NCBI GenBank assembly: GCA_964478315.1
Contig: CAYZID010000001.1
Coordinates: forward strand, 14,619 to 78,618
Origin: an uncultured Myxococcales bacterium
GTDB taxonomy: Bacteria; Myxococcota_A; UBA9042; PHBI01; JAAZYN01
Direction: 5' to 3'
Length of the DNA: 64,000 nucleotides
Part shown: piece by piece, positions 1-64,000 of the stretch
How the letters are laid out: every line of letters begins with the position of its first letter
How positions within the stretch are numbered: position 1 is the stretch's first letter
The notes under the pieces: model-generated
The model's input: the letters and a program-made list of their open reading frames with translations, nothing else
The model's database searches: none
Told to the model about the DNA's origin: nothing
Position numbers and translations under genes: made by a program

Positions 1-330
1 GACGAGGAGAACCCTCCCAAGAAGAAGCTCGCCGACGTCATCCAGTACGAGCAGACCCAGGAGACCTTCCTGTCCAAGCGCAAGCGTCGCCGCCGCAAGG
101 GCAAGGACCCCGAGCTGGGCTACTTCCGGCGCGACCAGAAGGTGAAGCTCTCGGAGGTCGTTCCCTTCCGCGCGGTCTATGACTTCTTGGACCGCGTGGA
201 GCGCAGCGACAAGATGCTCTTCGTGACCGAGGTGGACCTGCGACGCCAGTACAACAACGGGCTGCTGGCGCGAAAGAACGCGGCCATCACCATCGCCACG
301 TTCTTCTATAAGGCGGAGGAAGAGGAGTAA
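1..330 (+). CDS. hypothetical protein, 3' end only (5' part lies outside the window)
   Basis: Open frame from base 1 to TAA at 328-330. GC-rich third codon positions. No recognisable motif. Confidence 0.4.
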   Translation, partial: DEENPPKKKLADVIQYEQTQETFLSKRKRRRRKGKDPELGYFRRDQKVKLSEVVPFRAVYDFLDRVERSDKMLFVTEVDLRRQYNNGLLARKNAAITIATFFYKAEEEE

Positions 331-332
331 CC

Positions 333-1904
333 ATGCGCCGGTTCCTGACCCGCCTAGCCCTGTGGATGGGCTACCTGCTGCTATTCCTGACGCTCACCGT
401 CACCTTCTTCGTGCTGGGCTTCCCCGACGAGCCCGTGCGCCAGCGCGCCGAGGTGGAGCTGAGTCGGTTGACGGGCGGCCGTGCGCAGATCGACGCGCTG
501 AGCCTGTCCGGGCTGGGCGGTGTCGAGGTAGAGGGCGTGCGCGTCTTCCTCAAGCCCATCAAGCCCAAGGTCCTGCCCGGGCAGGCCGCGCCCGCGGAGT
601 CCGCGGCGCCCGAGGAGGGGGCCAAGGCCGGCGCCCACAAGCCGAGAAAGAAGAAGAAGCGTCCGCGCGTCGTGGAGGTCGAGCGCCTCTCGGCGAGCGC
701 CGCCGTGACGCCGTGGATCTTCGGGGGCGTCAAGACGGTGGACTTCGAGGGCGAGGTCCTCCACGGGACCCTTGCGGACGGGCGCGTGGAGTACGACCCG
801 GACACCAAGGCGACGACCGTGCGCGTGGGCCAGCTCGACGGCGCGCGGCTCGGGCCCGAGCAGCTCGTCAAGGGGCTCGTGGGCTACGACCTGCGCGGCT
901 CCCTCGCGGGGAGCCTGGAGGTGACCTTTGGGGCCAAGCCCGAGGACCTCCGGGGGCACCTGGACCTCGTCCTCAAGGACGCGCGCATCGTCAAGCCGAC
1001 CATCCCCCCCACGCCCCAGATGCCCGCGCCCATCGAGCTCAGCGACATGGCGCTGGGAGACCTCAAGCTCAAGCTGGAGGTGGACAAGCTGTCGAACATC
1101 GCCGCGCTCAAGCGGCCACGGGCCCGCCAGCGGGACCTGGTCGTCGTCCACTTCTCGGACGTGAGCGCCGAGAGCGACGACGTCGCCCTGGCCGTGGACG
1201 ACCGCAGCGTCATCCGGCTGCTGCCGGGCAAGCCCATGGGCGAGGCCGTGGCGGATCTGCACCTGTCCGTGCAGGTCATGGACGCCTACGTGAACAAGAA
1301 GGTGAAGGACGCCGACGGCCACACCTCGCAGCCCAACAAGATCCTGCGCATGGCGCTCAAGCAGGATCGCCGCGTGCGGGCCGCGACGCGCAACGGGATC
1401 CTGGGCATCTACTGTCGCGGCAAGCTGGCGCACATCGACTGCGGGCTGGAGCGTCCCCGACGCGGGAGCTTCAAGAAGCGCAAGCCCTCCTTCGGGGCCG
1501 GCGCCAAGTCCACCAAGCCCGACAAGCCCCGCGGCACCGACCGCAAGCGCGATCGACCCAGCGCGCGTCCCCGGACGCACAAGCCCAGCACCTCGTCCGG
1601 GCGGCTCCGGGACCGCAAGGTGGACCGAGCGCCGCGGCCACCGCGGCCGCCGCGGCCCGCGCGCGCGACGCCGGCGCGCCCGAGCCCCCCGCCCCCGCGC
1701 AGCGCCGTCATGCCGCTCCGGGCCCAGCCCGTGCGCGCCGAGCCCATCGTCGCGCCGCCCGTCCCCGAGCCCGCCAGCGCCCAGGACGAGGAGGGCGGGG
1801 CCGACGACGAGGCGGAGGCCGGGGACGAGGATGGCGAGCCCGAGGAGGCCGGCGAGCCCGAGGAGGCCGTGGGCGAAGGCGAGGAGGGCGAGGCGCCCGA
1901 GTGA
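333..1904 (+). CDS. membrane-anchored hypothetical protein with a basic Pro/Arg/Lys-rich segment followed by an acidic C-terminal tail
   Basis: ATG 2 nt after the upstream stop, preceded by GGAGGAAGAGGAG. N-terminal hydrophobic helix (LALWMGYLLLFLTLTVTFFVLGF). C-terminal 150 aa of low complexity: KKRKP...RPPRPPRPARATPARPSPPPP, then DEEGGADDEAEAGDEDGEPEE. Confidence 0.55.
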   Translation: MRRFLTRLALWMGYLLLFLTLTVTFFVLGFPDEPVRQRAEVELSRLTGGRAQIDALSLSGLGGVEVEGVRVFLKPIKPKVLPGQAAPAESAAPEEGAKAGAHKPRKKKKRPRVVEVERLSASAAVTPWIFGGVKTVDFEGEVLHGTLADGRVEYDPDTKATTVRVGQLDGARLGPEQLVKGLVGYDLRGSLAGSLEVTFGAKPEDLRGHLDLVLKDARIVKPTIPPTPQMPAPIELSDMALGDLKLKLEVDKLSNIAALKRPRARQRDLVVVHFSDVSAESDDVALAVDDRSVIRLLPGKPMGEAVADLHLSVQVMDAYVNKKVKDADGHTSQPNKILRMALKQDRRVRAATRNGILGIYCRGKLAHIDCGLERPRRGSFKKRKPSFGAGAKSTKPDKPRGTDRKRDRPSARPRTHKPSTSSGRLRDRKVDRAPRPPRPPRPARATPARPSPPPPRSAVMPLRAQPVRAEPIVAPPVPEPASAQDEEGGADDEAEAGDEDGEPEEAGEPEEAVGEGEEGEAPE

Positions 1905-2063
1905 GGAGGCCGCCTGGGCCCGAGCCCACCGGGCTCGGGCGGGAGACTTTGGAAACCGTGTGTTTCTTGACGGTTGCGTGCTCATGTGGTGGGCTCGTGC
2001 GGGCCGGAGAGGGCCGCGCGGAGCGACACCCCTGGGCGCCCCAGGGAGCGGGGAGGGCGAGCG

Positions 2064-4190
2064 GTGCTGGAGCTGGGGACGGTGAGGCGCGAGGTGTGGC
2101 TGGGCGTCGCGGGCGGAGGCGTGCTCCTGGGCGCCCTGGTGGGGCTCCTTTTCTCAGGGCCCGGAGAGCCGGGCCGCGCGCCGGAGGGGGCCGTGTCCCA
2201 GGGGGACGCGGGGGAGGGCCCCACGGCGGGGGCCACAGCGGGCGATGGCAAGCACCGCGCGAGCGAGCCCGCCGCGGAGGGAGCCGCAGAGGAGGGCGCG
2301 CTGGGACCCGTGCTGGACGCCCTGGAGGCGGCCCATGAGGAGCTCCACGGGAGCGCTGGGGCTGCGGGCGCCGGGGAGACCACCGACGATCGGGCCCTGG
2401 ATCGCGCGCTCGTGGCGGGCAAGCGGCACCTGAAGATCCTTCGGGCCTTTTATCGGAAGGTGGGCGGCAGTGTGTTCGTGGACGGAGGCCACCTGACGCC
2501 GGTGGCCCGAGCCCTGATCGAGCGCCTGGAGACCTTGGGAGACGAGGGGCTCAACCCGGCGGACTACGGGATGCCGGGGCTGGGACGCGAGGCGCGGAGG
2601 GTGAGCGGGGGCGATGGGGCTGGGGTCCAGGCCCCCGCGGGCGCGGGGGCGGCGGGGCCCGTCCTCGTGCGGCTGTTGCGGGCGCCGGAGTTCGACCGCG
2701 AGGACGCGCGGCGGCGCCTCGGGGCGGCGGGGGGGCATCCCACGGCCGCCCACGTCATCGCTACGGCGACGCTGCTCAAGGCCGCCCGGGCGCGGGCTGG
2801 CACGGGCGAGCACGCGGCGCTGGAGGCGCGGCTGGCGAGGGCGCTGCTTCAGTACGTGCTGGACATGCGGATCTACCGCCGCGCGGGCCCCTTCACCGTG
2901 ACGCGCAACGAAGACGAGTTCGCGGCCTACGGCGACCGCCCCAAGCGCACCGTTGCGTGGATGGTCGGTGTCGTGGAGGCCGCCGATCCCGCGGTGGCGC
3001 TCCGCAAGTTGGAGCCGCGGAACCCCCACTACCGAGCGCTCGTGGAGCAGCATAGGCGCTACCGCGGTTACGCGGCCAAGGGGTGCCAGGAGAAGCTGGG
3101 CAAGGGCCTGCGGCTCAAGGAGGGGCGCAGCGGACCGCCCGTGGCGGCGCTCCAGCGGCGGCTCGCCTGTGAGGGCTACTACGAGGGCCCCGTGGACGGT
3201 GTGTTCTCGCCCGCGGTGACCGAGGCGGTGCGGGCCTACCAGCGCCATCACCAGCTCCCGGCTACGGGGCTCGTGAAGAACATGACCGTCTCCAGCCTGA
3301 ACGTGCCCCTGGACAAGCGGGCCAAGATCATCGCCCTGGGGCTCCAGCGCATGCGCGAGTCCCTGACCAACGACGCGGAGCCCTTCTACGTGCGGGTGAA
3401 CATCCCGGCGTTTCAGCTCGAGGTCATCGATGGGCAGAAGATCGTCCGGCGCCACAAGGTCATCGTGGGGACGAACCGCCTGGACGACGACAAGGTGCGG
3501 CTGGTCCAAGGGCACATCAACCGGACGAAGCTGTTCAAGACGAAGATCTACCAGGTCATCGTGAACCCGGACTGGATCCTCCCCAAGCGGGTGGAGAAGG
3601 GAGAGGTGAAGGCGAAGCTGGCCGAGGATCCCGACTACCTCAAGAAGCACAACATCCGCCGCGTGACCTTGGACGACGGGCAGCAGGTGCTCATCCAGGG
3701 GCGGGGAGAGCTCAACGTGCTCGGGCGCGTGAAGCTGCTGCTGGAGAAGTCGTCGGCCATCTACCTCCACGACACGAACGACCGCAGCATGTTCCGGCAC
3801 GCCCGACGCGACCTGTCGCATGGGTGTGTGCGCGTGCACAAGGCCGTGCAGTTCGCCAAGTGGCTGCTCGCCCACGACGGCTGGGACGAGCGCGAGATCG
3901 ACAAGAGCTTCCGCTACGAGACCACACAGCGTGGCATGAACCTGCACCACAAGGTGGACCTCATCACCGAGTACATCACGGTGGACGTGTCCGACGAGGG
4001 GCACGTGACCTTCTACGACGACGTCTACGGCTACGACCGCGCCTTCTTCCAGGGCAAGCTGCCGCCCCAGGTGGAGGCGCGCTGGGGGAGCCCGGTCATG
4101 CGGCCGAGCTGGGTGCCCAGCGTCCCCGCGGACGTGGTGGAGGGCTGGCGGCGGGCCGGGAAGCCGGCGCCCCGGAACTACAAGCCCTGA
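2064..4190 (+). CDS. L,D-transpeptidase family protein (YcbB/LdtD-like) with peptidoglycan-binding domain
   Basis: YkuD catalytic motif (HDTNDRSMF...SHGCVRV). PG_binding_1-like segment (LQRRLACEGYYEGPVDGVFSPAVTEAVRAYQRHHQL). Start taken as GTG at 2064 preceded by GGGAGGG and followed by a hydrophobic signal/TM segment. Alternative in-frame ATG at 1974. Confidence 0.8.
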   Translation: MLELGTVRREVWLGVAGGGVLLGALVGLLFSGPGEPGRAPEGAVSQGDAGEGPTAGATAGDGKHRASEPAAEGAAEEGALGPVLDALEAAHEELHGSAGAAGAGETTDDRALDRALVAGKRHLKILRAFYRKVGGSVFVDGGHLTPVARALIERLETLGDEGLNPADYGMPGLGREARRVSGGDGAGVQAPAGAGAAGPVLVRLLRAPEFDREDARRRLGAAGGHPTAAHVIATATLLKAARARAGTGEHAALEARLARALLQYVLDMRIYRRAGPFTVTRNEDEFAAYGDRPKRTVAWMVGVVEAADPAVALRKLEPRNPHYRALVEQHRRYRGYAAKGCQEKLGKGLRLKEGRSGPPVAALQRRLACEGYYEGPVDGVFSPAVTEAVRAYQRHHQLPATGLVKNMTVSSLNVPLDKRAKIIALGLQRMRESLTNDAEPFYVRVNIPAFQLEVIDGQKIVRRHKVIVGTNRLDDDKVRLVQGHINRTKLFKTKIYQVIVNPDWILPKRVEKGEVKAKLAEDPDYLKKHNIRRVTLDDGQQVLIQGRGELNVLGRVKLLLEKSSAIYLHDTNDRSMFRHARRDLSHGCVRVHKAVQFAKWLLAHDGWDEREIDKSFRYETTQRGMNLHHKVDLITEYITVDVSDEGHVTFYDDVYGYDRAFFQGKLPPQVEARWGSPVMRPSWVPSVPADVVEGWRRAGKPAPRNYKP

Positions 4191-4216
4191 GCCTCGGAAC
4201 TACAAGCCCTGAGCCT
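4173..4216 (+). repeat. perfect 22-bp tandem duplication (cggaactacaagccctgagcct x2) spanning the stop codon of the L,D-transpeptidase gene
   Basis: Read directly: 4173-4194 is identical to 4195-4216. The first copy contains the TGA at 4188-4190. Confidence 0.8.
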
Positions 4217-4230
4217 GGCGGTGGCCGTGG

Positions 4231-4740
4231 CTACTTGGCCACGCAGACCTTGTAGACGCCCACCGTTCCATAGATGGACTCGGGCAGCGCGCAGTCCGTG
4301 TACTGGTCGCCCAGCGCCGCGCAGTCGCTCACGCTCTCACAGGGTGGCAGGCACATGGAGATGATGGGCTCGCTGCTCTTGCCTGGGAAACGGACGCACT
4401 CGCCCGCCGTAGCTTGGGCGGGGTCCACGCCCGCCGGGCTGTAGTCCACGCCGCAGTCGCTGTTGGCGCCGCACGAGCAGTCCTTGGTGCAGACCTTGAA
4501 CGCGCCGCCGGTGATGGCGGGGCTGGCGACGCAGCGCCCGTACTGGCAGTCGGCGTCCTGCTGGCAGACCTGGCCGTGGCCGAGCCCGTCGGGGTTGCTG
4601 AGGACCGGGTCCTGGCAGGTCGTGCCGTCGTCGCCCCCCAGGCTGTCGCAGGCTGGGGCGCTCGTGGCCAGGGCGAGGAGCGCGGCCGCGCCCAGTAGGG
4701 CCCACGGCGCGCGGCGGCCGGACAGGGGGAAGGGCGTCAT
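4231..4740 (-). CDS. secreted Cys-rich lipoprotein, unknown function
   Basis: Signal peptide with lipobox (LLALATSAPAC). 16 Cys in 169 aa. GAGGAG 7 nt upstream of ATG. Confidence 0.55.
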   Translation of the reverse strand: MTPFPLSGRRAPWALLGAAALLALATSAPACDSLGGDDGTTCQDPVLSNPDGLGHGQVCQQDADCQYGRCVASPAITGGAFKVCTKDCSCGANSDCGVDYSPAGVDPAQATAGECVRFPGKSSEPIISMCLPPCESVSDCAALGDQYTDCALPESIYGTVGVYKVCVAK

Positions 4741-5000
4741 GGGGAGGCTCCTCTGAGGTTCGTGGCGGGGTGTTGGCGGGGGGCCCGCGTCGTGACCCTA
4801 GACCGCGCTGCGGAGCGTGATACTATGCCCCCCCCTCCGGGGCCGCGCAATCGAGCGGCCCTGGCGGGGGCGGTCCCCCGACAGGCGGTGGTCTGCGGCG
4901 GCGCAGGAGTTGGCGCCGACGTGCCAGCGCGACGGACCCACGCGCACCCCTCGGGTGGGGTGAGCGTGTCGCCCCTCAGCCCTCGAGCCACAGGTAGGCC

Positions 5001-6335
5001 TTGGACGGAAGCGCCGGTGAGATCCTCGCGATCCTTGTCCTCGTCGGGTTCTCAGCCATCTTCTCGGGCATGGAGAGCGCCCTGTTCAGCCTCTCGGAGG
5101 TGAAGCTCCGGGGGCGCGCCGAGGAGCGCGGCTCGCTGCCCAAGATGCTGGCCCTGTGGCTCTCCGACCCCAACCGTGTCCTGGCGGCCATCCTGGTTGG
5201 CAACAACCTCGCCAATATCACGGCCAGCGCGCTGGCGACCGACTTCGCCGCCGAGGCCTTCGCGGGCTCCGACCTCGCGGGGGGCTGGGCCATGTCCATC
5301 GCCGTGGGGGTCATGACCTTCTTGATCCTCGTGGCTGGCGAGGTGGTGCCCAAGACCGTCGCCAAGCACAACCCGGAGAAGTATCTGCTCTTCCTCCCTG
5401 TGCTCCACCTGACCTACGCCGTCTTCTACGTCCCCACGCGCGCCCTGGAGGGGCTCACGCGTCGCGTCGTCCACGCCTTCGGTGGCTCGCTGACCAGTGA
5501 CTCGGTGACGGTGACCGAGGAGGACATCGAGACCATGGTCCGCATCGGCAAGCAGGACGGCTCCATCGACCCCGAGGCCACGCGCTTCCTCACGGGCGTG
5601 CTGGAGCTGGATGAGACGCTCGCCCGGGAGATCATGGTCCCGCGCACCGACGTCGTGGGCGTCCCCATCGACGCCAGCGTGGAGGAGGCCATCGCCAAGG
5701 TTCGAGAGGCCGGGTTTTCGCGGTTCCCGGTTTATGAGGGGACGCTCGACAAGGTCGTGGGGGTGCTCTACGCCAAGGACCTCCTCGTGGCGGTGGACGC
5801 CCACGGCTCCAAGGGCTTGAGCCTCCGTGACATCGTGCGTAGGCCGCTGTTCCGTCCCGGGAACATCGACGTGCAGCGCCTGCTGGTGGACATGAAGCGG
5901 GAGCGCGTTCACATGGTCATGCTCGTGAGCGAGTATGGCGGCATCGCGGGCGTCGTGACGCTGGAGGACATCGTCGAGGAGGTCTTCGGGCCCATCTACG
6001 ACGAGCACGACGGCGTCGAGGCGGTGCGGGCGGTGTCCGACTCGGCGATCCACGTGCCCGGCGTTTGCACCATCAGCGATCTCCGCAACGACCTAGGCGT
6101 GGAGATCGAGGAGGACGAGGACTACACGACGGTGGCGGGGCTCCTCATGCGTGCGGCGGGCGAGATCCCGGCGCCTGGCTTTGTCCACGTCATCGACGGT
6201 TGGCGCTTCGAGGTCATGGAGGCCGACGAGACGCGGATCTTGGACGTGGAGGTGCGCCGTGTGGACGGCGGGGCGTTCACGACGCAGAGCCCCGAGGCCA
6301 GCGAGGGCGCGGGTTCTCACGGGGAGCCCTCGTGA
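5001..6335 (+). CDS. HlyC/CorC (CNNM) family transporter: DUF21 membrane domain, CBS pair, CorC_HlyC C-terminal domain
   Basis: N-terminal TM helices (ILAILVLVGFSAIFSGMESALFSL). CBS-like pair (REIMVPRTDVVGV...; RDIVRRPLFRPGN...). C-terminal transporter-associated domain (EYGGIAGVVTLEDIVEEVFG). TTG start immediately after an in-frame stop. Confidence 0.8.
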   Translation: MDGSAGEILAILVLVGFSAIFSGMESALFSLSEVKLRGRAEERGSLPKMLALWLSDPNRVLAAILVGNNLANITASALATDFAAEAFAGSDLAGGWAMSIAVGVMTFLILVAGEVVPKTVAKHNPEKYLLFLPVLHLTYAVFYVPTRALEGLTRRVVHAFGGSLTSDSVTVTEEDIETMVRIGKQDGSIDPEATRFLTGVLELDETLAREIMVPRTDVVGVPIDASVEEAIAKVREAGFSRFPVYEGTLDKVVGVLYAKDLLVAVDAHGSKGLSLRDIVRRPLFRPGNIDVQRLLVDMKRERVHMVMLVSEYGGIAGVVTLEDIVEEVFGPIYDEHDGVEAVRAVSDSAIHVPGVCTISDLRNDLGVEIEEDEDYTTVAGLLMRAAGEIPAPGFVHVIDGWRFEVMEADETRILDVEVRRVDGGAFTTQSPEASEGAGSHGEPS

Positions 6336-6560
6336 GGGAGCCCGCGTCGCCGCACCCGGCGCAAGAGCCGTTGCAAATGGGATGCCGGGCTCGACCTCGC
6401 GCGTTGACCGTCCAGAAGCCCTCCCCGTATAGTGGACGGGCGCTTGACGCGAGGGTGTGCGGCCCGCGGGCCAGGCGGCGAGACGGCGGGCGAACGAGGC
6501 GCAGGGCGCGGCCCATGCCAACGGGCGGCGCGCGAAGGCGACGGACGGAGGAGAGACGCC

Positions 6561-7328
6561 ATGAGCGACGGCAAGAGCAACGGCGACGATGGGGTCGTGA
6601 CCTCGGCGCCAGCCTCGGCGGTCGGGAGCCTGCTGACGGATCTCTTGAACGAGGCCAAGCAGGAGGTCCAGCGGGAGAGCGCCGACCTGGATCGCCAGCT
6701 CCAGAGCCGTGAGGAGCAGGAGCGCCTGGAGCGTCAGCGCGCCGAGGCCCGCAAGCGCGAGGAGCTCCAGCGCAAGCTCATCGAGGAGACCCGCAAGCGC
6801 AACGAGGCGCTCACGCGCAAGGAGAAGGCCGAGCAGGCCTCGCGCCAGGCGGTCGTCAAGGAGAAGAAGCACGACTCGCTGCTCATGCGCCTTCAGGGCG
6901 CGGCGGATGACGCTCGCGCCCAGGCCAAGAAGACGCGCATGATCCTCTTGGGGGTCCTGGTGCTGGTCCTCGTGGGTGGCGGTACGGCGGCGGCCCTCAT
7001 CCTCACGGCGCCCCCCGGGATGGAGCTGTCGGCCTACTCGTCGGTCACCGACGACATCACGCGCGAGATCCGCATCGAGTTCTTGGAGCTCAAGAACCAG
7101 GAGGCGGTCAAGCGCCTGGAGGCGGAGAAGGCGCGCCTGGACGGCCTGCTCGCGAGCGCCAAGAGCGCCGAGGAGAAGGCCAAGCTCCTGGAGCAGCAGA
7201 AGAAGGCCGCCGAGGCCCTGCTTCAGGCCAAGGAGGCCGAGGCCTTGCAGTCGCGCAAGCACGGTCGTCGCAAGGGACACAAGCGCGGACGCGGGGCCCC
7301 GAAGATCAACCTCAAGGGCGTCTTCTAG
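6561..7328 (+). CDS. coiled-coil protein with one transmembrane segment, unknown function
   Basis: ATG at 6561 preceded by GGAGGAGAG. Charged heptad-like region (ERQRAEARKREELQRKLIEETRKRNE). TM segment ILLGVLVLVLVGGGTAAALIL. Second coiled-coil and a basic tail. Ends 10 nt before the AAA ATPase gene. Confidence 0.5.
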   Translation: MSDGKSNGDDGVVTSAPASAVGSLLTDLLNEAKQEVQRESADLDRQLQSREEQERLERQRAEARKREELQRKLIEETRKRNEALTRKEKAEQASRQAVVKEKKHDSLLMRLQGAADDARAQAKKTRMILLGVLVLVLVGGGTAAALILTAPPGMELSAYSSVTDDITREIRIEFLELKNQEAVKRLEAEKARLDGLLASAKSAEEKAKLLEQQKKAAEALLQAKEAEALQSRKHGRRKGHKRGRGAPKINLKGVF

Positions 7329-7337
7329 CCGCCCGTC

Positions 7338-8834
<1,497 letters not shown>

Positions 8835-8943
8835 GCCGCCCTGGTCGACGGGCCCCCCGTCCTCTGCCCTCACGCCCAGCAAGAGGAAGGCCCGGCGCGC
8901 GAGAGCGGGCCGGGCCTCCGTGTAGGTGAGGTGTAGGGCGCCG

Positions 8944-10911
8944 TCAGTTGGACTTCACGCCCCAGAAGGTGGCGTCGATCTGCGTCTCGACGCTCCCGAG
9001 CTTGAGGTCCACCTTCCACGTGCAGGGCAGGGCCTTGGAGCCGAAGGTGTCCACGACCATGTCGCTGTCGATGTCGTAGAAGGTGCAGGTGGGCTCGGTG
9101 CCGAGCTGGAAGGCGTCGCCGGTGGAGGTGTCGAGGCCCACGAGCTGCTGCCGCAGGAAGTCGGCGCCCGTGGTCACCAGGAGCTCGCAGCCGCTCTCCG
9201 CCACCGACTGGATGGTGTCGCTGTCGGAGAGGTTCGTGGCGAAGAGCTGGCAGCACGTGGGGTCACCCGTGCTGGGCTGGAGGCACTCCTTGCCGGCGAG
9301 CAGGGCCTGGAGGAACTCCTCGTAAGTGTCGATGACGGGCTCCCCGGGCTCCGTGGGGATGATGATCTTCAGGAGCTGGTGCTCGATGATGTAGTTGAGC
9401 AGGGCGCCGTACTTGAGGTTCAGCGGGTGCTTGTAGATCGTCAGGTTCCAGAACTCGGAGACGTTCGCCTCGAAGCTCCCCAGCACGGCGTCCTCCTGGA
9501 TGGCCGCCGTGGAGAAGTTCATCTTCCCGCAGCTATCGTCCGTGGGTTGGCAGTTGGCGTCCACGAGCCACTTGACGACGACCGTGTGCCAGTTTTCCTC
9601 GGTCTGCGTGGCCTTCCAGTGGCCCGTCTCGTCGGGTTCGGACTTGAAGGTGAAGGTCGCCAGGATCTCGAAGTCCTGGATCATGTCGGCCAGGCTCTTG
9701 CCGCCGTTGAGGATGTCGCCCCAGACGCTGTCCTTGGAGTAGTTCTGGATGAGGTTGTCGATGATGGTCACGGCCATCTGCCCCACGGTGGTCAGGCCGT
9801 TGTCGATGTCGGGGTTCGTGGGATCGCTGAAGATGTAGCCGCACAGGTCGGTGAGGGTACCGATGTTCTGGGACGAGCCCAGGTCGCACATGAGCTTCAA
9901 GATGCCGCCCGTGGGGCTCTGGAAGATGTCGAGGATCGTGTTCACCCAAGGCTGGATGGACTCGGGGAGCGCCGACACGAAGTCGAAGTGGCTCGTGACC
10001 TCGTAGGAGCCCGCGTAGAGGGGCGGCCGGTCCAAGAGGTCGATGGTGACGCTGGACGAGTAGCCGTACTCGATGTCCACGGAGTCGCAGCCCCAGGCGA
10101 GCACGGCGTTGTTCTCGTTCACCGAGAAGGCGAGGACCGTGTAGGTCTGGGGGGTGTCCGTCTCCAGGCCCGGGAACTCGGTGAACTTCACCGTCTGGCT
10201 CAGGCTCGTGAGGGGGCTCTGCTGGTTGGCCGTGGCGTCGCTGTAGAGCGAGGAGATGTCGCTGCAGTCGGGCTTGCCCTGGTCGTTCTGGCGGTAGAGG
10301 CGCACGGTGTACTGCGTCGCCGGCCACTGCCCAGCGTACTTGCCGATGACCGTGAGCGGCACCTGGCCCTTGGGCGCGATGGTCACGTCGAAGCCAATGG
10401 GCGCCACGGAGGAGTCGGACACCGCCGCCTTGACCGTGAAGCCGCCCAGGAGCTGCTTGACGACCTGCACGTCCACCGCGGCGATGCCCTCGGCGTTCGT
10501 GTAGGCGCTGAGCGCGCTGAGCTTGCCGATGCCGTTGGGGTCGTCCTCGATGGCGAAGAAGACCACCTGCCCGGCGATGGGCTCGCCGTCGGCCGTGTAG
10601 CGGACCTCCAGGGTGCGCGAGCCGGTGAAGCTCAAGAACACGCTGCACACGTCCACGTCTTCGCCCTGACACGAGACGTCGTCGTCGCCCACGTCCATGA
10701 CGAACTCCAGGCGCTTGACCGCCTCGGGCGGGATCGTCGTGTCCGGGCCCGCGTCCTCCACGGGCTGCGCGTCCGCGCCGCCGTCACCGCCGGGCGTGTC
10801 GGCGAAGCCCGCCCCGATGTCGTCGACCGTCACGCGGGTGATCTCATCCCCACACCCCGCGACCCCCAACATCCCCGCCAGCGCGACCGCTGCCACCAAG
10901 TGTGTACGCAT
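8944..10911 (-). CDS. large secreted lipoprotein, unknown function
   Basis: ATG at 10911 gives MRTHLVAAVALAGMLGVAGCG (lipobox). Protein-like composition, whereas the opposite-strand 686-aa ORF is a V/D/G/E/L/H-rich antisense artefact. Confidence 0.55.
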   Translation of the reverse strand: MRTHLVAAVALAGMLGVAGCGDEITRVTVDDIGAGFADTPGGDGGADAQPVEDAGPDTTIPPEAVKRLEFVMDVGDDDVSCQGEDVDVCSVFLSFTGSRTLEVRYTADGEPIAGQVVFFAIEDDPNGIGKLSALSAYTNAEGIAAVDVQVVKQLLGGFTVKAAVSDSSVAPIGFDVTIAPKGQVPLTVIGKYAGQWPATQYTVRLYRQNDQGKPDCSDISSLYSDATANQQSPLTSLSQTVKFTEFPGLETDTPQTYTVLAFSVNENNAVLAWGCDSVDIEYGYSSSVTIDLLDRPPLYAGSYEVTSHFDFVSALPESIQPWVNTILDIFQSPTGGILKLMCDLGSSQNIGTLTDLCGYIFSDPTNPDIDNGLTTVGQMAVTIIDNLIQNYSKDSVWGDILNGGKSLADMIQDFEILATFTFKSEPDETGHWKATQTEENWHTVVVKWLVDANCQPTDDSCGKMNFSTAAIQEDAVLGSFEANVSEFWNLTIYKHPLNLKYGALLNYIIEHQLLKIIIPTEPGEPVIDTYEEFLQALLAGKECLQPSTGDPTCCQLFATNLSDSDTIQSVAESGCELLVTTGADFLRQQLVGLDTSTGDAFQLGTEPTCTFYDIDSDMVVDTFGSKALPCTWKVDLKLGSVETQIDATFWGVKSN

Positions 10912-11132
10912 CCCAAGCCCCTCGCCGTGCGGCTGTGCTGTGTCGTCCATGCCCGCGCCGCCCACCGCGGCGACCGTTGTTCCTAGGCGCCGGCAGTCTA
11001 CGAGCGCCCTCACGCCGAGGTCAAGCCCCCCGCCCACCTAACGCGCCGAAATCGAAATCATTTCCTGCTGTCACCAGCGCACGATGGCGCGCGCCTCGCC
11101 CGGCGTCGAGCCCGGTCGCGCGCCGCCGCGGC

Positions 11133-12257
11133 TCAGGGGCCGCTCGGCGTGTGGCGCAGGTAGCGGTCGATGTTCGCCTCGTGCTCGGCGCGCGTGGCCG
11201 CGAAGGCGTGGCGGCCCGTCCCGTCGCGGCGAGCCACGAAGTAGAGCAGGTCGTGGCGCTCGGGCTGCATGGCCCCCTCGATCGCCGCCGCCGAGGGCGC
11301 GCAGATGGGCCCCGGCGGGAGCCCGTCGTGGGCGTAGGTGTTGTAGGGGTTCGAGGCGTCCTTTCGCTCGGTGGGTGTGGGGCTGCGGCCCACGCGGTCC
11401 GGGCGGTACATGAGGGTGGGATCCGTCTCGAACCGCATGCCCCGCTCCATGCGGTTGTAGAACACGCCCGCGATGCGCGGCGCCTCGGCGGCCACGCGCA
11501 TCTCCTCTTGGACCAGGCTCGCCAACACCAGCAGGTCGCGGTCCGCGAGCCCGTAGCGCGCGCGGAGCGCCGCGCGGTCGGCCCGGTGTCGCTCCGCCAG
11601 CCGCCGCCAGCGCCGGACGAAGGTCTCGGCCAGCAGGCGCAGCGTCTCGCGCGTGGGCGTCCCCACCGCCAGGCGGAACGTGTCGGCGGCTAAGACGCCC
11701 TCCAGGTAGGTCTGGGGCACGCGGTCCGGGCGCGGGGCCCGCGGCGGCCCCACGAGGTCCGCGAGGAGCCTCGCGTCCGCGCTCCCAGCCGGGAGCAGCC
11801 CCAGGGCCGCCCGGCGGTCCGCCGCCAGTGCCAACACCTCCGCGCGCGTGCCTACCCCGGCGCGCTCCACCCGGTCCGCGAGCTGCCAGAGGGCCTCGCC
11901 GGGTGGCAGCATGAGGTCCACCTGCCCGCTCGTCGGGGGGCGCAGCAGCGCGGCGGCGATGTCGAGGGAGTGGGCGTCCCCGGGCAGCTCGTAGACCCCG
12001 GGTTGAAGCGCGGCGAAGGCCCCCTCGCGCTGGAGCACCTGCCGCAGCACCCAGGGGTGCGGGGCGAGCCCCGCCCGCTCCAGCGCCGCGACCACGGCCG
12101 CCGGTCCGTCGCCCCGCCGCACCGTGACGGACACGGTGGACGGGTTGCCGCCGGGCCGGTCGAACACCATCCACACCCCCGCCGCGCCGCCCGCGACGAC
12201 GAAGGCCAGCGCGCTCCACAACGCCCAGCGCCACGGGCTCCGGCCGCGCCCCCCCAC
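11133..12257 (-). CDS. mltG: endolytic murein transglycosylase MltG (YceG-like)
   Basis: N-terminal TM anchor. Conserved YceG motifs (FYNRMERGMRFETDPTLMY; NPYNTYAHDGLPPGPICAPSAAAIEGA). Adjacent to ruvX as in many bacteria. Confidence 0.8.
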   Translation of the reverse strand: MGGRGRSPWRWALWSALAFVVAGGAAGVWMVFDRPGGNPSTVSVTVRRGDGPAAVVAALERAGLAPHPWVLRQVLQREGAFAALQPGVYELPGDAHSLDIAAALLRPPTSGQVDLMLPPGEALWQLADRVERAGVGTRAEVLALAADRRAALGLLPAGSADARLLADLVGPPRAPRPDRVPQTYLEGVLAADTFRLAVGTPTRETLRLLAETFVRRWRRLAERHRADRAALRARYGLADRDLLVLASLVQEEMRVAAEAPRIAGVFYNRMERGMRFETDPTLMYRPDRVGRSPTPTERKDASNPYNTYAHDGLPPGPICAPSAAAIEGAMQPERHDLLYFVARRDGTGRHAFAATRAEHEANIDRYLRHTPSGP

Positions 12258-12263
12258 GGCGGC

Positions 12264-12752
12264 TCAGCCCTCGCCTTCGCCCGCCGCGGGCGGCGGGGGG
12301 GCGCCCGCGTCCAGGTAGGCCTGGAGGATGAGGGACGCCGCCACCTTGTCCACGTGGTCCTTGACGCCCAGGCGCTTCTTCTTCCGGGAGCGCCCCTGCC
12401 CGCCGCGCCCGCGCGGGCCGCCCCGGCCCGTGGCCTGGATGGCGCGCTCGGCTTCGCGCGAGGTGAACCGCTCGTCCAGGCGCGCCACCGGGAGCCCCGT
12501 CACCTGGGCGAGCTTCTTGGCGTAGCGCTCGGCGGTCTGCGCCATCTCGCCCTGGGATCCGTCGAGCTCGTAGGGGATGCCCACGACGAAGGCCTCCACC
12601 TCGTGTTCGCGGGCGAGCTCGACGACCCGGGCGATTTGCTGCCCCTTGTCCTTCTCGTGGAGGACGGTCAGCGGGCTCGCCACGGTCCCCGTGGGGTCAC
12701 TCAAGGCGAGGCCGATGCGGGCCAGGCCGAAGTCGATGCCGAGGATGCGCAC
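12264..12752 (-). CDS. ruvX: Holliday-junction resolvase-like nuclease RuvX (YqgF)
   Basis: N-terminus MRILGIDFGLARIGLALSD and EAFVVGIPYELDGSQGEMA match YqgF/RuvX family. Confidence 0.85.
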   Translation of the reverse strand: MRILGIDFGLARIGLALSDPTGTVASPLTVLHEKDKGQQIARVVELAREHEVEAFVVGIPYELDGSQGEMAQTAERYAKKLAQVTGLPVARLDERFTSREAERAIQATGRGGPRGRGGQGRSRKKKRLGVKDHVDKVAASLILQAYLDAGAPPPPAAGEGEG

Positions 12753-12804
12753 GGGGGCAGCTCCTGGGGGGGGGAGGTTGAGAGCCCTGCTCCGGGAGCC
12801 CGGC

Positions 12805-13728
12805 TCAGAGCTTCAAGGTGAAGCCGTTGGCGTGGATGGCGAGCAGGTCCATGGACAGGGCGACGCCGTAGTGGAGCGCCACGCCGAGCCACACGGAGCG
12901 GTGTTTCAACGCCAGCCACCCGAGGGTCATGCCCGCGAGGATGGCGCCCAGCGTCTCGGGAAGGGGCTTGCCGAAGTGGGCGGTGACGTAGGGCACGACC
13001 ATGAGGGGCAGGGCGTAGGCGCCGAAGTCGCGCTCGAGCCCGAAGGCCAGGTAGCCGCGCCAGAAGCTCTCCCCCGCCACGAAGATGAGGAAGTAGAAGG
13101 CCTCGTAGAGCAGAAACTGGTGGAGGAGGATGACGTGGTCGGGCCCGATCATCGCCCGGCTCATGGGGTACTTGGCCTGGAACGCGGCGGTCTGAGCCAC
13201 CCCGATGACGAAGGGGAGCACGCCGAGAAAGAGCGCGAGGTACACGGGCCAGATCCGGCGCACGGCCGGCGGGTGGGGGTTCCGTGGCGCGTAGAGGCCC
13301 AGGGTGGCCGGGGAGCGCCGGAGGACCCACCAGGCGAAGGCGAAGGGCAACACCAGGCGGAAGAAGAAGGAGCCCAGCGAGAAGTAGAGGAAGGCGAACA
13401 CGGGGCCGAAGGGCCCCTGGGGCGGGACGTACTCGCGGATTACCCGGTTGTAGGTGTCCATGCGCCCGTAGAACCAGAACGCGAGGAAGGCCACGATCCC
13501 GAAGGCCAGCAGCGCCCAGGTCTGTCCGCGGACGCGCCGGAGCGCGTCCAGGCCGTGGAAGGCCGTGAAGACGGCGAGCACCGCCGTGAGCCCCACGAGC
13601 ACGTGGACGCCCTGCCACTTGCTGCCGTGGAGGAAGCCGAAGCGATAGCGGAGCACGACCTGCACCGCGACCAGGGCGAGCATGATGAGGACGGGGAGCA
13701 CGCGGGCTCGCGGCGTCTCGGGCCCCAT
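12805..13728 (-). CDS. CPBP (CAAX protease) family intramembrane metalloprotease
   Basis: Multi-TM protein with EExxxR-like motif (YEAFYFLIFVAGESFWRGY) and the downstream His motifs of the CPBP family. The track ORF extends to 14100 with an Arg-rich N-terminus overlapping scoB. ATG at 13728 chosen. A GTG at 13866 is an alternative. Confidence 0.6.
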   Translation of the reverse strand: MGPETPRARVLPVLIMLALVAVQVVLRYRFGFLHGSKWQGVHVLVGLTAVLAVFTAFHGLDALRRVRGQTWALLAFGIVAFLAFWFYGRMDTYNRVIREYVPPQGPFGPVFAFLYFSLGSFFFRLVLPFAFAWWVLRRSPATLGLYAPRNPHPPAVRRIWPVYLALFLGVLPFVIGVAQTAAFQAKYPMSRAMIGPDHVILLHQFLLYEAFYFLIFVAGESFWRGYLAFGLERDFGAYALPLMVVPYVTAHFGKPLPETLGAILAGMTLGWLALKHRSVWLGVALHYGVALSMDLLAIHANGFTLKL

Positions 13729-13898
13729 CCCGGGCGTCCGAGGCGAGGCGAGCGCGCGCACCCAACCCCGCGGGCCGCCGACGTGAGCGCCCGCCGGGGC
13801 CGCAGCCCCCGCGGACGCGGCGCCCCCGGGCGGCGGCTCGGGGCGAGCCTCGCCCGGGGTGTCCACCGCCTCGTCCGCGGTCGCCGGGAGGTCGCCGC

Positions 13899-14570
13899 TC
13901 AGACCTCGATCGTCTTGAGCGGCTCGGCGACCTCGAAGCGCGCCTCGGTGCGCTCGCGGATACCCTCGACCGTCTCGCCCGGGGCGATCTCGGTGAGCAC
14001 CAGCTTCTTGCCGCCGGCGCCGTCGTCCACGACGTCGAACCAGCCCAGGTCCGTGACGATGTGGTGGACGACGCCCTTGCCCGTGAGCGGGAGCGTGCAC
14101 TCGCGCAGGACCTTGGCGTCGCCGCGCTTGTTGTTGTGGGTCATGACGATGACCACGCGCTTGGCGCCGGCCACGAGGTCCATGGCCCCGCCCATGCCCT
14201 TGACCATCTTGCCGGGGATCATCCAGTTGGCGAGGTCCCCCTGCTCGCTCACCTGCATGGCGCCCAGGACGCTCAGGTCCACGTGGCCGCCGCGGATCAT
14301 GGCGAAGGACTCGGCGCTGGAGAAGAAGGCCGAGCCGGGCATGGTCGTGACCGTCTCCTTCCCGGCGTTGATGAGGTCGGGGTCCTCATCTCCCTCATAC
14401 GGGTAGGGGCCGATGCCCAGCAGCCCGTTCTCGGACTGGAGGACGACCTCCATCCCCTCGGGGACGTGGTTGGCCACCATCGTGGGCATCCCGATGCCCA
14501 GGTTGACGTAGAAGCCGTCTCGCAGCTCTTGAGCGACGCGCTTGACGATCTCCGTGCGGGTCAGTGCCAT
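13899..14570 (-). CDS. scoB: 3-oxoacid CoA-transferase subunit B
   Basis: Strong family similarity (NLGIGMPT...[12 protein letters not shown]...). ATG at 14570 with GGAGGAG 6-7 nt upstream. Confidence 0.85.
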
Positions 14571-14592
14571 GGCTGTCTCCTCCGTCGCTCGG

Positions 14593-15291
14593 TCAGGGCC
14601 GCGGGCGGGTCGTGACCCGCTCGATGGGCTTCTCATAGTTCACGCCTTCGACGATGCGCTGCACGTAGATGCCCGGCGTGTGGATGGCGTCGGGGTCCAG
14701 CTCGCCGGCCGGCACCAGGTGCTCGACCTCGGCGATGGTGATGCGCCCCGCCGTGGCCATCATGGGGTTGAAGTTGCGCGCGGTCTTTCGATAGATGAGG
14801 TTGCCGTGCGTGTCGCCCATGTACGCCTTGACGAAGGCGAAGTCGGCCCGCAGCCCGAGCTCCATGACGCAGGGGACCCCGTCGAAGACGCGCGTCTCCT
14901 TGCCCTCGGCGACCTTCGTGCCGTAGCCCGTGGGCGTGAAGAAGGCGCGGATGCCAGCGCCGCCGGCGCGAATGCGCTCAGCCAGGGTCCCCTGGGGGAT
15001 GAGCTCCACGTCCAGCTCGCCCGACAGGAACTGGCGCTCGAACTCCTTGTTCTCCCCGACGTAGCTGGACTTCATGCCGCGGATCTGGTGGTTGTCCAGC
15101 CACAGCCCCAGCCCGACCCCGTCGATCCCGCAGTTGTTGCTGATGACCAGGAGATCCTTGGTTCCCTTGTCATGGACCGCCCGGATGAGGTTCTCCGGGT
15201 TGCCGCTCAACCCGAACCCGCCCACCATCACCGACGCGCCGTCGGAGAGGTCGAAGATCGCCTCCGCCGCGCTCGCGAATACCTTGTTCAC
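14593..15291 (-). CDS. scoA: 3-oxoacid CoA-transferase subunit A
   Basis: Family motifs ([17 protein letters not shown]; [24 protein letters not shown]). GTG at 15291 gives an N-terminus aligning with AtoD/ScoA. Confidence 0.85.
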
Positions 15292-15387
15292 ATCGCCTCC
15301 TGGACCTGAGCCACAGCCGCCGCGCGGGGCCACTCCCCCCGCGCTCGCCCGCTGGGCCTCCCAGTCCTATCACCCTCGTGACGGGCG

Positions 15388-17193
15388 TCAATCCCGCCCG
15401 GTCCGCAGGTCCTTGAGGCGAAGCTGGAGGCGCGTCCTACCCTTGTAGGTGTTGAGCTCGGGGACGTAGGCCACGTCCACGACCGCGCCCACGCGGGGGC
15501 GCCGCGACGCCATGGAGAAGGCGATGGCCTCCAGCCAGGGGCCGCCGCCGGGATCTTGGAGCCGCAAGCGCAAGTGCGTGCGGTCCTTGCCGATGATGAG
15601 CGCGTCGCGCACGATCACCCCGCGCGCCACGAAGCAGGGCTCGGGGTTCCCGGCCCCGAAGGGGGCGAGCTCCTGGACGCGCTCGGCCAGCGTCCAGAGG
15701 TCCTCGCCCAGCGACACCTCGGCGTCCACGCGCAGCCGCGGCTGGAGGTGCCGCTCGTCGAGCCCCGCGCGCGCCTGGGCGTCCAGCCGGCGCGCCAGCT
15801 CGGGCACGAGGCGCGTGGGCAAGGTCACCCCGGCGGCGTGGTCGTGGCCGCCGAAGCGCGTGAGGAGCTCGGCCACGCGCTCCAGCTCCCGCACCAGGCG
15901 GAAGCCGGGGACCGAGCGGCCGGAGCCCGTGGCGTCGTCGTCGGGCCCATCCCCGGCTCGGAGGAGGATCGTGGGGCGGTGGTAGCGCTCGGCCACCCTG
16001 GAGGCGACGATGCCCAGCACGCCCGGGTGCCACCCTGGCGCTGCCAAGACGATGGCTCGCCGCTCGGGGGGCCTGTGGGCCGCCCCCTCGACGAGCGCGC
16101 AGGCCTCCTCGAAGACCTGGCGTTGGAGGTCCTGCCGGGCCACGTTCAGCGCGTCCACCTCCTCCGCCAGGGCCTCCGCGCGCGCCGGGTCCTCGGTCGT
16201 GAGCAGCTCCAGCCCCGCGTCCGCGTGGGCAAGGCGCCCCGCGGCGTTGAGGCGCGGCCCGAGCTGGAAGCCCACGCGCCCCGCCGTGGGTGTGCGCTCG
16301 CCGAGATCGCTGACACGCCACAGCGCCGCCAACCCCGGCCGCGCCGCGCGGGGGCCCAGCAGGGGCAACCCGGCGCGGACGAACACGCGGTTGAGCCCCC
16401 GGAGGGGCACGACGTCCGCCACCGTACCGACCCCTACGAGGTCCAGCCACCGCCGCAGGTCGGGCTCGGGCCGGTCGCGGAAGACCCCCGCCTGGCGCAG
16501 TCGGCGGCGCAGGGCGACGAGCAGCAGCCAGGTCACGCCGCAGGCCGCGAGCTCGGCGTCCGGGTAGGCGCAGCCGGGGCGCTTGGGGTCCACGACCGCC
16601 GCGGCGTCGGGCAAGACGTCGGGCAGCTCGTGGTGGTCGACGACGATGACGTCGGCGCCCTCCTCGCGGGCGGCCGCCACAGCCTCCACCCCGCGGATGC
16701 CGCAATCTACCGCGATGAACAACCCCACGCCCTGGCGCGCCAGCTCACGCAGGCGCCCGGCGTGGAGCCCGTAGCCCTCCACGAAGCGGTCGGGGACGAA
16801 GGTGCGGACCGCGACCCCCAGGGCGCGGAAGAACCAGACGAGCTGCGCCGCGGAGGTCACACCGTCCACGTCGTAGTCTCCCCAGACGCAGATGGTTTCG
16901 CCGGTGTTCAGGGCGTGGACGATGCGCTCCACGGCCTCGTCGATGCCCTCTAGGAGCGAGGGGTCGGCCATGTCGGCGAGGCGCGGCCGGAGAAAGCGGC
17001 GCGCTTCGCCCGGGTCGCGCAAGCCGCGGTTCACCAGCAGCGTCGCCGTGAGGGGATCCACGCCGAGGGTTCGTGCCAGCGTGTCCACCGCCGCGCGGTC
17101 GGGCGCCGCGACGTCCCAGCGCCGCGCGGGGGCGGCGGGCGGGGACCCCGGGGCGGGGGCCGAGGCCGGGGAAGATGAGGCCGGGGGAGACAT
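15388..17193 (-). CDS. recJ: single-stranded-DNA-specific exonuclease RecJ
   Basis: DHH motifs (ICVWGDYDVDGVTSAAQL; DVIVVDHHE) and DHHA1 region. ATG at 17193. The 272-aa upstream extension in the track overlaps secF and is rejected. Confidence 0.85.
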   Translation of the reverse strand: MSPPASSSPASAPAPGSPPAAPARRWDVAAPDRAAVDTLARTLGVDPLTATLLVNRGLRDPGEARRFLRPRLADMADPSLLEGIDEAVERIVHALNTGETICVWGDYDVDGVTSAAQLVWFFRALGVAVRTFVPDRFVEGYGLHAGRLRELARQGVGLFIAVDCGIRGVEAVAAAREEGADVIVVDHHELPDVLPDAAAVVDPKRPGCAYPDAELAACGVTWLLLVALRRRLRQAGVFRDRPEPDLRRWLDLVGVGTVADVVPLRGLNRVFVRAGLPLLGPRAARPGLAALWRVSDLGERTPTAGRVGFQLGPRLNAAGRLAHADAGLELLTTEDPARAEALAEEVDALNVARQDLQRQVFEEACALVEGAAHRPPERRAIVLAAPGWHPGVLGIVASRVAERYHRPTILLRAGDGPDDDATGSGRSVPGFRLVRELERVAELLTRFGGHDHAAGVTLPTRLVPELARRLDAQARAGLDERHLQPRLRVDAEVSLGEDLWTLAERVQELAPFGAGNPEPCFVARGVIVRDALIIGKDRTHLRLRLQDPGGGPWLEAIAFSMASRRPRVGAVVDVAYVPELNTYKGRTRLQLRLKDLRTGRD

Positions 17194-17285
17194 GACGGGC
17201 GGCTCCGTGAAACGACCGCGCCCGACACCTTGCGGGGTCGGGCGCGGGGTGGGGCGCGCGCGGCGCCCCGGGGTGGCCGGGAAGA

Positions 17286-18668
17286 TCAGGCGGGTGAGGC
17301 CTTGGGAGCGTGCTTGCGCTGCCCCTTGCCCTTGCCCTCCTTGGTCTTGAGGTAGCCGTCCATGTAGTAGACGAGCGGGCTCGCCACGAAGATGGAGGAG
17401 TAGGTCCCCACGAAGATGCCGATGAACAGCGCCAGGGCGAAGTCTCGGATGAGCCCACCGCCCAGCACGAGGATGGCGATGACCACGAACATCGTCGTCA
17501 GCGAGGTGAACACGGTTCGCGACAGCGTGCTGTTGATGGCCTGGTTGAGCAGCAGCTTCACATCGCGTCCGCGGTAGGCGTCGAAGGTCTCGCGCACGCG
17601 GTCCATGACGACGATGGTGTCGTTCAAGGAGTAGCCGACGATGGTGAGCAGCGCGGCGATGATGGGCAGGGAGAACTTCACCTGGAAGATGGCGAAGAGG
17701 CCGATCGTGATAAGGACGTCGTGCACCAAGGCGACGACGGCGCCGGGGGCGTATCGGAAGTCGAACCGCAGCGTGATGTAGATGAGGATGCCGATGATGG
17801 CGTAGAGCACGGCGAGGAGGCCGTTGGCGAGGAGGTCGTGGCCCACGGACGGCGATACGCTGGTCGAGGACTCCACCGCCACGAAGGCCTTGCCGAAGTC
17901 CTGGGAGAGCTTGGCCGAGACCTTGCTCTTGAGCTCCTGGACGCTGACGGTGAAGCGCTTGTCCTTCTTGTCTCCCTGGAGCTCGCTCTGGATGCGCGCC
18001 TCGCACCCGGCGAGTTGGTCCTCCAGGTCGGCCTCGGCGTCCGACTGGTCAGCGCCGCTCTGCTCGGAGCCCAGGAGGCTGATCCACTCGTAGCAGTTCA
18101 CGCGGAGCTGCCGTTCATAGTCAGCGATGACGGTGATGTGCTCGTAGCCCAGGTCCTTGAACATCTTCCGCAGGGCCTCATACCGGCCCGTGACCTGCGC
18201 CTCCTCGGGGAAGGTCAGGTAGAAGATGTCGGTCCCCTCCCCGGGCGAGTCCACGTGGGTCTTGTCGCCGAAGGTGGCCTTCACCTTGTCGACGATGGCC
18301 TGCTTCTTCTCCGGGGTGAGCAGCGACGTCACCTCACTGTAGACCAGGAAGCGCTCGGTGGACTTGCCGCCCGTCTCCGAGACCACGCCCGAGTCGAAGT
18401 CCTGGACGGTCACCTGGGAGTCCTTGAGCCCCAGGTCGTCGTGGAGCAGGGAGGCCATGGAGTCTTCGAGCTTCTGGCGGTCCACCTGGGAGGCGGCGTC
18501 GAAGGCGACGATGACCGAGCTGCCGCCCTTGAAGTCGATGCCCAGGTTCAGGCCCATGACGAGCCAGGCCACGAGGCTGATGACGACGAGCGTCGTGGAC
18601 AGGCCGATGGCCTTCCCGCGCATGCCGAGGAAATCGACGTGGATATCGTCGGGGATGAGCTTGAACAT
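17286..18668 (-). CDS. secF: protein translocase subunit SecF
   Basis: SecF membrane-domain similarity. ATG at 18668 lies 10 nt after the secD stop. Confidence 0.9.
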   Translation of the reverse strand: MFKLIPDDIHVDFLGMRGKAIGLSTTLVVISLVAWLVMGLNLGIDFKGGSSVIVAFDAASQVDRQKLEDSMASLLHDDLGLKDSQVTVQDFDSGVVSETGGKSTERFLVYSEVTSLLTPEKKQAIVDKVKATFGDKTHVDSPGEGTDIFYLTFPEEAQVTGRYEALRKMFKDLGYEHITVIADYERQLRVNCYEWISLLGSEQSGADQSDAEADLEDQLAGCEARIQSELQGDKKDKRFTVSVQELKSKVSAKLSQDFGKAFVAVESSTSVSPSVGHDLLANGLLAVLYAIIGILIYITLRFDFRYAPGAVVALVHDVLITIGLFAIFQVKFSLPIIAALLTIVGYSLNDTIVVMDRVRETFDAYRGRDVKLLLNQAINSTLSRTVFTSLTTMFVVIAILVLGGGLIRDFALALFIGIFVGTYSSIFVASPLVYYMDGYLKTKEGKGKGQRKHAPKASPA

Positions 18669-18677
18669 GCGCGGTCC

Positions 18678-20525
18678 TCAGATGGAGAGCGTCTTCGGCT
18701 GACGCTTGTTCAGGTACCACTCGAACATCCGGTGGCTCACGTAGACCGCCGTGAAGACCGAGCAGATGATGCCGATGAGCAGGGTCACCGCGAAGCCGCG
18801 GATGGGCCCGCTGGTGTAGTTCAGCAGGATGATGCCCGCGAGGGCGGTCGTGATGTTGGCGTCGAGCACCGTGGAGAGCGCCTTCTCGAAGCCGGCCTCC
18901 ACCGAGGCCCGCGGACTCCTACCGCCGCTGATCTCCTCGCGGATGCGTTCGAAGATGATGATGTTGGCGTCCACCGCCATCCCGATGGTGAGGATGATGC
19001 CCGCCATGCCCGGCAGCGTGAGCGCCGAGTTCATGCTCACCAGCAGCATGAGGATGAGGAACATGTTGATTGTCAAGGCCGCCACGGCGATGAGGCCGCT
19101 GAAGCGGTAGTAGATGAGCATGAAGAGGATGACGAAGAGCATCCCTACGCCCATGGCCATCTCCCCCGCGACGACGCTGTCGGCGCCCAGGCTTGGGCCC
19201 ACCTCGTAGTGGTGGACCTCATAGACCGGCGCCTTGTACGCGCCGTTGTTGAGCACGGTCACCAGGGATCGAGAGTCTTCGAGCTTCGCCTGGGGCGTGG
19301 CGCCTCCCATGGTGATGCGGGCGCGGCCGCCGCCGATCTTCTCCTTGATGACCGGGGCCGAGTTGATGTCCTCGTCCAGCATGATGGCCATGTAGTTGCC
19401 GACGTTCTTCTCGGTGAGCTCCGCGAAGATGCGGGCGCCCTCGGCGTTGAAGTCCAGACTCACGTAGGGGCCCTGCTCGTCGTAGAGGACCTGGGCGCGG
19501 GCCAGATGGTCCCCCGTGATCTCCGCTTTGGCGAAGAGCAACATCGTCCGGTAGAACTTCTCCTTGGTGATGTTCCCCTCGCGGATCGTGTCCTGCTCGA
19601 AACCCACCAAGTGCCCGGCGGGTACCTGGAGGGTGCGGACGAAGCGGACGATCTCGCTCTTGCGCTGGGAGCGGAGGTAGGGCCCGTACCAGTGGTCCTT
19701 GGGGTGCAGGCGCTTGCGCTCGGCGTCCGTGGCGATGAGCTCCAGGGTGCCCACCCAGTCCTTGTTGGCCGGGTCGTTCTTGTAGGCCTCGAAGGCGGCC
19801 TTCTGCTTGGCTAGCCAGTCGTTCTCGGTGTCCACCATGCGCAGGCCGAGCTGGGCCGTCTGACCCACGCGCTCCCGCACGAGCTGGACCTGCTTGGAGC
19901 TCACGCCCGGGATCTGCACGACGATGTCGCTGTCGCCCGCCACGCGCACGTCGGGGTCCACCAGCCCGAAGGCCTCCACGCGCTTCTGGATGGTCGAGCG
20001 CGTCTGCGTGACGACCTCCTCGCGGACCTTCGCCACGAACTTGTCGAGCATGACCAGCTCCCAGGTCTTGTCATCCACCGCCACGTAGTCGTACCGGTTG
20101 TCCAAGGTGTCCCGGAAGTCCCCGTCGTCGAGGAGTTTGGCCGTCTGTGCGTCGTGGAAGATGAGCCGGATCGTCTGGTACTCCGGCACCTCCACTTGGA
20201 CGTTGGCCGCGTACTTGTTCCACTCGGCGTGCGGCAGGTCTTGGGCGTTCTTGCCGTCGGCCTTGGCGAGCTCGTCGACGATGCGCGACTTCACCGTGTC
20301 GGCCAGCTTGCGCCCGTTCTGCTCGATGGCCTTCTTCCAGTCCACCGTGTAGCGCAGCTCCAACCCCCCCTGGAGGTCGAGGCCGTAGTTCAGCTTCTTG
20401 CTGAAGATGTTGTTGTACCAGTCGGGCAACGCGTCCTTGCCCAGCAGGGTCGGGAGCGTGTACGCCACGCTGAGGACCACGAGGCCCCACAACATGAACG
20501 TGCGCCAGGGGTGCTTCTTTTCCAT
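18678..20525 (-). CDS. secD: protein translocase subunit SecD
   Basis: SecD periplasmic and membrane domains. Conserved yajC-secD-secF order. Confidence 0.9.
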   Translation of the reverse strand: MEKKHPWRTFMLWGLVVLSVAYTLPTLLGKDALPDWYNNIFSKKLNYGLDLQGGLELRYTVDWKKAIEQNGRKLADTVKSRIVDELAKADGKNAQDLPHAEWNKYAANVQVEVPEYQTIRLIFHDAQTAKLLDDGDFRDTLDNRYDYVAVDDKTWELVMLDKFVAKVREEVVTQTRSTIQKRVEAFGLVDPDVRVAGDSDIVVQIPGVSSKQVQLVRERVGQTAQLGLRMVDTENDWLAKQKAAFEAYKNDPANKDWVGTLELIATDAERKRLHPKDHWYGPYLRSQRKSEIVRFVRTLQVPAGHLVGFEQDTIREGNITKEKFYRTMLLFAKAEITGDHLARAQVLYDEQGPYVSLDFNAEGARIFAELTEKNVGNYMAIMLDEDINSAPVIKEKIGGGRARITMGGATPQAKLEDSRSLVTVLNNGAYKAPVYEVHHYEVGPSLGADSVVAGEMAMGVGMLFVILFMLIYYRFSGLIAVAALTINMFLILMLLVSMNSALTLPGMAGIILTIGMAVDANIIIFERIREEISGGRSPRASVEAGFEKALSTVLDANITTALAGIILLNYTSGPIRGFAVTLLIGIICSVFTAVYVSHRMFEWYLNKRQPKTLSI

Positions 20526-20648
20526 CGTTCACCAACCTCTTGGGGGTCGTCTCGCCGGGGGTCGTCTCACCGGGACAGGGGCTCAGCGCCGGTGACCGGG
20601 CTCGCTCACTGCGCGGATAGGCGGAGGCCGTGCGGACCTCGTGCGCGC

Positions 20649-21062
20649 TCAGTTCTGGGGGGCCTCGGACAGCTCCTTCTCGGCGTCCGCGGAGGCGCGG
20701 TGAGCCACGAAGTTGCGGAGGATCTGAATGCGGGTGTTCTTTGCCACCTCGAGGGTCACCTTGTTGTCCTTGATGGACGTAATCTTGCCGAAGATCCCGC
20801 TGGACGTGATGACCTGGTCGCCAGGCTTGAGGGCCTCAACGAACTCCTTGTGCTTCTTGGCCTTCTTCTGCTGCGGCCGAATGAGGAAGAAATAGAAGAC
20901 GACCAGCATGAGCCCCAAGAAGATGAGGCTCTCCATGCCACCACCTGCTGGGGGCGCGCCCCCAGCAGGGGCACCGCCAGCCGAGGGCGCCGCGCCAGAG
21001 GTGGTTGCTGGGCTGCCGAGGCTCTCTTGGGCCAGGAAAAGAAAGGCCAGGATGTGATCCAA
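20649..21062 (-). CDS. yajC: preprotein translocase subunit YajC
   Basis: FLGLMLVVFYFFLIRPQQKKAKKHKEFVEALKPGDQVITSSGIFGKI is a canonical YajC core. The true start may be the internal ATG at 20936. Confidence 0.75.
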   Translation of the reverse strand: MDHILAFLFLAQESLGSPATTSGAAPSAGGAPAGGAPPAGGGMESLIFLGLMLVVFYFFLIRPQQKKAKKHKEFVEALKPGDQVITSSGIFGKITSIKDNKVTLEVAKNTRIQILRNFVAHRASADAEKELSEAPQN

Positions 21063-21241
21063 GGAGGATCTCCCCCGCGGGGCCCGAAAAAGGGTGTAAC
21101 CCGCTGGAATCTATAAGGAAAATGTGCTCTGTCCGCCCCAAGCGGGCAACAACGGATAGCAGACGGGGTGCGGAGGGTCAACAACAACGCGCCGCTCGCG
21201 GCGCGCGCGGGGGCCGGCCCGCTGGGGGAAGCGGTGCTCGC

Positions 21242-22465
21242 TCAGCCAGGGGGCAGGGGCTTGGGTTGGCCGGCGCGGCGCGCGGCCAGGGTCTCGTCCC
21301 GCCAAGCGCGGAAGGTCCCGTCGGTGATCCGAGCGCGCGCGGTGCGCACGAGCGTCAAGAAGTAGTGGAGGTTGTGGATGCTCGCGAGGGTGGAGAACAG
21401 GATCTCCTTGGCCCGGTCGAGGTGCCGGAGGTAGCCGCGCGAGAAGTGCTGGCAGGTGTAGCACGTGCACCCGGGGGCCAAGGGCCGGTCATCCAGGCGG
21501 AAGCGGGCGTTGCGGAGGTTGAGCTCGCCTTGGGGTGTGAAGATGCGCGCGTTCCGCGCGTTGCGCGTGGGCATGACGCAGTCGAACATGTCCACCCCGT
21601 GGCCCATGGCCGTGAGGAGGTCCTCGGGCGTCCCCACGCCCATGAGGTAACGCGGCTTGTCCTCGGGGAGCATGGGCGCCGTGTGCCCCACTGCGCGGTA
21701 CATGACCGGCGGCGCCTCGCCCACGCTGAGGCCGCCGATGGCGTAGCCGTCGAAGGGCAGCCCCATGAGCACCCGCGCCGACTCCGTGCGCAGCGTGTCA
21801 TCCACGCCGCCCTGCACGATGCCGAACAGGGCGCCGTCGTGACGGCTGCGGGCGTCCACACAGCGGCGCGCCCAGCGGTGCGTCCGCTCCATGGCCGCGC
21901 GCACCTCGGTCCGCGGTGCGTCGGCCGGGGGGCAGTGGTCGAAGGCCATCATGATGTCGCTGGCAAGCGTCTCCTGGATGGCGATGGAGCGCTCGGGCGT
22001 CAGCCAGTGCTTGCTCCCGTCGAAGTACGAGCGGAAGTGCACGCCCTCCTCGGTGATCTTGGCGATGTCCTTGAGGCTGTAGACCTGGAACCCGCCACTG
22101 TCGGTGAGGATCGCCCGGTCCCAGCCCGCCATGCGGTGGAGCCCGCCCAGGGCCTCCACGACCTCCATGCCCGGCCGCAGCATGAGGTGGTAGGTGTTGC
22201 CCAGGATGATCTCGGCGCCGAGCTCGTGGAGCTGCGCGGGCGTCACGCCCTTCACCGTGCCCTGCGTCCCCACCGGCATGAAGATGGGCGTCTCCACCAC
22301 GCCGTGGGGCGTCACCATGCGCCCAGCGCGGGCGCGCGTGGCGGTGTCCACGGCCTGGACCTCGAAGGAGAAGGGGCCGGCGGTGGGGCGGGCGCTCCGC
22401 GCGTGGGGAGGCGAAGCCCCCGCGGGCCTGCCGGGGTGGGGGGAGGCAGAGGCCGAGTCCGTCAT
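21242..22465 (-). CDS. tgt: queuine tRNA-ribosyltransferase
   Basis: Tgt motifs (DSGGFQ, zinc site CTCYTCQHFSRGYLRHL). ATG at 22465 overlaps the queA stop (ATGA). Confidence 0.9.
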   Translation of the reverse strand: MTDSASASPHPGRPAGASPPHARSARPTAGPFSFEVQAVDTATRARAGRMVTPHGVVETPIFMPVGTQGTVKGVTPAQLHELGAEIILGNTYHLMLRPGMEVVEALGGLHRMAGWDRAILTDSGGFQVYSLKDIAKITEEGVHFRSYFDGSKHWLTPERSIAIQETLASDIMMAFDHCPPADAPRTEVRAAMERTHRWARRCVDARSRHDGALFGIVQGGVDDTLRTESARVLMGLPFDGYAIGGLSVGEAPPVMYRAVGHTAPMLPEDKPRYLMGVGTPEDLLTAMGHGVDMFDCVMPTRNARNARIFTPQGELNLRNARFRLDDRPLAPGCTCYTCQHFSRGYLRHLDRAKEILFSTLASIHNLHYFLTLVRTARARITDGTFRAWRDETLAARRAGQPKPLPPG

Positions 22466-23595
22466 CGTAGCAACATCCCGTCGCCGTAGCTGTAGAAGCG
22501 GTAGCCGCGCGAGATCGCCTGTCGGTAGGCGTCCAGGAGGCGCTCTCGCCCCACCAGGGCGGACACCAGCATGAGCAGGGTCGAGCCGGGCAGGTGGAAG
22601 TTCGTCATGAGCTGGTCCACGACCCGGAAGGCGTAGCCCGGGCGAATGAACAGGGCCGTCTCGCCAGGCCCTGGGCGGACCAGCGTCCCCGTGTCCCCAG
22701 GTTCGCTGGCCGCCGCGGCGGCGGCCGCTTCGAGCGCCCGCACGACGGTAGTCCCCACCGCCAGGACCGGCCTGCCCTGCTCCCGCGCTTGCGTCACCGC
22801 GGCGGCGGTCTCCGGCGGGATGACGTAGCGCTCGGCGTGCATCTCGTGCGCGTCCAGGTTCGCCACCCGCACGGGCTGGAAGGTCCCCGGGCCCACGTGC
22901 AGGGTCACGGTGGCGATCTCGCAGCCTCGCGCGCGGATGGCCTCCAGGAGCTCCGGGGTGAAGTGCAGCCCGGCGGTGGGCGCCGCCACGGCGCCCGGGG
23001 CGCGCGCGAAGGTCGTCTGGTAGCGGGTGGCATCCTCCGCCGTCGCCCCGCCGGTCCGCTCGATGTACGGCGGCAGCGGCAGGTCGCCCAGCCGCCCCAA
23101 GAAGGCGTGGAGGTCTGGTGCTTCGTCGGGCAGCGCCACGCGATACCGACCAGCCCCCAGCGCCTCGACGACCGTGACCAGGGCCTCCGCCTGGCCCTCC
23201 CCGCCCACGTCGATGACCGCACCGACCCGGAGCTTCTTGGAACTCCGGGCCATGACGACCACCTCCCGCCGCGTGGGGTCGTCGGCCTCGACGACGAGGA
23301 GCTCCACGGCCCCCCCCGTGGGCACTTTGCGCCCCCGTAGCCGGGCCGGGACCACCCGGGTGTCGTTGAGCACGAGGAGCTCGTCCCCGCGGAGGAGGGA
23401 GGGGAGATCGCGAATCCAGTGGTCCCGGGGAGCAGCCGGGCCGGCGAGGTCGAGCACCATGAGCCGGGCGTCGTCCCGTCGGTCCGCGGGGCGCTGGGCG
23501 ATGCTCGACGGGGGCAACGCGTAGTCGTAGGCCGCTAGGGAGTCGTCCCCCGGGACGGTCTCCAGCGGGGCGGATGGTGGGGAAGGCGTGCTCAC
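22462..23595 (-). CDS. queA: S-adenosylmethionine:tRNA ribosyltransferase-isomerase
   Basis: QueA family similarity over the full length (LPPYIER...HFTPELL...). 4-nt overlap with tgt. Confidence 0.9.
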   Translation of the reverse strand: MSTPSPPSAPLETVPGDDSLAAYDYALPPSSIAQRPADRRDDARLMVLDLAGPAAPRDHWIRDLPSLLRGDELLVLNDTRVVPARLRGRKVPTGGAVELLVVEADDPTRREVVVMARSSKKLRVGAVIDVGGEGQAEALVTVVEALGAGRYRVALPDEAPDLHAFLGRLGDLPLPPYIERTGGATAEDATRYQTTFARAPGAVAAPTAGLHFTPELLEAIRARGCEIATVTLHVGPGTFQPVRVANLDAHEMHAERYVIPPETAAAVTQAREQGRPVLAVGTTVVRALEAAAAAAASEPGDTGTLVRPGPGETALFIRPGYAFRVVDQLMTNFHLPGSTLLMLVSALVGRERLLDAYRQAISRGYRFYSYGDGMLLR

Positions 23596-23810
23596 GGCGG
23601 TCGTCTACCTCGGAGATGGCGGCCCGGTCCAGCTCCGCGGCGCGCACGGCCCCGTGTGACCCGGACAACCGCGCGCCATCACAGGGCAGTCGTCTCGCGC
23701 GTTCGAGAGGGTGTCGTGTAAGTTGCGGAAAACGCACGAACTTGCTGAACGGTTCGTGTGGGGATCGACATATGGGCGAGGTTTTATGCGGGAAAGACGC
23801 GGTTTGTGGG

Positions 23811-23840
23811 TTGACACTGCGGATCGCCGTTCCCTACATT
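23811..23840 (+). promoter_or_regulatory. candidate sigma70-type promoter for the HU gene (TTGACA-18 bp-TACATT)
   Basis: Read directly: TTGACA at 23811-23816 and TACATT at 23835-23840. About 150 nt upstream of the hup ATG in the queA/hup divergent region. Confidence 0.3.
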
Positions 23841-23987
23841 GGCCCCTGCCGACCCCAGGGGGGGCCGGAGACCCGCTAAACACAAGGCAGAGAGGGCCCC
23901 GCGCGGCCCCGTCGGGGGGCGCGCCACCGTTGCCGGTGCGCTCGCGCTGGTGGCGAGCTAAGGACCTGAATACTGGGAGGATTCACC

Positions 23988-24263
23988 ATGACGAAGACCG
24001 AGTTCATCGCGGCCGTGGCCGAGAAGCTCGACGGCAACTACACGAAGAAGGACACGGGCGACGCCGTCCAGGCCATCTTCGACACCATGGCCAAGGCCAT
24101 CCGCGAGGACGGGAAGTTCTCGTACCCCGGCTTCGGGACCTTCAAGGTGCGCGAGCGCGGCGCCCGCAAGGGTCGGAACCCGCAGACCGGCAAGGAGATG
24201 ATGATCGCGGCGTCCAAGAACGTCGCCTTCAAGGCCACGCCCAAGTTCAAGGAGTCCCTGTAG
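23988..24263 (+). CDS. hup: HU family DNA-binding protein
   Basis: Canonical HU sequence (MTKTEFIAAVAEK...FGTFKVRERGARKGRNPQTGKEMMIAASKNVAFKA). GGGAGG upstream. Confidence 0.85.
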   Translation: MTKTEFIAAVAEKLDGNYTKKDTGDAVQAIFDTMAKAIREDGKFSYPGFGTFKVRERGARKGRNPQTGKEMMIAASKNVAFKATPKFKESL

Positions 24264-24323
24264 GGATTCGCCCACGCCCGCGGCCTCCGTGGGCGTGTTC
24301 ACACCAGCAAGGGGAGACGAGAC

Positions 24324-24593
24324 GTGACGAAGACCGAGTTCATCGAGGCCGTGCACGGCGCGCTTGAGGGCAAGTCCAAGAAGGAGACGGCCGAGATCGT
24401 CCAGGCGACGTTCGACGCCTTGGAGGACGCCATCCGTGGCGGCCGCTTCGCGTTCCCGGGGTTCGGGACCTTCACGGTCAAGGAGCGCGCCGCGCGCCAG
24501 GGCCGGAACCCGCAGAACGGCAAGCCCATCCAGATCCCGGCGTCCAAGTCCGTGGGCTTCAAGGCCGCGCCGAAGTTCAAGGACAGCCTGTAG
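24324..24593 (+). CDS. HU family DNA-binding protein (tandem paralog)
   Basis: Second HU-like ORF 60 nt downstream (MTKTEFIEAVHGALEG...FGTFTVKERAARQGRNPQNGKPIQIPASKSVGFKA). GTG start with AAGGGGAG upstream. Confidence 0.85.
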   Translation: MTKTEFIEAVHGALEGKSKKETAEIVQATFDALEDAIRGGRFAFPGFGTFTVKERAARQGRNPQNGKPIQIPASKSVGFKAAPKFKDSL

Positions 24594-24734
24594 GGCAGCG
24601 CCCTGCCGGAGTGCTTGGGGCCAAGCGCCCCAGGTGCCCGCGAGACCCCGGTCGGTCCCTGGGCCGCCCGGGGTTTCGTGCGTCTGGCGACCGACGCAGC
24701 GCGCCTGGCGGGTGCGGAGAGGGGGGGAAGGGGG

Positions 24735-26228
24735 TCAGTTCAGGCGGTTCGTGGGGGAGACCTGGAGCTCCTCGCGAACCCATCGCAGGTAGCGGCTCCA
24801 GAGGGCGTCGCGGGTGGCGCGGTCCACCTTGCGGATGAGATTGTGGCGCTCGGCCGGGTCCCGCTCCAGGTCGTACAGCTCGGCCTTCTTCAGGCGCGGG
24901 CGGAAGCCCGTGACGATGAGCTTGTAGGGCCAGCGCACCATGGCCTTCTGGGGCATGTCCTCGCGCCGGTGCTTCTCCATGAAGATGGCCGGGTGGGCGG
25001 GGTCCTGGCCGCGCAGGTAGGGGACCAAGGACACGCCGCGGAAGGCGGGGTCGTGGGCGCCGCCAGCGAGCTCCACGAAGGTGGGGAGCAGGTCCAGCAG
25101 GGACACCGCGGTCATCACGCGCCGGGGCTTGAGCCCGGGGCCTCGCACGAGCAGGGGGACCCGCACGAGGTCGTCGTAGAGCGTGGCCGAGTGGAGGAGG
25201 ATCCCGTGGTCCTTCTTCTCGTTCAAGGCCTCGCCGTGGTCCGCGGTGAGGAACACGATGGTGTTGTCCAGCAGCCCCCGCGCGCGCAGCCCGTCGAGCA
25301 GGCGCCCGACATGGTAGTCGGTGAAGACGATCTCGTTGTCGTAGCGGTCGCGGTACCAGGGCCCGAAGCGCGGGAAGCCGCGGTGTGTGATGTAGGGGCC
25401 GTGGGGGTCGCTGTAATAGGCCCAAAGGAAGAAGGGCTTGCCGTCCTGCCCCAGCTTGCTTTCGTCCACGTAGGCCAGCGTCCGGTCGGTGACGAGGTCG
25501 CTGGTGGGGCGGTCCCAGGAGCAGATCCGCCCGAACGTCCGCTTGTGCTTGCTGGCGCGATAGCCCTGGATGATGCAGCGGTCGTCCCAATGGTCGAAGC
25601 CGCGGTGGAGGTTGTAGGCCTTGCGGAAGTAGTCGATGGAGTGAACGGCCGCCGTGCGGTAGCCCAGGGCGTGGAGGCGCTGTCCCAGGACGACCTCGTC
25701 GTCGTCCAGCCGGGGCCACTTCACGCCGTGGCGGTCGATCTCGGTGTAGTGCTTGCCCGTGAGCATGGGCGCCACGGAGAACCGCGTGGCGGGCCCGGCG
25801 GCGTAGGCGCGGGGAAAGAGGACGCCGTCGCGGAAGAAGGCGTCGATGTGCGGGGTGGTGTCCCGGGCGTAGCCCAGCAGCCCCACGTGGTCGGCGCGCA
25901 CCGTGTCGATGAAGACGAGCAAGATGTTGGGGCGGTGCGGCCCGAGCCTCGAAGTGGGCCCCTGGCGGTCCCCGTCACCGGTCGCCTGGGGGGCGTGCTC
26001 GCCGGGCGACTTGCCCGGGGGTGTGCTTCGGGGCTCCTGGGCGTTGGGGTTCGGCGTGGCGTCGGTCGCGGTGCCGGTCGCCGCCCCGGACCCGGGACCC
26101 GGCACCTTGGCGGTGGCGCCCGCCGCGACCCCGAGGCACAGCGCGGCGACGCCCACGACGATCCAGCGCGCCGCTGTCCGACACGCCGTCTCCGGGGCCG
26201 CCCGCCGACCTCTGCGTGGGCGCCTCAC
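24735..26228 (-). CDS. sulfatase family protein (alkaline-phosphatase superfamily) with N-terminal signal/anchor
   Basis: Sulfatase N-terminal metal-site region (LLVFIDTVRADHVGLLGY) and the family's C-terminal motifs. GTG at 26228 overlaps the udg stop (GTGA) and gives a charged-then-hydrophobic N-terminus (VRRPRRGRRAAPETACRTAARWIVVGVAALCLG). Confidence 0.75.
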   Translation of the reverse strand: MRRPRRGRRAAPETACRTAARWIVVGVAALCLGVAAGATAKVPGPGSGAATGTATDATPNPNAQEPRSTPPGKSPGEHAPQATGDGDRQGPTSRLGPHRPNILLVFIDTVRADHVGLLGYARDTTPHIDAFFRDGVLFPRAYAAGPATRFSVAPMLTGKHYTEIDRHGVKWPRLDDDEVVLGQRLHALGYRTAAVHSIDYFRKAYNLHRGFDHWDDRCIIQGYRASKHKRTFGRICSWDRPTSDLVTDRTLAYVDESKLGQDGKPFFLWAYYSDPHGPYITHRGFPRFGPWYRDRYDNEIVFTDYHVGRLLDGLRARGLLDNTIVFLTADHGEALNEKKDHGILLHSATLYDDLVRVPLLVRGPGLKPRRVMTAVSLLDLLPTFVELAGGAHDPAFRGVSLVPYLRGQDPAHPAIFMEKHRREDMPQKAMVRWPYKLIVTGFRPRLKKAELYDLERDPAERHNLIRKVDRATRDALWSRYLRWVREELQVSPTNRLN

Positions 26229-27121
26229 GGCTGGGTGCCCCTCCGCAACAGGGCGCGGAGCTTGAGGAGGTCCTCCCACGCCTTGGCCTTCTCCGCGGGT
26301 CTCCTCAGGAGGTAGGCGGGGTGGTAGGTGGAGACGATGGGGACCCCGCCGGCTTCGTGCACGTCCCGCCGCAGGGAGGCCATGCTCCCCTCCAGGCCGG
26401 TGATGTTCGCCGCCGCGAAGCGCCCCAGGGTGAGGATGGCGCTGGGGGCGATGGCCCGGAGCTGTCGGTGGAGGAAGGGGCTGCAGGTGGCGACCTCGCC
26501 GGGTTCCGGGTCTCGGTTGTTGGGCGGTCGGCACTTGAGGACGTTGGTGATGTAGACCTCGCGGCGGCTCAAGCCGATGCTCTCCAGCATACGGTTGAGC
26601 AGGCGCCCGGCGCGCCCCACGAAGGGCTCGCCCGTGGCATCCTCGTCGCGGCCGGGGCCCTCGCCCACCAGGACGACGCGGGCGTGGGCGGGGCCCACAC
26701 CGAAGACCAGGTTGCGCCGCGTCTGGCTCAACGGGCAGCGGGCGCACGCGCCCAGGTCGGCGCGGATGTCCGCCAGGGTCTCGCCGGGGAGGGCGCGGGG
26801 GGGCGCCGTCTTGGCCGGGGGCGAGGCTTGGGGGCTGCGCCCACGGCTGGGGGAGGCGCTGGGCGCGCCCGTGTGCGGGGGCGCGCGGTGGGCGGATGGG
26901 GGCGGCGGGGCCGTGACTTGGATGGGGCGGTGGGCCGCGCGGACCGCCTGGGACGAGGCCGCTGGGAGGGCGTCGGCGCCGGCGGCGCGCGCCTGCTCGG
27001 CGTAGGTCCGGAGGTCCTCCGTGAGGCCCAGGAGGACGCTCCGGAGGTGGGCGCGCCGAGCCGCGTCTGCGTCGCGGGGCCCCGAAGGAGCGTGGGGCGT
27101 CGCGGAGTCAGGCGCCGACAC
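26225..27121 (-). CDS. uracil-DNA glycosylase family 4 with about 100-aa Pro/Ala-rich N-terminal extension
   Basis: Fe-S Cys motif (GACARCPL). Family 4 UDG motifs (VLVGEGPGRDEDATGEPFVGRAG; VYITNVLKCRPPNNRDP; STYHPAYLLR). GTG start overlaps the coaBC 3' end by 14 nt. Confidence 0.8.
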   Translation of the reverse strand: MSAPDSATPHAPSGPRDADAARRAHLRSVLLGLTEDLRTYAEQARAAGADALPAASSQAVRAAHRPIQVTAPPPPSAHRAPPHTGAPSASPSRGRSPQASPPAKTAPPRALPGETLADIRADLGACARCPLSQTRRNLVFGVGPAHARVVLVGEGPGRDEDATGEPFVGRAGRLLNRMLESIGLSRREVYITNVLKCRPPNNRDPEPGEVATCSPFLHRQLRAIAPSAILTLGRFAAANITGLEGSMASLRRDVHEAGGVPIVSTYHPAYLLRRPAEKAKAWEDLLKLRALLRRGTQP

Positions 27122-28379
27122 CGAAGCGCTCCTGGAGGGAGGGGTTGAGGGCGGCGACGATGCGGGCGGCCATGGCGTCCTTGGGCTGCCTCTCCAGGAC
27201 GACGCGGGTGTCGTCAGGGCCCAAGAGGAGCCCTGCGTTGTCGCCCGTGCCGAAGCCCACGCCCGAGCCGGCGGCCGAGCCCGAGACGTCGTTGGCGACG
27301 ATCCAGTCCATGTCCTTGCGGACGCGCTTGGCGGCGGCGCGGGCCTCGACGTCGTGGGTCTCCGCGGCGAAGCCCACGACGACCTTGTCGCTGCGGCCGG
27401 GGCGCCCGGCGGTGGACGCCAGGATGTCGGTGGTGCGCTCCAGGGCCAGGGCGAGGGCGCCAGGGGTCTTGGCGATCTTCTGGGGCGCCACCGTGGCGGG
27501 GCGGTAGTCGGCCACGGCGGCCGCCATGACCAGCAGATCGGTTTCCGGCCAGGCCTGATCCACGGCGGCGGCCATGTCGGCGGCGGTCACGACGTTCACG
27601 CGGTGGCGGACGCCCACGGGGGTGCGGCGGGGCGCGGGGCCCGTGGGCCCGGCGATGAGGGTCACGTCGGCGCCCGCGGCGGCCAGGGCGCGGGCCAGGG
27701 CGAAGCCCATGGTGCCCGTGGAGTGGTTGGTGAGGAAGCGGACGGGGTCCAGGGCCTCGCGGGTGGGGCCGGCGGTGACCGTGGCGCGGAGGCCGTGGAG
27801 GGTCTTGGGGGTGAGCGCCAGGGCGGCGGCCTCGATGATGTCTGGCGGGTCGGGGAGGCGTCCGGGGCCGTGGACGCCGCAGGCGAGGAGGCCCGTGCCC
27901 GGCTCCAGGAAGGTGTAGCGTCCGCGCGCCTCGGGGCCTTGGAGGAGCTCTAGGTTTCGTTGGACCAGGGGGTTGCGGAGCATCTCGGTGTTCATGGACG
28001 GGCACACGAGCACGGGCGTGCGGCAGGCCATGACGGTGGTCGTGAGGAGATCGTCGGCGAGACCTCCGGCGATCTTGCCGAGGAGGTCGGCGGTGGCGGG
28101 GGCGAGGACGATGAGGTCCACGTCCTTCCCCGCGTCGGTGTGGACGATGTTGCCTTGAGGCCCGGTGGCCCAGAGGTTGCGTCCCACGGGGGAGCCGGTG
28201 ACCACCTCCAGCGAGAGCTCGGAGACGAAGCGGGCGCCTGCGTCCGTAAGCATGGCCTGGACGGTGGCGCCCGCGTCCAGCATGCGGCGGACGAGCTCGG
28301 GGGTCTTGTAGGCGGCGATGCCGCCCGAGATCCCCAGGAGGATACGGCGTCGGTCGAGGAGTCCCACGGGGGTCTTCAT
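27108..28379 (-). CDS. coaBC: bifunctional phosphopantothenoylcysteine decarboxylase / phosphopantothenate-cysteine ligase
   Basis: Flavoprotein N-terminal domain (ILLGISGGIAAYK) and CoaB ligase domain (DFFN-like region). ATG overlaps the yhhQ stop (ATGA). Confidence 0.9.
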   Translation of the reverse strand: MKTPVGLLDRRRILLGISGGIAAYKTPELVRRMLDAGATVQAMLTDAGARFVSELSLEVVTGSPVGRNLWATGPQGNIVHTDAGKDVDLIVLAPATADLLGKIAGGLADDLLTTTVMACRTPVLVCPSMNTEMLRNPLVQRNLELLQGPEARGRYTFLEPGTGLLACGVHGPGRLPDPPDIIEAAALALTPKTLHGLRATVTAGPTREALDPVRFLTNHSTGTMGFALARALAAAGADVTLIAGPTGPAPRRTPVGVRHRVNVVTAADMAAAVDQAWPETDLLVMAAAVADYRPATVAPQKIAKTPGALALALERTTDILASTAGRPGRSDKVVVGFAAETHDVEARAAAKRVRKDMDWIVANDVSGSAAGSGVGFGTGDNAGLLLGPDDTRVVLERQPKDAMAARIVAALNPSLQERFGVGA

Positions 28380-29236
28380 ACCACCGCCACGGTCGGCTCG
28401 GTAGGCTCGTCGGCGTCCTCGTCTGGGATCTGCAAGTAGCGTCGCAGGTAGGCCACGCCCAGATAGAAGGGGATCGTGTCAAGCAGCGCGGCCACGAGCT
28501 TGAAGACGTAGCCCGAGGCGATGAAGACCAGGAGCTGGGGGCCCAGGGGGGCGTCGGGGTCGACGGGGAGCCCGCGGGCGGCGTAGTGGGTGATGAGGAT
28601 GACCGCGGTGGTGTCCACGAGCTGGCTGGTGAGGGTGGAGCCGTTGTTGCGGAGCCAGAGGTGGCGCCCGCGGGTCCAGCGCTTGAGGCGGTGGAAGATG
28701 TAGACGTCGGTGAACTGGGCGGCGAGGTAGGCGACCATGGAGGCGCTCACGGCGGCGAAGGCGAGGTTCTTCACCTCGAAGAACACGGGCAGGCGCCCGG
28801 CGGCGTCGCGGGCGAGCTCGCCGGTGGCGGGGTCGATCGGCTCGTGGCCCGGCAGCACGGAGCCCAGCCAGAGGATGAAGACGACCCAGAGGTTGAGGGC
28901 GAGCCCGGTCCAGACGACGGCGTTGGCCCGGCGGCGCCCATAGAGCTCGCTGATGAAGTCCGTGCACAGGAAGGTGAGGGGGTAGGGCAGGACGCCCACG
29001 GCGAGGACGAAGGGGACGCGGACGCCGGCCACCGTGAACGACGCGTCGATGAAGCGGGTGACGCCCAGGATGTTGAGCATGGCCAGGGTGCCCAGGAAGA
29101 ACCCGGCCAGGACCAAGAAGACGCGCTCGCGGCGGGCGTGGAGGACGGACGCCTCGATGGGGTGGAGCGCGCCGGTCGCGTCGGTGGCGCTCGACCGTGC
29201 GGGGGCTGCCGCCGCGTGGGGTGGGCGTGTGGACAT
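28376..29236 (-). CDS. queuosine-precursor transporter, YhhQ/VUT (DUF165) family
   Basis: Multi-TM protein with DUF165-like segments (PYPLTFLCTDFISELYGRRRANAVVWTG...; TLTSQLVDTTAVILITHYA). ATG at 29236 with GGAGG 6 nt upstream. Confidence 0.7.
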   Translation of the reverse strand: MSTRPPHAAAAPARSSATDATGALHPIEASVLHARRERVFLVLAGFFLGTLAMLNILGVTRFIDASFTVAGVRVPFVLAVGVLPYPLTFLCTDFISELYGRRRANAVVWTGLALNLWVVFILWLGSVLPGHEPIDPATGELARDAAGRLPVFFEVKNLAFAAVSASMVAYLAAQFTDVYIFHRLKRWTRGRHLWLRNNGSTLTSQLVDTTAVILITHYAARGLPVDPDAPLGPQLLVFIASGYVFKLVAALLDTIPFYLGVAYLRRYLQIPDEDADEPTEPTVAVV

Positions 29237-29444
29237 GAGCCTCCTGCCTGATCCTCCTACCCGCGGGGTCGGGCACGCGGCCTCCGCAGCCCCCAGGCCC
29301 GGCAACCGTAGCGGTTGCGCGGCCCTTGGCAAGGCGCGCGCCGTTCGCGCGGGATTTTCCTTGAAAGGGCGGCAGCCCTCCCTATAATCCCGCCCACCTT
29401 TCGCGCTGGCAGCCCGAGCGGCCCCGAACGGCACCCAGATCAGC

Positions 29445-29516
29445 GCCGACATAGCTCAGCGGTAGAGCAGCTGATTCGTAATCAGCAGGTCGGCGGTTCA
29501 AATCCGCCTGTCGGCT
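29445..29516 (+). tRNA. tRNA-Thr (anticodon CGT)
   Basis: Cloverleaf read by eye: acceptor GCCGACA/TGTCGGC, anticodon stem GCTGA/TCAGC with loop TTCGTAA, T-arm GGCGG-TTCAAAT-CCGCC. CCA is not encoded (followed by TACC). Confidence 0.8.
29473..29516 (+). repeat. attL core: 44-bp segment of the tRNA-Thr 3' half, identical to 50456-50499
   Basis: Exact 44/44 identity with the attR copy, read directly from both sites. Confidence 0.8.
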
Positions 29517-29541
29517 TACCTTTTCCAACTTCATGGACGCT

Positions 29542-29565
29542 TGACACCCACGCTGACACCCACGC
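29542..29565 (+). repeat. two tandem copies of TGACACCCACGC next to attL (candidate integrase arm-type sites)
   Basis: Perfect 12-bp x2 repeat 26 bp after the tRNA 3' end. The same 11-mer occurs at 50380-50390 near attR. Confidence 0.6.
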
Positions 29566-29587
29566 CAGCCCCCCCCTTGGGGGGCGG

Positions 29588-29854
29588 CTAGATCAAGTCG
29601 GCAGGTGGGCGAGGAAGGGCAGTGCGAACTTCCTCGTACGTCCATGAAGCCCCGCTCGGGCCCTCCACGAGGGCCCCGAGTCCCCGGAGCTGCTCGACGC
29701 ACAGGGGCTCGGGGCCTCGGAACCCCACCACGGCGATGCCACCCACCACGCGGATGGTCTCCGGCGCCATGGCGTCGGTGTCCTTCACGACGTCGGCCAG
29801 CATCTCGTCGTCCAGCATGCCGATGCGGAACCGGATGTAGCGTTGCTCACCCAT
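29588..29854 (-). CDS. phage-associated hypothetical protein
   Basis: Last gene of the tightly packed minus-strand fibre operon. 1-nt gap to the upstream gene. Confidence 0.5.
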   Translation of the reverse strand: MGEQRYIRFRIGMLDDEMLADVVKDTDAMAPETIRVVGGIAVVGFRGPEPLCVEQLRGLGALVEGPSGASWTYEEVRTALPRPPADLI

Positions 29855-29855
29855 C

Positions 29856-30566
29856 CTACGCCTCCACGATGTCGGCGGCCGTCATGTTGATCCACGACGT
29901 GCTGTTCCCGCCCGGACCGTGCGAGAGGCCAACGGACGGCGTGTCCACCCCATCTCCGCACCAGTCCCACCAAGTCAGGCCAGAACCGTAGGCGCGCAGG
30001 TCGAGCATGCCGGCATGCCAGCGGGCCACCTCGTCGGATGACATCACCTCGCGCACGTAGGCTACCTCAGCAACAGCGCCCTTGAAGTAGTAGTAGCTCC
30101 CGAGCCGCCCAACGTACATCCGTGCTGACGGAGCGATGGCCGACGCGGCATGGGATCGCGCACCAGCGGATACCCCGTCACGGTAGTACGTGGCCAGGGC
30201 ACCGGTGGCGTTGAACGCTAGTGCGGCCGTATGCCACGCACCATCTGGCAAGTATCCTCCTGTCCATGTCACGTCCGAGCCGCCACCAACGAACCGGCAC
30301 CGTAGTTCTCCCCCAGTGTTCGAGTGGTAGATCTGCATCCACGTGGACGATCCTGGGGTGCCAAGTCCTAGTATTGATTGGCTTGAGCTTGGCACAGCGT
30401 CCGCGCGTGCACGCACAAGCCATGTTCCACCAGACGTGAAGAACCCCTTGTCGTAGAGCCACGACATGTCTCCGTACTGGTCCACCCCGTTCAGCTTCCG
30501 CGCACGCTGACGCGTCCAGCGCAAGCGCCGCGTCTGGAGCCCGTCCATCAGCAGCCCCCCCTGCAT
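29856..30566 (-). CDS. tail-fibre-associated protein with concanavalin-A-like lectin (LamG-like) domain
   Basis: ATG at 30566 overlaps the upstream stop (ATGA). Beta-sandwich-like C-terminal sequence (WMQIYHSNTGGELRCRFVGGGSDVTWTGGYLPDGAWHTAALAF). The Arg-rich N-terminal part of the track ORF is rejected. Confidence 0.5.
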   Translation of the reverse strand: MQGGLLMDGLQTRRLRWTRQRARKLNGVDQYGDMSWLYDKGFFTSGGTWLVRARADAVPSSSQSILGLGTPGSSTWMQIYHSNTGGELRCRFVGGGSDVTWTGGYLPDGAWHTAALAFNATGALATYYRDGVSAGARSHAASAIAPSARMYVGRLGSYYYFKGAVAEVAYVREVMSSDEVARWHAGMLDLRAYGSGLTWWDWCGDGVDTPSVGLSHGPGGNSTSWINMTAADIVEA

Positions 30567-30979
30567 CAGTCCACGCCGAGCTGCACGTCGTCGCCGTTGA
30601 CGACCACCTGCGGGTAGCTGTTGGCCACCGTGATGGCCGGGAACCCGGTGGCCGGCTTGTTGCTGAGCCCCGCGGTCACGTCCACGGTACCGTCGGACGT
30701 GCCGGGGTTGATGACGTACACCTCCGTGACGGTCACGGGGAGCTGGAGCGTCTGCCCCGCGGGGAGCGAGGTCCCACCGGAACCGGCCACGGCGTCCGGG
30801 CCGAAGGCGACGCTCAAGTTGACGAGTCCCGAGTTGAACACGCTGACCCACTCGGAGCGATGCGTGAAGGGGAACCGCTTGTGCCCTCCAGCAGGCACCG
30901 TGACCGGCCCGGAGTGCACCGGCGCCGTTCCGGTCGCGGCTGCGTAGGGGTGGGCCTTCTCGAAGTCTGGGCTGGCCAT
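30566..30979 (-). CDS. phage tail-fibre module hypothetical protein
   Basis: ATG at 30979 with AGGAGG 5 nt upstream. Coupled to neighbours. Confidence 0.5.
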   Translation of the reverse strand: MASPDFEKAHPYAAATGTAPVHSGPVTVPAGGHKRFPFTHRSEWVSVFNSGLVNLSVAFGPDAVAGSGGTSLPAGQTLQLPVTVTEVYVINPGTSDGTVDVTAGLSNKPATGFPAITVANSYPQVVVNGDDVQLGVD

Positions 30980-31001
30980 GCGGCCTCCTGTTGTGAGCGG
31001 G

Positions 31002-31823
31002 CTACACCGCTCGGACGAAGCGAACCCGCACCCCAGCGGCGAGGAGCAGGTCGATGGTGTCACGAAGGGAAGCGAGCACTTCGCCTCCCGTCAGGTAGGG
31101 CGGGTGGGGCCCGAGCACGGTGTCCGAGCCCTCCAGGGCATCGGCTTGCACGTGTCCGCCGAACGGCTGGCCGGCGGGCCGGTCTTCGCCGGCGGTCTGC
31201 ACGTAGGTCGCGGGGGCCCAGTCGAAGCCTTGCCCGAACACGCGGACCTCCACGAGGCACGGTTCGCCGGGGGTCGTCTCGTGCAACCCGTTGGGCCAGT
31301 AGACGGGACCCGGGCTCGGCTCCTCGACGTCGAAGATCGGGAATCGGGCCGTGGCGGACGTCACGGCGTCGAGGCCAGACCAGTCGGAGGCCGCCCACCT
31401 CGACGTGCCCACCCTGGCGAGGTCGAGGTAGGCCCCACCACCATCGGTGGCCACGTCCTGGGGCCCCACCGTGCGATAGATGACGCCGTCGATGAGCACC
31501 ATGCGCCCCACGTGGAGCTGGGTGAACGCCCCTGCACCGCCCGCCGCGGTGATGCGCTGCGGGGCGGACGGGTCCAGCGTGACCGCGAATGACTCCTCCA
31601 ACGCGCTGAGCGCCCCGAGCAGGAAACCCATCGTCACGCCAGGCGTCCCGCGGGCGCCGAGCGCAACGGTCTGGAGCGCCTTCCGCCACGCGCTGCGCTC
31701 GTAGCCCGCCGGTCGTGGCGCTCCCCACAAGGAGGACAGCCGGTCGAGAGCCGCCCCTTCTGCGAGCCCAACGACCGTGTCGCGGAGGGCGCGTTCGGTC
31801 TGCGCGATGGGCTGGAGCAGCAT
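31002..31823 (-). CDS. phage tail-fibre module hypothetical protein
   Basis: Compact operon member. Coordinates taken from the ORF track. Confidence 0.5.
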   Translation of the reverse strand: MLLQPIAQTERALRDTVVGLAEGAALDRLSSLWGAPRPAGYERSAWRKALQTVALGARGTPGVTMGFLLGALSALEESFAVTLDPSAPQRITAAGGAGAFTQLHVGRMVLIDGVIYRTVGPQDVATDGGGAYLDLARVGTSRWAASDWSGLDAVTSATARFPIFDVEEPSPGPVYWPNGLHETTPGEPCLVEVRVFGQGFDWAPATYVQTAGEDRPAGQPFGGHVQADALEGSDTVLGPHPPYLTGGEVLASLRDTIDLLLAAGVRVRFVRAV

Positions 31824-31826
31824 GGC

Positions 31827-32216
31827 CTACACCTCCACCGGAGGGACGGACAGCACGTCGAGCTCCACTTCCGTACCGGCCGGGATGGCGTCGCTCCGGT
31901 AGTGCTCCGACGTCAGCCCGTTGAACGACCCGTCCGACGCCGCCGTGTAGGTGAAGCGCACGCCTTCGATCCACACCGCCCCGGCCCCAGGGAAGGCCAG
32001 CGTGGTTTCGACCAGCGCAACGTCGTCGTCGGGGGCGAGGTCACGCACGAGCCGCGTCACCGGCCGGCCGTGCTCCAGCTCGAACTCCTCGCCGACGGCA
32101 TGGAGAAGGGTTGCCAGCACCGGCCCGGGGAACTCGTCGAACACGTCCCCCACATCCACCACGAGGGAGGCTGGGACGGTGAACGGGAGCGAGTTGGGGT
32201 TGGCGGGGAGACCCAT
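31827..32216 (-). CDS. phage tail-fibre module hypothetical protein
   Basis: ATG at 32216 (MGLPANPNSLPF...) directly after the upstream stop at 32219-32221. The track ORF starts at a GTG at 32276, which is less likely because it overlaps the upstream gene. Confidence 0.5.
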   Translation of the reverse strand: MGLPANPNSLPFTVPASLVVDVGDVFDEFPGPVLATLLHAVGEEFELEHGRPVTRLVRDLAPDDDVALVETTLAFPGAGAVWIEGVRFTYTAASDGSFNGLTSEHYRSDAIPAGTEVELDVLSVPPVEV

Positions 32217-32218
32217 GG

Positions 32219-33385
32219 CTACGCCCCCTCGGCGCCGGGCGCCGTCAGCGTGTAGTCCTCGCCCGGGGACAGCCACGGATGCACCGTGATGCGGACATCT
32301 GTTCCGTTGGCAAGGAGGGTGGCGTCGACCGGGACCACATCGGCTCCGTCACCGTTGCTCGTGACGATCCAGCTGTCGGCCCCCTCCACGGTGTTCGGCG
32401 CCATCGCCGCGCTGAAGGACGCTCGCAGCTCGGTGAGGGACTCCACCGTCACCGAGAGAAGTGCCGGCGCTCCGACCTCATAGGCGCCCATCGACGGTGG
32501 GGAGGACCACGCCACTCCAGCTAGGTCGTCCGGCTCCCCGAGCGTCTGCGCCGCCCCGGCCCCAACACACGGGCTCGACGGCGTGAGCGTGTAGTCCCCG
32601 GAGGCCTGGTCGGCGAAGACCGGGTCGACGGACAGGGACGCCGCGTCCCCCACGGTACCGGAGTAGTCACCGTAGCCGTTGCCCCAAGCATCGCAGGCGT
32701 AGACCGTAGGAGCCGTGGCCTTGATGCCGTACTGGGTGTTCCCGGTCGCAACGACGTTGCGGACCGTCCCACCGAGTGCGTTCAGACCGTGCCGCCCGTT
32801 GTCGGACAGCGTGCAGTTCTCGACGACGGCGTTGGCGCCCGGGACGTAGGCGCCGTCGCTCGTGTTGCTGAACGCAAGGCAGGCAGACAGGGCGACGTCC
32901 GAGCCGTTGACGTAGAAGCCCACACCGCCGTTCCCGTCGGCTTGGCACCGATGGAAGGTCGAGAGGTTCCCGCCCACGTGGAAGCCGTCGCCACCGTTGC
33001 CCGACGAGCGGACGTGCGTGCAGTAGCAGTCCAGGCTCGTCCCGAGCGGCATCTCCACGCCGTGCCCGGAGGCCCCGTGGAACCACAGATGCTCCAAGGT
33101 GATGTCATCGTAGAGGTAGATGCCGCGCGTGTGCCCCGTTGCGTCCACCTCCGTGACCGTGTCGTCGCCCAGGTAGGCTCCAGCCCCCCTGATGGTGAGC
33201 CCCGTCTTGGTGGGGACGTAGATGTCCCCCTCCAGGTAGGGGCCCGCGTCCATCACCTGCACGATGTCGCCAGAGCTCGCCACGCTGACCGCATGCCCGA
33301 TGGTCGCGTAGGGCGCGCTCGCGGATCCATCGCCGGTCGTGTCAGAGCCGGTCGTAGCCACGTAGATGGTTGGGGCCGATGCCAT
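32219..33385 (-). CDS. right-handed parallel beta-helix repeat protein (tail fibre/tailspike-like)
   Basis: Repeated NGGxGxxV and SxNxxxG beta-helix rungs (GNGGDGFHVGGN...GNGGVGFYVNGSD...SDNGRHGLNALGG...GNTQYGIKA). Confidence 0.65.
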   Translation of the reverse strand: MASAPTIYVATTGSDTTGDGSASAPYATIGHAVSVASSGDIVQVMDAGPYLEGDIYVPTKTGLTIRGAGAYLGDDTVTEVDATGHTRGIYLYDDITLEHLWFHGASGHGVEMPLGTSLDCYCTHVRSSGNGGDGFHVGGNLSTFHRCQADGNGGVGFYVNGSDVALSACLAFSNTSDGAYVPGANAVVENCTLSDNGRHGLNALGGTVRNVVATGNTQYGIKATAPTVYACDAWGNGYGDYSGTVGDAASLSVDPVFADQASGDYTLTPSSPCVGAGAAQTLGEPDDLAGVAWSSPPSMGAYEVGAPALLSVTVESLTELRASFSAAMAPNTVEGADSWIVTSNGDGADVVPVDATLLANGTDVRITVHPWLSPGEDYTLTAPGAEGA

Positions 33386-33388
33386 CGC

Positions 33389-33979
33389 CTACTCCAAGAG
33401 CCGTTCGCGTTGGGCCGATACGGGACCGCGGCCCGTGTAGAGCGGCTGGAGCCTGCGTCGCAGGCGGTACGTGGCCGGGCACCGAAGACGCCGCACGACC
33501 AGCACGGCGTTCGGTACGACCTGCTCGTACGCCAGCTCGGGGCCCCATCGGACGACCACGCCGTAGAGCCCCGGCGGGGACGGGGGGGCGGCGAAGAGGA
33601 GGGTGTCCTTGGCCGCGTTGGCCATGGCGCCGTCACCGTGTCCGACGCGTGCGGAGTAGGCGCCGCCGCTTGCGGGGATCTCGCTCCCGTCTGCCGCGAC
33701 GAGGCGCACCTGGTAGGGGCCCTCTTCGGGCCAGGTGCCTGCCAGTTCCAACACGGCCCCGCCCTCGTCCGGAAGCACGGCCAGGCCAGTGGCGCCCGCG
33801 ACGACGAAGGCCGTGGTCCATGACGGGGACCCGAACCCGGTGTCGCCTTCGCCGCTGGCCGTCTCCGGGGTCGAGTCCGGGCTCCACGCCCACGGAGAGC
33901 CGAAGCCGTGGTCGAACACCTGGGCCTGCCCGGGGGGGCCGGCGGTGCTCGTCGACGAGCCGAAGCCGAGATCAGCCAT
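33389..33979 (-). CDS. phage tail-fibre module hypothetical protein
   Basis: Compact operon member. Gly/Ser-rich N-terminus. Confidence 0.5.
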   Translation of the reverse strand: MADLGFGSSTSTAGPPGQAQVFDHGFGSPWAWSPDSTPETASGEGDTGFGSPSWTTAFVVAGATGLAVLPDEGGAVLELAGTWPEEGPYQVRLVAADGSEIPASGGAYSARVGHGDGAMANAAKDTLLFAAPPSPPGLYGVVVRWGPELAYEQVVPNAVLVVRRLRCPATYRLRRRLQPLYTGRGPVSAQRERLLE

Positions 33980-33994
33980 CTCCGGCTCCTCCTG

Positions 33995-35053
33995 CTACCA
34001 CTCCAGCACGCAACGAATGCTGGCGCTCAGACCGCCGCCGGGCGGCGTGGGGCTCGCGTCGATGAGCACGGCGAGGATGTTCCCGGCGGACAGCGCGTGC
34101 CCGGCACCAGAGGCGCCGACAACCAGCGGGGCGTTGTCCGTGGAGCCCTGGGTTACCGGGAACTGCCCAATGTGGCGCCCGGCCGCGATGGCGCTCGCGA
34201 AGTCGTTGGCCTTGAACTCCGCCTCCGTCAGCTCGTAGAGGCTGACGACGTAGCCTCCACCTGCCGGGCCGCCGTCGGCGAACGTGAAGTAGGCGTCCTC
34301 CAGGGTCATCGCCTCGGGGATCTTCCAGTGCAGGTGGCACATCGAGTAGTTCCCGCTGAACTGCTTCTCGATGGTGCCAGGGCTCCACCCATCGCCCGTC
34401 ATGGACCCGTCGGCCTTGCCCGTGAAGTACACCCGGTTCTTCGTGGCCACCTTGGGCGCTGCCACGTTCTGGGGGGCCTCGGCCAGCAGCACGACGCCCT
34501 GTGCGGTCGTCGTCGCGACGGCGATGCCTGCCGCCCCGTGGGTGTGCAGGGCGTCCGCGTTGCCACCGCCGACCAGCGTGTCGAGTTGGGCCCCGGTCGC
34601 CACCGTGTCGTGGTCCGCGATGACCTGGGCATCGAGGTCGTGGACGGTGGCGTCCACCTGGTCGATGAGCGCATGGACCTGGCGGGAGTAGTCGCGCTCC
34701 CCGGAAGCCGGGCGCTTGAGGGCGGCGTACTGCGTCGTCACGCGCACGTGGACGAAGGCGCTGTTCGGGGCGAGCTGTCGCTGCGTCTCGCTCTTGGCGC
34801 TGGCGTCATCGGTGACGACCAGGAACAGCAGGTAGGTCCCTGCCGCGTCCACGTTCTGGAGCTTGGGGTTCTGGAGCGTCGCGTCGTCCAGCGCGGCGGC
34901 TGACCCGTCTGGCTTGTCGAGCAGGTACCACTGCCAGGCCGTGTAGGTCCCGCTGCCCCCAGTGGCGGAGCCCGAGAGCTGGTGGGACGCGACCGGGAGG
35001 GAGCTGTACGCGTACTCCGCGTCAACTCCTGCGTTCGCCACCGGTGCGGCCAT
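33995..35053 (-). CDS. phage tail-fibre-like protein
   Basis: First gene of the fibre operon. Thr/Ala/Gly-rich fibrous composition with C-terminal globular part. Confidence 0.5.
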   Translation of the reverse strand: MAAPVANAGVDAEYAYSSLPVASHQLSGSATGGSGTYTAWQWYLLDKPDGSAAALDDATLQNPKLQNVDAAGTYLLFLVVTDDASAKSETQRQLAPNSAFVHVRVTTQYAALKRPASGERDYSRQVHALIDQVDATVHDLDAQVIADHDTVATGAQLDTLVGGGNADALHTHGAAGIAVATTTAQGVVLLAEAPQNVAAPKVATKNRVYFTGKADGSMTGDGWSPGTIEKQFSGNYSMCHLHWKIPEAMTLEDAYFTFADGGPAGGGYVVSLYELTEAEFKANDFASAIAAGRHIGQFPVTQGSTDNAPLVVGASGAGHALSAGNILAVLIDASPTPPGGGLSASIRCVLEW

Positions 35054-35142
35054 GCCTGCCTCTCCCCGCCGCCCATCCGTTCACCTTGGGCGACGCGTTG
35101 ATGCTAGGGCTGGGCGACCGGCGGCGGAAAAGGAACGCTGGG

Positions 35143-35895
35143 CTAGGCCGCAGGCGCTGGCGCGTGGCTTGGGCCATCCGACCACATCGTCGGCATCTGA
35201 TCCCAGGTCCTGCCGTCGAGAAGGCGGCCTGCCTTCTTCTTGTTGCGCCCACCCCACTGCTTGAAGAAGAACGGGACGTCGGCTTCACGACACTGCCTGA
35301 GGATGTCCACGACCCACGCGGGATCCATCGGCCTTGGCCTGCGCCCGGACTCACCACCAACAATCACCCAGTGGATCCCGTCCAGAGGGAGCTTACGGAT
35401 CGGCCCAAGCAGGGGCTCAACCGACAGGAACCGGACGCTTGCACCCTCGACAGCCTGGAGGTCGGCAACTCGTGATGCACGCTTCTGATCTTCCACAGAG
35501 ACGCCCACCCAGACGTTGGTTGGCCACGGGAGTTCCTTCGCCAACGATCGCAGTCGGCCAGACCTCTTCGTGAGCACCTGGAACGTGTGCTGGTGCGCGC
35601 GGACCATGACGTCGAAGACCCGCTTGATGTAGCTGTCCGGAACCTCCTCATGGAAGAGGTCACTCATGGAGTTCACGAAGACGAGCCGTGGCTTGCGCCA
35701 CCTGAGAGGAAGCTCCAAGGCTTCGGGCACCAGCCGCAAGTCGAACCCCTGCTCGTAGGCGCTCCCCGGCACACCGCGGAACCGCTCAGCGAAGGCTTCC
35801 GCGTAGCAGTACTTGCACCCCGGCGAAACCTTCGTGCAACCGCGAACAGGGTTCCACGTCGCGTCCGTCCACTCGATGTCCGATTTGGCCGACAT
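35143..35895 (-). CDS. DUF5131 (phage Gp37/Gp68, three-Cys-motif) family protein
   Basis: N-terminal IEWTDATWNPVRGCTKVSPGCKYCYAE, C-x7-C-x2-C, as remembered for the Gp37/Gp68 family. ATG at 35895 with GGAGG upstream. AT-richer than the flanks. Confidence 0.6.
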   Translation of the reverse strand: MSAKSDIEWTDATWNPVRGCTKVSPGCKYCYAEAFAERFRGVPGSAYEQGFDLRLVPEALELPLRWRKPRLVFVNSMSDLFHEEVPDSYIKRVFDVMVRAHQHTFQVLTKRSGRLRSLAKELPWPTNVWVGVSVEDQKRASRVADLQAVEGASVRFLSVEPLLGPIRKLPLDGIHWVIVGGESGRRPRPMDPAWVVDILRQCREADVPFFFKQWGGRNKKKAGRLLDGRTWDQMPTMWSDGPSHAPAPAA

Positions 35896-35950
35896 GCTGC
35901 CTCCCGCGCTTTCCCCTAGAATCGTAGCTGCCAACTGAACGAAAGTCCAG

Positions 35951-37075
35951 TTATTGTGGCGGGAAGGACACCAAAGTGCGATCCGCCATCGTTGGAGTCC
36001 CATTCCTCTTCGGCCTGCTGCCGGCCGGGGGGGCGCACGTGACCTCGCCGGCCGCCTCCATCTTCACCAGAACGGCCTTGTAGTTCTTCTTGACGTACGG
36101 CGTGCCGACGTGGTGTTCGCGGATGATGTCATCAACCATGACGGTCCTGCCAGCGAACTTGCTGGCAAGCACTCGACGAAGGTGATCCGTTGACCGCGAG
36201 TACGGGAACAGCAGGCTCAGTTGCGGGTCATCAACAGGCGTGTACTCGAACCTGGCAACGCCATCCTCAGACTTCTCGCTTTCTCGGTACATGATGTCCT
36301 TCATGATCGAGTAGCCAAGAACATGCTTGGACGCGAAGAACAGGTAGTGGCTGGTTCGCTTGCCCCCGTCCGCGCGGAAGCGGAACGGGAGAACGTACTC
36401 CGCATTGCCGCGAAGCAGCCTCTCGCCGAAGGCGTTCACGATGACGTACTCCCGTGCCGTTGGCTCAAGACCCTTGACCCTTGCACGGAGAGCATCCGCT
36501 TCATCCTCACCGAATAGTGCGTTCATGTGTTGTGCAACCAGCTCGTTGCCGAGCCCCATGTTGATGCGGTTGTAGTTGAAGAAGAAGATGAGGTCCGTTC
36601 CCCAGTCCTTCAACGCCGCGTCGAGCAGTCGCAACGACAGCCCCTTGTACCCCCATGGGTCAAAGAAGACGAGGCTCTTCGGGATGGCCGTCTCTTCCAA
36701 CCACCGAGTCATCTCTTCGCCGACTTCGAAGTTGCCAACCAACGGTTCATGCTTCAGCTGCTTGATCCCTGGGAGTTCTTCGATGGCAGCACAAAGTGAG
36801 TCGGCGCTTGCCTGGTCGGCGTCGTTGAAGATGGCCCAAAGGGTCTCGCGCAGCTTTGGGTCCTGCAGTGCCATCTCCAGCACAAGGATTGGTGTGGACT
36901 TCGAACCGTCCTTGTACCGGCCTGGCCCCGCGAACAGGTCGATGTACCCGATCACAGGTGCGCCCACCTTCACCAACATCACCCTTGCCCATGCATCGAA
37001 GTACTTGCTGACGATCGCAGCCTTGACCGCGGACGCACCAGTCTGCTCATCAAAGAAGCTTGTCCCCATGCTCAT
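35951..37075 (-). CDS. TcmP-like (three-Cys-motif partner) protein; N-terminal SAM-MTase-like motif I (IDLFAGPG)
   Basis: Immediately upstream of the DUF5131 gene on the same strand, the arrangement described for the TcmP family. YIDLFAGPGRY resembles methyltransferase motif I. Assignment from memory of the family definition, not from a search. Confidence 0.45.
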   Translation of the reverse strand: MSMGTSFFDEQTGASAVKAAIVSKYFDAWARVMLVKVGAPVIGYIDLFAGPGRYKDGSKSTPILVLEMALQDPKLRETLWAIFNDADQASADSLCAAIEELPGIKQLKHEPLVGNFEVGEEMTRWLEETAIPKSLVFFDPWGYKGLSLRLLDAALKDWGTDLIFFFNYNRINMGLGNELVAQHMNALFGEDEADALRARVKGLEPTAREYVIVNAFGERLLRGNAEYVLPFRFRADGGKRTSHYLFFASKHVLGYSIMKDIMYRESEKSEDGVARFEYTPVDDPQLSLLFPYSRSTDHLRRVLASKFAGRTVMVDDIIREHHVGTPYVKKNYKAVLVKMEAAGEVTCAPPAGSRPKRNGTPTMADRTLVSFPPQ

Positions 37076-37104
37076 CTCCTCTCATGACACCACTTGCCTG
37101 CTTG

Positions 37105-37118
37105 TCAGGCATGCCTGA
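37105..37118. promoter_or_regulatory. perfect 14-bp palindrome TCAGGCATGCCTGA 30 bp upstream of the TcmP-like gene start (candidate operator)
   Basis: Read directly. Self-complementary. Lies in the 72-bp gap between the BRO-N gene stop and the TcmP-like start. Confidence 0.35.
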
Positions 37119-37147
37119 GGGGAGCATCTCACGCGCAGCGAACGCTG

Positions 37148-38290
37148 TCACGCCGCCTGGCACCGCTGCCCGGCCTGTGCGGGCGTTGCGGCACGGGCCT
37201 TCCGTGCGGCGCGCTGGCGGCGCTTGCGGTCGCGGTCCCGGGCCCGGGCCGCCTCGCGCTTCTTCTCCAAGGCCGCGATGGTGGCCCTGGCTTCCTCCAG
37301 CTCCCTGGCGAGGGTCCTGGCAACGTCCGCGTCGGGCCCCGAGGGAGGAGCAGCCGCAGGCTGAGGCGGCGCCATGAGCTGGTAGGGCTGCTGGGCGCCG
37401 CCCCCGAGGCGCTGGGTGAGCAGCTCTACGAGCTGCCGCTGGCCGGCCGCCGCCTGGGCCTGCGCTTCCACGACCTGCTGGGCCATGGACGCCGTGGCCT
37501 CTACGACGGCGCGGCCCATCTCCGTGACCGCGGCGAGGACTTGCTGGAGCCCGACATCGCCGCTGTCCGCGGACACGTCCTCGCCCGTCCGCGGACGCGC
37601 CGGCGGGGGAGGGGGCGACGCGGGGCGTGCGTTGGGCATCGAGTAGCTCCCCGTCCGGCGCAGCACTGGCAACACCTCGTGCGCCAGCCAGCGCTTGAAC
37701 CGCTGCGCCGCCTTCACGCGCGACGTGAAGATGAGCCGGTAGAGGCCGGGCTCGTTGATGGTGACAGCACGCTGCGTTCCACCGGACGAGCGCTTACCAG
37801 ACGTCTCCTTGTCGCGAAGGGGGTCCACAATCTGGACCCCCTTCTCGTCGTCGTCGAGCCGCGAGAGGACCTGCTTGTGGTTCTTGAGCCCAAGCGCTGC
37901 GCACACGTCCTTGCCCACGAACCAGGGCTCGCCGTCCTGCATGACGACGCGCACGTCGTGCCCCTCGAAGGCGAAGGGGGCCAGGGCCCGCTCAGCGGCC
38001 TCCGGCATGGCGGGCCCATCGAGCATCATGGCCCTGGCCTCATCGGCGTTGCGGGGCTGGGGCCTGCACTCGTTGTCGGCGCCCGGGTGGGTCGCGCAGG
38101 CCTCCACGACATCGAGCGCCCACGGGTCGCCGGCCTTCCAACGATCGTAGGTGGCCGGGCCGAGCTGGACGTACACCCGGCCGCCAACCTGCACGCCGCG
38201 GCCGTAGAGCCCGGGTGAGGCCGCTCCGTACTTGCAGATCGTCACGGCGTGACTAGGGTTGGGGCTGCTCAGCAGTTCTGGCTTGTTCAC
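37148..38290 (-). CDS. BRO-N domain protein (phage antirepressor-like) with Pro/Ala-rich linker and coiled-coil/basic C-terminus
   Basis: BRO-N core (FEGHDVRVVMQDGEPWFVGKDVCAALGLKN...VTINEPGLYRLIFTSRVKAAQRFKRWLAHEVLPVLRRTGSY). GTG start with AGGAG 7 nt upstream. Confidence 0.7.
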   Translation of the reverse strand: MNKPELLSSPNPSHAVTICKYGAASPGLYGRGVQVGGRVYVQLGPATYDRWKAGDPWALDVVEACATHPGADNECRPQPRNADEARAMMLDGPAMPEAAERALAPFAFEGHDVRVVMQDGEPWFVGKDVCAALGLKNHKQVLSRLDDDEKGVQIVDPLRDKETSGKRSSGGTQRAVTINEPGLYRLIFTSRVKAAQRFKRWLAHEVLPVLRRTGSYSMPNARPASPPPPPARPRTGEDVSADSGDVGLQQVLAAVTEMGRAVVEATASMAQQVVEAQAQAAAGQRQLVELLTQRLGGGAQQPYQLMAPPQPAAAPPSGPDADVARTLARELEEARATIAALEKKREAARARDRDRKRRQRAARKARAATPAQAGQRCQAA

Positions 38291-38312
38291 GTGAGTACTC
38301 CTGTTGGGCTGC

Positions 38313-38352
38313 GCCCCGCTGGCGCTCCAATCGCCAGCGGGGCTTTCTTTTC
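38313..38352 (+). terminator. GC-rich hairpin (12-bp arms GCCCCGCTGGCG/CGCCAGCGGGGC, 7-nt loop) followed by TTTCTTTTC
   Basis: Read directly. Terminator-like on the plus strand. On the minus strand it lies in the 5' leader of the BRO-N gene. Its role is ambiguous (insulator, operator or leader structure). Confidence 0.35.
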
Positions 38353-38379
38353 GACTACGAGTAGTATCCTAATACATGG

Positions 38380-38408
38380 TTGCTGCGCAAGCAACGCTGC
38401 CTTATCTT
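38380..38408 (+). promoter_or_regulatory. candidate promoter TTGCTG-17 bp-TATCTT driving a leaderless RHH gene; -35 lies within inverted repeat TTGCT-GCGCA-AGCAA
   Basis: The -10 ends 6 nt before the ATG at 38415 and there is no SD. Inverted repeat at 38380-38394. Confidence 0.4.
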
Positions 38409-38414
38409 CATGTC

Positions 38415-38603
38415 ATGGCGAAGCGCACCGGAGAAAAGACCGAGCTGATCCAGGCACACGTCACCCCCGAGCAGTTCAAGAAGCTCGACGACTGGGCGTG
38501 GTCGCACCGGATGACGCGCGCGGAGGCCATCCGCCAGCTCCTGAAGGTGGGGATGGCCTACTGGGAGGAGGCGTCCGCGCGGGGCGAGGAAGGCGCGGGA
38601 TGA
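38415..38603 (+). CDS. ribbon-helix-helix (CopG/Arc-like) DNA-binding protein
   Basis: 62 aa. Predicted beta strand (TELIQAHVTPE) followed by two helices (QFKKLDDWAWSHRMTRAEAIRQLLKVG). Divergent from the BRO-N gene. Confidence 0.55.
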   Translation: MAKRTGEKTELIQAHVTPEQFKKLDDWAWSHRMTRAEAIRQLLKVGMAYWEEASARGEEGAG

Positions 38604-38872
38604 TCCTTAGCTGGCCACCGTGTTCTGTAGGCCGTAGGATGTACTTCGCAACGGAGGTGGTCGGGATGGGACGCAAGATGCGTCAGAAGGCGCGTGCCCT
38701 GCTTAGCGGCATGAACAACGCCCTTGCCTTCACCGGGGACATCTCTCCTCGCCGCAAGCACTTCAGTGGCCCAGAACGTGACGCCGAGAACATGGCGCGC
38801 GACTGGGCTTGGACGATGCACGACTTCAAGGTGGCATGTGAGCAAGAGGCGAGGCGGTCGCAGACAACCTAG
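38600..38872 (+). CDS. hypothetical 90-aa protein translationally coupled to the RHH gene (ATGA overlap)
   Basis: Strong G/C bias at third codon positions in this frame, unlike the overlapping 38724 frame. No recognisable domain. Confidence 0.45.
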   Translation: MILSWPPCSVGRRMYFATEVVGMGRKMRQKARALLSGMNNALAFTGDISPRRKHFSGPERDAENMARDWAWTMHDFKVACEQEARRSQTT

Positions 38873-38924
38873 CAGCGCTCCTGCAAAGGCTGACACAACC
38901 GTCGAGGTAGGATCGCAAGCTGCT

Positions 38925-39362
38925 CTGCCGGCCGATCATGTCGTTGCGACGACGTTCTACGCATCACGCGGCCCACTCCCTGCCCCTGAGCTTCTTCGGG
39001 CCTACGAGATGGCTGTACCAGGCTTGGCCGAGCGCATCGTCATGCACATGGAGGGTGAGAGGGACCACAGGTTCGAGATGGATCGGGCCGTGCTCAAGAT
39101 GGAGCGGCTCGGGCAATACCTTGCGGCCGGGCTCGCCATGGCTGGGATCGCTGGCGGTGTGACCTTCGCAGCCCTGGGCGCCCCATGGGCCGGGGCAGTT
39201 GTTGGCGTCATCGTCCCGCTCTCTGTTCTCTTGCGCGGGGTGTTCAAGGTGCGCCACGGGGACAGCGGGCTTGAACTGGACACGCGGGCTCAGAGCCCAC
39301 CGGCTGCGCCGGAGGACACGAACGAGAGAGGTCCGCAAGCCACAACGACCGACGACGGCTGA
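38925..39362 (+). CDS. DUF2335-like membrane protein (start codon uncertain)
   Basis: Conserved-looking GPLPAPELLRAYEMAVPGLAERIVMHMEGERDHRFEM followed by two TM helices. No in-frame ATG/GTG/TTG between the upstream stop (38872) and this motif. 38925 is an in-frame CTG after GAGGTAGGA. Next ATG is at 39009. Confidence 0.4.
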   Translation: MPADHVVATTFYASRGPLPAPELLRAYEMAVPGLAERIVMHMEGERDHRFEMDRAVLKMERLGQYLAAGLAMAGIAGGVTFAALGAPWAGAVVGVIVPLSVLLRGVFKVRHGDSGLELDTRAQSPPAAPEDTNERGPQATTTDDG

Positions 39363-39412
39363 CATCCTCGCCCTCCGCTGCTACCGTCGTCGTGACCAGC
39401 GGAGGTGCCACG

Positions 39413-40075
39413 ATGATGCGAGCTGTTCTCATGACGATCTTGTTGCTGCTCCTGCCCCTCCCCACGGCGTCCGCGAGGTCGCTGTGCGGCGAACTCGACG
39501 CCATGCCGTCGGACCTGGACGCGACGACGTGGACGGCCTACGGCTGCCTCAGCCGGAGCGACGCGGGCGACTACTGGGATCAGTGCTTGAAGCGCAAGGA
39601 CTACACGCGCAAGCGCGGTGGCGGTTGCCCAGGTTCGCAGCGGTGCTGCCCCGGTGACGCCGTCTTCGCGGCGAAGATGAGGGAGCGGGAGCAGGCCGTT
39701 CGGGACGAGCAAGCGCGGAAGCGCTTGGAGGCCGCGGCCGTGGACGCGGCAGAGTTGGGCGAGGACCACGGCTCGGGGGCGTCAGCCTTCGCGGTGCTGT
39801 ACGCGGTCTTTCTGTTCGGCGGCCCGGCGTTGTTCTTCGGCCTCATGGCACTCGTGCTCGGGCTCTTCCTGCGCGGTGGAGGGGCTGAAGGGGTCGCAGG
39901 GGCCGTGCTCGGGTCCGTGGCTGGGTGGATGGTCGTCTTCGCCGCGTCCGGCGGGTGGGCTGCGATGTTGCTCGGCTACGCCATCGTCGCTCCAACAACG
40001 TTCATCGGCGCCGTCATCGGCCTCGTCATCGGCGTCAAGAAGGCGCGGGCGAGAGAAGCGCTGCTGGGGCCGTAG
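39413..40075 (+). CDS. membrane protein with signal peptide, Cys-rich extracytoplasmic domain and C-terminal TM helices
   Basis: MMRAVLMTILLLLLPLPTASA signal. 7 Cys in the first 90 aa. Hydrophobic C-terminal 100 aa. Confidence 0.5.
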   Translation: MMRAVLMTILLLLLPLPTASARSLCGELDAMPSDLDATTWTAYGCLSRSDAGDYWDQCLKRKDYTRKRGGGCPGSQRCCPGDAVFAAKMREREQAVRDEQARKRLEAAAVDAAELGEDHGSGASAFAVLYAVFLFGGPALFFGLMALVLGLFLRGGGAEGVAGAVLGSVAGWMVVFAASGGWAAMLLGYAIVAPTTFIGAVIGLVIGVKKARAREALLGP

Positions 40076-40080
40076 GCGAG

Positions 40081-41271
40081 CTAGCCGTTGTCGGAACCGT
40101 CGTCATCGGTCTCGTCGGAGTGGCCAAAGCACCTCTCCATGAGTTCCCAGCCGCCGGCCGTCTCCGACCACATGGACCTTGGCCACGCGTAGAGCACTCG
40201 CGCACCTGGTCCGATGATCCTGAACGCCATCACCTTGGTGGTAACGCCGCGGAGCTTCACGCGCTGCCGCAGCGGGAACCGCAGCAGCTTCCTCATCCGC
40301 GCTGGGATCGCTTCCACGGTTCTTGTGGCCTGCCCTTCGACGCGAAGGATCGCCTGGAGAACCAGGTCTTCCGCGGCCTTCCGGATTGCTTCTGCCTCGT
40401 CTTCTCCAGCATCCACATAGAAGGACCGCCTCGTTCCGCGCACGTAGTAGCGGTGGTTGCTGTTTCCAAGCAATGACAGAGCCTTGCCCGGCTGACCAAC
40501 AACCATGAACACCTCGTCTGCTGTGTTCAGCTCATCGCATGCTGGCCCGCCAACATCCGGCTCCGAGCAAGGGCGACTTGCGCCCCATGGCGATCCGACC
40601 CAACCATTCCACGTCACCGGGAACCTGTGCCGCTTGAAGTCGTACTCTCCAAGAGGAACCGTCATGGTCGAACAGACCATCTTGCCCTTCGCCTTCTTCC
40701 TGAAGGCCTTGCGAGCCCTGATGCATCGTCGGTACTCGAACTCGTTGAAGTGCTCACGGGACTTGTAGACGTCGCAGTTCCTGAACCAGTTGCCGAGGAA
40801 GTCCCCATACGGTGGGGGCTCCATGGTGTTGGCCAGGAGCTTCTCGAACGGGCCCCATGAGGCGCTCCTCTCGTTCCTACGCTCTGCGGCCTCTCCTGCG
40901 GCCTTCCCCTCCTCTTCCTCGCCATCAGGCGTAGTGGCCGGCTCTTGGCACCTGCGGTTGGCCTCGTCAAGCTCGGCTAGGGCCTTCTCATTCCTGCGCA
41001 TCTCCTCCACCAACGCGTCCTTGCTGGCCTTGAGCTGCTTGAGGCATCCATTGCGCTCGTCGCGAACGACCTGCTCTCGGACGCTTGTCTCCTTCTGGGC
41101 CGTCGTGCACGACCGCAGTTCTTCTTGTACACGCTTGAGTTCCTCCGCTCGTTCGTCGCGCTCCCTCACGACCCGCAAGTAGGTCTCACTGGAGACGCAG
41201 CTCGGCAACCACAGTGCGGACGCAACCACCACGACGGCCCAAGCTACAACACGAAGCCAACCATCACGCAT
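40081..41271 (-). CDS. secreted coiled-coil protein with Cys-containing C-terminal domain, unknown function
   Basis: ATG at 41271 (MRDGWLRVVAWAVVVVASALWLPSC). Charged coiled-coil region, then globular C-terminal half. AT-richer codon usage than the backbone. Confidence 0.5.
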   Translation of the reverse strand: MRDGWLRVVAWAVVVVASALWLPSCVSSETYLRVVRERDERAEELKRVQEELRSCTTAQKETSVREQVVRDERNGCLKQLKASKDALVEEMRRNEKALAELDEANRRCQEPATTPDGEEEEGKAAGEAAERRNERSASWGPFEKLLANTMEPPPYGDFLGNWFRNCDVYKSREHFNEFEYRRCIRARKAFRKKAKGKMVCSTMTVPLGEYDFKRHRFPVTWNGWVGSPWGASRPCSEPDVGGPACDELNTADEVFMVVGQPGKALSLLGNSNHRYYVRGTRRSFYVDAGEDEAEAIRKAAEDLVLQAILRVEGQATRTVEAIPARMRKLLRFPLRQRVKLRGVTTKVMAFRIIGPGARVLYAWPRSMWSETAGGWELMERCFGHSDETDDDGSDNG

Positions 41272-41424
41272 CGCGACCTCCCAGGGAGCACAACAGGTCG
41301 GTCGGATGGTACGGGGCTTGGCGACCAGCATGCAAGCACGGAGACCACCCAGGAACACTGGCTTCCGTTGTGGCAGGCGCCAACTCATGAAGAGGCTCTC
41401 TGGAGCGGCGCAAGGCGAGGCCGA

Positions 41425-42561
41425 CTACGGCCGCCCGAACCCAGTCAGGTAGAAGCTCTGGTCCGTGAGGACGCCGTCCTTCGTGAGGTGCACCCGGAAG
41501 GTCGTGTAGTTGGTGAGCGGGTCGTAGTTGAGCACGGTCACGCACGCCGCGAAGGTGGCGGCGGTGGGGGTATAGAAGTCCGCCGCGTCGGAGGCCGGCG
41601 TCACGTGGACGGTGTTCAGCACGCCCTCCACGACGATCTCGACCACGCCCGCGCTCGGCGAGCTGTAGCTCTTGATGTTGCCCTTGTGGTCCGACGCGCT
41701 GTAGCCCGGGGAGCCCCCGGTGTAGTTCATCCGCCCCGACGTGATGACCGTCACGTCGTAGAGGGTGTCCTGGATGTTGGTGATCTCCGCCTCGGCGTTG
41801 GACAGGCCGGTCTCCAGGTCGGTGACCGCGGTGTCCAGCTCCGTGAGGTCGCGCGCGGGGGCGCCGAACCACGTCTTCGTTCCCGCCTTGTCCTGGATGG
41901 TCGCCAGGGCCGCGATGATGGTCGTCAGCGCCTGGGACACGCCGAGCTGCGGGTACATCCCCATGATGGCCCTGACGCGCGTCTCCGCCCCCCCCAGCCC
42001 GTCGTCGTTGTAGTCGAAGGGGCTCAGCATCACGATCGCCGGCACGTTCCCGTTCCAGCTCGTGACGCGCGCGAACTGGAACCACCCGGCGCTCCCGTCG
42101 GGCTCCGTCACGCCCACCCCGAAGACGACCCGCTGGCGCGACACCGTCTTCGGTGACGGGCTCATGGCCACCTCGGTCCCGGTCGCCGCGTCCCACGCCT
42201 TGCGCAGCTCCTGGTCCGTGTCGAAGCCCACCGCACGAGCCCACAGGTAGGGGGTCTGCCCGACCTGGCCGGAGAGGTCCACCGTGGAGATCTGCCCCGA
42301 GGCCGCGGGGTCGTGACGCACGACGGTCCCCGTGGGGATCTTCCCATCGGTTCCCGCCGGCGCCGCGGTGAACAGCAGCCCAGCCCCGATGGACACCGCG
42401 GCGATGTTCGTGGTGTCCAAGGCGCACCCCGACAGCACGCCAGCTCCTTCCCCGACGAGACCACCGAGCATGCGGCCCAGGTACTCGTCCACGAAGGTCT
42501 GGATGCGGTCGAGATCCACCAGGTCGAGGCGCTCGTCGTCGTACAGCTTCACGAAGTCCAT
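41425..42561 (-). CDS. phage tail/baseplate-associated protein (gpI/tail-fibre-like, downstream of J)
   Basis: ATG at 42561 with AGGAG upstream. Sits directly after the baseplate J gene. Confidence 0.5.
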   Translation of the reverse strand: MDFVKLYDDERLDLVDLDRIQTFVDEYLGRMLGGLVGEGAGVLSGCALDTTNIAAVSIGAGLLFTAAPAGTDGKIPTGTVVRHDPAASGQISTVDLSGQVGQTPYLWARAVGFDTDQELRKAWDAATGTEVAMSPSPKTVSRQRVVFGVGVTEPDGSAGWFQFARVTSWNGNVPAIVMLSPFDYNDDGLGGAETRVRAIMGMYPQLGVSQALTTIIAALATIQDKAGTKTWFGAPARDLTELDTAVTDLETGLSNAEAEITNIQDTLYDVTVITSGRMNYTGGSPGYSASDHKGNIKSYSSPSAGVVEIVVEGVLNTVHVTPASDAADFYTPTAATFAACVTVLNYDPLTNYTTFRVHLTKDGVLTDQSFYLTGFGRP

Positions 42562-42614
42562 GTCGGTCTCCTGGGCCCACGGGGCCCTGGTCGGAGGGTG
42601 GGGCTGCTGGGGTG

Positions 42615-44048
42615 CTAGGTGACGTCCACCAGGTCTGGCTTGGTGCGGAGCACGGTCCGCAGGTCTGCGGGTTCCACGTCGCCTGTGGGGCTCTCGATGG
42701 TCGCGAGGCGCAGCCCGTCCACGCGCTTCAGAGCGCAGCGCACGTCGCTGAGGACCATCGCCTGGCCCGGCCCGAGGGACGCCAGGATGGCAACCAGCTC
42801 GTCCTTGACCGTCGTGCGCAGGGTGGAGACGTCCACCCCGGTCCCATCCGCCACGATGCGGACCGTGAACGACACCCACTGCACCGTGGGGGCGACCACG
42901 CGCACGCGCGTCCCGGCCGCCCGGTAGCCTGGGGAGCCGAAGATGTCGGACGGGTCGCCCTCGATGGCCGCCTGGAGCTCGCGGAGCACGCCGGTGTAGA
43001 CCTGGTAGTTGCGGATCCTCCAGTGGTCCCCCGGCGAGAACAGACCCGCCTCGGGCCGCGGGTAGAGGAGCCCGCGCTCCTCCTGGATGAGCCACGGGGC
43101 GTCCTGACCCTGCGCGAAGGTGAGCTGCAGCCAGTTCGCGCCGTCCCCGCGCTCCACCGTGTAGGTGGGCCCCACCATGGGGGCCTCGAAGTAGAGCGAG
43201 CGGGCCCCGTTGGCTGGGATGACCCCGGTCACCTCCGCGCCATCGCGGGTGAACCCGACCATCCCGGAGCCGTCGTCGACGACCAGCTCGGCGTAGCCCG
43301 GGCGGAAGGGGTCCTCGAGCAACGCAGCGTGCCGCAGCCGCACGCCGTCGGAGCCCTGGAACGTGCGGGCGAGGTACAGCAGGGCCGCACCCTGGGACCG
43401 CGCCAGGCCCGACAGGAACAGAAGCGCCCGCTGGCGCAGGGCGTCGTCGCTCTCCCTGTCCGTCCCGCCGGCGACGGGCGCCACGTTGGTCACCGATACG
43501 ACGCCATCCGGCATCGCCACCGGGATGGTGAGCGTCCCGCTGGCCGCGTTGCCGCGGGTGCCGCGCGTCGTGCAGACCACCTGGATGGGTGGGGCTGAGC
43601 TGTTGGGCGGGTAGAAGGCCTCCCCTACCTGCATGGTGACGGTCTGGGTCGTCACGTAGACCAGGGTCGCGTCGTCCTTGTGGGCCACCCTGGAGCCCGC
43701 TGGGATCTCGAGCGCGGTCGACGTGTCCGTGCGTTCGACGCGGAGCACGGGGCCCGCGGCGGGGGCCGCACCGAGCCGCGGCGTGAAGCCTGGCGGCATG
43801 TCCATCAGCCGGGCGTCCAGGTCTTTGCCCTTGGCATCCAACCAGAAGGCGTCGCGGATGGCGCCAAGGCGCTCCTCGACTAGCTCGAACTCCTCGGCGA
43901 TGACTGCGAGCACGTGGCGCAGTGAGGAGCTCTCCGTCAGGTCGACCACGGATGGGCGCATACGTGCGACGAAGCGTGCGCCCAAGCCCTGCTCGATCTC
44001 CTCGCGCGTCCGGGGCTCGAACTCCCCAGGCTGGTTCGACGTGGTCAT
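42615..44048 (-). CDS. baseplate J-like protein
   Basis: Length and position between W-like and I-like genes. Sequence features consistent with the Baseplate_J family. Confidence 0.6.
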   Translation of the reverse strand: MTTSNQPGEFEPRTREEIEQGLGARFVARMRPSVVDLTESSSLRHVLAVIAEEFELVEERLGAIRDAFWLDAKGKDLDARLMDMPPGFTPRLGAAPAAGPVLRVERTDTSTALEIPAGSRVAHKDDATLVYVTTQTVTMQVGEAFYPPNSSAPPIQVVCTTRGTRGNAASGTLTIPVAMPDGVVSVTNVAPVAGGTDRESDDALRQRALLFLSGLARSQGAALLYLARTFQGSDGVRLRHAALLEDPFRPGYAELVVDDGSGMVGFTRDGAEVTGVIPANGARSLYFEAPMVGPTYTVERGDGANWLQLTFAQGQDAPWLIQEERGLLYPRPEAGLFSPGDHWRIRNYQVYTGVLRELQAAIEGDPSDIFGSPGYRAAGTRVRVVAPTVQWVSFTVRIVADGTGVDVSTLRTTVKDELVAILASLGPGQAMVLSDVRCALKRVDGLRLATIESPTGDVEPADLRTVLRTKPDLVDVT

Positions 44049-44057
44049 GTGGGACTC

Positions 44058-45641
44058 CTATCTGTTGCCCGGCTTGGGGACGGGCGCCATGAGCTGGATG
44101 CGTCCGCCGTGATGGGCCACGAGGTGGAGGTCGGCCGTGATGGCGTCTCCCTCGTCGGTGACCTCGATGCGTTCGACCTTGGCGATCCTCGGGTCACGGA
44201 GCGCTTGCCGGCGCGCGTGCGCCGCAACAAGAGCCGCCGCCTCGTTCCCGATGTCCTCACCCACGAGCTTGGGCAGCCCGAGGGCGGGGAAGGGGCCGCA
44301 CTCGCCCTGGACGGTCGCGAAGCGGGTCGTGATCCCCTGGCGCAGGTTGGCGGGGCCGCGCACCCACCGAACATCAGTGGCCTCTGCGCCGTCGAGCGCC
44401 CAGTCCCCGTCCTTAAGGAGGACATCGCTACCGTAGGGGTCGCCGTCGCCGGACATCTCGGCGCCATCTCCCTGCCCGCCACCGCCAGGGAGGGAAGGAA
44501 CCAAGATCGTGATGCCGGGGCGGAACGGGCTCCCGTCGTTCATCATCGTGGCCGAGGTCATCCCGTTGAGGTCCGCGATGAGCTTCCACCAATCCCCGCT
44601 CCCAAGAAGCTCCTCCGCGATGTCGCGCAGGGTGACACCGGCGGGCACGATGTAGGAGACGACCGCGGCGTCCGGCGGCAGCTCGGCCGGAGGCGCCATC
44701 CACGACGCGAACGGGACGTCCCCTCCCTCGCCACGACCCGCGCCAGCGACGCCAAGAAGCTCGTCGGCCCGACGCTGCGTGTCACCGATCGGCGCGAGGA
44801 GGCGCATGATCGTATCGCGGCTGGCGCCCCGGTGCGCCTGTGGCAGGCTCTCCCACTTCGCGATGATGGACGCGCGGGAGTTGGCGGCGACCCTGGAGAT
44901 CTCCGCGGCCATGGCGAACGGGAAGGTCACGACGCCGCGCAGCTCGTCCATGGCATCTAGGACCGCCAGCACAGTTCGCCCAAGGGCGCGGATGGGCTCC
45001 TTGAACTCCTCCAGCGAGTAGCGGAGGTCGCTGAGGAGCAACTCGGTCTGCGCCAAGTAGGCGTTCGCGGAGTTGATGAAGGCCGTCGCCGCGCGGGCCC
45101 TCGTAACAGCCGACGCGAGGAGCCCGGTCGGAAGCACCTCCTCGGTCGCGTAGGCGCGCAGGGACAGCTCCCAGCCGGTCGTGAAGTTGTGCTGGTCCAC
45201 CGACTTGGACCTGCGGATGCTGCTCGGCTCCACGAGGTATGCGTGCCCGTAGTCCAGGGCGAGGAAGACCATATGGATGCGACGCGGCTGCGTGCGCGCC
45301 GCAGCGCCACTAGCCACGACTTGCCGTCCTTCAGCAGCTTGCGAGTCCTCCTGGTAGCGCCCGAGGAACTCCTCGAAGGCCTCCACGTGCTCCTTGCCAG
45401 TGATGAAAGCTTCGCCGCCGTTCGCCGTGCGTGCCGCTCGCGGCCCGTAGCCCGAGGTTCCGCGCAGCAGGATGCGCGTCTCGCGCACGCCGGTGTGTTC
45501 CCGCTCCGGCTCCGCGCCAAGCGTCCAGGTGAGCTGCGACGCCTCGTCCCGCGACACGTCGTAGGAGGACACGGGGGGCAGGATGAAGGCTCGGTCCAGC
45601 CGATCGTCCTCGTAGACCTGCAACATGAACCGGACCTTCAT
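44058..45641 (-). CDS. baseplate protein with LysM-like segment and C-terminal GPW/gp25-like domain
   Basis: LysM-like YIVPAGVTLRDIAEELLGSGDWWKLIADLNG. gp25/W-like C-terminus (RFATVQGECGPFPALGLPKLVGE...KVERIEVTDEGDAITADLHLV). Confidence 0.6.
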   Translation of the reverse strand: MKVRFMLQVYEDDRLDRAFILPPVSSYDVSRDEASQLTWTLGAEPEREHTGVRETRILLRGTSGYGPRAARTANGGEAFITGKEHVEAFEEFLGRYQEDSQAAEGRQVVASGAAARTQPRRIHMVFLALDYGHAYLVEPSSIRRSKSVDQHNFTTGWELSLRAYATEEVLPTGLLASAVTRARAATAFINSANAYLAQTELLLSDLRYSLEEFKEPIRALGRTVLAVLDAMDELRGVVTFPFAMAAEISRVAANSRASIIAKWESLPQAHRGASRDTIMRLLAPIGDTQRRADELLGVAGAGRGEGGDVPFASWMAPPAELPPDAAVVSYIVPAGVTLRDIAEELLGSGDWWKLIADLNGMTSATMMNDGSPFRPGITILVPSLPGGGGQGDGAEMSGDGDPYGSDVLLKDGDWALDGAEATDVRWVRGPANLRQGITTRFATVQGECGPFPALGLPKLVGEDIGNEAAALVAAHARRQALRDPRIAKVERIEVTDEGDAITADLHLVAHHGGRIQLMAPVPKPGNR

Positions 45642-46348
45642 CCGTCAGCCTCCGAGCGCTCCGAGACATGCACGGCCGCGGCGCGGATGGCGTCGGGCAC
45701 GAGGGTGGGGACCTGCCCGAAGAAGGGCGTGATGGCCTTGTGCGTCGTGGGGTCAACGGCCAGTGCTTGGATCCACGTATCGACCGCTGCCAGGTAGTCG
45801 TTGATGGCCTTCAGGTGGTCCAACAACGGGCCCGCCAGGGGCAGTCGCTCCGTTGCCTCCCCGCCCCGTGAGACACGGAGCACGCCGCCATCAGCGAGCT
45901 GGACCCGTACGGTGGCGTCCCCCGCCTCCCTGGCATCCAGCGTGATGGCGCCGTGCTCGTCGACGATGAGTCGCGCCCCTCCGTTCACGCGGGCGAAGTC
46001 GGCCTTCCCGATGACGCCCGGGTGGTCCTCCTGCTGGTCCACCACCGGGGCGTCCTCAACCACCTCGCCCCCGTCAGCGGGGAGCATCCCGATGGCGAGC
46101 GGCTTCACGTAGGGACCGCGCAGTACGAGGAGCACCTGCCCTCGGTCGCGTGCGAGCTCGCCATGGCCGCTCTCGGGTGGCTCCACGGGCTCTACCCCCC
46201 ACGTGCGCTTGCCGCCGCCGACCGTTGCGAGCGGGACCTGCGTCCAGAACGCACCGTCCTCGGTTGAGCAGTCGACAACGACGTGCCCGTCGAGCACGTA
46301 GACGTCGTCCACGAGGGCGACCATGGCGCCTGGCGCGTCGAGGCTCAT
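45638..46348 (-). CDS. phage baseplate protein (gpV/spike-like)
   Basis: Size and position. 4-nt overlaps on both sides. Confidence 0.45.
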   Translation of the reverse strand: MSLDAPGAMVALVDDVYVLDGHVVVDCSTEDGAFWTQVPLATVGGGKRTWGVEPVEPPESGHGELARDRGQVLLVLRGPYVKPLAIGMLPADGGEVVEDAPVVDQQEDHPGVIGKADFARVNGGARLIVDEHGAITLDAREAGDATVRVQLADGGVLRVSRGGEATERLPLAGPLLDHLKAINDYLAAVDTWIQALAVDPTTHKAITPFFGQVPTLVPDAIRAAAVHVSERSEADG

Positions 46349-48141
46349 GCCGCCACCCCGCCCAGGCCGCGGGCGCCGCTCAGCTCCCGAGCACGTTCAT
46401 CGAACAACCCGCGGCTGAACTGGACCGTGGTCGTCGCCGTGATGGTCGGGCCGTTGGCGGTGAAGGTGTGCGTGACCGACTCCACGTAGGCCGTCAGCTC
46501 CCCGCCTGGCACGCCTGCTGGCATCTGCACACGGATGGGCTCACCGTGGCGAAGAGGGCGCCCTTGGAGCCCGGCCGGGCTGTACTTGAGCGTCAGCGTC
46601 CCCGACTCGAAGCGCTCGCGCCCCATGTGCCACTGAGCTGCCTGCGCCGCGATGGTTCGGATGAACCGCGCAAGGGGCTGGTTCTTCCCGTCGTAGGGTG
46701 GGAAGAACGGCCAGTTGGGCTGGTAGAGCCTGGCGCCCCGCCAGTCCATGGGGCCCGTCGCGCGCCCTGGGGCCGTCTTCTGCACGATGGGGAGTTGGAG
46801 CTCCTCCATGAACCGCAGCACCGACTGCGCCTGCATGGGGAGGTCGTCGGTCACCATCGTGACCGCGGCAGCGTCATCTGCCGTCCACGTCACCGCCATG
46901 ACCTTGTCGCGGGGTATGACCGGGGCGGTGCTTGCGTCCCAGGTCACCTCCGTGAAGAGGTCCTCGTCGATGTCGAGCTGAGCCGCCCCTCGGACGGTGC
47001 TGGTGTCACCGACATGGAATCCGGCACCTTGGCCCCGGACGTAGTCCTTCAGCGGGGAGACGCGCCAGGGGCGCATCCGATAGAGGAGCACGGGGTTGCG
47101 CCCAAGTACCTTCGCGAGCCCCGATGCGAGCCGGACGGGGGGGCTGCGGCGAAGCGCCCTCGCACGGTCGAGGTCACGCTTCACCATGGCCTCTTCGAGC
47201 ACATTGCGATCCTGAAGCCCGAGTGCTTTGTAGAGCCGCAGCCCGGCCTTCGTGAACGTGCTCGTGTCAACCCGCCCTAGCGCCTCCGCGCTGAGGTAGC
47301 CGCGCAGGTCGCCGGGGGCTTCTTCCGGCACGCCTGGCGCCTCCAGGGACGGGAACATCTCCATCATCCCTGGGTCGCCCATGAACGAGGCGAAGAGCAT
47401 GCCCGTGACGCTGTTCCCGCCCGGTGTCAACTGCGACAAGCCGTTGAGCGTCCAACCTGGAACCCGCTCTACAACACGGTCAGGAGCGAACGCCTTGCGG
47501 GTGTTGGGGTCATGGACAACCTCCGCGTGCCTGCCAAGCAGCAGGCCGTTGCCCGTCCCATCGCCGCCGCCGAGGGTCTCGGGGAGGGTCACGACGGCCA
47601 ACTCGCGCCACAACTCGCGCAGGGCCTCCCCGATGTCCCGCCGCATGAAGGCCGTCTCGATGCGGTTCACGCCGTGCAGCTCCACCGCTGCCACCGTGGA
47701 CCTGACCAGGGCCTCGATGACGTTCCGCCACGAGTTCCACCCGAAGGCGGTCCCGGCCCTGTCCTCGTAGTCCGCTCCCCCACGAGCCCCCGAGTAGGTC
47801 ACGTAGAGCTGCGCCAGGGTGAGCGGCTGGAGCCAGGAGCCAGCGGACACGTGCACGTAGTCGGTGAAGATGCCGCCGCGCCCGTCCGCCTTGATGCCTC
47901 CGCTGCGCCGCGTGACGTACCCGAGCGCCACGGCCGTCTTTCCGAGCCGTACGAGGAGCCAATCGGCCGGCCTGGGGGTGTGGGTGGCGAGGAGGTGGCG
48001 CGGTAGCTTGAAGACGGCCTCGATGCCGCCCCACGGTGGGGACACCTGGTCGGTCCACGACACGGACACGCAATGGTCCGTCAGGTCGGTGGGGGCCGCG
48101 CCGTGGCGGTGCAGCTCGATCGTGGGGACGCGCGCCGACAT
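46345..48141 (-). CDS. phage tail/baseplate-hub-associated protein (DNA-circularisation/gpD-like position)
   Basis: 598 aa between the tape-measure fragment and the baseplate genes. No specific motif recognised. Confidence 0.45.
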   Translation of the reverse strand: MSARVPTIELHRHGAAPTDLTDHCVSVSWTDQVSPPWGGIEAVFKLPRHLLATHTPRPADWLLVRLGKTAVALGYVTRRSGGIKADGRGGIFTDYVHVSAGSWLQPLTLAQLYVTYSGARGGADYEDRAGTAFGWNSWRNVIEALVRSTVAAVELHGVNRIETAFMRRDIGEALRELWRELAVVTLPETLGGGDGTGNGLLLGRHAEVVHDPNTRKAFAPDRVVERVPGWTLNGLSQLTPGGNSVTGMLFASFMGDPGMMEMFPSLEAPGVPEEAPGDLRGYLSAEALGRVDTSTFTKAGLRLYKALGLQDRNVLEEAMVKRDLDRARALRRSPPVRLASGLAKVLGRNPVLLYRMRPWRVSPLKDYVRGQGAGFHVGDTSTVRGAAQLDIDEDLFTEVTWDASTAPVIPRDKVMAVTWTADDAAAVTMVTDDLPMQAQSVLRFMEELQLPIVQKTAPGRATGPMDWRGARLYQPNWPFFPPYDGKNQPLARFIRTIAAQAAQWHMGRERFESGTLTLKYSPAGLQGRPLRHGEPIRVQMPAGVPGGELTAYVESVTHTFTANGPTITATTTVQFSRGLFDERARELSGARGLGGVAA

Positions 48142-48144
48142 GAG

Positions 48145-49227
48145 CTAGTCCCTCACGTGCCCACCGACGTGCAGGAGCTTCTTGCCGTCGCTGTCCTTGC
48201 TGCCTGGCGTCGGTGTCTTCTTGTGCGAGTCCTCGCTCGCCGCAATGGTCTTCTTGATTGCGTCATCCATGGCGCCGAAAGAACCACCAAGGAGACTCGC
48301 GACCTTGAGGATCGCCTTCGTGAGCATCTTGGCCCCGTCGCCAACCTTGTTCATCGTGTCCTTCAGTTCCTCAACGGTTGCAATCAGATCCTTCGCATCC
48401 TTGTTGCTCATGGTGTTGAGCCGCGCCTGCTGCGCGGCAGCCACACGACCCATCAGCCCGGCAGCTCGTCCAGACGGAAGCGACGGGAAGCTCGGTTCCT
48501 TCAGCCTCCCAGCCAGTCCAGTTGCCATCCCGCTCGTGGCCCCCATCGACGCGAAGCCCAGTGCCGCCGTACGCCCACCGAACATCTCCACCATGGCCTT
48601 GCGGGTGATGTTCGGGTCGCCCTGCATCTTCTCGATGGCCTTGACCATCCCGAGGACGCCCCCGCCCGACTGAGCGGCCCTGGCGAGAAGCGCCGAGCGC
48701 GCCAGCCCGCCAAACGGCCCGAGCAACGTGCTTCTCGCATCCGCTTGGGCCCGCGAGAGGCTCGCCGAGACCGAGCCGAGGCGCATCCCCTGCCCCTTGA
48801 AGGGCCCACCCGTGGCCTGCATCCGCGCGGCGAACTCCTCCATGCGCGAGACGTTGACGTTCAGCCCCTGTCTCCCCATCTCCGCCGTGTTGGCGGCGAT
48901 GGCTTGGAGGAACTGATCCACGCGTGCCCCGCGCAGCCCTTCCTTCATCGCTAGGGAGACCATCCTGACGATGTTCCCTCCCGTGCGCGTTCCGCCAACA
49001 CCCGGCGCAAGTTGCCCGCGGTAGGCCGCGATGGCGCCGAGGCCCACACCGCGCGTCATGAGGCGCAGGAAGTTCGGGTGGCTACCAGACAAGAAGCCGA
49101 CCTGTTGCCCGAAGGCCTGCGAGAGTGCAGCCGACTCGTCCGGCATGTAGCCGTAGCCGGCACGAGAGGCGCCAGGACCGGACAAGGTCGCCATACCTCG
49201 CATCCTCTGGATGCGTGCCTTCTGCAT
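48145..49227 (-). CDS. tail tape-measure-like protein, C-terminal portion only (probably truncated)
   Basis: Gly/Ala/Met-rich low-complexity TMP-like sequence. The track ORF runs to 49437 but would overlap the divergent integrase 5' end. An internal ATG at 49227 is used. Only about 360 aa, too short for a myovirus TMP. Confidence 0.45.
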   Translation of the reverse strand: MQKARIQRMRGMATLSGPGASRAGYGYMPDESAALSQAFGQQVGFLSGSHPNFLRLMTRGVGLGAIAAYRGQLAPGVGGTRTGGNIVRMVSLAMKEGLRGARVDQFLQAIAANTAEMGRQGLNVNVSRMEEFAARMQATGGPFKGQGMRLGSVSASLSRAQADARSTLLGPFGGLARSALLARAAQSGGGVLGMVKAIEKMQGDPNITRKAMVEMFGGRTAALGFASMGATSGMATGLAGRLKEPSFPSLPSGRAAGLMGRVAAAQQARLNTMSNKDAKDLIATVEELKDTMNKVGDGAKMLTKAILKVASLLGGSFGAMDDAIKKTIAASEDSHKKTPTPGSKDSDGKKLLHVGGHVRD

Positions 49228-49330
49228 GGCGAGTTGGTATCGCTGCGCAAGGGCTGCCCCACCGACTGCGGCCAAAGCGCCAAGTACTGGAACGGAGGCA
49301 CCGAGTCCTCTCCCAAGACCGGCAATCCAG

Positions 49331-50281
49331 TTGGAGTTCGACCTCGCGAACGCATCGCTGAGCGCCCCGGCCCCGGCCACCCTGGGCGACCTGGTGGACC
49401 GCTTCGTGGCGCGGACATCGACATCGACTGGGCGCACCCTCTCTCCAGCGACGGCGCGCGCCTACAAGTCGCAGCTCCAGTCGCTGGTCGCGGTCGCAGG
49501 GCGTGGGCGCCCCATCATGCACGTCACCAAGGCCCACGTAGAGGCAGCCGTCCAGCGTCCTGCGTCCAGCCGGTCGCGATCGCAGTACCTCCGCGCCATC
49601 CGCGCGCTCGTCCGGTGGGCCGTCGCCAGGGGGTGGATGGTGGACATCACCGACGGCGTGGTCGTCGACGCAGGACCGACCGTCATCCGTCCCTACCTCC
49701 AGCCCGAGGAGGTGGAGGTCATGCTTGCCGCGGCGTCACCATCCACGCGCATCCGCGCGGGGCTCATCCTGGAGACGGGGATGCGGGCCGGGGAGGCCGT
49801 CCATGCAACGTGGGAGTGGGTCGTTCGTGGCATCGGTCGGCCATCCATCCGTATCCCTGCGGCTGACGGCGCCTGGCGTGCGAAGGGCCGGCGGGCGCGC
49901 TCCATCCCGCTGTCCGAGGCTGCACAGCGGTGGCTGGACGAAGCGCGCAGGGTGTGGCCCAAGACGAACTGGCTCCTGCACGACCAGCCGGCCCCTCCAC
50001 AGACGAGCAACTGGTGTCGGGACGTCCACCGTGCCTGCCGCCGCGCCGGCACGACGGACGTTGACACCCACGGCCTCCGTCGCACGGCGGGCGTTCGATG
50101 GCTCGCCGCTGGCCTGAGCATCTACGACGTCTCCAGGCTTCTCGGGCATGCCTCGGTCGTCACGACCGAGCGGGCCTACGCTGGCATCGCTGACGCTTCT
50201 TGGGCCTCCGTCATGGACCGCGTCGACGAGGCCGCCGAGGTCCCGCGCCTTGCGGCTGCCAGGGCGAAGCGCCGCCAGTAG
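49331..50281 (+). CDS. tyrosine-type site-specific integrase
   Basis: Core-binding region (TLGDLVDRFVART...ARAYKSQL). Catalytic motifs (RIRAGLILETGMRAGEA; HGLRRTAGVRWLAAGLSIYDVSRLLGHASVVTTERAY). TTG at 49331 chosen to avoid overlap with the TMP fragment. ATG at 49211/49226 are alternatives. Confidence 0.75.
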   Translation: MEFDLANASLSAPAPATLGDLVDRFVARTSTSTGRTLSPATARAYKSQLQSLVAVAGRGRPIMHVTKAHVEAAVQRPASSRSRSQYLRAIRALVRWAVARGWMVDITDGVVVDAGPTVIRPYLQPEEVEVMLAAASPSTRIRAGLILETGMRAGEAVHATWEWVVRGIGRPSIRIPAADGAWRAKGRRARSIPLSEAAQRWLDEARRVWPKTNWLLHDQPAPPQTSNWCRDVHRACRRAGTTDVDTHGLRRTAGVRWLAAGLSIYDVSRLLGHASVVTTERAYAGIADASWASVMDRVDEAAEVPRLAAARAKRRQ

Positions 50282-50379
50282 CCACAGCCTGCAACCACCG
50301 AGAACTTCAGAGAAGTGCCCCGCCGTGGTGTCAGCATGCGGACCGAATAGCCCTGTGAGCACGGGGTGTTGCCATAACC

Positions 50380-50390
50380 TGACACCCACG
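50380..50390 (+). repeat. third copy of the TGACACCCACG motif, 65 bp before the attR core
   Basis: Read directly. Same orientation as the attL copies. Confidence 0.5.
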
Positions 50391-50455
50391 GCGCCATCAA
50401 GGCAGTGCCGCCAGAACCCAGTGATGGCGGGATGTTGTCACCAAGAGGAGCATCG

Positions 50456-50499
50456 GATTCGTAATCAGCAGGTCGGCGGTTCAAATCCGCCTGTCGGCT
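50456..50499 (+). repeat. attR core: displaced 3' half of tRNA-Thr followed by an encoded CCA
   Basis: Identical to 29473-29516. Followed by CCA (50500-50502), unlike the intact gene at attL. Confidence 0.8.
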
Positions 50500-50503
50500 C
50501 CAA

Positions 50504-50538
50504 CCCCCGAACCCCACAGGGTCCGGGGGTTTTTCTTT
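50504..50538 (+). terminator. Rho-independent terminator (CCCCCG...CGGGGG stem with internal CCC/GGG, then TTTTTCTTT)
   Basis: Read directly. Position suggests it is the native tRNA-Thr terminator, separated from the gene by the insertion. Confidence 0.6.
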
Positions 50539-50560
50539 GCCCGCCGTGGGCTCGCCCGCC

Positions 50561-53500
50561 TCAGGGCATCTGGAAGCAGTAGAGCGACAGCTTCTCCGAG
50601 CAGTCCCGCGGACCGGCCGCCGTCCACTCGCCGTCCGTGGACGCACAGCGCCCCGCCAGGGCCTTGAGACCCTCCTGGGCCGACGTCCAGCCCTCGCACG
50701 TCCCGGCCACGGGGCCGATGGGGGGCGGCAGCGCACCGGCGGGCGTAGAGCCCGTCCAAGCCGCGCAGGTGTTCGGAGCCTCCGCGTTGAACTCTGTGTA
50801 GTTGATGGGCGCGCTCAGCGCCCCGTCCGCGAGGTCGGCCGCGCTCTTGGCGACCAGCTTCGTCCACAACCCCACCTCCGGATCCCACGTGCGCCACGGG
50901 CCGCCGCCCGCCAGGCGGCTCGCCGCCGACTCGTCCGCGCCCGAGATCCAAGCCTTGTAGGTCCCGGGGAGCCCAGCCGCGAAGGCGAGGCTCGCGCATG
51001 CTGCGTCCGCCCCCGCGAGGCCCCCGATCTTGTCCGGCCGCTTGGCCTGGGATGTCACGAAGACGCGGGCGTCCGTCTCCACGCACCCCGTGGGACCCGC
51101 CTCGCTCCCGTCTGGACAGTAGCACTCGGCCACGCCCTCCACCGCGCGACAGCGGTCCGGCCCCGGCGGCGGGCACACGGGCTCCCCGCCGGTCTCCAGG
51201 CAGGGATCCGCCACACACTGCCCGCCCGCCTTCACCCAACCCTCGGCGCACCCGCATACCGCCTCGCCGCCCTCCGCCGTGCACCCCTCCTGGTGCGGGC
51301 CCATGCACGGGTCCGGCGTGCAGGGGTCGTCGGTGCAGGCGCCCTGGCCGTCGTCGTGCAGCGGCGGCGCGCACACGCACACGGCCGCCCCCTGCTGGAC
51401 CTCGCACAGGGACTTCTCGGACTCGGGGTCGCAGGGGTTCGGTTCGCAGAAGGGGTCCGAGACGCGGAAGCCGAACAGCTCGCCGCCGCCCGTGAACGTG
51501 AAGCGCACGCGGAAGCGGTCCGCCGTGACGTCCTCCAGGTTCTCCATGGCCAGGGGCTGGTCCACGTAGTCCCCCGCCACGACCAGCTTCTCGGCCACCG
51601 TCAGGATGGTGTCGATGGGGCTCAAGGCCTCGATCTGCACGAGGAGCTTGCCGTCCACCCGCGCGTTCAGCGACAAGGCCGCGCCGCGCACGCCCTTCTT
51701 GAGCTTCAGCGGCTTGGTCAGGACCACCGCCTCCCCCGTGTCCGCTTGGAGGCCCGCCAAGCCCCCCTGGCGCACGGTGGACAGGAAGATCCCTCCAGGC
51801 GACGCCGAGTCAGCGCAGGGCTCGGACGCGATGCCCCCTGCGTAGAAGTGCCACAGGCCGCCCGAGGCCAGGGGACGCCCACCCATGAGCGTCTCCACGG
51901 ATCCGTCGCCGCCCCCAGGCGCGAACATCGTCAAAGGCCCGCCCCCCATGACCTCGTCTCGCACAAGCTGCCAGTGGCGCCCGTCGCGGCTCGCCGCCAG
52001 GACGGCGTCCGCCGTCTTGGGGCACGTCGTGTGGCGTCGCTGCACGACCCCCAACCATAGCGAGCCCTGGCGCCACGCCGTCATGTCCCCGTACACGGAG
52101 CCGCTCGTCAGCTCCTCCTGGCTGGGCGAAAGCACGGCCGGCATCTGGACCGCGTCGGGGTTCACGGGCCAGCCCTGCTGGACGCCGCCTTGCCCCAGCG
52201 CCACCCCGCGCGCGTCGCCCCAGACCGTGGAGCCCAGGCCGCCAAAGGCGACCCAGCGCTTGTCAAAGTCGTCGTGGATGATGCGCGTTCGCTCGGTGAC
52301 CCGGGCGTAGAGCGCGGGCGGTTGGGGGGTGTCGAAGTGCAGGTTCATCAGCGGGTTTGCGCCTGGCAGCACGCTCCATCCGATCCCGTCGAAGGAGCGA
52401 TAGGCGTAGACCCCGCTGTCCCCGCCGCCCAGGGAGATGCGCGTCACCGTGGCGATGAGCCAGCCGCCGCGGTCGCTGACCTCGGCCGTGACCATGCCGT
52501 CGTCGCGGAGCACGCAGTGGGGCGCCGGGCTGTCCGGGTAGAGCGACGGCTTGAGCCAAGGTCCGGCCGGGTCCTGGGCCACGGCCAGGCACAGCCACGC
52601 GGGCTGCGCGTCCGCCTGGAAGACCTGCCGGTAGCCCATGTAGAACATCCAGTAGGGGTAGTCCCGCAGCGGGTTGTCCTCGGCCAGGTTGCCGCGGAGC
52701 TCGTCGCTCACGGCGATGACGCTGCCGTTGGCGCGGGCGCGGCCGATGTCGCTGTCGTCGGTCTCGGGGCCCACCAGATAGGCGCCCGCCGCGCGGGAGG
52801 GTGCGTGGATCCGGCGGAGCAACCCGTCCCGGGACTCCACGAGCCAGTCGTCCACGAAGAGCTGCTCATCCCCGTCGATGTAGAGCTGCTTGGCGTCCAG
52901 CGCTGGCGCTGGCGCCTCCTTCGCCGGGACCTCCAGGCAGGGGGCCGCGGGGTCCTCACCCGCCGCCGGGTCGGGCTCGAAGCCCTCGTCGCAGGAGCAC
53001 TGGGCCGTGGGCGCCAGGGCCGCCGGATCCGTGCCGTCCGCGGGCACCACCGCGCAGGCGGTCTTGGCGTACTCGGTGCACGGGTTGGGGGTGCACGGGT
53101 CGTCGTAGCAGACGTCCAGCCCGTCGGCGTCCTGCCCCTTGAGCTGACCCGCGGCGCACTCGCACTGGGCGATGGGCCCGTCGAAGGTGCACACGGGGAA
53201 CGGGTCGGCGCACGGGTTGGGCACGCAGGGGTCGAAGGTGCAGCCGCCCTGACCGTCGTCGTGGGTGGCCGGCGCGCACAGGCACACGATGGCCCCCTCG
53301 GCGTCTTGGGTGCAGGTGGTCTTCAGGCCCTCGGTGCAGGGGTTGGGCAGGCAGGGGTTGGGTGGCAGGCACTGCCCACCAGGGCCCTCGGTGAAGCCGG
53401 GGAGGCAGCCCGAGCAGAAGCCCTCCACGCAGTACTTGTGGACGTCCGCGCAGGGATCGGGGAGGCAGGGGTCGCCCGTGGACTCGCACAGGCCGCTCAT

Positions 53501-53944
53501 GTTCTCCTCGAAGCCGGGCAGGCAGGCGCCACAGGTGCCGTCGGCCAGGCACACCCGGTCGAGCCCGGCGCAAGGGTCGGGGGTGCAGGGGTCCGAGGAC
53601 TCCACGCACAGGCCGTTCATGTCCTCGGCGTAGCCGGGCAGGCAGTCGGCGCAGAAGCCGCTCACGCAGGCGCGGTGCTGGCCTGCACAGGGGTCGGGAA
53701 TGCACGCCGGGTCCACCACGTCGCCGCTTGCCCCGTCTCCCTGGCCGTCGTCGGGCGTTACAGCGTCGCCGCCGGCGTCGCCCGGCGCGGTGTCGGTCTG
53801 CGTGTCCACGCCAGGAGGCGTGGGGCCGCCCCAGAGATCGGTCACCTGCGTGCAGCCCGCCGCAGCGGCCGCCAAGGCGAGGGCCAGCGTCCACGCGGTC
53901 GCGAGCGTCCACGCGCGCGCCGCCGGGTCCTGGTACGAGCGCAA
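50561..53944 (-). CDS. giant secreted Cys-rich repeat lipoprotein with C-terminal DUF1554-like domain
   Basis: TTG at 53944 with GGGAGG upstream gives a signal peptide plus lipobox (LALALAAAAAGC). More than 20 DPC/PNPC...C EGF-like repeats in two blocks. Central beta-propeller-like region. C-terminal ARVFVTSQAKRPDKIGGLAGADAACASLA resembles DUF1554. Confidence 0.7.
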   Translation of the reverse strand: MRSYQDPAARAWTLATAWTLALALAAAAAGCTQVTDLWGGPTPPGVDTQTDTAPGDAGGDAVTPDDGQGDGASGDVVDPACIPDPCAGQHRACVSGFCADCLPGYAEDMNGLCVESSDPCTPDPCAGLDRVCLADGTCGACLPGFEENMSGLCESTGDPCLPDPCADVHKYCVEGFCSGCLPGFTEGPGGQCLPPNPCLPNPCTEGLKTTCTQDAEGAIVCLCAPATHDDGQGGCTFDPCVPNPCADPFPVCTFDGPIAQCECAAGQLKGQDADGLDVCYDDPCTPNPCTEYAKTACAVVPADGTDPAALAPTAQCSCDEGFEPDPAAGEDPAAPCLEVPAKEAPAPALDAKQLYIDGDEQLFVDDWLVESRDGLLRRIHAPSRAAGAYLVGPETDDSDIGRARANGSVIAVSDELRGNLAEDNPLRDYPYWMFYMGYRQVFQADAQPAWLCLAVAQDPAGPWLKPSLYPDSPAPHCVLRDDGMVTAEVSDRGGWLIATVTRISLGGGDSGVYAYRSFDGIGWSVLPGANPLMNLHFDTPQPPALYARVTERTRIIHDDFDKRWVAFGGLGSTVWGDARGVALGQGGVQQGWPVNPDAVQMPAVLSPSQEELTSGSVYGDMTAWRQGSLWLGVVQRRHTTCPKTADAVLAASRDGRHWQLVRDEVMGGGPLTMFAPGGGDGSVETLMGGRPLASGGLWHFYAGGIASEPCADSASPGGIFLSTVRQGGLAGLQADTGEAVVLTKPLKLKKGVRGAALSLNARVDGKLLVQIEALSPIDTILTVAEKLVVAGDYVDQPLAMENLEDVTADRFRVRFTFTGGGELFGFRVSDPFCEPNPCDPESEKSLCEVQQGAAVCVCAPPLHDDGQGACTDDPCTPDPCMGPHQEGCTAEGGEAVCGCAEGWVKAGGQCVADPCLETGGEPVCPPPGPDRCRAVEGVAECYCPDGSEAGPTGCVETDARVFVTSQAKRPDKIGGLAGADAACASLAFAAGLPGTYKAWISGADESAASRLAGGGPWRTWDPEVGLWTKLVAKSAADLADGALSAPINYTEFNAEAPNTCAAWTGSTPAGALPPPIGPVAGTCEGWTSAQEGLKALAGRCASTDGEWTAAGPRDCSEKLSLYCFQMP

Positions 53945-54369
53945 GGGCCACCTCCCGGTTCCTGTCCCGCGTCCGGGAGGATAGCGGCGCGCCTGCCTCC
54001 CCGGCAAGCCAACCCCCTCCCCATCCCCCAAAGCCTCCCGTCGCCGCGATGGCCGCCGCCGGCGCACACCACAACAACGGGCGCATCCTCGCAACCGCTC
54101 AAGGTCGCGCTGCTACCCCCAATCCCTCACCCTTATCTCGGGTCCGGTCTTGGAGCCTGCGGGTGGGCGGCGTCGAGCGGCGCGTCTCAACGAGCGACTA
54201 GCCGCTCGAGGCGACGCGGCTACGCCTCCGCGCCCAGCGGCTCGCCTTCTTGCCCGCGGCTTCACGGGGCCATCCATGCGTCATCTCGGGCCGCCGGGCA
54301 GGCCAAGCGCAAACGCCGGCCGGGGGCTTCCCTCACCGGCGTCCGCACTCGTCAGCGCGCGTTGTGCTG

Positions 54370-54792
54370 TTATTGGACGTTGCACTCGGCCGTGAGGACC
54401 CCCTCGTTGCAAGTGCAGGTTGGGCAACCCGTGATGTTGCATGTGCCCTGGCCGTTGCAGTCCACGGTGCAGCCACCGCCCGAGCACTGCACGGTCAGCG
54501 TCCCCTGCCCGGTGCTCGTGGCCGTACAGTTGCCACCCGCGCACTGGAGCGTCGTCGTGCCCTGGGCGGCCGCCGTGAGCGTGCAGCCGCCGTCGTTGCA
54601 CTCGAAGGTGGCTTCGCCCTGACCCGTGGAGTTGTAGGTGCAAGACCCACCGTCGCAGGTCCAAGAGCATGCCCCGGCCGAGGCGCAGGTGCAGTCCGTG
54701 TCGCCCTTGACGCAGACGTTGTCGTCGGAGCAGGCGGTGGCGGTGAGGGTGAGGGCGGCCAGGGCCGCAGCGGCGATCAGGTGGCGGAACAT
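54370..54792 (-). CDS. small Cys/Thr/Gly-rich lipoprotein with internal CxGGxCT repeats
   Basis: ATG at 54792 with AAGGAGAG upstream. MFRHLIAAAALAALTLTATAC lipobox. 20 Cys in 140 aa. Confidence 0.6.
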   Translation of the reverse strand: MFRHLIAAAALAALTLTATACSDDNVCVKGDTDCTCASAGACSWTCDGGSCTYNSTGQGEATFECNDGGCTLTAAAQGTTTLQCAGGNCTATSTGQGTLTVQCSGGGCTVDCNGQGTCNITGCPTCTCNEGVLTAECNVQ

Positions 54793-55052
54793 GATCTCTC
54801 CTTGAGGTGTGTGGAAGAATCCAATCAGACAAACGGCACGAACCCTCTCCACCAGACCGACCGTCCAGCAGGGCCCGCGCGCCACCGGACGCTACTTGCC
54901 TGCCTCACAGAGTTCAACCGGCCGCCCCCCGCGCCCTCGGCCCAATCGTGCTTCGGCGTTGATCGGGCCTGCAGCGCGTCCCTATACTTTGGGACAGGTT
55001 CGGCGGCGCTCGTCCGGCGTCGCGGGGCTCGCGTTGCTGCTTGGAGGAAGGC

Positions 55053-55805
55053 GTGCACGGCGGTCGGTGGCTCACGGTGGTGCTCTGCGGCGTCGGGCTG
55101 GGGCCCGGGGCCCTCGCCACCGCGCCGGCTCCGCTCCCGGGCGTTCGCGCGTTCGACGCCGCGCGGGGGGCTGACGCCGCGGTCGTCGGCTCGTCCCACG
55201 AGAGCACCGCCTCGGCCGACGTGGGCCCGGTTTGCGCGCCCAGCGTTCAGGGGGCCCGGGACACGGTCCTTCGTCGGTTCCGCGAGCTCGCGGACGCCTA
55301 CGAAGACGTCCTGCCCGGGCCCCGGGGGCAGGCCCTCCTCCAGCGCGAGCTGGATCGCATCATCGACGCCTCCGTGGACGTGGGCGCCTTCGCCCGTTGG
55401 TCGCTGCGCGTGGCCTGGGACCAGGTGGACGCGGACACGCGCGCCCGCTGGGGCGAGGCGCTGCGTCTCATGCTGCGGGCTCGCTACCGGCGGCGCCTGC
55501 AGGATCCCCGCACGCAGCGCCTAGAGATCCAACGCACCGCGCTGGACTGCGAGCGCGCCACGGTCTGGACGCGCACCATCGACCGCCGTGGCCGTGCGTC
55601 CTCGCGGGTCGTGGTCTTCCGCCTGGTCTTCCACCCCGAGGCCGGTGCCGACGCGTGGCGCGTCTACGACGTGGCCGTGGATGGCACGAGCCTCCTCGCC
55701 ACCTACCGAGGCCGCTTCGTCAAGGTCTACCGCGAGGGCGGTGTCTCCGCGCTCGACCGGCACCTCCGGTCGGTGGCCGCGCGCTACGCGACGAAGCCCC
55801 CCTGA
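55053..55805 (+). CDS. MlaC/Ttg2D-like phospholipid-binding protein
   Basis: Signal peptide. Family-like segments (FARWSLRVAWDQV; AWRVYDVAVDGTSLLATYRGRF). GTG at 55053 preceded by GGAGG. Confidence 0.65.
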   Translation: MHGGRWLTVVLCGVGLGPGALATAPAPLPGVRAFDAARGADAAVVGSSHESTASADVGPVCAPSVQGARDTVLRRFRELADAYEDVLPGPRGQALLQRELDRIIDASVDVGAFARWSLRVAWDQVDADTRARWGEALRLMLRARYRRRLQDPRTQRLEIQRTALDCERATVWTRTIDRRGRASSRVVVFRLVFHPEAGADAWRVYDVAVDGTSLLATYRGRFVKVYREGGVSALDRHLRSVAARYATKPP

Positions 55806-55879
55806 GCCCTGGCGGCCGCGCTACCCACCCGCGGCGCTGGGTCCCCCAGGTCCGCGCGGAGCTGTGGTAGCCTGCGCCC

Positions 55880-58819
55880 GTGAGTACGAAGAACCCACGC
55901 TCGTCGTCAGATGCTCCGGGAGCCCTGCGCGGACCCCGCCCGGCGGACGACCACCCGGCCACCGAGGAGGCGCTGCACGACGCCCTGGTCCGGGAGGCGC
56001 GCCAGGCCCAGGAGGCCCAGCGAGCGGCCAGCGAGCCGGCCCCGGGGATCCTCGCCTTTCGGGACATCGACGAGCGCGCGCTGTGGAACCCCAGCGCCAT
56101 GCTCCGCCGCCCGAGTTGGCCCGTGCGGTTCATCTCGCGCCTCATGTTCCGGCACGTGGCCTTCGAGCCGCGGCGCGTCGAGGAGATCCGCGATGCCACG
56201 CGCGAGCACCCCGTCGTGTTCGCCATGAACCACCACAGCCTGCTGGACTACCTCTACTTCAACTACGCCTTCCTCCAGTTCTCCCTCCCCCTCGCCTACT
56301 TCGCCAACAAGATGTCGCTGGCCTGGGCGCGCCCCCTGTGGCGGGTGGTCGTGGACGGCGTTCGTCGGCTCTTCGGACGCGTGGGGCGACGCCTCACCGA
56401 CGTGCAGCTTCTGCGCTTGGGTCTCGCTCGTGGCCGACCGGCTTTCGTCTTCCTCAAGCGCAAGGCGCTGTGGCCCTGGGCCAGCGGGGAGGCGGCGCCC
56501 AACACGTACCTGCGCGCCGTCCTCCAGGCCCAACGCGCTCGCCCCGCGGGCGCGCCCTCCATCCTCGTCCTGCCCCAGCTCCTCATCTGGTCCCAGGAGC
56601 CCGACCGCTACGAGCGTCGGCTACGCAGCCTCGTCTTCGGTAACCCCGACGTGCCCGGACGCGCCCGGAAGCTCATCAGCTTCCTCCTCAACCGCCGCCA
56701 CGCCTTCGTGCAGCTCGGCAAGCCCATCGACGTGGCCGAGTTCCTCGCGCGTCAACCCGCGGATCTCACGGACGGCGAGCTCGCGCGGAAGCTCCGCTTC
56801 GAGATCCATCGCTCTCTCAACCGCGAGGAGCGCGTCATCAAGGGCCCCATCCTCAAGGACGCCAAGCGCATCCGCGAGGAGATCCTCCGCACCCGCGAGA
56901 TGGCCCGAGACATCGAGGCCCTCGCCGAGGAGCTGGGGCGCTCGCGCGACCAGGTGGAGCGCCAGGTCTCTCGCTATCTCCGCGAGATGGCGGCGGACTT
57001 CTCCATCGCCTACATCGAGTTCATGGTCATCAGCCTGACGTTCATCTTGGACCGCCTCTACAACGAGGTCGTCCCCGACCTCGACGGGCTCGAACGCCTG
57101 CGCGAGGCCGGCCGCGAGGCGCCCCTCATCCTGCTGCCGAGCCACCGCAGCCACGTGGACTACCTCGTCATCAGCTACCTGTTCTACGCGAACGGACTCA
57201 TCGCTCCCCACATCGCCGCCGGCAAGAACCTCAACTTCTTCCCCATCGGCCACATCTTCCGCCGCTCGGGGGCCTTCTTCATCCGCCGGTCGTTCAAGGG
57301 CAACAAGCCCTACCAGCTCGCGTTCCGCGACTACCTGCGCAAGCTCATCAAGGAGGGCTACTGGATCGAGTTCTTCATCGAGGGGGGGCGCTCCCGCACC
57401 GGCAAGACCCTGCCCCCCAAGTACGGGATGCTACGGCGCGTGGTCGAGGCCATCCAGAGCGGCGCCGCCCCGGACGTCTACCTGGCGCCCATCGCGCTGG
57501 GCTACGAGCAGATCATCGAGGAGCGCGCCTACAGCGACGAGCTCTCGGGCACCTCCAAGAAGAAGGAGAACATCACCCAGCTCCTCAAGACGACCCGCGT
57601 CCTCTGGTCGCGCTACGGGCGCCTGTACGTGAACTTCGGCGAGCCCATCTCCTGCCGCGCCATGCTCGACGAGGCGGGCGTGGCGGACCTGCCGTCGTCC
57701 GACCCCCGCCACATTCACTTCGTCCAGCGGCTCGCCTATCGCGTCTTGCAGGGCATCAACCGTGTCACCGTCGTCACCCCCAGCGCCCTGGTGGCGGCGG
57801 CCCTGCTCACGCACCCCAAGCGCGGGATTCGCCGCTCGTTGCTCCTCGCCCGCGTGGGCTACTTCCTGGAGCTGGCCATCCGCAAAGGGGCCCCACTGTC
57901 CAAGACGCTCAGCCACGCCCTGCGGCTCCGTCGCCCCGAGATCGCCCAGGCCCTCGCCGCCCTGGACGAGTCGGGGCTCCGCGAGCGCGCCCTGTCTCGC
58001 GGCGCCGACACCCCCGTGGCGGTCGCGCGAGGGGCTGCCGTAGCCGAGGTCATCGACGAGACGCTCACGCGCTTCTTGGACCGCAAGCAGATCGAGGCCC
58101 ACCGCTTCGAGGACGAGCTCATCTACACCCCGGTCCCCAGCCGGCGCGTGGCGCTGGACTTCTACAAGAACAATCTCGTGCACCTCGTGGTGCGCGAGGC
58201 CATCTTCGCCGCCGCCGCCCGGGGGCTGGCACGGGGCGGGCGTGTGGCGGCAGCCGACGTCCACGACGCCGCCCTGTTTCTTTCGCGAACCTTCAAGTTC
58301 GAGTTCGTCTACGACCCCGAGCGCCCCTTCGATGACCAGTACGCCGAGACCCTTCAGTGGGCGCGGGACGTGGGCTTCGTGGAGCGCGCCTTCGTCAGCC
58401 CCCAAGCCGGCGAGGATGAGGGCGCGGACGCTCCTCCGGGCGAGGAACTCGTCCTCCCCGAGGCGGCCGCCGAGACCTTCGCGCTGTTCCACCAAATCCT
58501 AGAGCCCTGGCTCGAAGCCTACTGGGCCCTCGCCCGCGGCCTGGACCGCCACCTGCGCCAGCCCACACCCCAGCGCGAGCTCCTCAAGCGCATCCAAAAG
58601 GACGCCCGCATCCAATACCAGGAGGGCGACCTGTCCTGCCCCGAGTCCGCCAACACGGTGACCTTCAAGAACGCCCTCGAGGCCTTCGTCCAAGAGGGGC
58701 TCGTTCGTCGCACCGGGCACGGTCGCGAGACCACGCTGTCGCTGGCTCCCGCCACCGCCGAGGACCCTCAACGCCTCGCCGCCCTGGCCGAGTCCCTGCG
58801 CACCTTCTTCACCACCTGA
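55880..58819 (+). CDS. PlsB-like glycerol-3-phosphate acyltransferase with two acyltransferase modules
   Basis: Second module nearly identical to E. coli PlsB motifs (LPSHRSHVDYLVISYLFY...APHIAAGKNLNFFPIGHIFRRSGAFFIRRSFKGNKPYQLAFRDYLRKL...FIEGGRSRTGK). First module has an HxxxxD-like AMNHHSLLDY. Confidence 0.8.
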   Translation: MSTKNPRSSSDAPGALRGPRPADDHPATEEALHDALVREARQAQEAQRAASEPAPGILAFRDIDERALWNPSAMLRRPSWPVRFISRLMFRHVAFEPRRVEEIRDATREHPVVFAMNHHSLLDYLYFNYAFLQFSLPLAYFANKMSLAWARPLWRVVVDGVRRLFGRVGRRLTDVQLLRLGLARGRPAFVFLKRKALWPWASGEAAPNTYLRAVLQAQRARPAGAPSILVLPQLLIWSQEPDRYERRLRSLVFGNPDVPGRARKLISFLLNRRHAFVQLGKPIDVAEFLARQPADLTDGELARKLRFEIHRSLNREERVIKGPILKDAKRIREEILRTREMARDIEALAEELGRSRDQVERQVSRYLREMAADFSIAYIEFMVISLTFILDRLYNEVVPDLDGLERLREAGREAPLILLPSHRSHVDYLVISYLFYANGLIAPHIAAGKNLNFFPIGHIFRRSGAFFIRRSFKGNKPYQLAFRDYLRKLIKEGYWIEFFIEGGRSRTGKTLPPKYGMLRRVVEAIQSGAAPDVYLAPIALGYEQIIEERAYSDELSGTSKKKENITQLLKTTRVLWSRYGRLYVNFGEPISCRAMLDEAGVADLPSSDPRHIHFVQRLAYRVLQGINRVTVVTPSALVAAALLTHPKRGIRRSLLLARVGYFLELAIRKGAPLSKTLSHALRLRRPEIAQALAALDESGLRERALSRGADTPVAVARGAAVAEVIDETLTRFLDRKQIEAHRFEDELIYTPVPSRRVALDFYKNNLVHLVVREAIFAAAARGLARGGRVAAADVHDAALFLSRTFKFEFVYDPERPFDDQYAETLQWARDVGFVERAFVSPQAGEDEGADAPPGEELVLPEAAAETFALFHQILEPWLEAYWALARGLDRHLRQPTPQRELLKRIQKDARIQYQEGDLSCPESANTVTFKNALEAFVQEGLVRRTGHGRETTLSLAPATAEDPQRLAALAESLRTFFTT

Positions 58820-58855
58820 CCCGCCGCTCAGCCGGCGCCCCTCGCGAGGTCCTTC

Positions 58856-59476
58856 ATGGCCCCACACGCTCGCCCCTCCCTCTGCCACGGCCTCCTCCGC
58901 CTGGGAGGCGCCAGCCTCGTGACCTTCGCCGCGCTGGCGGCCTGCGCCGCCGCTCCGGCCCCGCGCGCGCCCTCGCCCGCGGCCCCCGCCGCGCGCGAGC
59001 CGGCCCCGCCACCCACGCGGCGCGCCGCGCCGTCGGCGCCCGACCCGTCCCGCGCTGCGCGCGAGGCCCTGGAGCGCGAGTACCGCGACCTGGCCCTCAA
59101 GAACCGCTGCCCCCAGGGCAAAGCCTCGCTCCAGGGGAGCTGGCGCTTCATCGGCAAGAGCCGCACCCCCGGCTTCCGCGACGAGTTGGACGTGCACGGT
59201 ACCCACTTCGTGGAGCGCCTCTCGGGCCGCCCAGACGGCAAGCCCCTCACCGCCCGCCTGGAGGGCGAGATCCGCTGCCTGTTCTCCAACCGCGTCCTCG
59301 TGATGGTGGACAAGGTCGAGCCCGAGGGCGCCTTCGACAACCACGCGGGCGACGCCTTCCCCTGCGATGTTCTGGGCGCCATGGACGGGAGCCGCGACCG
59401 CTTCCTCTTGCTGTGCTTCTTCGACTTCGATGTCCGCCCCGTGGCCGGCCGGGAGTTCGAGTACGGGCGGCGCTGA
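58856..59476 (+). CDS. lipoprotein, unknown function
   Basis: Signal peptide with LAACAAAP. Pro/Ala-rich linker, then globular domain. Confidence 0.5.
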   Translation: MAPHARPSLCHGLLRLGGASLVTFAALAACAAAPAPRAPSPAAPAAREPAPPPTRRAAPSAPDPSRAAREALEREYRDLALKNRCPQGKASLQGSWRFIGKSRTPGFRDELDVHGTHFVERLSGRPDGKPLTARLEGEIRCLFSNRVLVMVDKVEPEGAFDNHAGDAFPCDVLGAMDGSRDRFLLLCFFDFDVRPVAGREFEYGRR

Positions 59477-59490
59477 GGGGCGCGGGAGTC

Positions 59491-60516
59491 TCAGGGCGCG
59501 CCGTCCGCGTCCCGCTTGAGGTGGGCGGCGAGGCGCTCTAGCCCCTCTTCGAGCGCCACGCGCGGCTGGTAGCCCAGTCGAACGCGCGCGTCGTTGGCGT
59601 CGTAGCGGGTCTGGCGGCAGACGTGCCGCACGAATCGCGCCGAGTATGGGGCGTCATAACGGCTCCAGCGCCCGGCCTTCTCGAACGCGCGCCCCGCCGC
59701 CACCGCGGCCCGCACGGGGATCCACACCCGCGGCTCGGGCAGGCCGGCCGCGCGCGCCAGGCCCCGGATGTAGGTGGGCCACGGGGTCGCGGCTCCGTCG
59801 TGGACGGTCACCAGCGCCCCGTCGAGCCCCGCCCGGTCCACGGCGAGCTCCACGGCGTCCACCAGGTTGTCCACCCAGCAGTGGGTGAACAGCCCGCCAC
59901 CCTGGCGCCCGTAGAGCACCGGTACGCGCCGCCGCAGGAGGTTCAGGGGGCGCTCTACCCAGCGCGTCCCGCCCGGGCCGTAGAGATCCCCCGCGCGGAC
60001 GATGACGGCCGGCACCTGGCTGCGCTCGATGGCGTCTCGCACCAGGCTCTCCGCGGCCGCGCGCGCGGCCACCGCCGGGTAGGGAGAGTCCAGCGCCAGG
60101 GGGGTCGTCGCGTCCCCCACGGGCCCCGGGTCGCACCCCAGGACGTTGATCTCCGAGATGTAGACGAGCCGCTCGATCCCCACCGCGGCCGCGGCGTCCA
60201 GGACGTTCTGCGTCCCGGTGACGTTCACCCGGCGGTGCTCCTCGTCGGGCGCTCGGTCGTCGAGGACGGTGGCGGCGTGGACCACCACGCGGGGCCGCAG
60301 CCGCTCGAAGACGCGCAGGACCTCGGCCCCTTGGGTCACGTCCATGCGCACCGTGGGCAGCTCCCCAGCCCGCACGTCCACGCCCTGCACGGACGCCCCC
60401 GCCCCGAGCAGCCGGCGCGTGAGCGCCTGCCCCAGCAGCCCCGCGGCGCCCGTCACCAGGACGTCCACCGGCCCCTCGGCGCCCCCTCCGAGCGCGCTCT
60501 CGTGCGTGTGGGTCAC
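59491..60516 (-). CDS. NAD-dependent epimerase/dehydratase family protein
   Basis: Rossmann motif (VLVTGAAGLLGQAL) and SDR extended-family features. Confidence 0.75.
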   Translation of the reverse strand: MTHTHESALGGGAEGPVDVLVTGAAGLLGQALTRRLLGAGASVQGVDVRAGELPTVRMDVTQGAEVLRVFERLRPRVVVHAATVLDDRAPDEEHRRVNVTGTQNVLDAAAAVGIERLVYISEINVLGCDPGPVGDATTPLALDSPYPAVAARAAAESLVRDAIERSQVPAVIVRAGDLYGPGGTRWVERPLNLLRRRVPVLYGRQGGGLFTHCWVDNLVDAVELAVDRAGLDGALVTVHDGAATPWPTYIRGLARAAGLPEPRVWIPVRAAVAAGRAFEKAGRWSRYDAPYSARFVRHVCRQTRYDANDARVRLGYQPRVALEEGLERLAAHLKRDADGAP

Positions 60517-60564
60517 GTCTCGATGGTAGGTCTTCGGGCGCTCGCCGTCACGCCCCTTGCCCGC

Positions 60565-61950
60565 TCACGGTGTGGGCGAGTCCTCGGCGTGGCTCGGCGC
60601 GAGCGTCCGTGCGTAGGCGATCCAGCTCCATACCTCTCGCGACGCGCGCGGCGTGACGGTCTCGCGGGCCGCGTCGCTGAACCAACCCAGGGCCTCCTCC
60701 ACCTGCCCGGCGCGCACGTAGAGCTTGCCCAGGTCGTAGGCGGGCCACCATCGGGTAGAGCGGGGCCAGGTCCAGCGGTCCAGGTGGGCGGCGGCGGCCG
60801 TGAAGGCCGTGAGGGCCTCGTTGGGTCGGTCCATGGCGAGGAGGGCCTTCCCCAGCCGCCAGCTCGTCATGGGCACCGGGCCGATGGCGAGGGCGTGCGT
60901 GTAGAGGCGCACGGCCTCCTCGGTGCGGCCTCGCGCTTCGGCGAGGGTCGCCAGGTTGTGGAGCACTGCGGGGTCGTCGGGGCCCAGGAGGCGGGCCTCG
61001 TCCAGGGCGGCCGCGGCGCCGTCCAGGTCGCCCCCGTGCTTGCGCACGACCCCCAGGAGGTTCAAGCGCCGTCGGCGCGCGTGCGGATCGCTCCCCGTGA
61101 GGGCGACGGCTTTCTCCGCGGCGCGTGTGGCCCCGTCCTCGTCGCCGAGCTCGTCCAGGGCGTCCGCGATGCGCTCCCACGTGCCGGCCTTGGCCGCCAG
61201 CCCCAAGGCCGCCGCGCGCTGGAGGGCCTCCACGGCCTGCCCCCACTCCTCGGCCGCCATGGCGGCCTCCCCCAGCACGCGCCAGGCGACGCCTAGCTCG
61301 GGCATGTGGGTCACCGCCAGGCGCGCGCGGTCCATGGCCTCGCCGGGCTTGTCCAGAGCGATAGCCAGGCGCGCCGACAGGAGGTCCGCTGCGCCCTGGG
61401 TGGCGGGCGTCTGGCGGAGCTCGGCGATGCGTCGCTCCACGGTGCGCACGACGCCCGCGCGTTCCTCGGCGTGGCCCCGGATGCGCAGCGCCTTGATGGC
61501 CCCGAGCGCGGGGGCCATGGCCTTGGAGCGCGCCTCCATGGCCCGGAAGTAGTCCTGCCGGGCCTCCTCGAACAGGCCGCTCTCCAGGGCGGCGTCGCCC
61601 TCGATCATGGCGGCGCGGTAGCCCTCGGCGTCGTCGGTCGTGGGCTCGTCGCGGGACTCACGCTCGCCGGCGCGTCGGCGTCGGTTTCCCTCGGGGCCGC
61701 GGTCCGCCGCTTGGGCGGGCTTTGGCTCCTGTGCTGCGTCGCGTGCCGCCGCTTCCCCGTCGCGCGCTGCGGCCCTGGGGGCGGCGTCATCGGCGCGTTG
61801 GGAGCAGCCGGCTCCCGGTATGAGGCCCGAGGGGGCGAGGACGACCAGCGCGGTTACCGCCCAGCGGGTGAGCGCAGCGCGGAGCGGTCCCCCCGGGGCG
61901 CTCTCCGCGGGTGCCACTCGTGCTCTCGTAGGTTTCGGGTGGGCGCGCAT
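60565..61950 (-). CDS. TPR-repeat lipoprotein
   Basis: ATG at 61950. Lipobox (LIPGAGC). Multiple TPR-like helices (LGKLYVRAGQVEEAL...). Confidence 0.6.
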   Translation of the reverse strand: MRAHPKPTRARVAPAESAPGGPLRAALTRWAVTALVVLAPSGLIPGAGCSQRADDAAPRAAARDGEAAARDAAQEPKPAQAADRGPEGNRRRRAGERESRDEPTTDDAEGYRAAMIEGDAALESGLFEEARQDYFRAMEARSKAMAPALGAIKALRIRGHAEERAGVVRTVERRIAELRQTPATQGAADLLSARLAIALDKPGEAMDRARLAVTHMPELGVAWRVLGEAAMAAEEWGQAVEALQRAAALGLAAKAGTWERIADALDELGDEDGATRAAEKAVALTGSDPHARRRRLNLLGVVRKHGGDLDGAAAALDEARLLGPDDPAVLHNLATLAEARGRTEEAVRLYTHALAIGPVPMTSWRLGKALLAMDRPNEALTAFTAAAAHLDRWTWPRSTRWWPAYDLGKLYVRAGQVEEALGWFSDAARETVTPRASREVWSWIAYARTLAPSHAEDSPTP

Positions 61951-62109
61951 GCCGCGGAGGATAGCAAGGGCCCGCCGCGGGGACCACGAAGACCGCAATC
62001 CCCCTGGTCTGTGCTTGCGAATCGCGTAATGCGCCGGGCGTGCCACCGGCTCGTCGCCGTCGCTGCGGGTCTGCGGTATGGTTGGTGCGCGTTCGGTCGG
62101 AGGGAGTGC

Positions 62110-63882
62110 ATGAGCAACGATCCGCAGGAAGAGGTAGCCCGGAAGGTCGTGGAGGCGTTGGGGGCCGCGCACGCGGCGGGGCGCCGGGGGTTCGTCGTCG
62201 TGCGGGCCGCCAATCCGGCGGTCGTGGACGCGGCTCGGGATCTTCTCCAGACGGCGCGTACGCCGCACGGCTGGCGCTCCCTCCCCGTGGCCGAGTTGGA
62301 TCCGCCCGACCTGCTGGGCTTTATCATGCACGCCGGGACCGACCGGGGGCCGGCGTTCTTGGCCTACGACCTGCCTCGCGACCTCGAGGGCCGCGTCCAG
62401 TCCGGCTTCATCGAGCATCTCATCCAGCGGACGCCCGCCTACCTGGCGAGCCGCACGCTGCTCGTGCTCATCGTTACCGTCCAGGAGATGCGCGCCGTGA
62501 GCGGCCCGGCGGGGTCGTTCTGGTCTAGCCGGGATCTCCTGGTGGCGTGGCCCAAGATCGAGGCATCCAGCCGGTACGTGCCCGCGGTGGTGTCCGGCGG
62601 GATCCAGCAGCCCCAGCGCGGCGGGATGCAGCGACCGCGCCAGGGGGGCGTGGCGGGAGTTCGAGGGGGGGGCATCTCGGCCATGGCCGCGGGGCAGATG
62701 GCGGGGACCTTCGCCGGGGCGGTGGGCGCCGCGCCAGCGGGGGCGCTGGGCGTCCAGGGGGCGAGCTCGCTGGTTCAGGACCCCGATCACACGCCTTGGG
62801 CCGGCGCGCCCTTCGGGTATGACAGCGAGGAGGTCCCCGAGTACCTCATCACGTCCGCGGCGCCGGCGGGGCGCCGGTGGGGGCGGGACCTGGCCCCCGA
62901 CGACCCCGAGGGGGCGTCCCTCATCGACTCGTGCCGGGAGCTGCTGGACGCCCGGCGCACGGAGGTCGCCCGCTCCCAGCTTGCCCGCGCCGCCAAGCGG
63001 TTTCGGAAGTCGGGCAACCCCGTGGCGGCGGCGGAGTGCTACGTCATGCTGGGGCGCGCGGCGGAGGACCGCCTGGACCACCGCGTGGCCTTCGACTGGT
63101 ACAAGGCGGCCCTGGACGCCTACGAGCAGATCGAGGACCAGGCCGGCTACTCGGACTGCGCCGGCTATCTAGGCTACCTCCGCTTCCTTCACGGGGACCT
63201 CGACGGCGCCGCGGAGGCCTTCCGGCGGGCCCTACAGCGCGACGAGGCCGCCGAGGACGAAGCGCGGCAGTCCACGGGCCAGCGGAGGCTGGGCATCATC
63301 TTCGAGGAGACGGGCAAGCTCGACGAGGCCCTGGAGGCGTTCGAGAAGGCGGCGGCCATCGAGCGCAAGCACAACGATCGGCGGACGCTCTCGCGGAGCC
63401 TCAACCACATGGCCCGTATCCAGCGCCGCAAGGGTGAGCTGGACAAGGCCGAGGAGCTGCTCACCCAGAGCCTGGAGATCAAAGAGGAGCTCGACGACTC
63501 CTACGGGCTGGCGTCCGGCTATCACGAGCTGGGCAACCTGCGCTATCAGCGCCAGGAGCTGGACGCCGCCCTGGAGGCCTATGAGAAGGCGCTCACGTTG
63601 GAGCTCGAGCAGTCCGACGTGGCCGGCGTGGCCGCCACCGAGGCGCAGCTCGGGCTCGTGCAGCGGGACCGCTTCGTCTTCACCGACGCGGCGCGGTCGT
63701 TCCTCTTGGCGCGCGAGCTGTTCGAGCGCCTCCAGTCCCCCCACGTAGGCGTCATCAACAAGGCCCTGGAGGCCGCGCGCGAGAGCATCGACGCGTGGGA
63801 TTACGCGAACATCGAGACCGAGGTCCAGGAGTGGCTGGAGGAGTTTCTGGCGCCGCCCGAGGAGGAGCCCGAGGAGGGATAG
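62110..63882 (+). CDS. TPR-repeat protein with N-terminal alpha/beta domain
   Basis: ATG at 62110 with GGAGGGAG upstream. C-terminal half has at least 6 TPR-like repeats (ELGNLRYQRQELDAALEAYEKALTL...). Confidence 0.6.
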   Translation: MSNDPQEEVARKVVEALGAAHAAGRRGFVVVRAANPAVVDAARDLLQTARTPHGWRSLPVAELDPPDLLGFIMHAGTDRGPAFLAYDLPRDLEGRVQSGFIEHLIQRTPAYLASRTLLVLIVTVQEMRAVSGPAGSFWSSRDLLVAWPKIEASSRYVPAVVSGGIQQPQRGGMQRPRQGGVAGVRGGGISAMAAGQMAGTFAGAVGAAPAGALGVQGASSLVQDPDHTPWAGAPFGYDSEEVPEYLITSAAPAGRRWGRDLAPDDPEGASLIDSCRELLDARRTEVARSQLARAAKRFRKSGNPVAAAECYVMLGRAAEDRLDHRVAFDWYKAALDAYEQIEDQAGYSDCAGYLGYLRFLHGDLDGAAEAFRRALQRDEAAEDEARQSTGQRRLGIIFEETGKLDEALEAFEKAAAIERKHNDRRTLSRSLNHMARIQRRKGELDKAEELLTQSLEIKEELDDSYGLASGYHELGNLRYQRQELDAALEAYEKALTLELEQSDVAGVAATEAQLGLVQRDRFVFTDAARSFLLARELFERLQSPHVGVINKALEAARESIDAWDYANIETEVQEWLEEFLAPPEEEPEEG

Positions 63883-64000
63883 AGGGATAGGGGGACGATG
63901 ACGCTTAGGGCAGTTCCCATCCTGAAAAGCCTCCCGTCGCCGCGACGGCCGCTGCACGCACCATGCGCGTCCCCGCAACCACTTGAAGTAGCGCTGCTAC

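Follow-up and report, generated by a model that had tools for sequence, protein, structure and literature searches.

Deletion combined with loss of integrase function is the usual route by which prophages become 'grounded' (PMC6379469). The defective prophages e14, Rac, DLP12, and Qin of E. coli K-12 illustrate this outcome, as they are integrated at att sites, have large internal deletions and damaged integrase or excision functions, and retain leftover structural genes together with accessory cargo (PMC6379469). The same features recur in an island that we examined within a 64,000-nt stretch of DNA from an uncultured Myxococcales bacterium (the window). The island differs from the E. coli elements in that it belongs to an uncultured myovirus lineage, tblastn against the GenBank phage records searched found no match to its baseplate hub, the ends of its deletion can be mapped to ~13 nt, and a contiguous, apparently intact baseplate-fibre module survives. 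With Mu-like and phi812-like tail modules it shares the gene order TMP (tape-measure protein), hub, spike (in the island a candidate by position), gp25-like, J-like, I-like, and fibres; the J-like protein belongs to PF04865, while the relatives of the island encode Phi812_tail_tube (PF26461) and Phage_sheath_1. In contrast to these modules, however, the island lacks sheath, tube, and chaperone genes and has a truncated TMP, and the identity of its TMP, hub, and 236-aa protein to those of characterised phages falls below detection. R-type tailocins such as pyocin R2 and diffocin are like the island in that their phage-tail genes lie in the chromosome with no head or replication genes alongside. 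They nevertheless keep sheath, tube, full-length TMP, chaperones, a lysis cassette, and regulators, and they usually have neither an integrase nor att sites. Although a baseplate hub, wedge, and fibres are all encoded in the island, a sheath, tube, full-length TMP, and chaperones are not, its other tailocin components are likewise absent or were not found, and the tail cluster ends inside the truncated TMP. Satellites of the P4-like, PICI, and cf-PICI types also differ, since neither a replication/regulatory module nor packaging or capsid-redirecting genes were found in the island, and its integrase is 5'-truncated. We consider the island to be, very probably, a cryptic prophage that arose by a single internal deletion, which joined the remains of the TMP and integrase genes head to head.

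The island covers 21 kb (~29465-50499) and is bounded by a tRNA-Thr(CGT) gene on the plus strand (29445-29516; ARAGORN, Rfam tRNA 74.6 bits) and by a 52-nt copy of the 3' part of this tRNA. The left repeat, attL (29465-29516, plus strand), consists of the 3' 52 nt of the tRNA gene itself, while attR (50448-50499, plus strand) is the displaced tRNA-Thr 3' part; as members of the direct repeat family D2, the two are identical at 50/52 nt (96%). Immediately 3' of attR, at ~50500-50540, a GC-rich inverted repeat is followed by a T run, which we read as a putative terminator; the consensus terminator scan listed none at this position. A Logan contig of 21,013 nt extends from att to att and was considered as a possible excised circle. 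This was rejected because its ends (window 50499 and 29487) coincide exactly with the points at which a 44-nt identical repeat necessarily interrupts an assembly with k=31. Tail and cargo genes fill nearly the entire island, and its structural phage homologues consist only of a TMP fragment, the hub, the 236-aa protein, a LysM/gp25-like protein, J, an I-like protein, and distal tail/fibre genes. An earlier note on this DNA had described the phage genes within the att limits as the tail half only, and the homology searches agree, as they found no head, packaging, sheath, tube, or replication genes. Pfam detected no head, packaging, or replication domains among the scanned island proteins, nor did it reveal a lysis cassette, a regulator domain, or capsid-remodelling genes among them. 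Beyond the island, tblastn with the proteins of a relative found no other phage homologues in either flank (29 kb on the left, 13 kb on the right).

Fifteen metagenomic relatives of the tail module include upstream DNA (L001, L006/L007, L009, L010, and 11 IMG/VR or genome loci), and every one of them has connectors, sheath, tube, chaperones, and a TMP of at least 500 aa, followed by the hub. In the closest relative (L001), a PF04984 sheath, a PF26461 tube, chaperones of 164 and 78 aa, a 508-aa TMP, and a 635-aa hub are followed by a 234-aa protein, a gp25-like protein, J, a 395-aa protein, and a 350-aa protein, an order repeated in L006/L007, L009, L010, and all other relatives with upstream DNA. 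The window is the only locus in this comparison in which an integrase adjoins the TMP, and none of the relatives examined has its reduced layout. The only L001 proteins with matches in the window are the TMP (residues 112-462), the hub, the 234-aa protein, the gp25-like protein, J, the counterpart of the I-like protein, and the 350-aa protein; its sheath, tube, chaperones, connectors, and upstream 513-aa protein have no tblastn match anywhere in the 64 kb. From the truncated TMP through the distal tail, the retained genes are syntenic with L001, L006, L009, L010, L013, and L015-L018. Since no close intact parent of this prophage was recovered from GenBank phages or metagenomes, we infer what was deleted, and how much, by comparison with relatives of 30-47% identity.

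The earlier note proposed that a large internal deletion had fused the TMP gene to the integrase region and suggested alignment to intact relatives as the way to find the junction. Mapping of the relatives supported the proposal and placed the junction at 49354-49366, as TMP homology stops at 49353 and integrase homology begins at 49367; the conservative interval is 49339-49366, because TMP homology is of high confidence only from 49338. Both homologies thus break within ~13 nt, inside two identifiable genes that are both 5'-truncated and arranged head to head. On the TMP side, the remnant comprises the C-terminal ~402 codons of the gene (48145-49353, minus strand; tblastn, HMM, and synteny), which in the relatives sits between the tail chaperones and the hub. 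Residues 112-462 of the TMP homologue P0002 match window positions 49353-48310 with 47% identity (tblastn, E 1.5e-72), and the minus-strand homology ends at 49353, which corresponds to residue 112 of the closest relative, of 508 aa. An HMM built from the relatives aligned to the window TMP with its model positions 115-480 of 510. The window TMP has neither the Gly-rich region of the family nor its conserved 'M.E.RHKVTIEV..DTR' motif at the N-terminus (alignment A1). The fusion therefore does not lie in the 'middle' of the gene, as had been suggested, because ~78% of the protein is kept (residue 112 to the end) and only ~110 residues are lost. The maximal ORF (48145..49437, minus strand) encodes 430 aa from a GTG start at 49437, up to which the frame remains open antisense to the integrase, and the annotated 349-aa product begins at the ATG at 49194. 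As further in-frame ATGs occur at 49203 and 49227, a truncated TMP could still be made. Some TMP-family representatives in a library of 1.84 billion proteins are only 220-460 aa long and may be either contig-end fragments or naturally short forms.

On the other side of the junction lies a tyrosine integrase gene (49367-50281, plus strand; PF00589 1.1e-18 and PF02899). The earlier note correctly placed it next to the TMP, but the integrase is truncated as well, having lost its N-terminal 67-85 residues. Its SAM-like core-binding and catalytic domains are intact, whereas the conserved N-terminal domain of 67-85 aa is missing: the alignments of nine homologues, to window positions 49367/49373-50245, start only at their residues 68-86, and the N-terminal domain of these homologues has no match anywhere in the window. 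This domain corresponds to no Pfam family and is presumed from its position to be arm-binding; one homologue in alignment A2 (P0022) is itself annotated without most of it. The same alignment shows no variation, the window included, in the columns that we assign to the catalytic residues of tyrosine recombinases (Arg, Lys, His-x-x-Arg, His, and Tyr). The context of a full-length homologue with 54% identity (P0015, locus L110) shows what normally precedes this integrase, as that gene lies at the end of a prophage, where it immediately follows genes for replication and recombination. The mixed recombinase island surrounding another homologue (P0016) was uninformative, and a search of IMG/VR with the integrase alignment returned generic integrases only. 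The maximal integrase ORF (49211..50281, plus strand) encodes 356 aa and the annotated product 316 aa, and the annotated TTG start at 49331 falls within TMP-derived DNA. Some residual activity is possible, given the intact catalytic core and this start codon.

The two maximal ORFs overlap by 227 nt, so the overlap at 49211-49437 reported in the earlier note exists at that level only; the homology-supported parts abut without overlapping, and the overlap is an artefact of high GC content. A scan of 48000-50700 found no sigma-70-like promoter, although a search limited to the sigma-70 consensus says little for an organism of 70% GC. Across the junction, the sequence is 100% identical in four independent assemblies from different samples (L002-L005; three from JGI and one from Logan), and the database lists an NCBI source for these proteins too.

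The genes that survive next to the TMP encode a baseplate. The 598-aa protein (46345-48141, minus strand) has a fold similar to solved baseplate hubs (gp27, Mu gp44, and phi812), which shows it to be the hub and not a sheath. The next gene (45638-46348, minus strand) encodes the 236-aa protein, which by synteny stands in the place of the central spike. It is conserved in the relatives and 46% identical to the 234-aa protein that follows the hub in L001, has no sequence match in Pfam, PHROG, or the PDB, and gave an unusable single-sequence AF2 model (pLDDT 39.6); its position after the hub makes it an unconfirmed candidate for a spike of the P2 gpV or Mu gp45 type. A 527-aa protein (44058-45641, minus strand) combines a LysM-like segment with a gp25-like (sheath-initiator-like) baseplate domain (phrog_975 baseplate protein, 2.2e-13, residues 415-506). 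The weak matches of its residues 325-383 to phrog_380 (endolysin) and phrog_8272 (tail protein) fit the LysM-like segment, and its L001 homologue, 34% identical over the full length, has a weak match to PF10934 (Sheath_initiator). The J-like wedge protein of 477 aa (42615-44048, minus strand; PF04865 1e-18, phrog_6 baseplate wedge subunit 5.5e-45) is 47% identical to the L001 J protein. The neighbouring I-like wedge or fibre-attachment protein (41425-42561, minus strand; 378 aa as called in the L002 contig) was recognised by homology, with 36% identity to the 395-aa protein after J in L001 and 39% to the L009 homologue, and has no HMM match in Pfam or PHROG.

Towards attL, the distal tail and fibre genes are all on the minus strand. 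They encode a 352-aa PKD-domain protein (33995-35053; Pfam K319L-like_PKD) that is 53% identical to the 350-aa protein of L001, a 196-aa protein (33389-33979), a beta-helix protein (32219-33385; Pfam Beta_helix), proteins of 149 aa (31827-32276) and 273 aa (31002-31823), and a LamG-domain protein (29856-30851; Pfam Laminin_G_3); an additional ORF at 30566-31063 has no detected homologue or domain. In L013, L015, L017, and L018, the 352-, 196-, 149-, and 273-aa proteins likewise follow the baseplate genes in unchanged succession, and the 196-, 149-, and 273-aa proteins are classed as distal tail/fibre proteins from this conserved order. None of the baseplate and fibre ORFs left in the island is disrupted, and their lengths agree with those of their homologues, which fits a recent deletion and also fits selection for some function.

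The tail module is interrupted by a block of cargo (35143-41388) in which the GC content falls to 0.59-0.65. A DUF5131 protein (35143-36003) and a GMT-wHTH partner protein (35951-37075), both recognised by Pfam and PADLOC, match the PADLOC candidate defence pair PDC-M30A/B, with scores of 2.8e-110 for PDC-M30B (5.9e-113 for the related PDC-M41B model) and 7.5e-21 for PDC-M30A. The block continues with a Bro-N protein (37148-38290; Pfam), a DUF2335 membrane protein (Pfam; ORF 38724-39362, or 39042-39362 as called in L002), a protein of 220-227 aa (39392-40075), and a coiled-coil protein of 396-435 aa (40081-41388). The relatives carry different accessory or defence cargo at other places of the same tail module.

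We propose that a temperate myovirus of an uncultured lineage, with a Mu/phi812-like tail, used the 3' end of tRNA-Thr(CGT) as its integration site. The original order of its genes would have been attL, fibres, baseplate, TMP, tube, sheath, connectors, and head/packaging genes in a late operon on the minus strand, then regulatory and replication genes, the integrase gene on the plus strand, and attR. A single deletion of several tens of kb would have removed everything from approximately TMP codon 110 to approximately integrase codon 70-85. With neither tube nor sheath, a TMP without its N-terminus, and no late promoter, the remnant is expected to be unable to build tails, and it probably cannot excise, because its integrase is without the N-terminal domain, native start, and promoter. 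Such a cryptic prophage is probably immobile and silent, and it may persist as grounded DNA, possibly helped by accessory genes that include the candidate defence pair.

Several other explanations would assign the island a purpose or a different history. The earlier note had offered a non-canonical tail-derived particle as the alternative. Such a unit might be complete as encoded, resembling a tailocin or consisting of a baseplate only and serving as an adhesin or an injection device. A coherent assembly module of intact, homologue-length ORFs is indeed formed by the genes for the hub, J, the gp25-like protein, and the fibres, yet a particle of this kind would have to function without any sheath, tube, or chaperone homologue in the window and with a TMP that has no conserved N-terminal ~110 residues. 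The same note reasoned that a functional tailocin-like unit would be implied if the 598-aa or the 236-aa protein were a sheath/tube protein and the TMP were full length, whereas these two proteins are a hub and a homologue of the gene after the hub, and the TMP is truncated. Given also that a truncated, divergent integrase replaces the upstream late-operon DNA, that Pfam finds neither lysis cassette nor regulator domain, and that none of the 15 relatives with upstream DNA has the reduced layout, we regard such a particle as extremely improbable. A phage satellite or mobilisable island, hijacking helper heads and tail tubes with its own baseplate-fibre module and carrying defence cargo, would account for the att sites, integrase, compact 21-kb size, intact tail-tip ORFs, PDC-M30 candidate pair, and Bro-N protein. 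However, the integrase is itself truncated at the junction, which marks an accident and not a design. TMP-derived sequence passes directly into it, and neither a native start codon nor a native promoter is present. Replication, regulatory, packaging, and capsid-remodelling genes were not found, the att-to-att Logan contig provides no evidence of a circle, and no second, diverged copy of this integrase-TMP architecture was present in IMG/VR, GTDB genomes, or metagenomes; a satellite is therefore very unlikely.

The junction could also be a product of chimeric assembly, or of an inversion or translocation that left the rest of the prophage elsewhere in the genome, as the contigs are metagenome-assembled and only 64 kb of context is visible. 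The perfect agreement of four independently assembled contigs, with an NCBI source listed as well, speaks against a chimera, and the absence of further phage homologues in either flank of the island speaks against a translocation, leaving very little credence for either. It is also conceivable that the remnant has been kept because it is useful, which we consider very improbable, either as a defence island (by way of the Bro-N protein and the PDC-M30-like pair) or as a 'tail-tip donor' that serves as a reservoir of host range. If the latter were true, related phages that superinfect the host might acquire the intact baseplate/fibre cassette for their tails by exchange, or have its products assembled onto them. 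Intact ORFs and an identical sequence in several samples are compatible with usefulness.

As a deletion-derived cryptic prophage, the island represents an ordinary case of prophage decay that would not surprise a phage biologist, and its practical value lies mostly in annotation. The island can be labelled as a defective prophage, the 'integrase' (316 aa) and 'hypothetical protein' (349 aa) as 5'-truncated pseudogene-like fragments, and the 598-aa protein as a baseplate hub. With both end-points of one deletion lying within recognisable genes, it could also serve as a textbook example. A by-product is a pointer to an uncultured myovirus lineage. Scans of metagenomes found nothing with a two-sequence TMP alignment and only two short, distant fragments with the hub, while a scan of GTDB genomes identified one distant relative, in a Gemmatimonas MAG (L013). 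Contigs bearing the related tail module reach ~70-78 kb.

The earlier note had bounded the island by att sites, and these boundaries are real: tRNA gene detection places tRNA-Thr(CGT) at 29445-29516, and the 3' 52 nt of this gene recur as a direct repeat at 50448-50499 (50/52 identical), so the island spans ~21 kb. By our inspection, a GC-rich inverted repeat and a T run directly follow the 50448-50499 copy, where a consensus scan listed no terminator to its right; this copy and the hairpin-like region look like the displaced original tRNA-Thr 3' end with its terminator. Also present are the two overlapping ORFs named in that note, namely a tape-measure protein (TMP)-side maximal ORF (48145..49437, minus strand, 430 aa, GTG start) and an integrase-side one (49211..50281, plus strand, 356 aa). 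Since the window is ~70% GC, long spurious ORFs are frequent on both strands, and the 227-nt overlap arises simply because, in DNA this GC-rich, each frame stays open where it runs antisense to the other. Few of the core genes of the island were identified by Pfam or PHROGs: the integrase (PF00589, PF02899), baseplate J (PF04865; phrog_6 at 5.5e-45), and one baseplate protein with a LysM-like segment (phrog_975). Neither resource yielded an HMM match for the TMP-like protein, the 598-aa baseplate hub (46345..48141, minus strand; AlphaFold model from a 9-sequence alignment, pLDDT 65, pTM 0.70), or the 236-aa protein (45638..46348, minus strand). The protein database held a mere handful of homologues for the TMP-like and 598-aa proteins, and the contigs carrying them were decisive.

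In the closest relative, L001, the TMP (P0002, 508 aa) is 46% identical to that of the window, and the genes run in the order of four connector-like genes, sheath (790 aa, PF04984), tube (144 aa, PF26461), two overlapping chaperone-like genes (164 and 78 aa), TMP, hub homologue (635 aa), a 234-aa and a 505-aa protein, a 510-aa protein (weak Sheath_initiator match), J (465 aa), and proteins of 395 and 350 aa. The same order is found in loci L006/L007, L009, and L010, with TMPs of 500, 515, and 590 aa, respectively. In a tblastn survey of L001 protein queries against all 16 relative loci (four from protein look-ups, one GTDB genome, and 11 further IMG/VR loci), connectors, sheath, tube, chaperones, TMP, and hub followed this order in every locus having upstream DNA. 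By the same approach, only seven L001 proteins match the window: the TMP (residues 112-462), hub, 234-aa, gp25-like, J, I-like, and 350-aa proteins. The 352-, 196-, 149-, and 273-aa genes left of the cargo block are syntenic with distal tail genes of L013, L015, L017, and L018. In the relatives, sheath and tube are encoded by separate, recognizable genes, and the island lacks both; the 598- and 236-aa proteins are neither, and a sheath or tube identity for them would have spoken against the reading of the earlier note. The 236-aa protein is homologous to the gene following the hub in all relatives; its designation as a V-like spike is still positional, since no fold assignment was achieved. 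An extra gene in L001 (14146-15663, 505 aa) and L006 (12650-15310, 886 aa) separates the gene for the 234-248-aa protein from the gp25-like gene; its two products share their N-terminal ~120 residues and lack Pfam matches, and neither the window nor L009 or L010 has an equivalent. Another TMP homologue, P0003 (594 aa, 34% identical, on a 2-kb JGI contig), bears a C-terminal PF01934 (DUF86/HepT-like) domain, a fusion odd for a tape measure that may stem from faulty gene calling or assembly. The TMP family in a large protein library includes some short representatives (220-460 aa), which without context are indistinguishable from contig-end fragments.

At the TMP side of the junction, P0002 residues 112-462 align to window 49353-48310 (47% identity, E 1.5e-72, tblastn), and multiple alignment indicates that the window TMP lacks a conserved N-terminal motif (M.E.RHKVTIEV..DTR) and a Gly-rich region, both present in all relatives. 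An HMM of the relatives' TMPs aligned to the window ORF over positions 115-480 of 510, with low confidence in the part upstream of ORF residue ~34 (window 49338) and high confidence from that residue on. Since this homology extends far beyond the annotated ATG (49194) and the other in-frame ATGs (49227 and 49203) in the upstream direction, what is annotated as a 349-aa "gene" represents an internal fragment. At the opposite side, the integrase homologues (47-63% identical, 372-443 aa) carry a conserved N-terminal domain (F.DDG.Y..R.SP.R...RW.VDAYYRG.R...DAE..A..LW.DY), for which Pfam has no model, ahead of the SAM-like domain. All nine align to the window solely from residues 68-86 (match start at 49367 or 49373), and their first 67-85 residues match nowhere in the window. 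HMM alignment was concordant, with posterior support changing from low to maximal at ORF residue ~52, and the annotated TTG start (49331) sits in TMP-derived DNA. The core-binding domain is intact, as are the columns that we assign to the tyrosine-recombinase catalytic residues. Lambda-type integrases require an N-terminal arm-binding domain for attL x attR recombination, and by analogy the missing domain would be its equivalent.

Judged by these alignments, the junction is two 5'-truncated genes meeting head to head at 49354-49366 (conservative interval 49339-49366); nothing intergenic separates them, and a consensus scan found no sigma-70-like promoter nearby. An assembly chimera is contradicted by independent assemblies, as the window sequence across the junction recurs with 100% identity in contigs of three JGI metagenomes and of one Logan assembly. 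The Logan contig (L005, SRR5189949; 21,013 nt) corresponds exactly to window 50499..29487, att to att, and thereby confirms collinearity of the complete island in that sample. We rejected L005 as an excised circle because its ends fall exactly where the stretch of 44 identical nt in the att repeats forces a k=31 graph to break.

From these results, the island is an ordinary deletion-derived cryptic prophage of an uncharacterised myovirus lineage, which bears out the observation of the earlier note and supports its main interpretation, now sharpened by the mapped junction. The alternative also raised there, a tailocin or another particle derived from a tail, conflicts with the absence of sheath, tube, and chaperones and with the truncation of the TMP. 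Likewise, a satellite by design is contradicted by the truncated integrase, the absence of replication or packaging genes, and the failure to find a second, diverged case of this architecture in IMG/VR, GTDB genomes, or metagenomes. Within the 64-kb view of the window, nothing supports translocation of the missing half elsewhere in the genome. The most economical history would be integration plus one deletion. A temperate myovirus would have integrated into tRNA-Thr, presumably with the layout attL, late operon (minus strand, fibres last and adjoining attL), early/replication genes, int (plus strand), and attR. This layout is supported by prophage locus L110, in which a full-length, 54% identical integrase lies at the prophage end directly after helicase, AAA_24, RusA, ParB-like, and MT-A70 genes. 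A single deletion from within int to within the TMP gene would then have taken out the early and replication genes, those for packaging, head, and connectors, and those for sheath, tube, and chaperones; since contigs carrying the relatives' tail module reach about 70-78 kb, its length may have been 20-55 kb. Tail assembly would consequently be impossible and the late genes would be without their promoter, which together with the loss of the integrase N-terminal domain would leave the element "grounded", a term in use for prophages (PMC6379469). The intact remaining ORFs suggest that the deletion is recent, and selection could still act on some of them. The lineage itself appears to be an uncultured phage group, since its hub had no match among 50,697 GenBank phage records and several 70-78 kb IMG/VR and Logan contigs (L001, L014, L015, and L018) carry the tail module. 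A Gemmatimonas MAG contains relatives of the phage, various MAGs contain integrase homologues, and the host itself is a Gram-negative MAG of 70% GC.

The accessory genes inside the tail module vary within this phage lineage. They lie between the gp25-like and J genes in L006 (16855-18188, a PIN and a 265-aa protein), L009 (14156-16357, DUF2335 and Bro-N), and L010 (14389-18318, a 1309-aa ddrB-ParB protein), and between the I-like and PKD genes in the window (35143-41388). Between the window and L009, the Bro-N proteins share 46% identity and the DUF2335 proteins 36%, although the insertion sites differ. At window 35143-37075 (minus strand), a DUF5131 protein (PF07505 at 1.5e-100) adjoins a GMT-wHTH-domain partner, and the pair matches the PADLOC candidate defence pair PDC-M30A/B (2.8e-110 and 7.5e-21). 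It lies in a lower-GC block (0.59-0.65) of the tail module, was seen in none of the relatives examined, and could be the reason that the remnant was kept. Immediately right of attR, a 1177-aa ORF (50561-54094, minus strand) contains many Cys-rich "CxPxPC" EGF-like repeats; in the L002 contig, which has the identical junction, it is called as 1127 aa with no Pfam match on record. A CoaBC and uracil-DNA-glycosylase pair adjoins the window tRNA-Thr (26225-28379) and is also found near the L110 prophage (17830-19925, GCA_041687695.1), which suggests that the two hosts belong to a related lineage.
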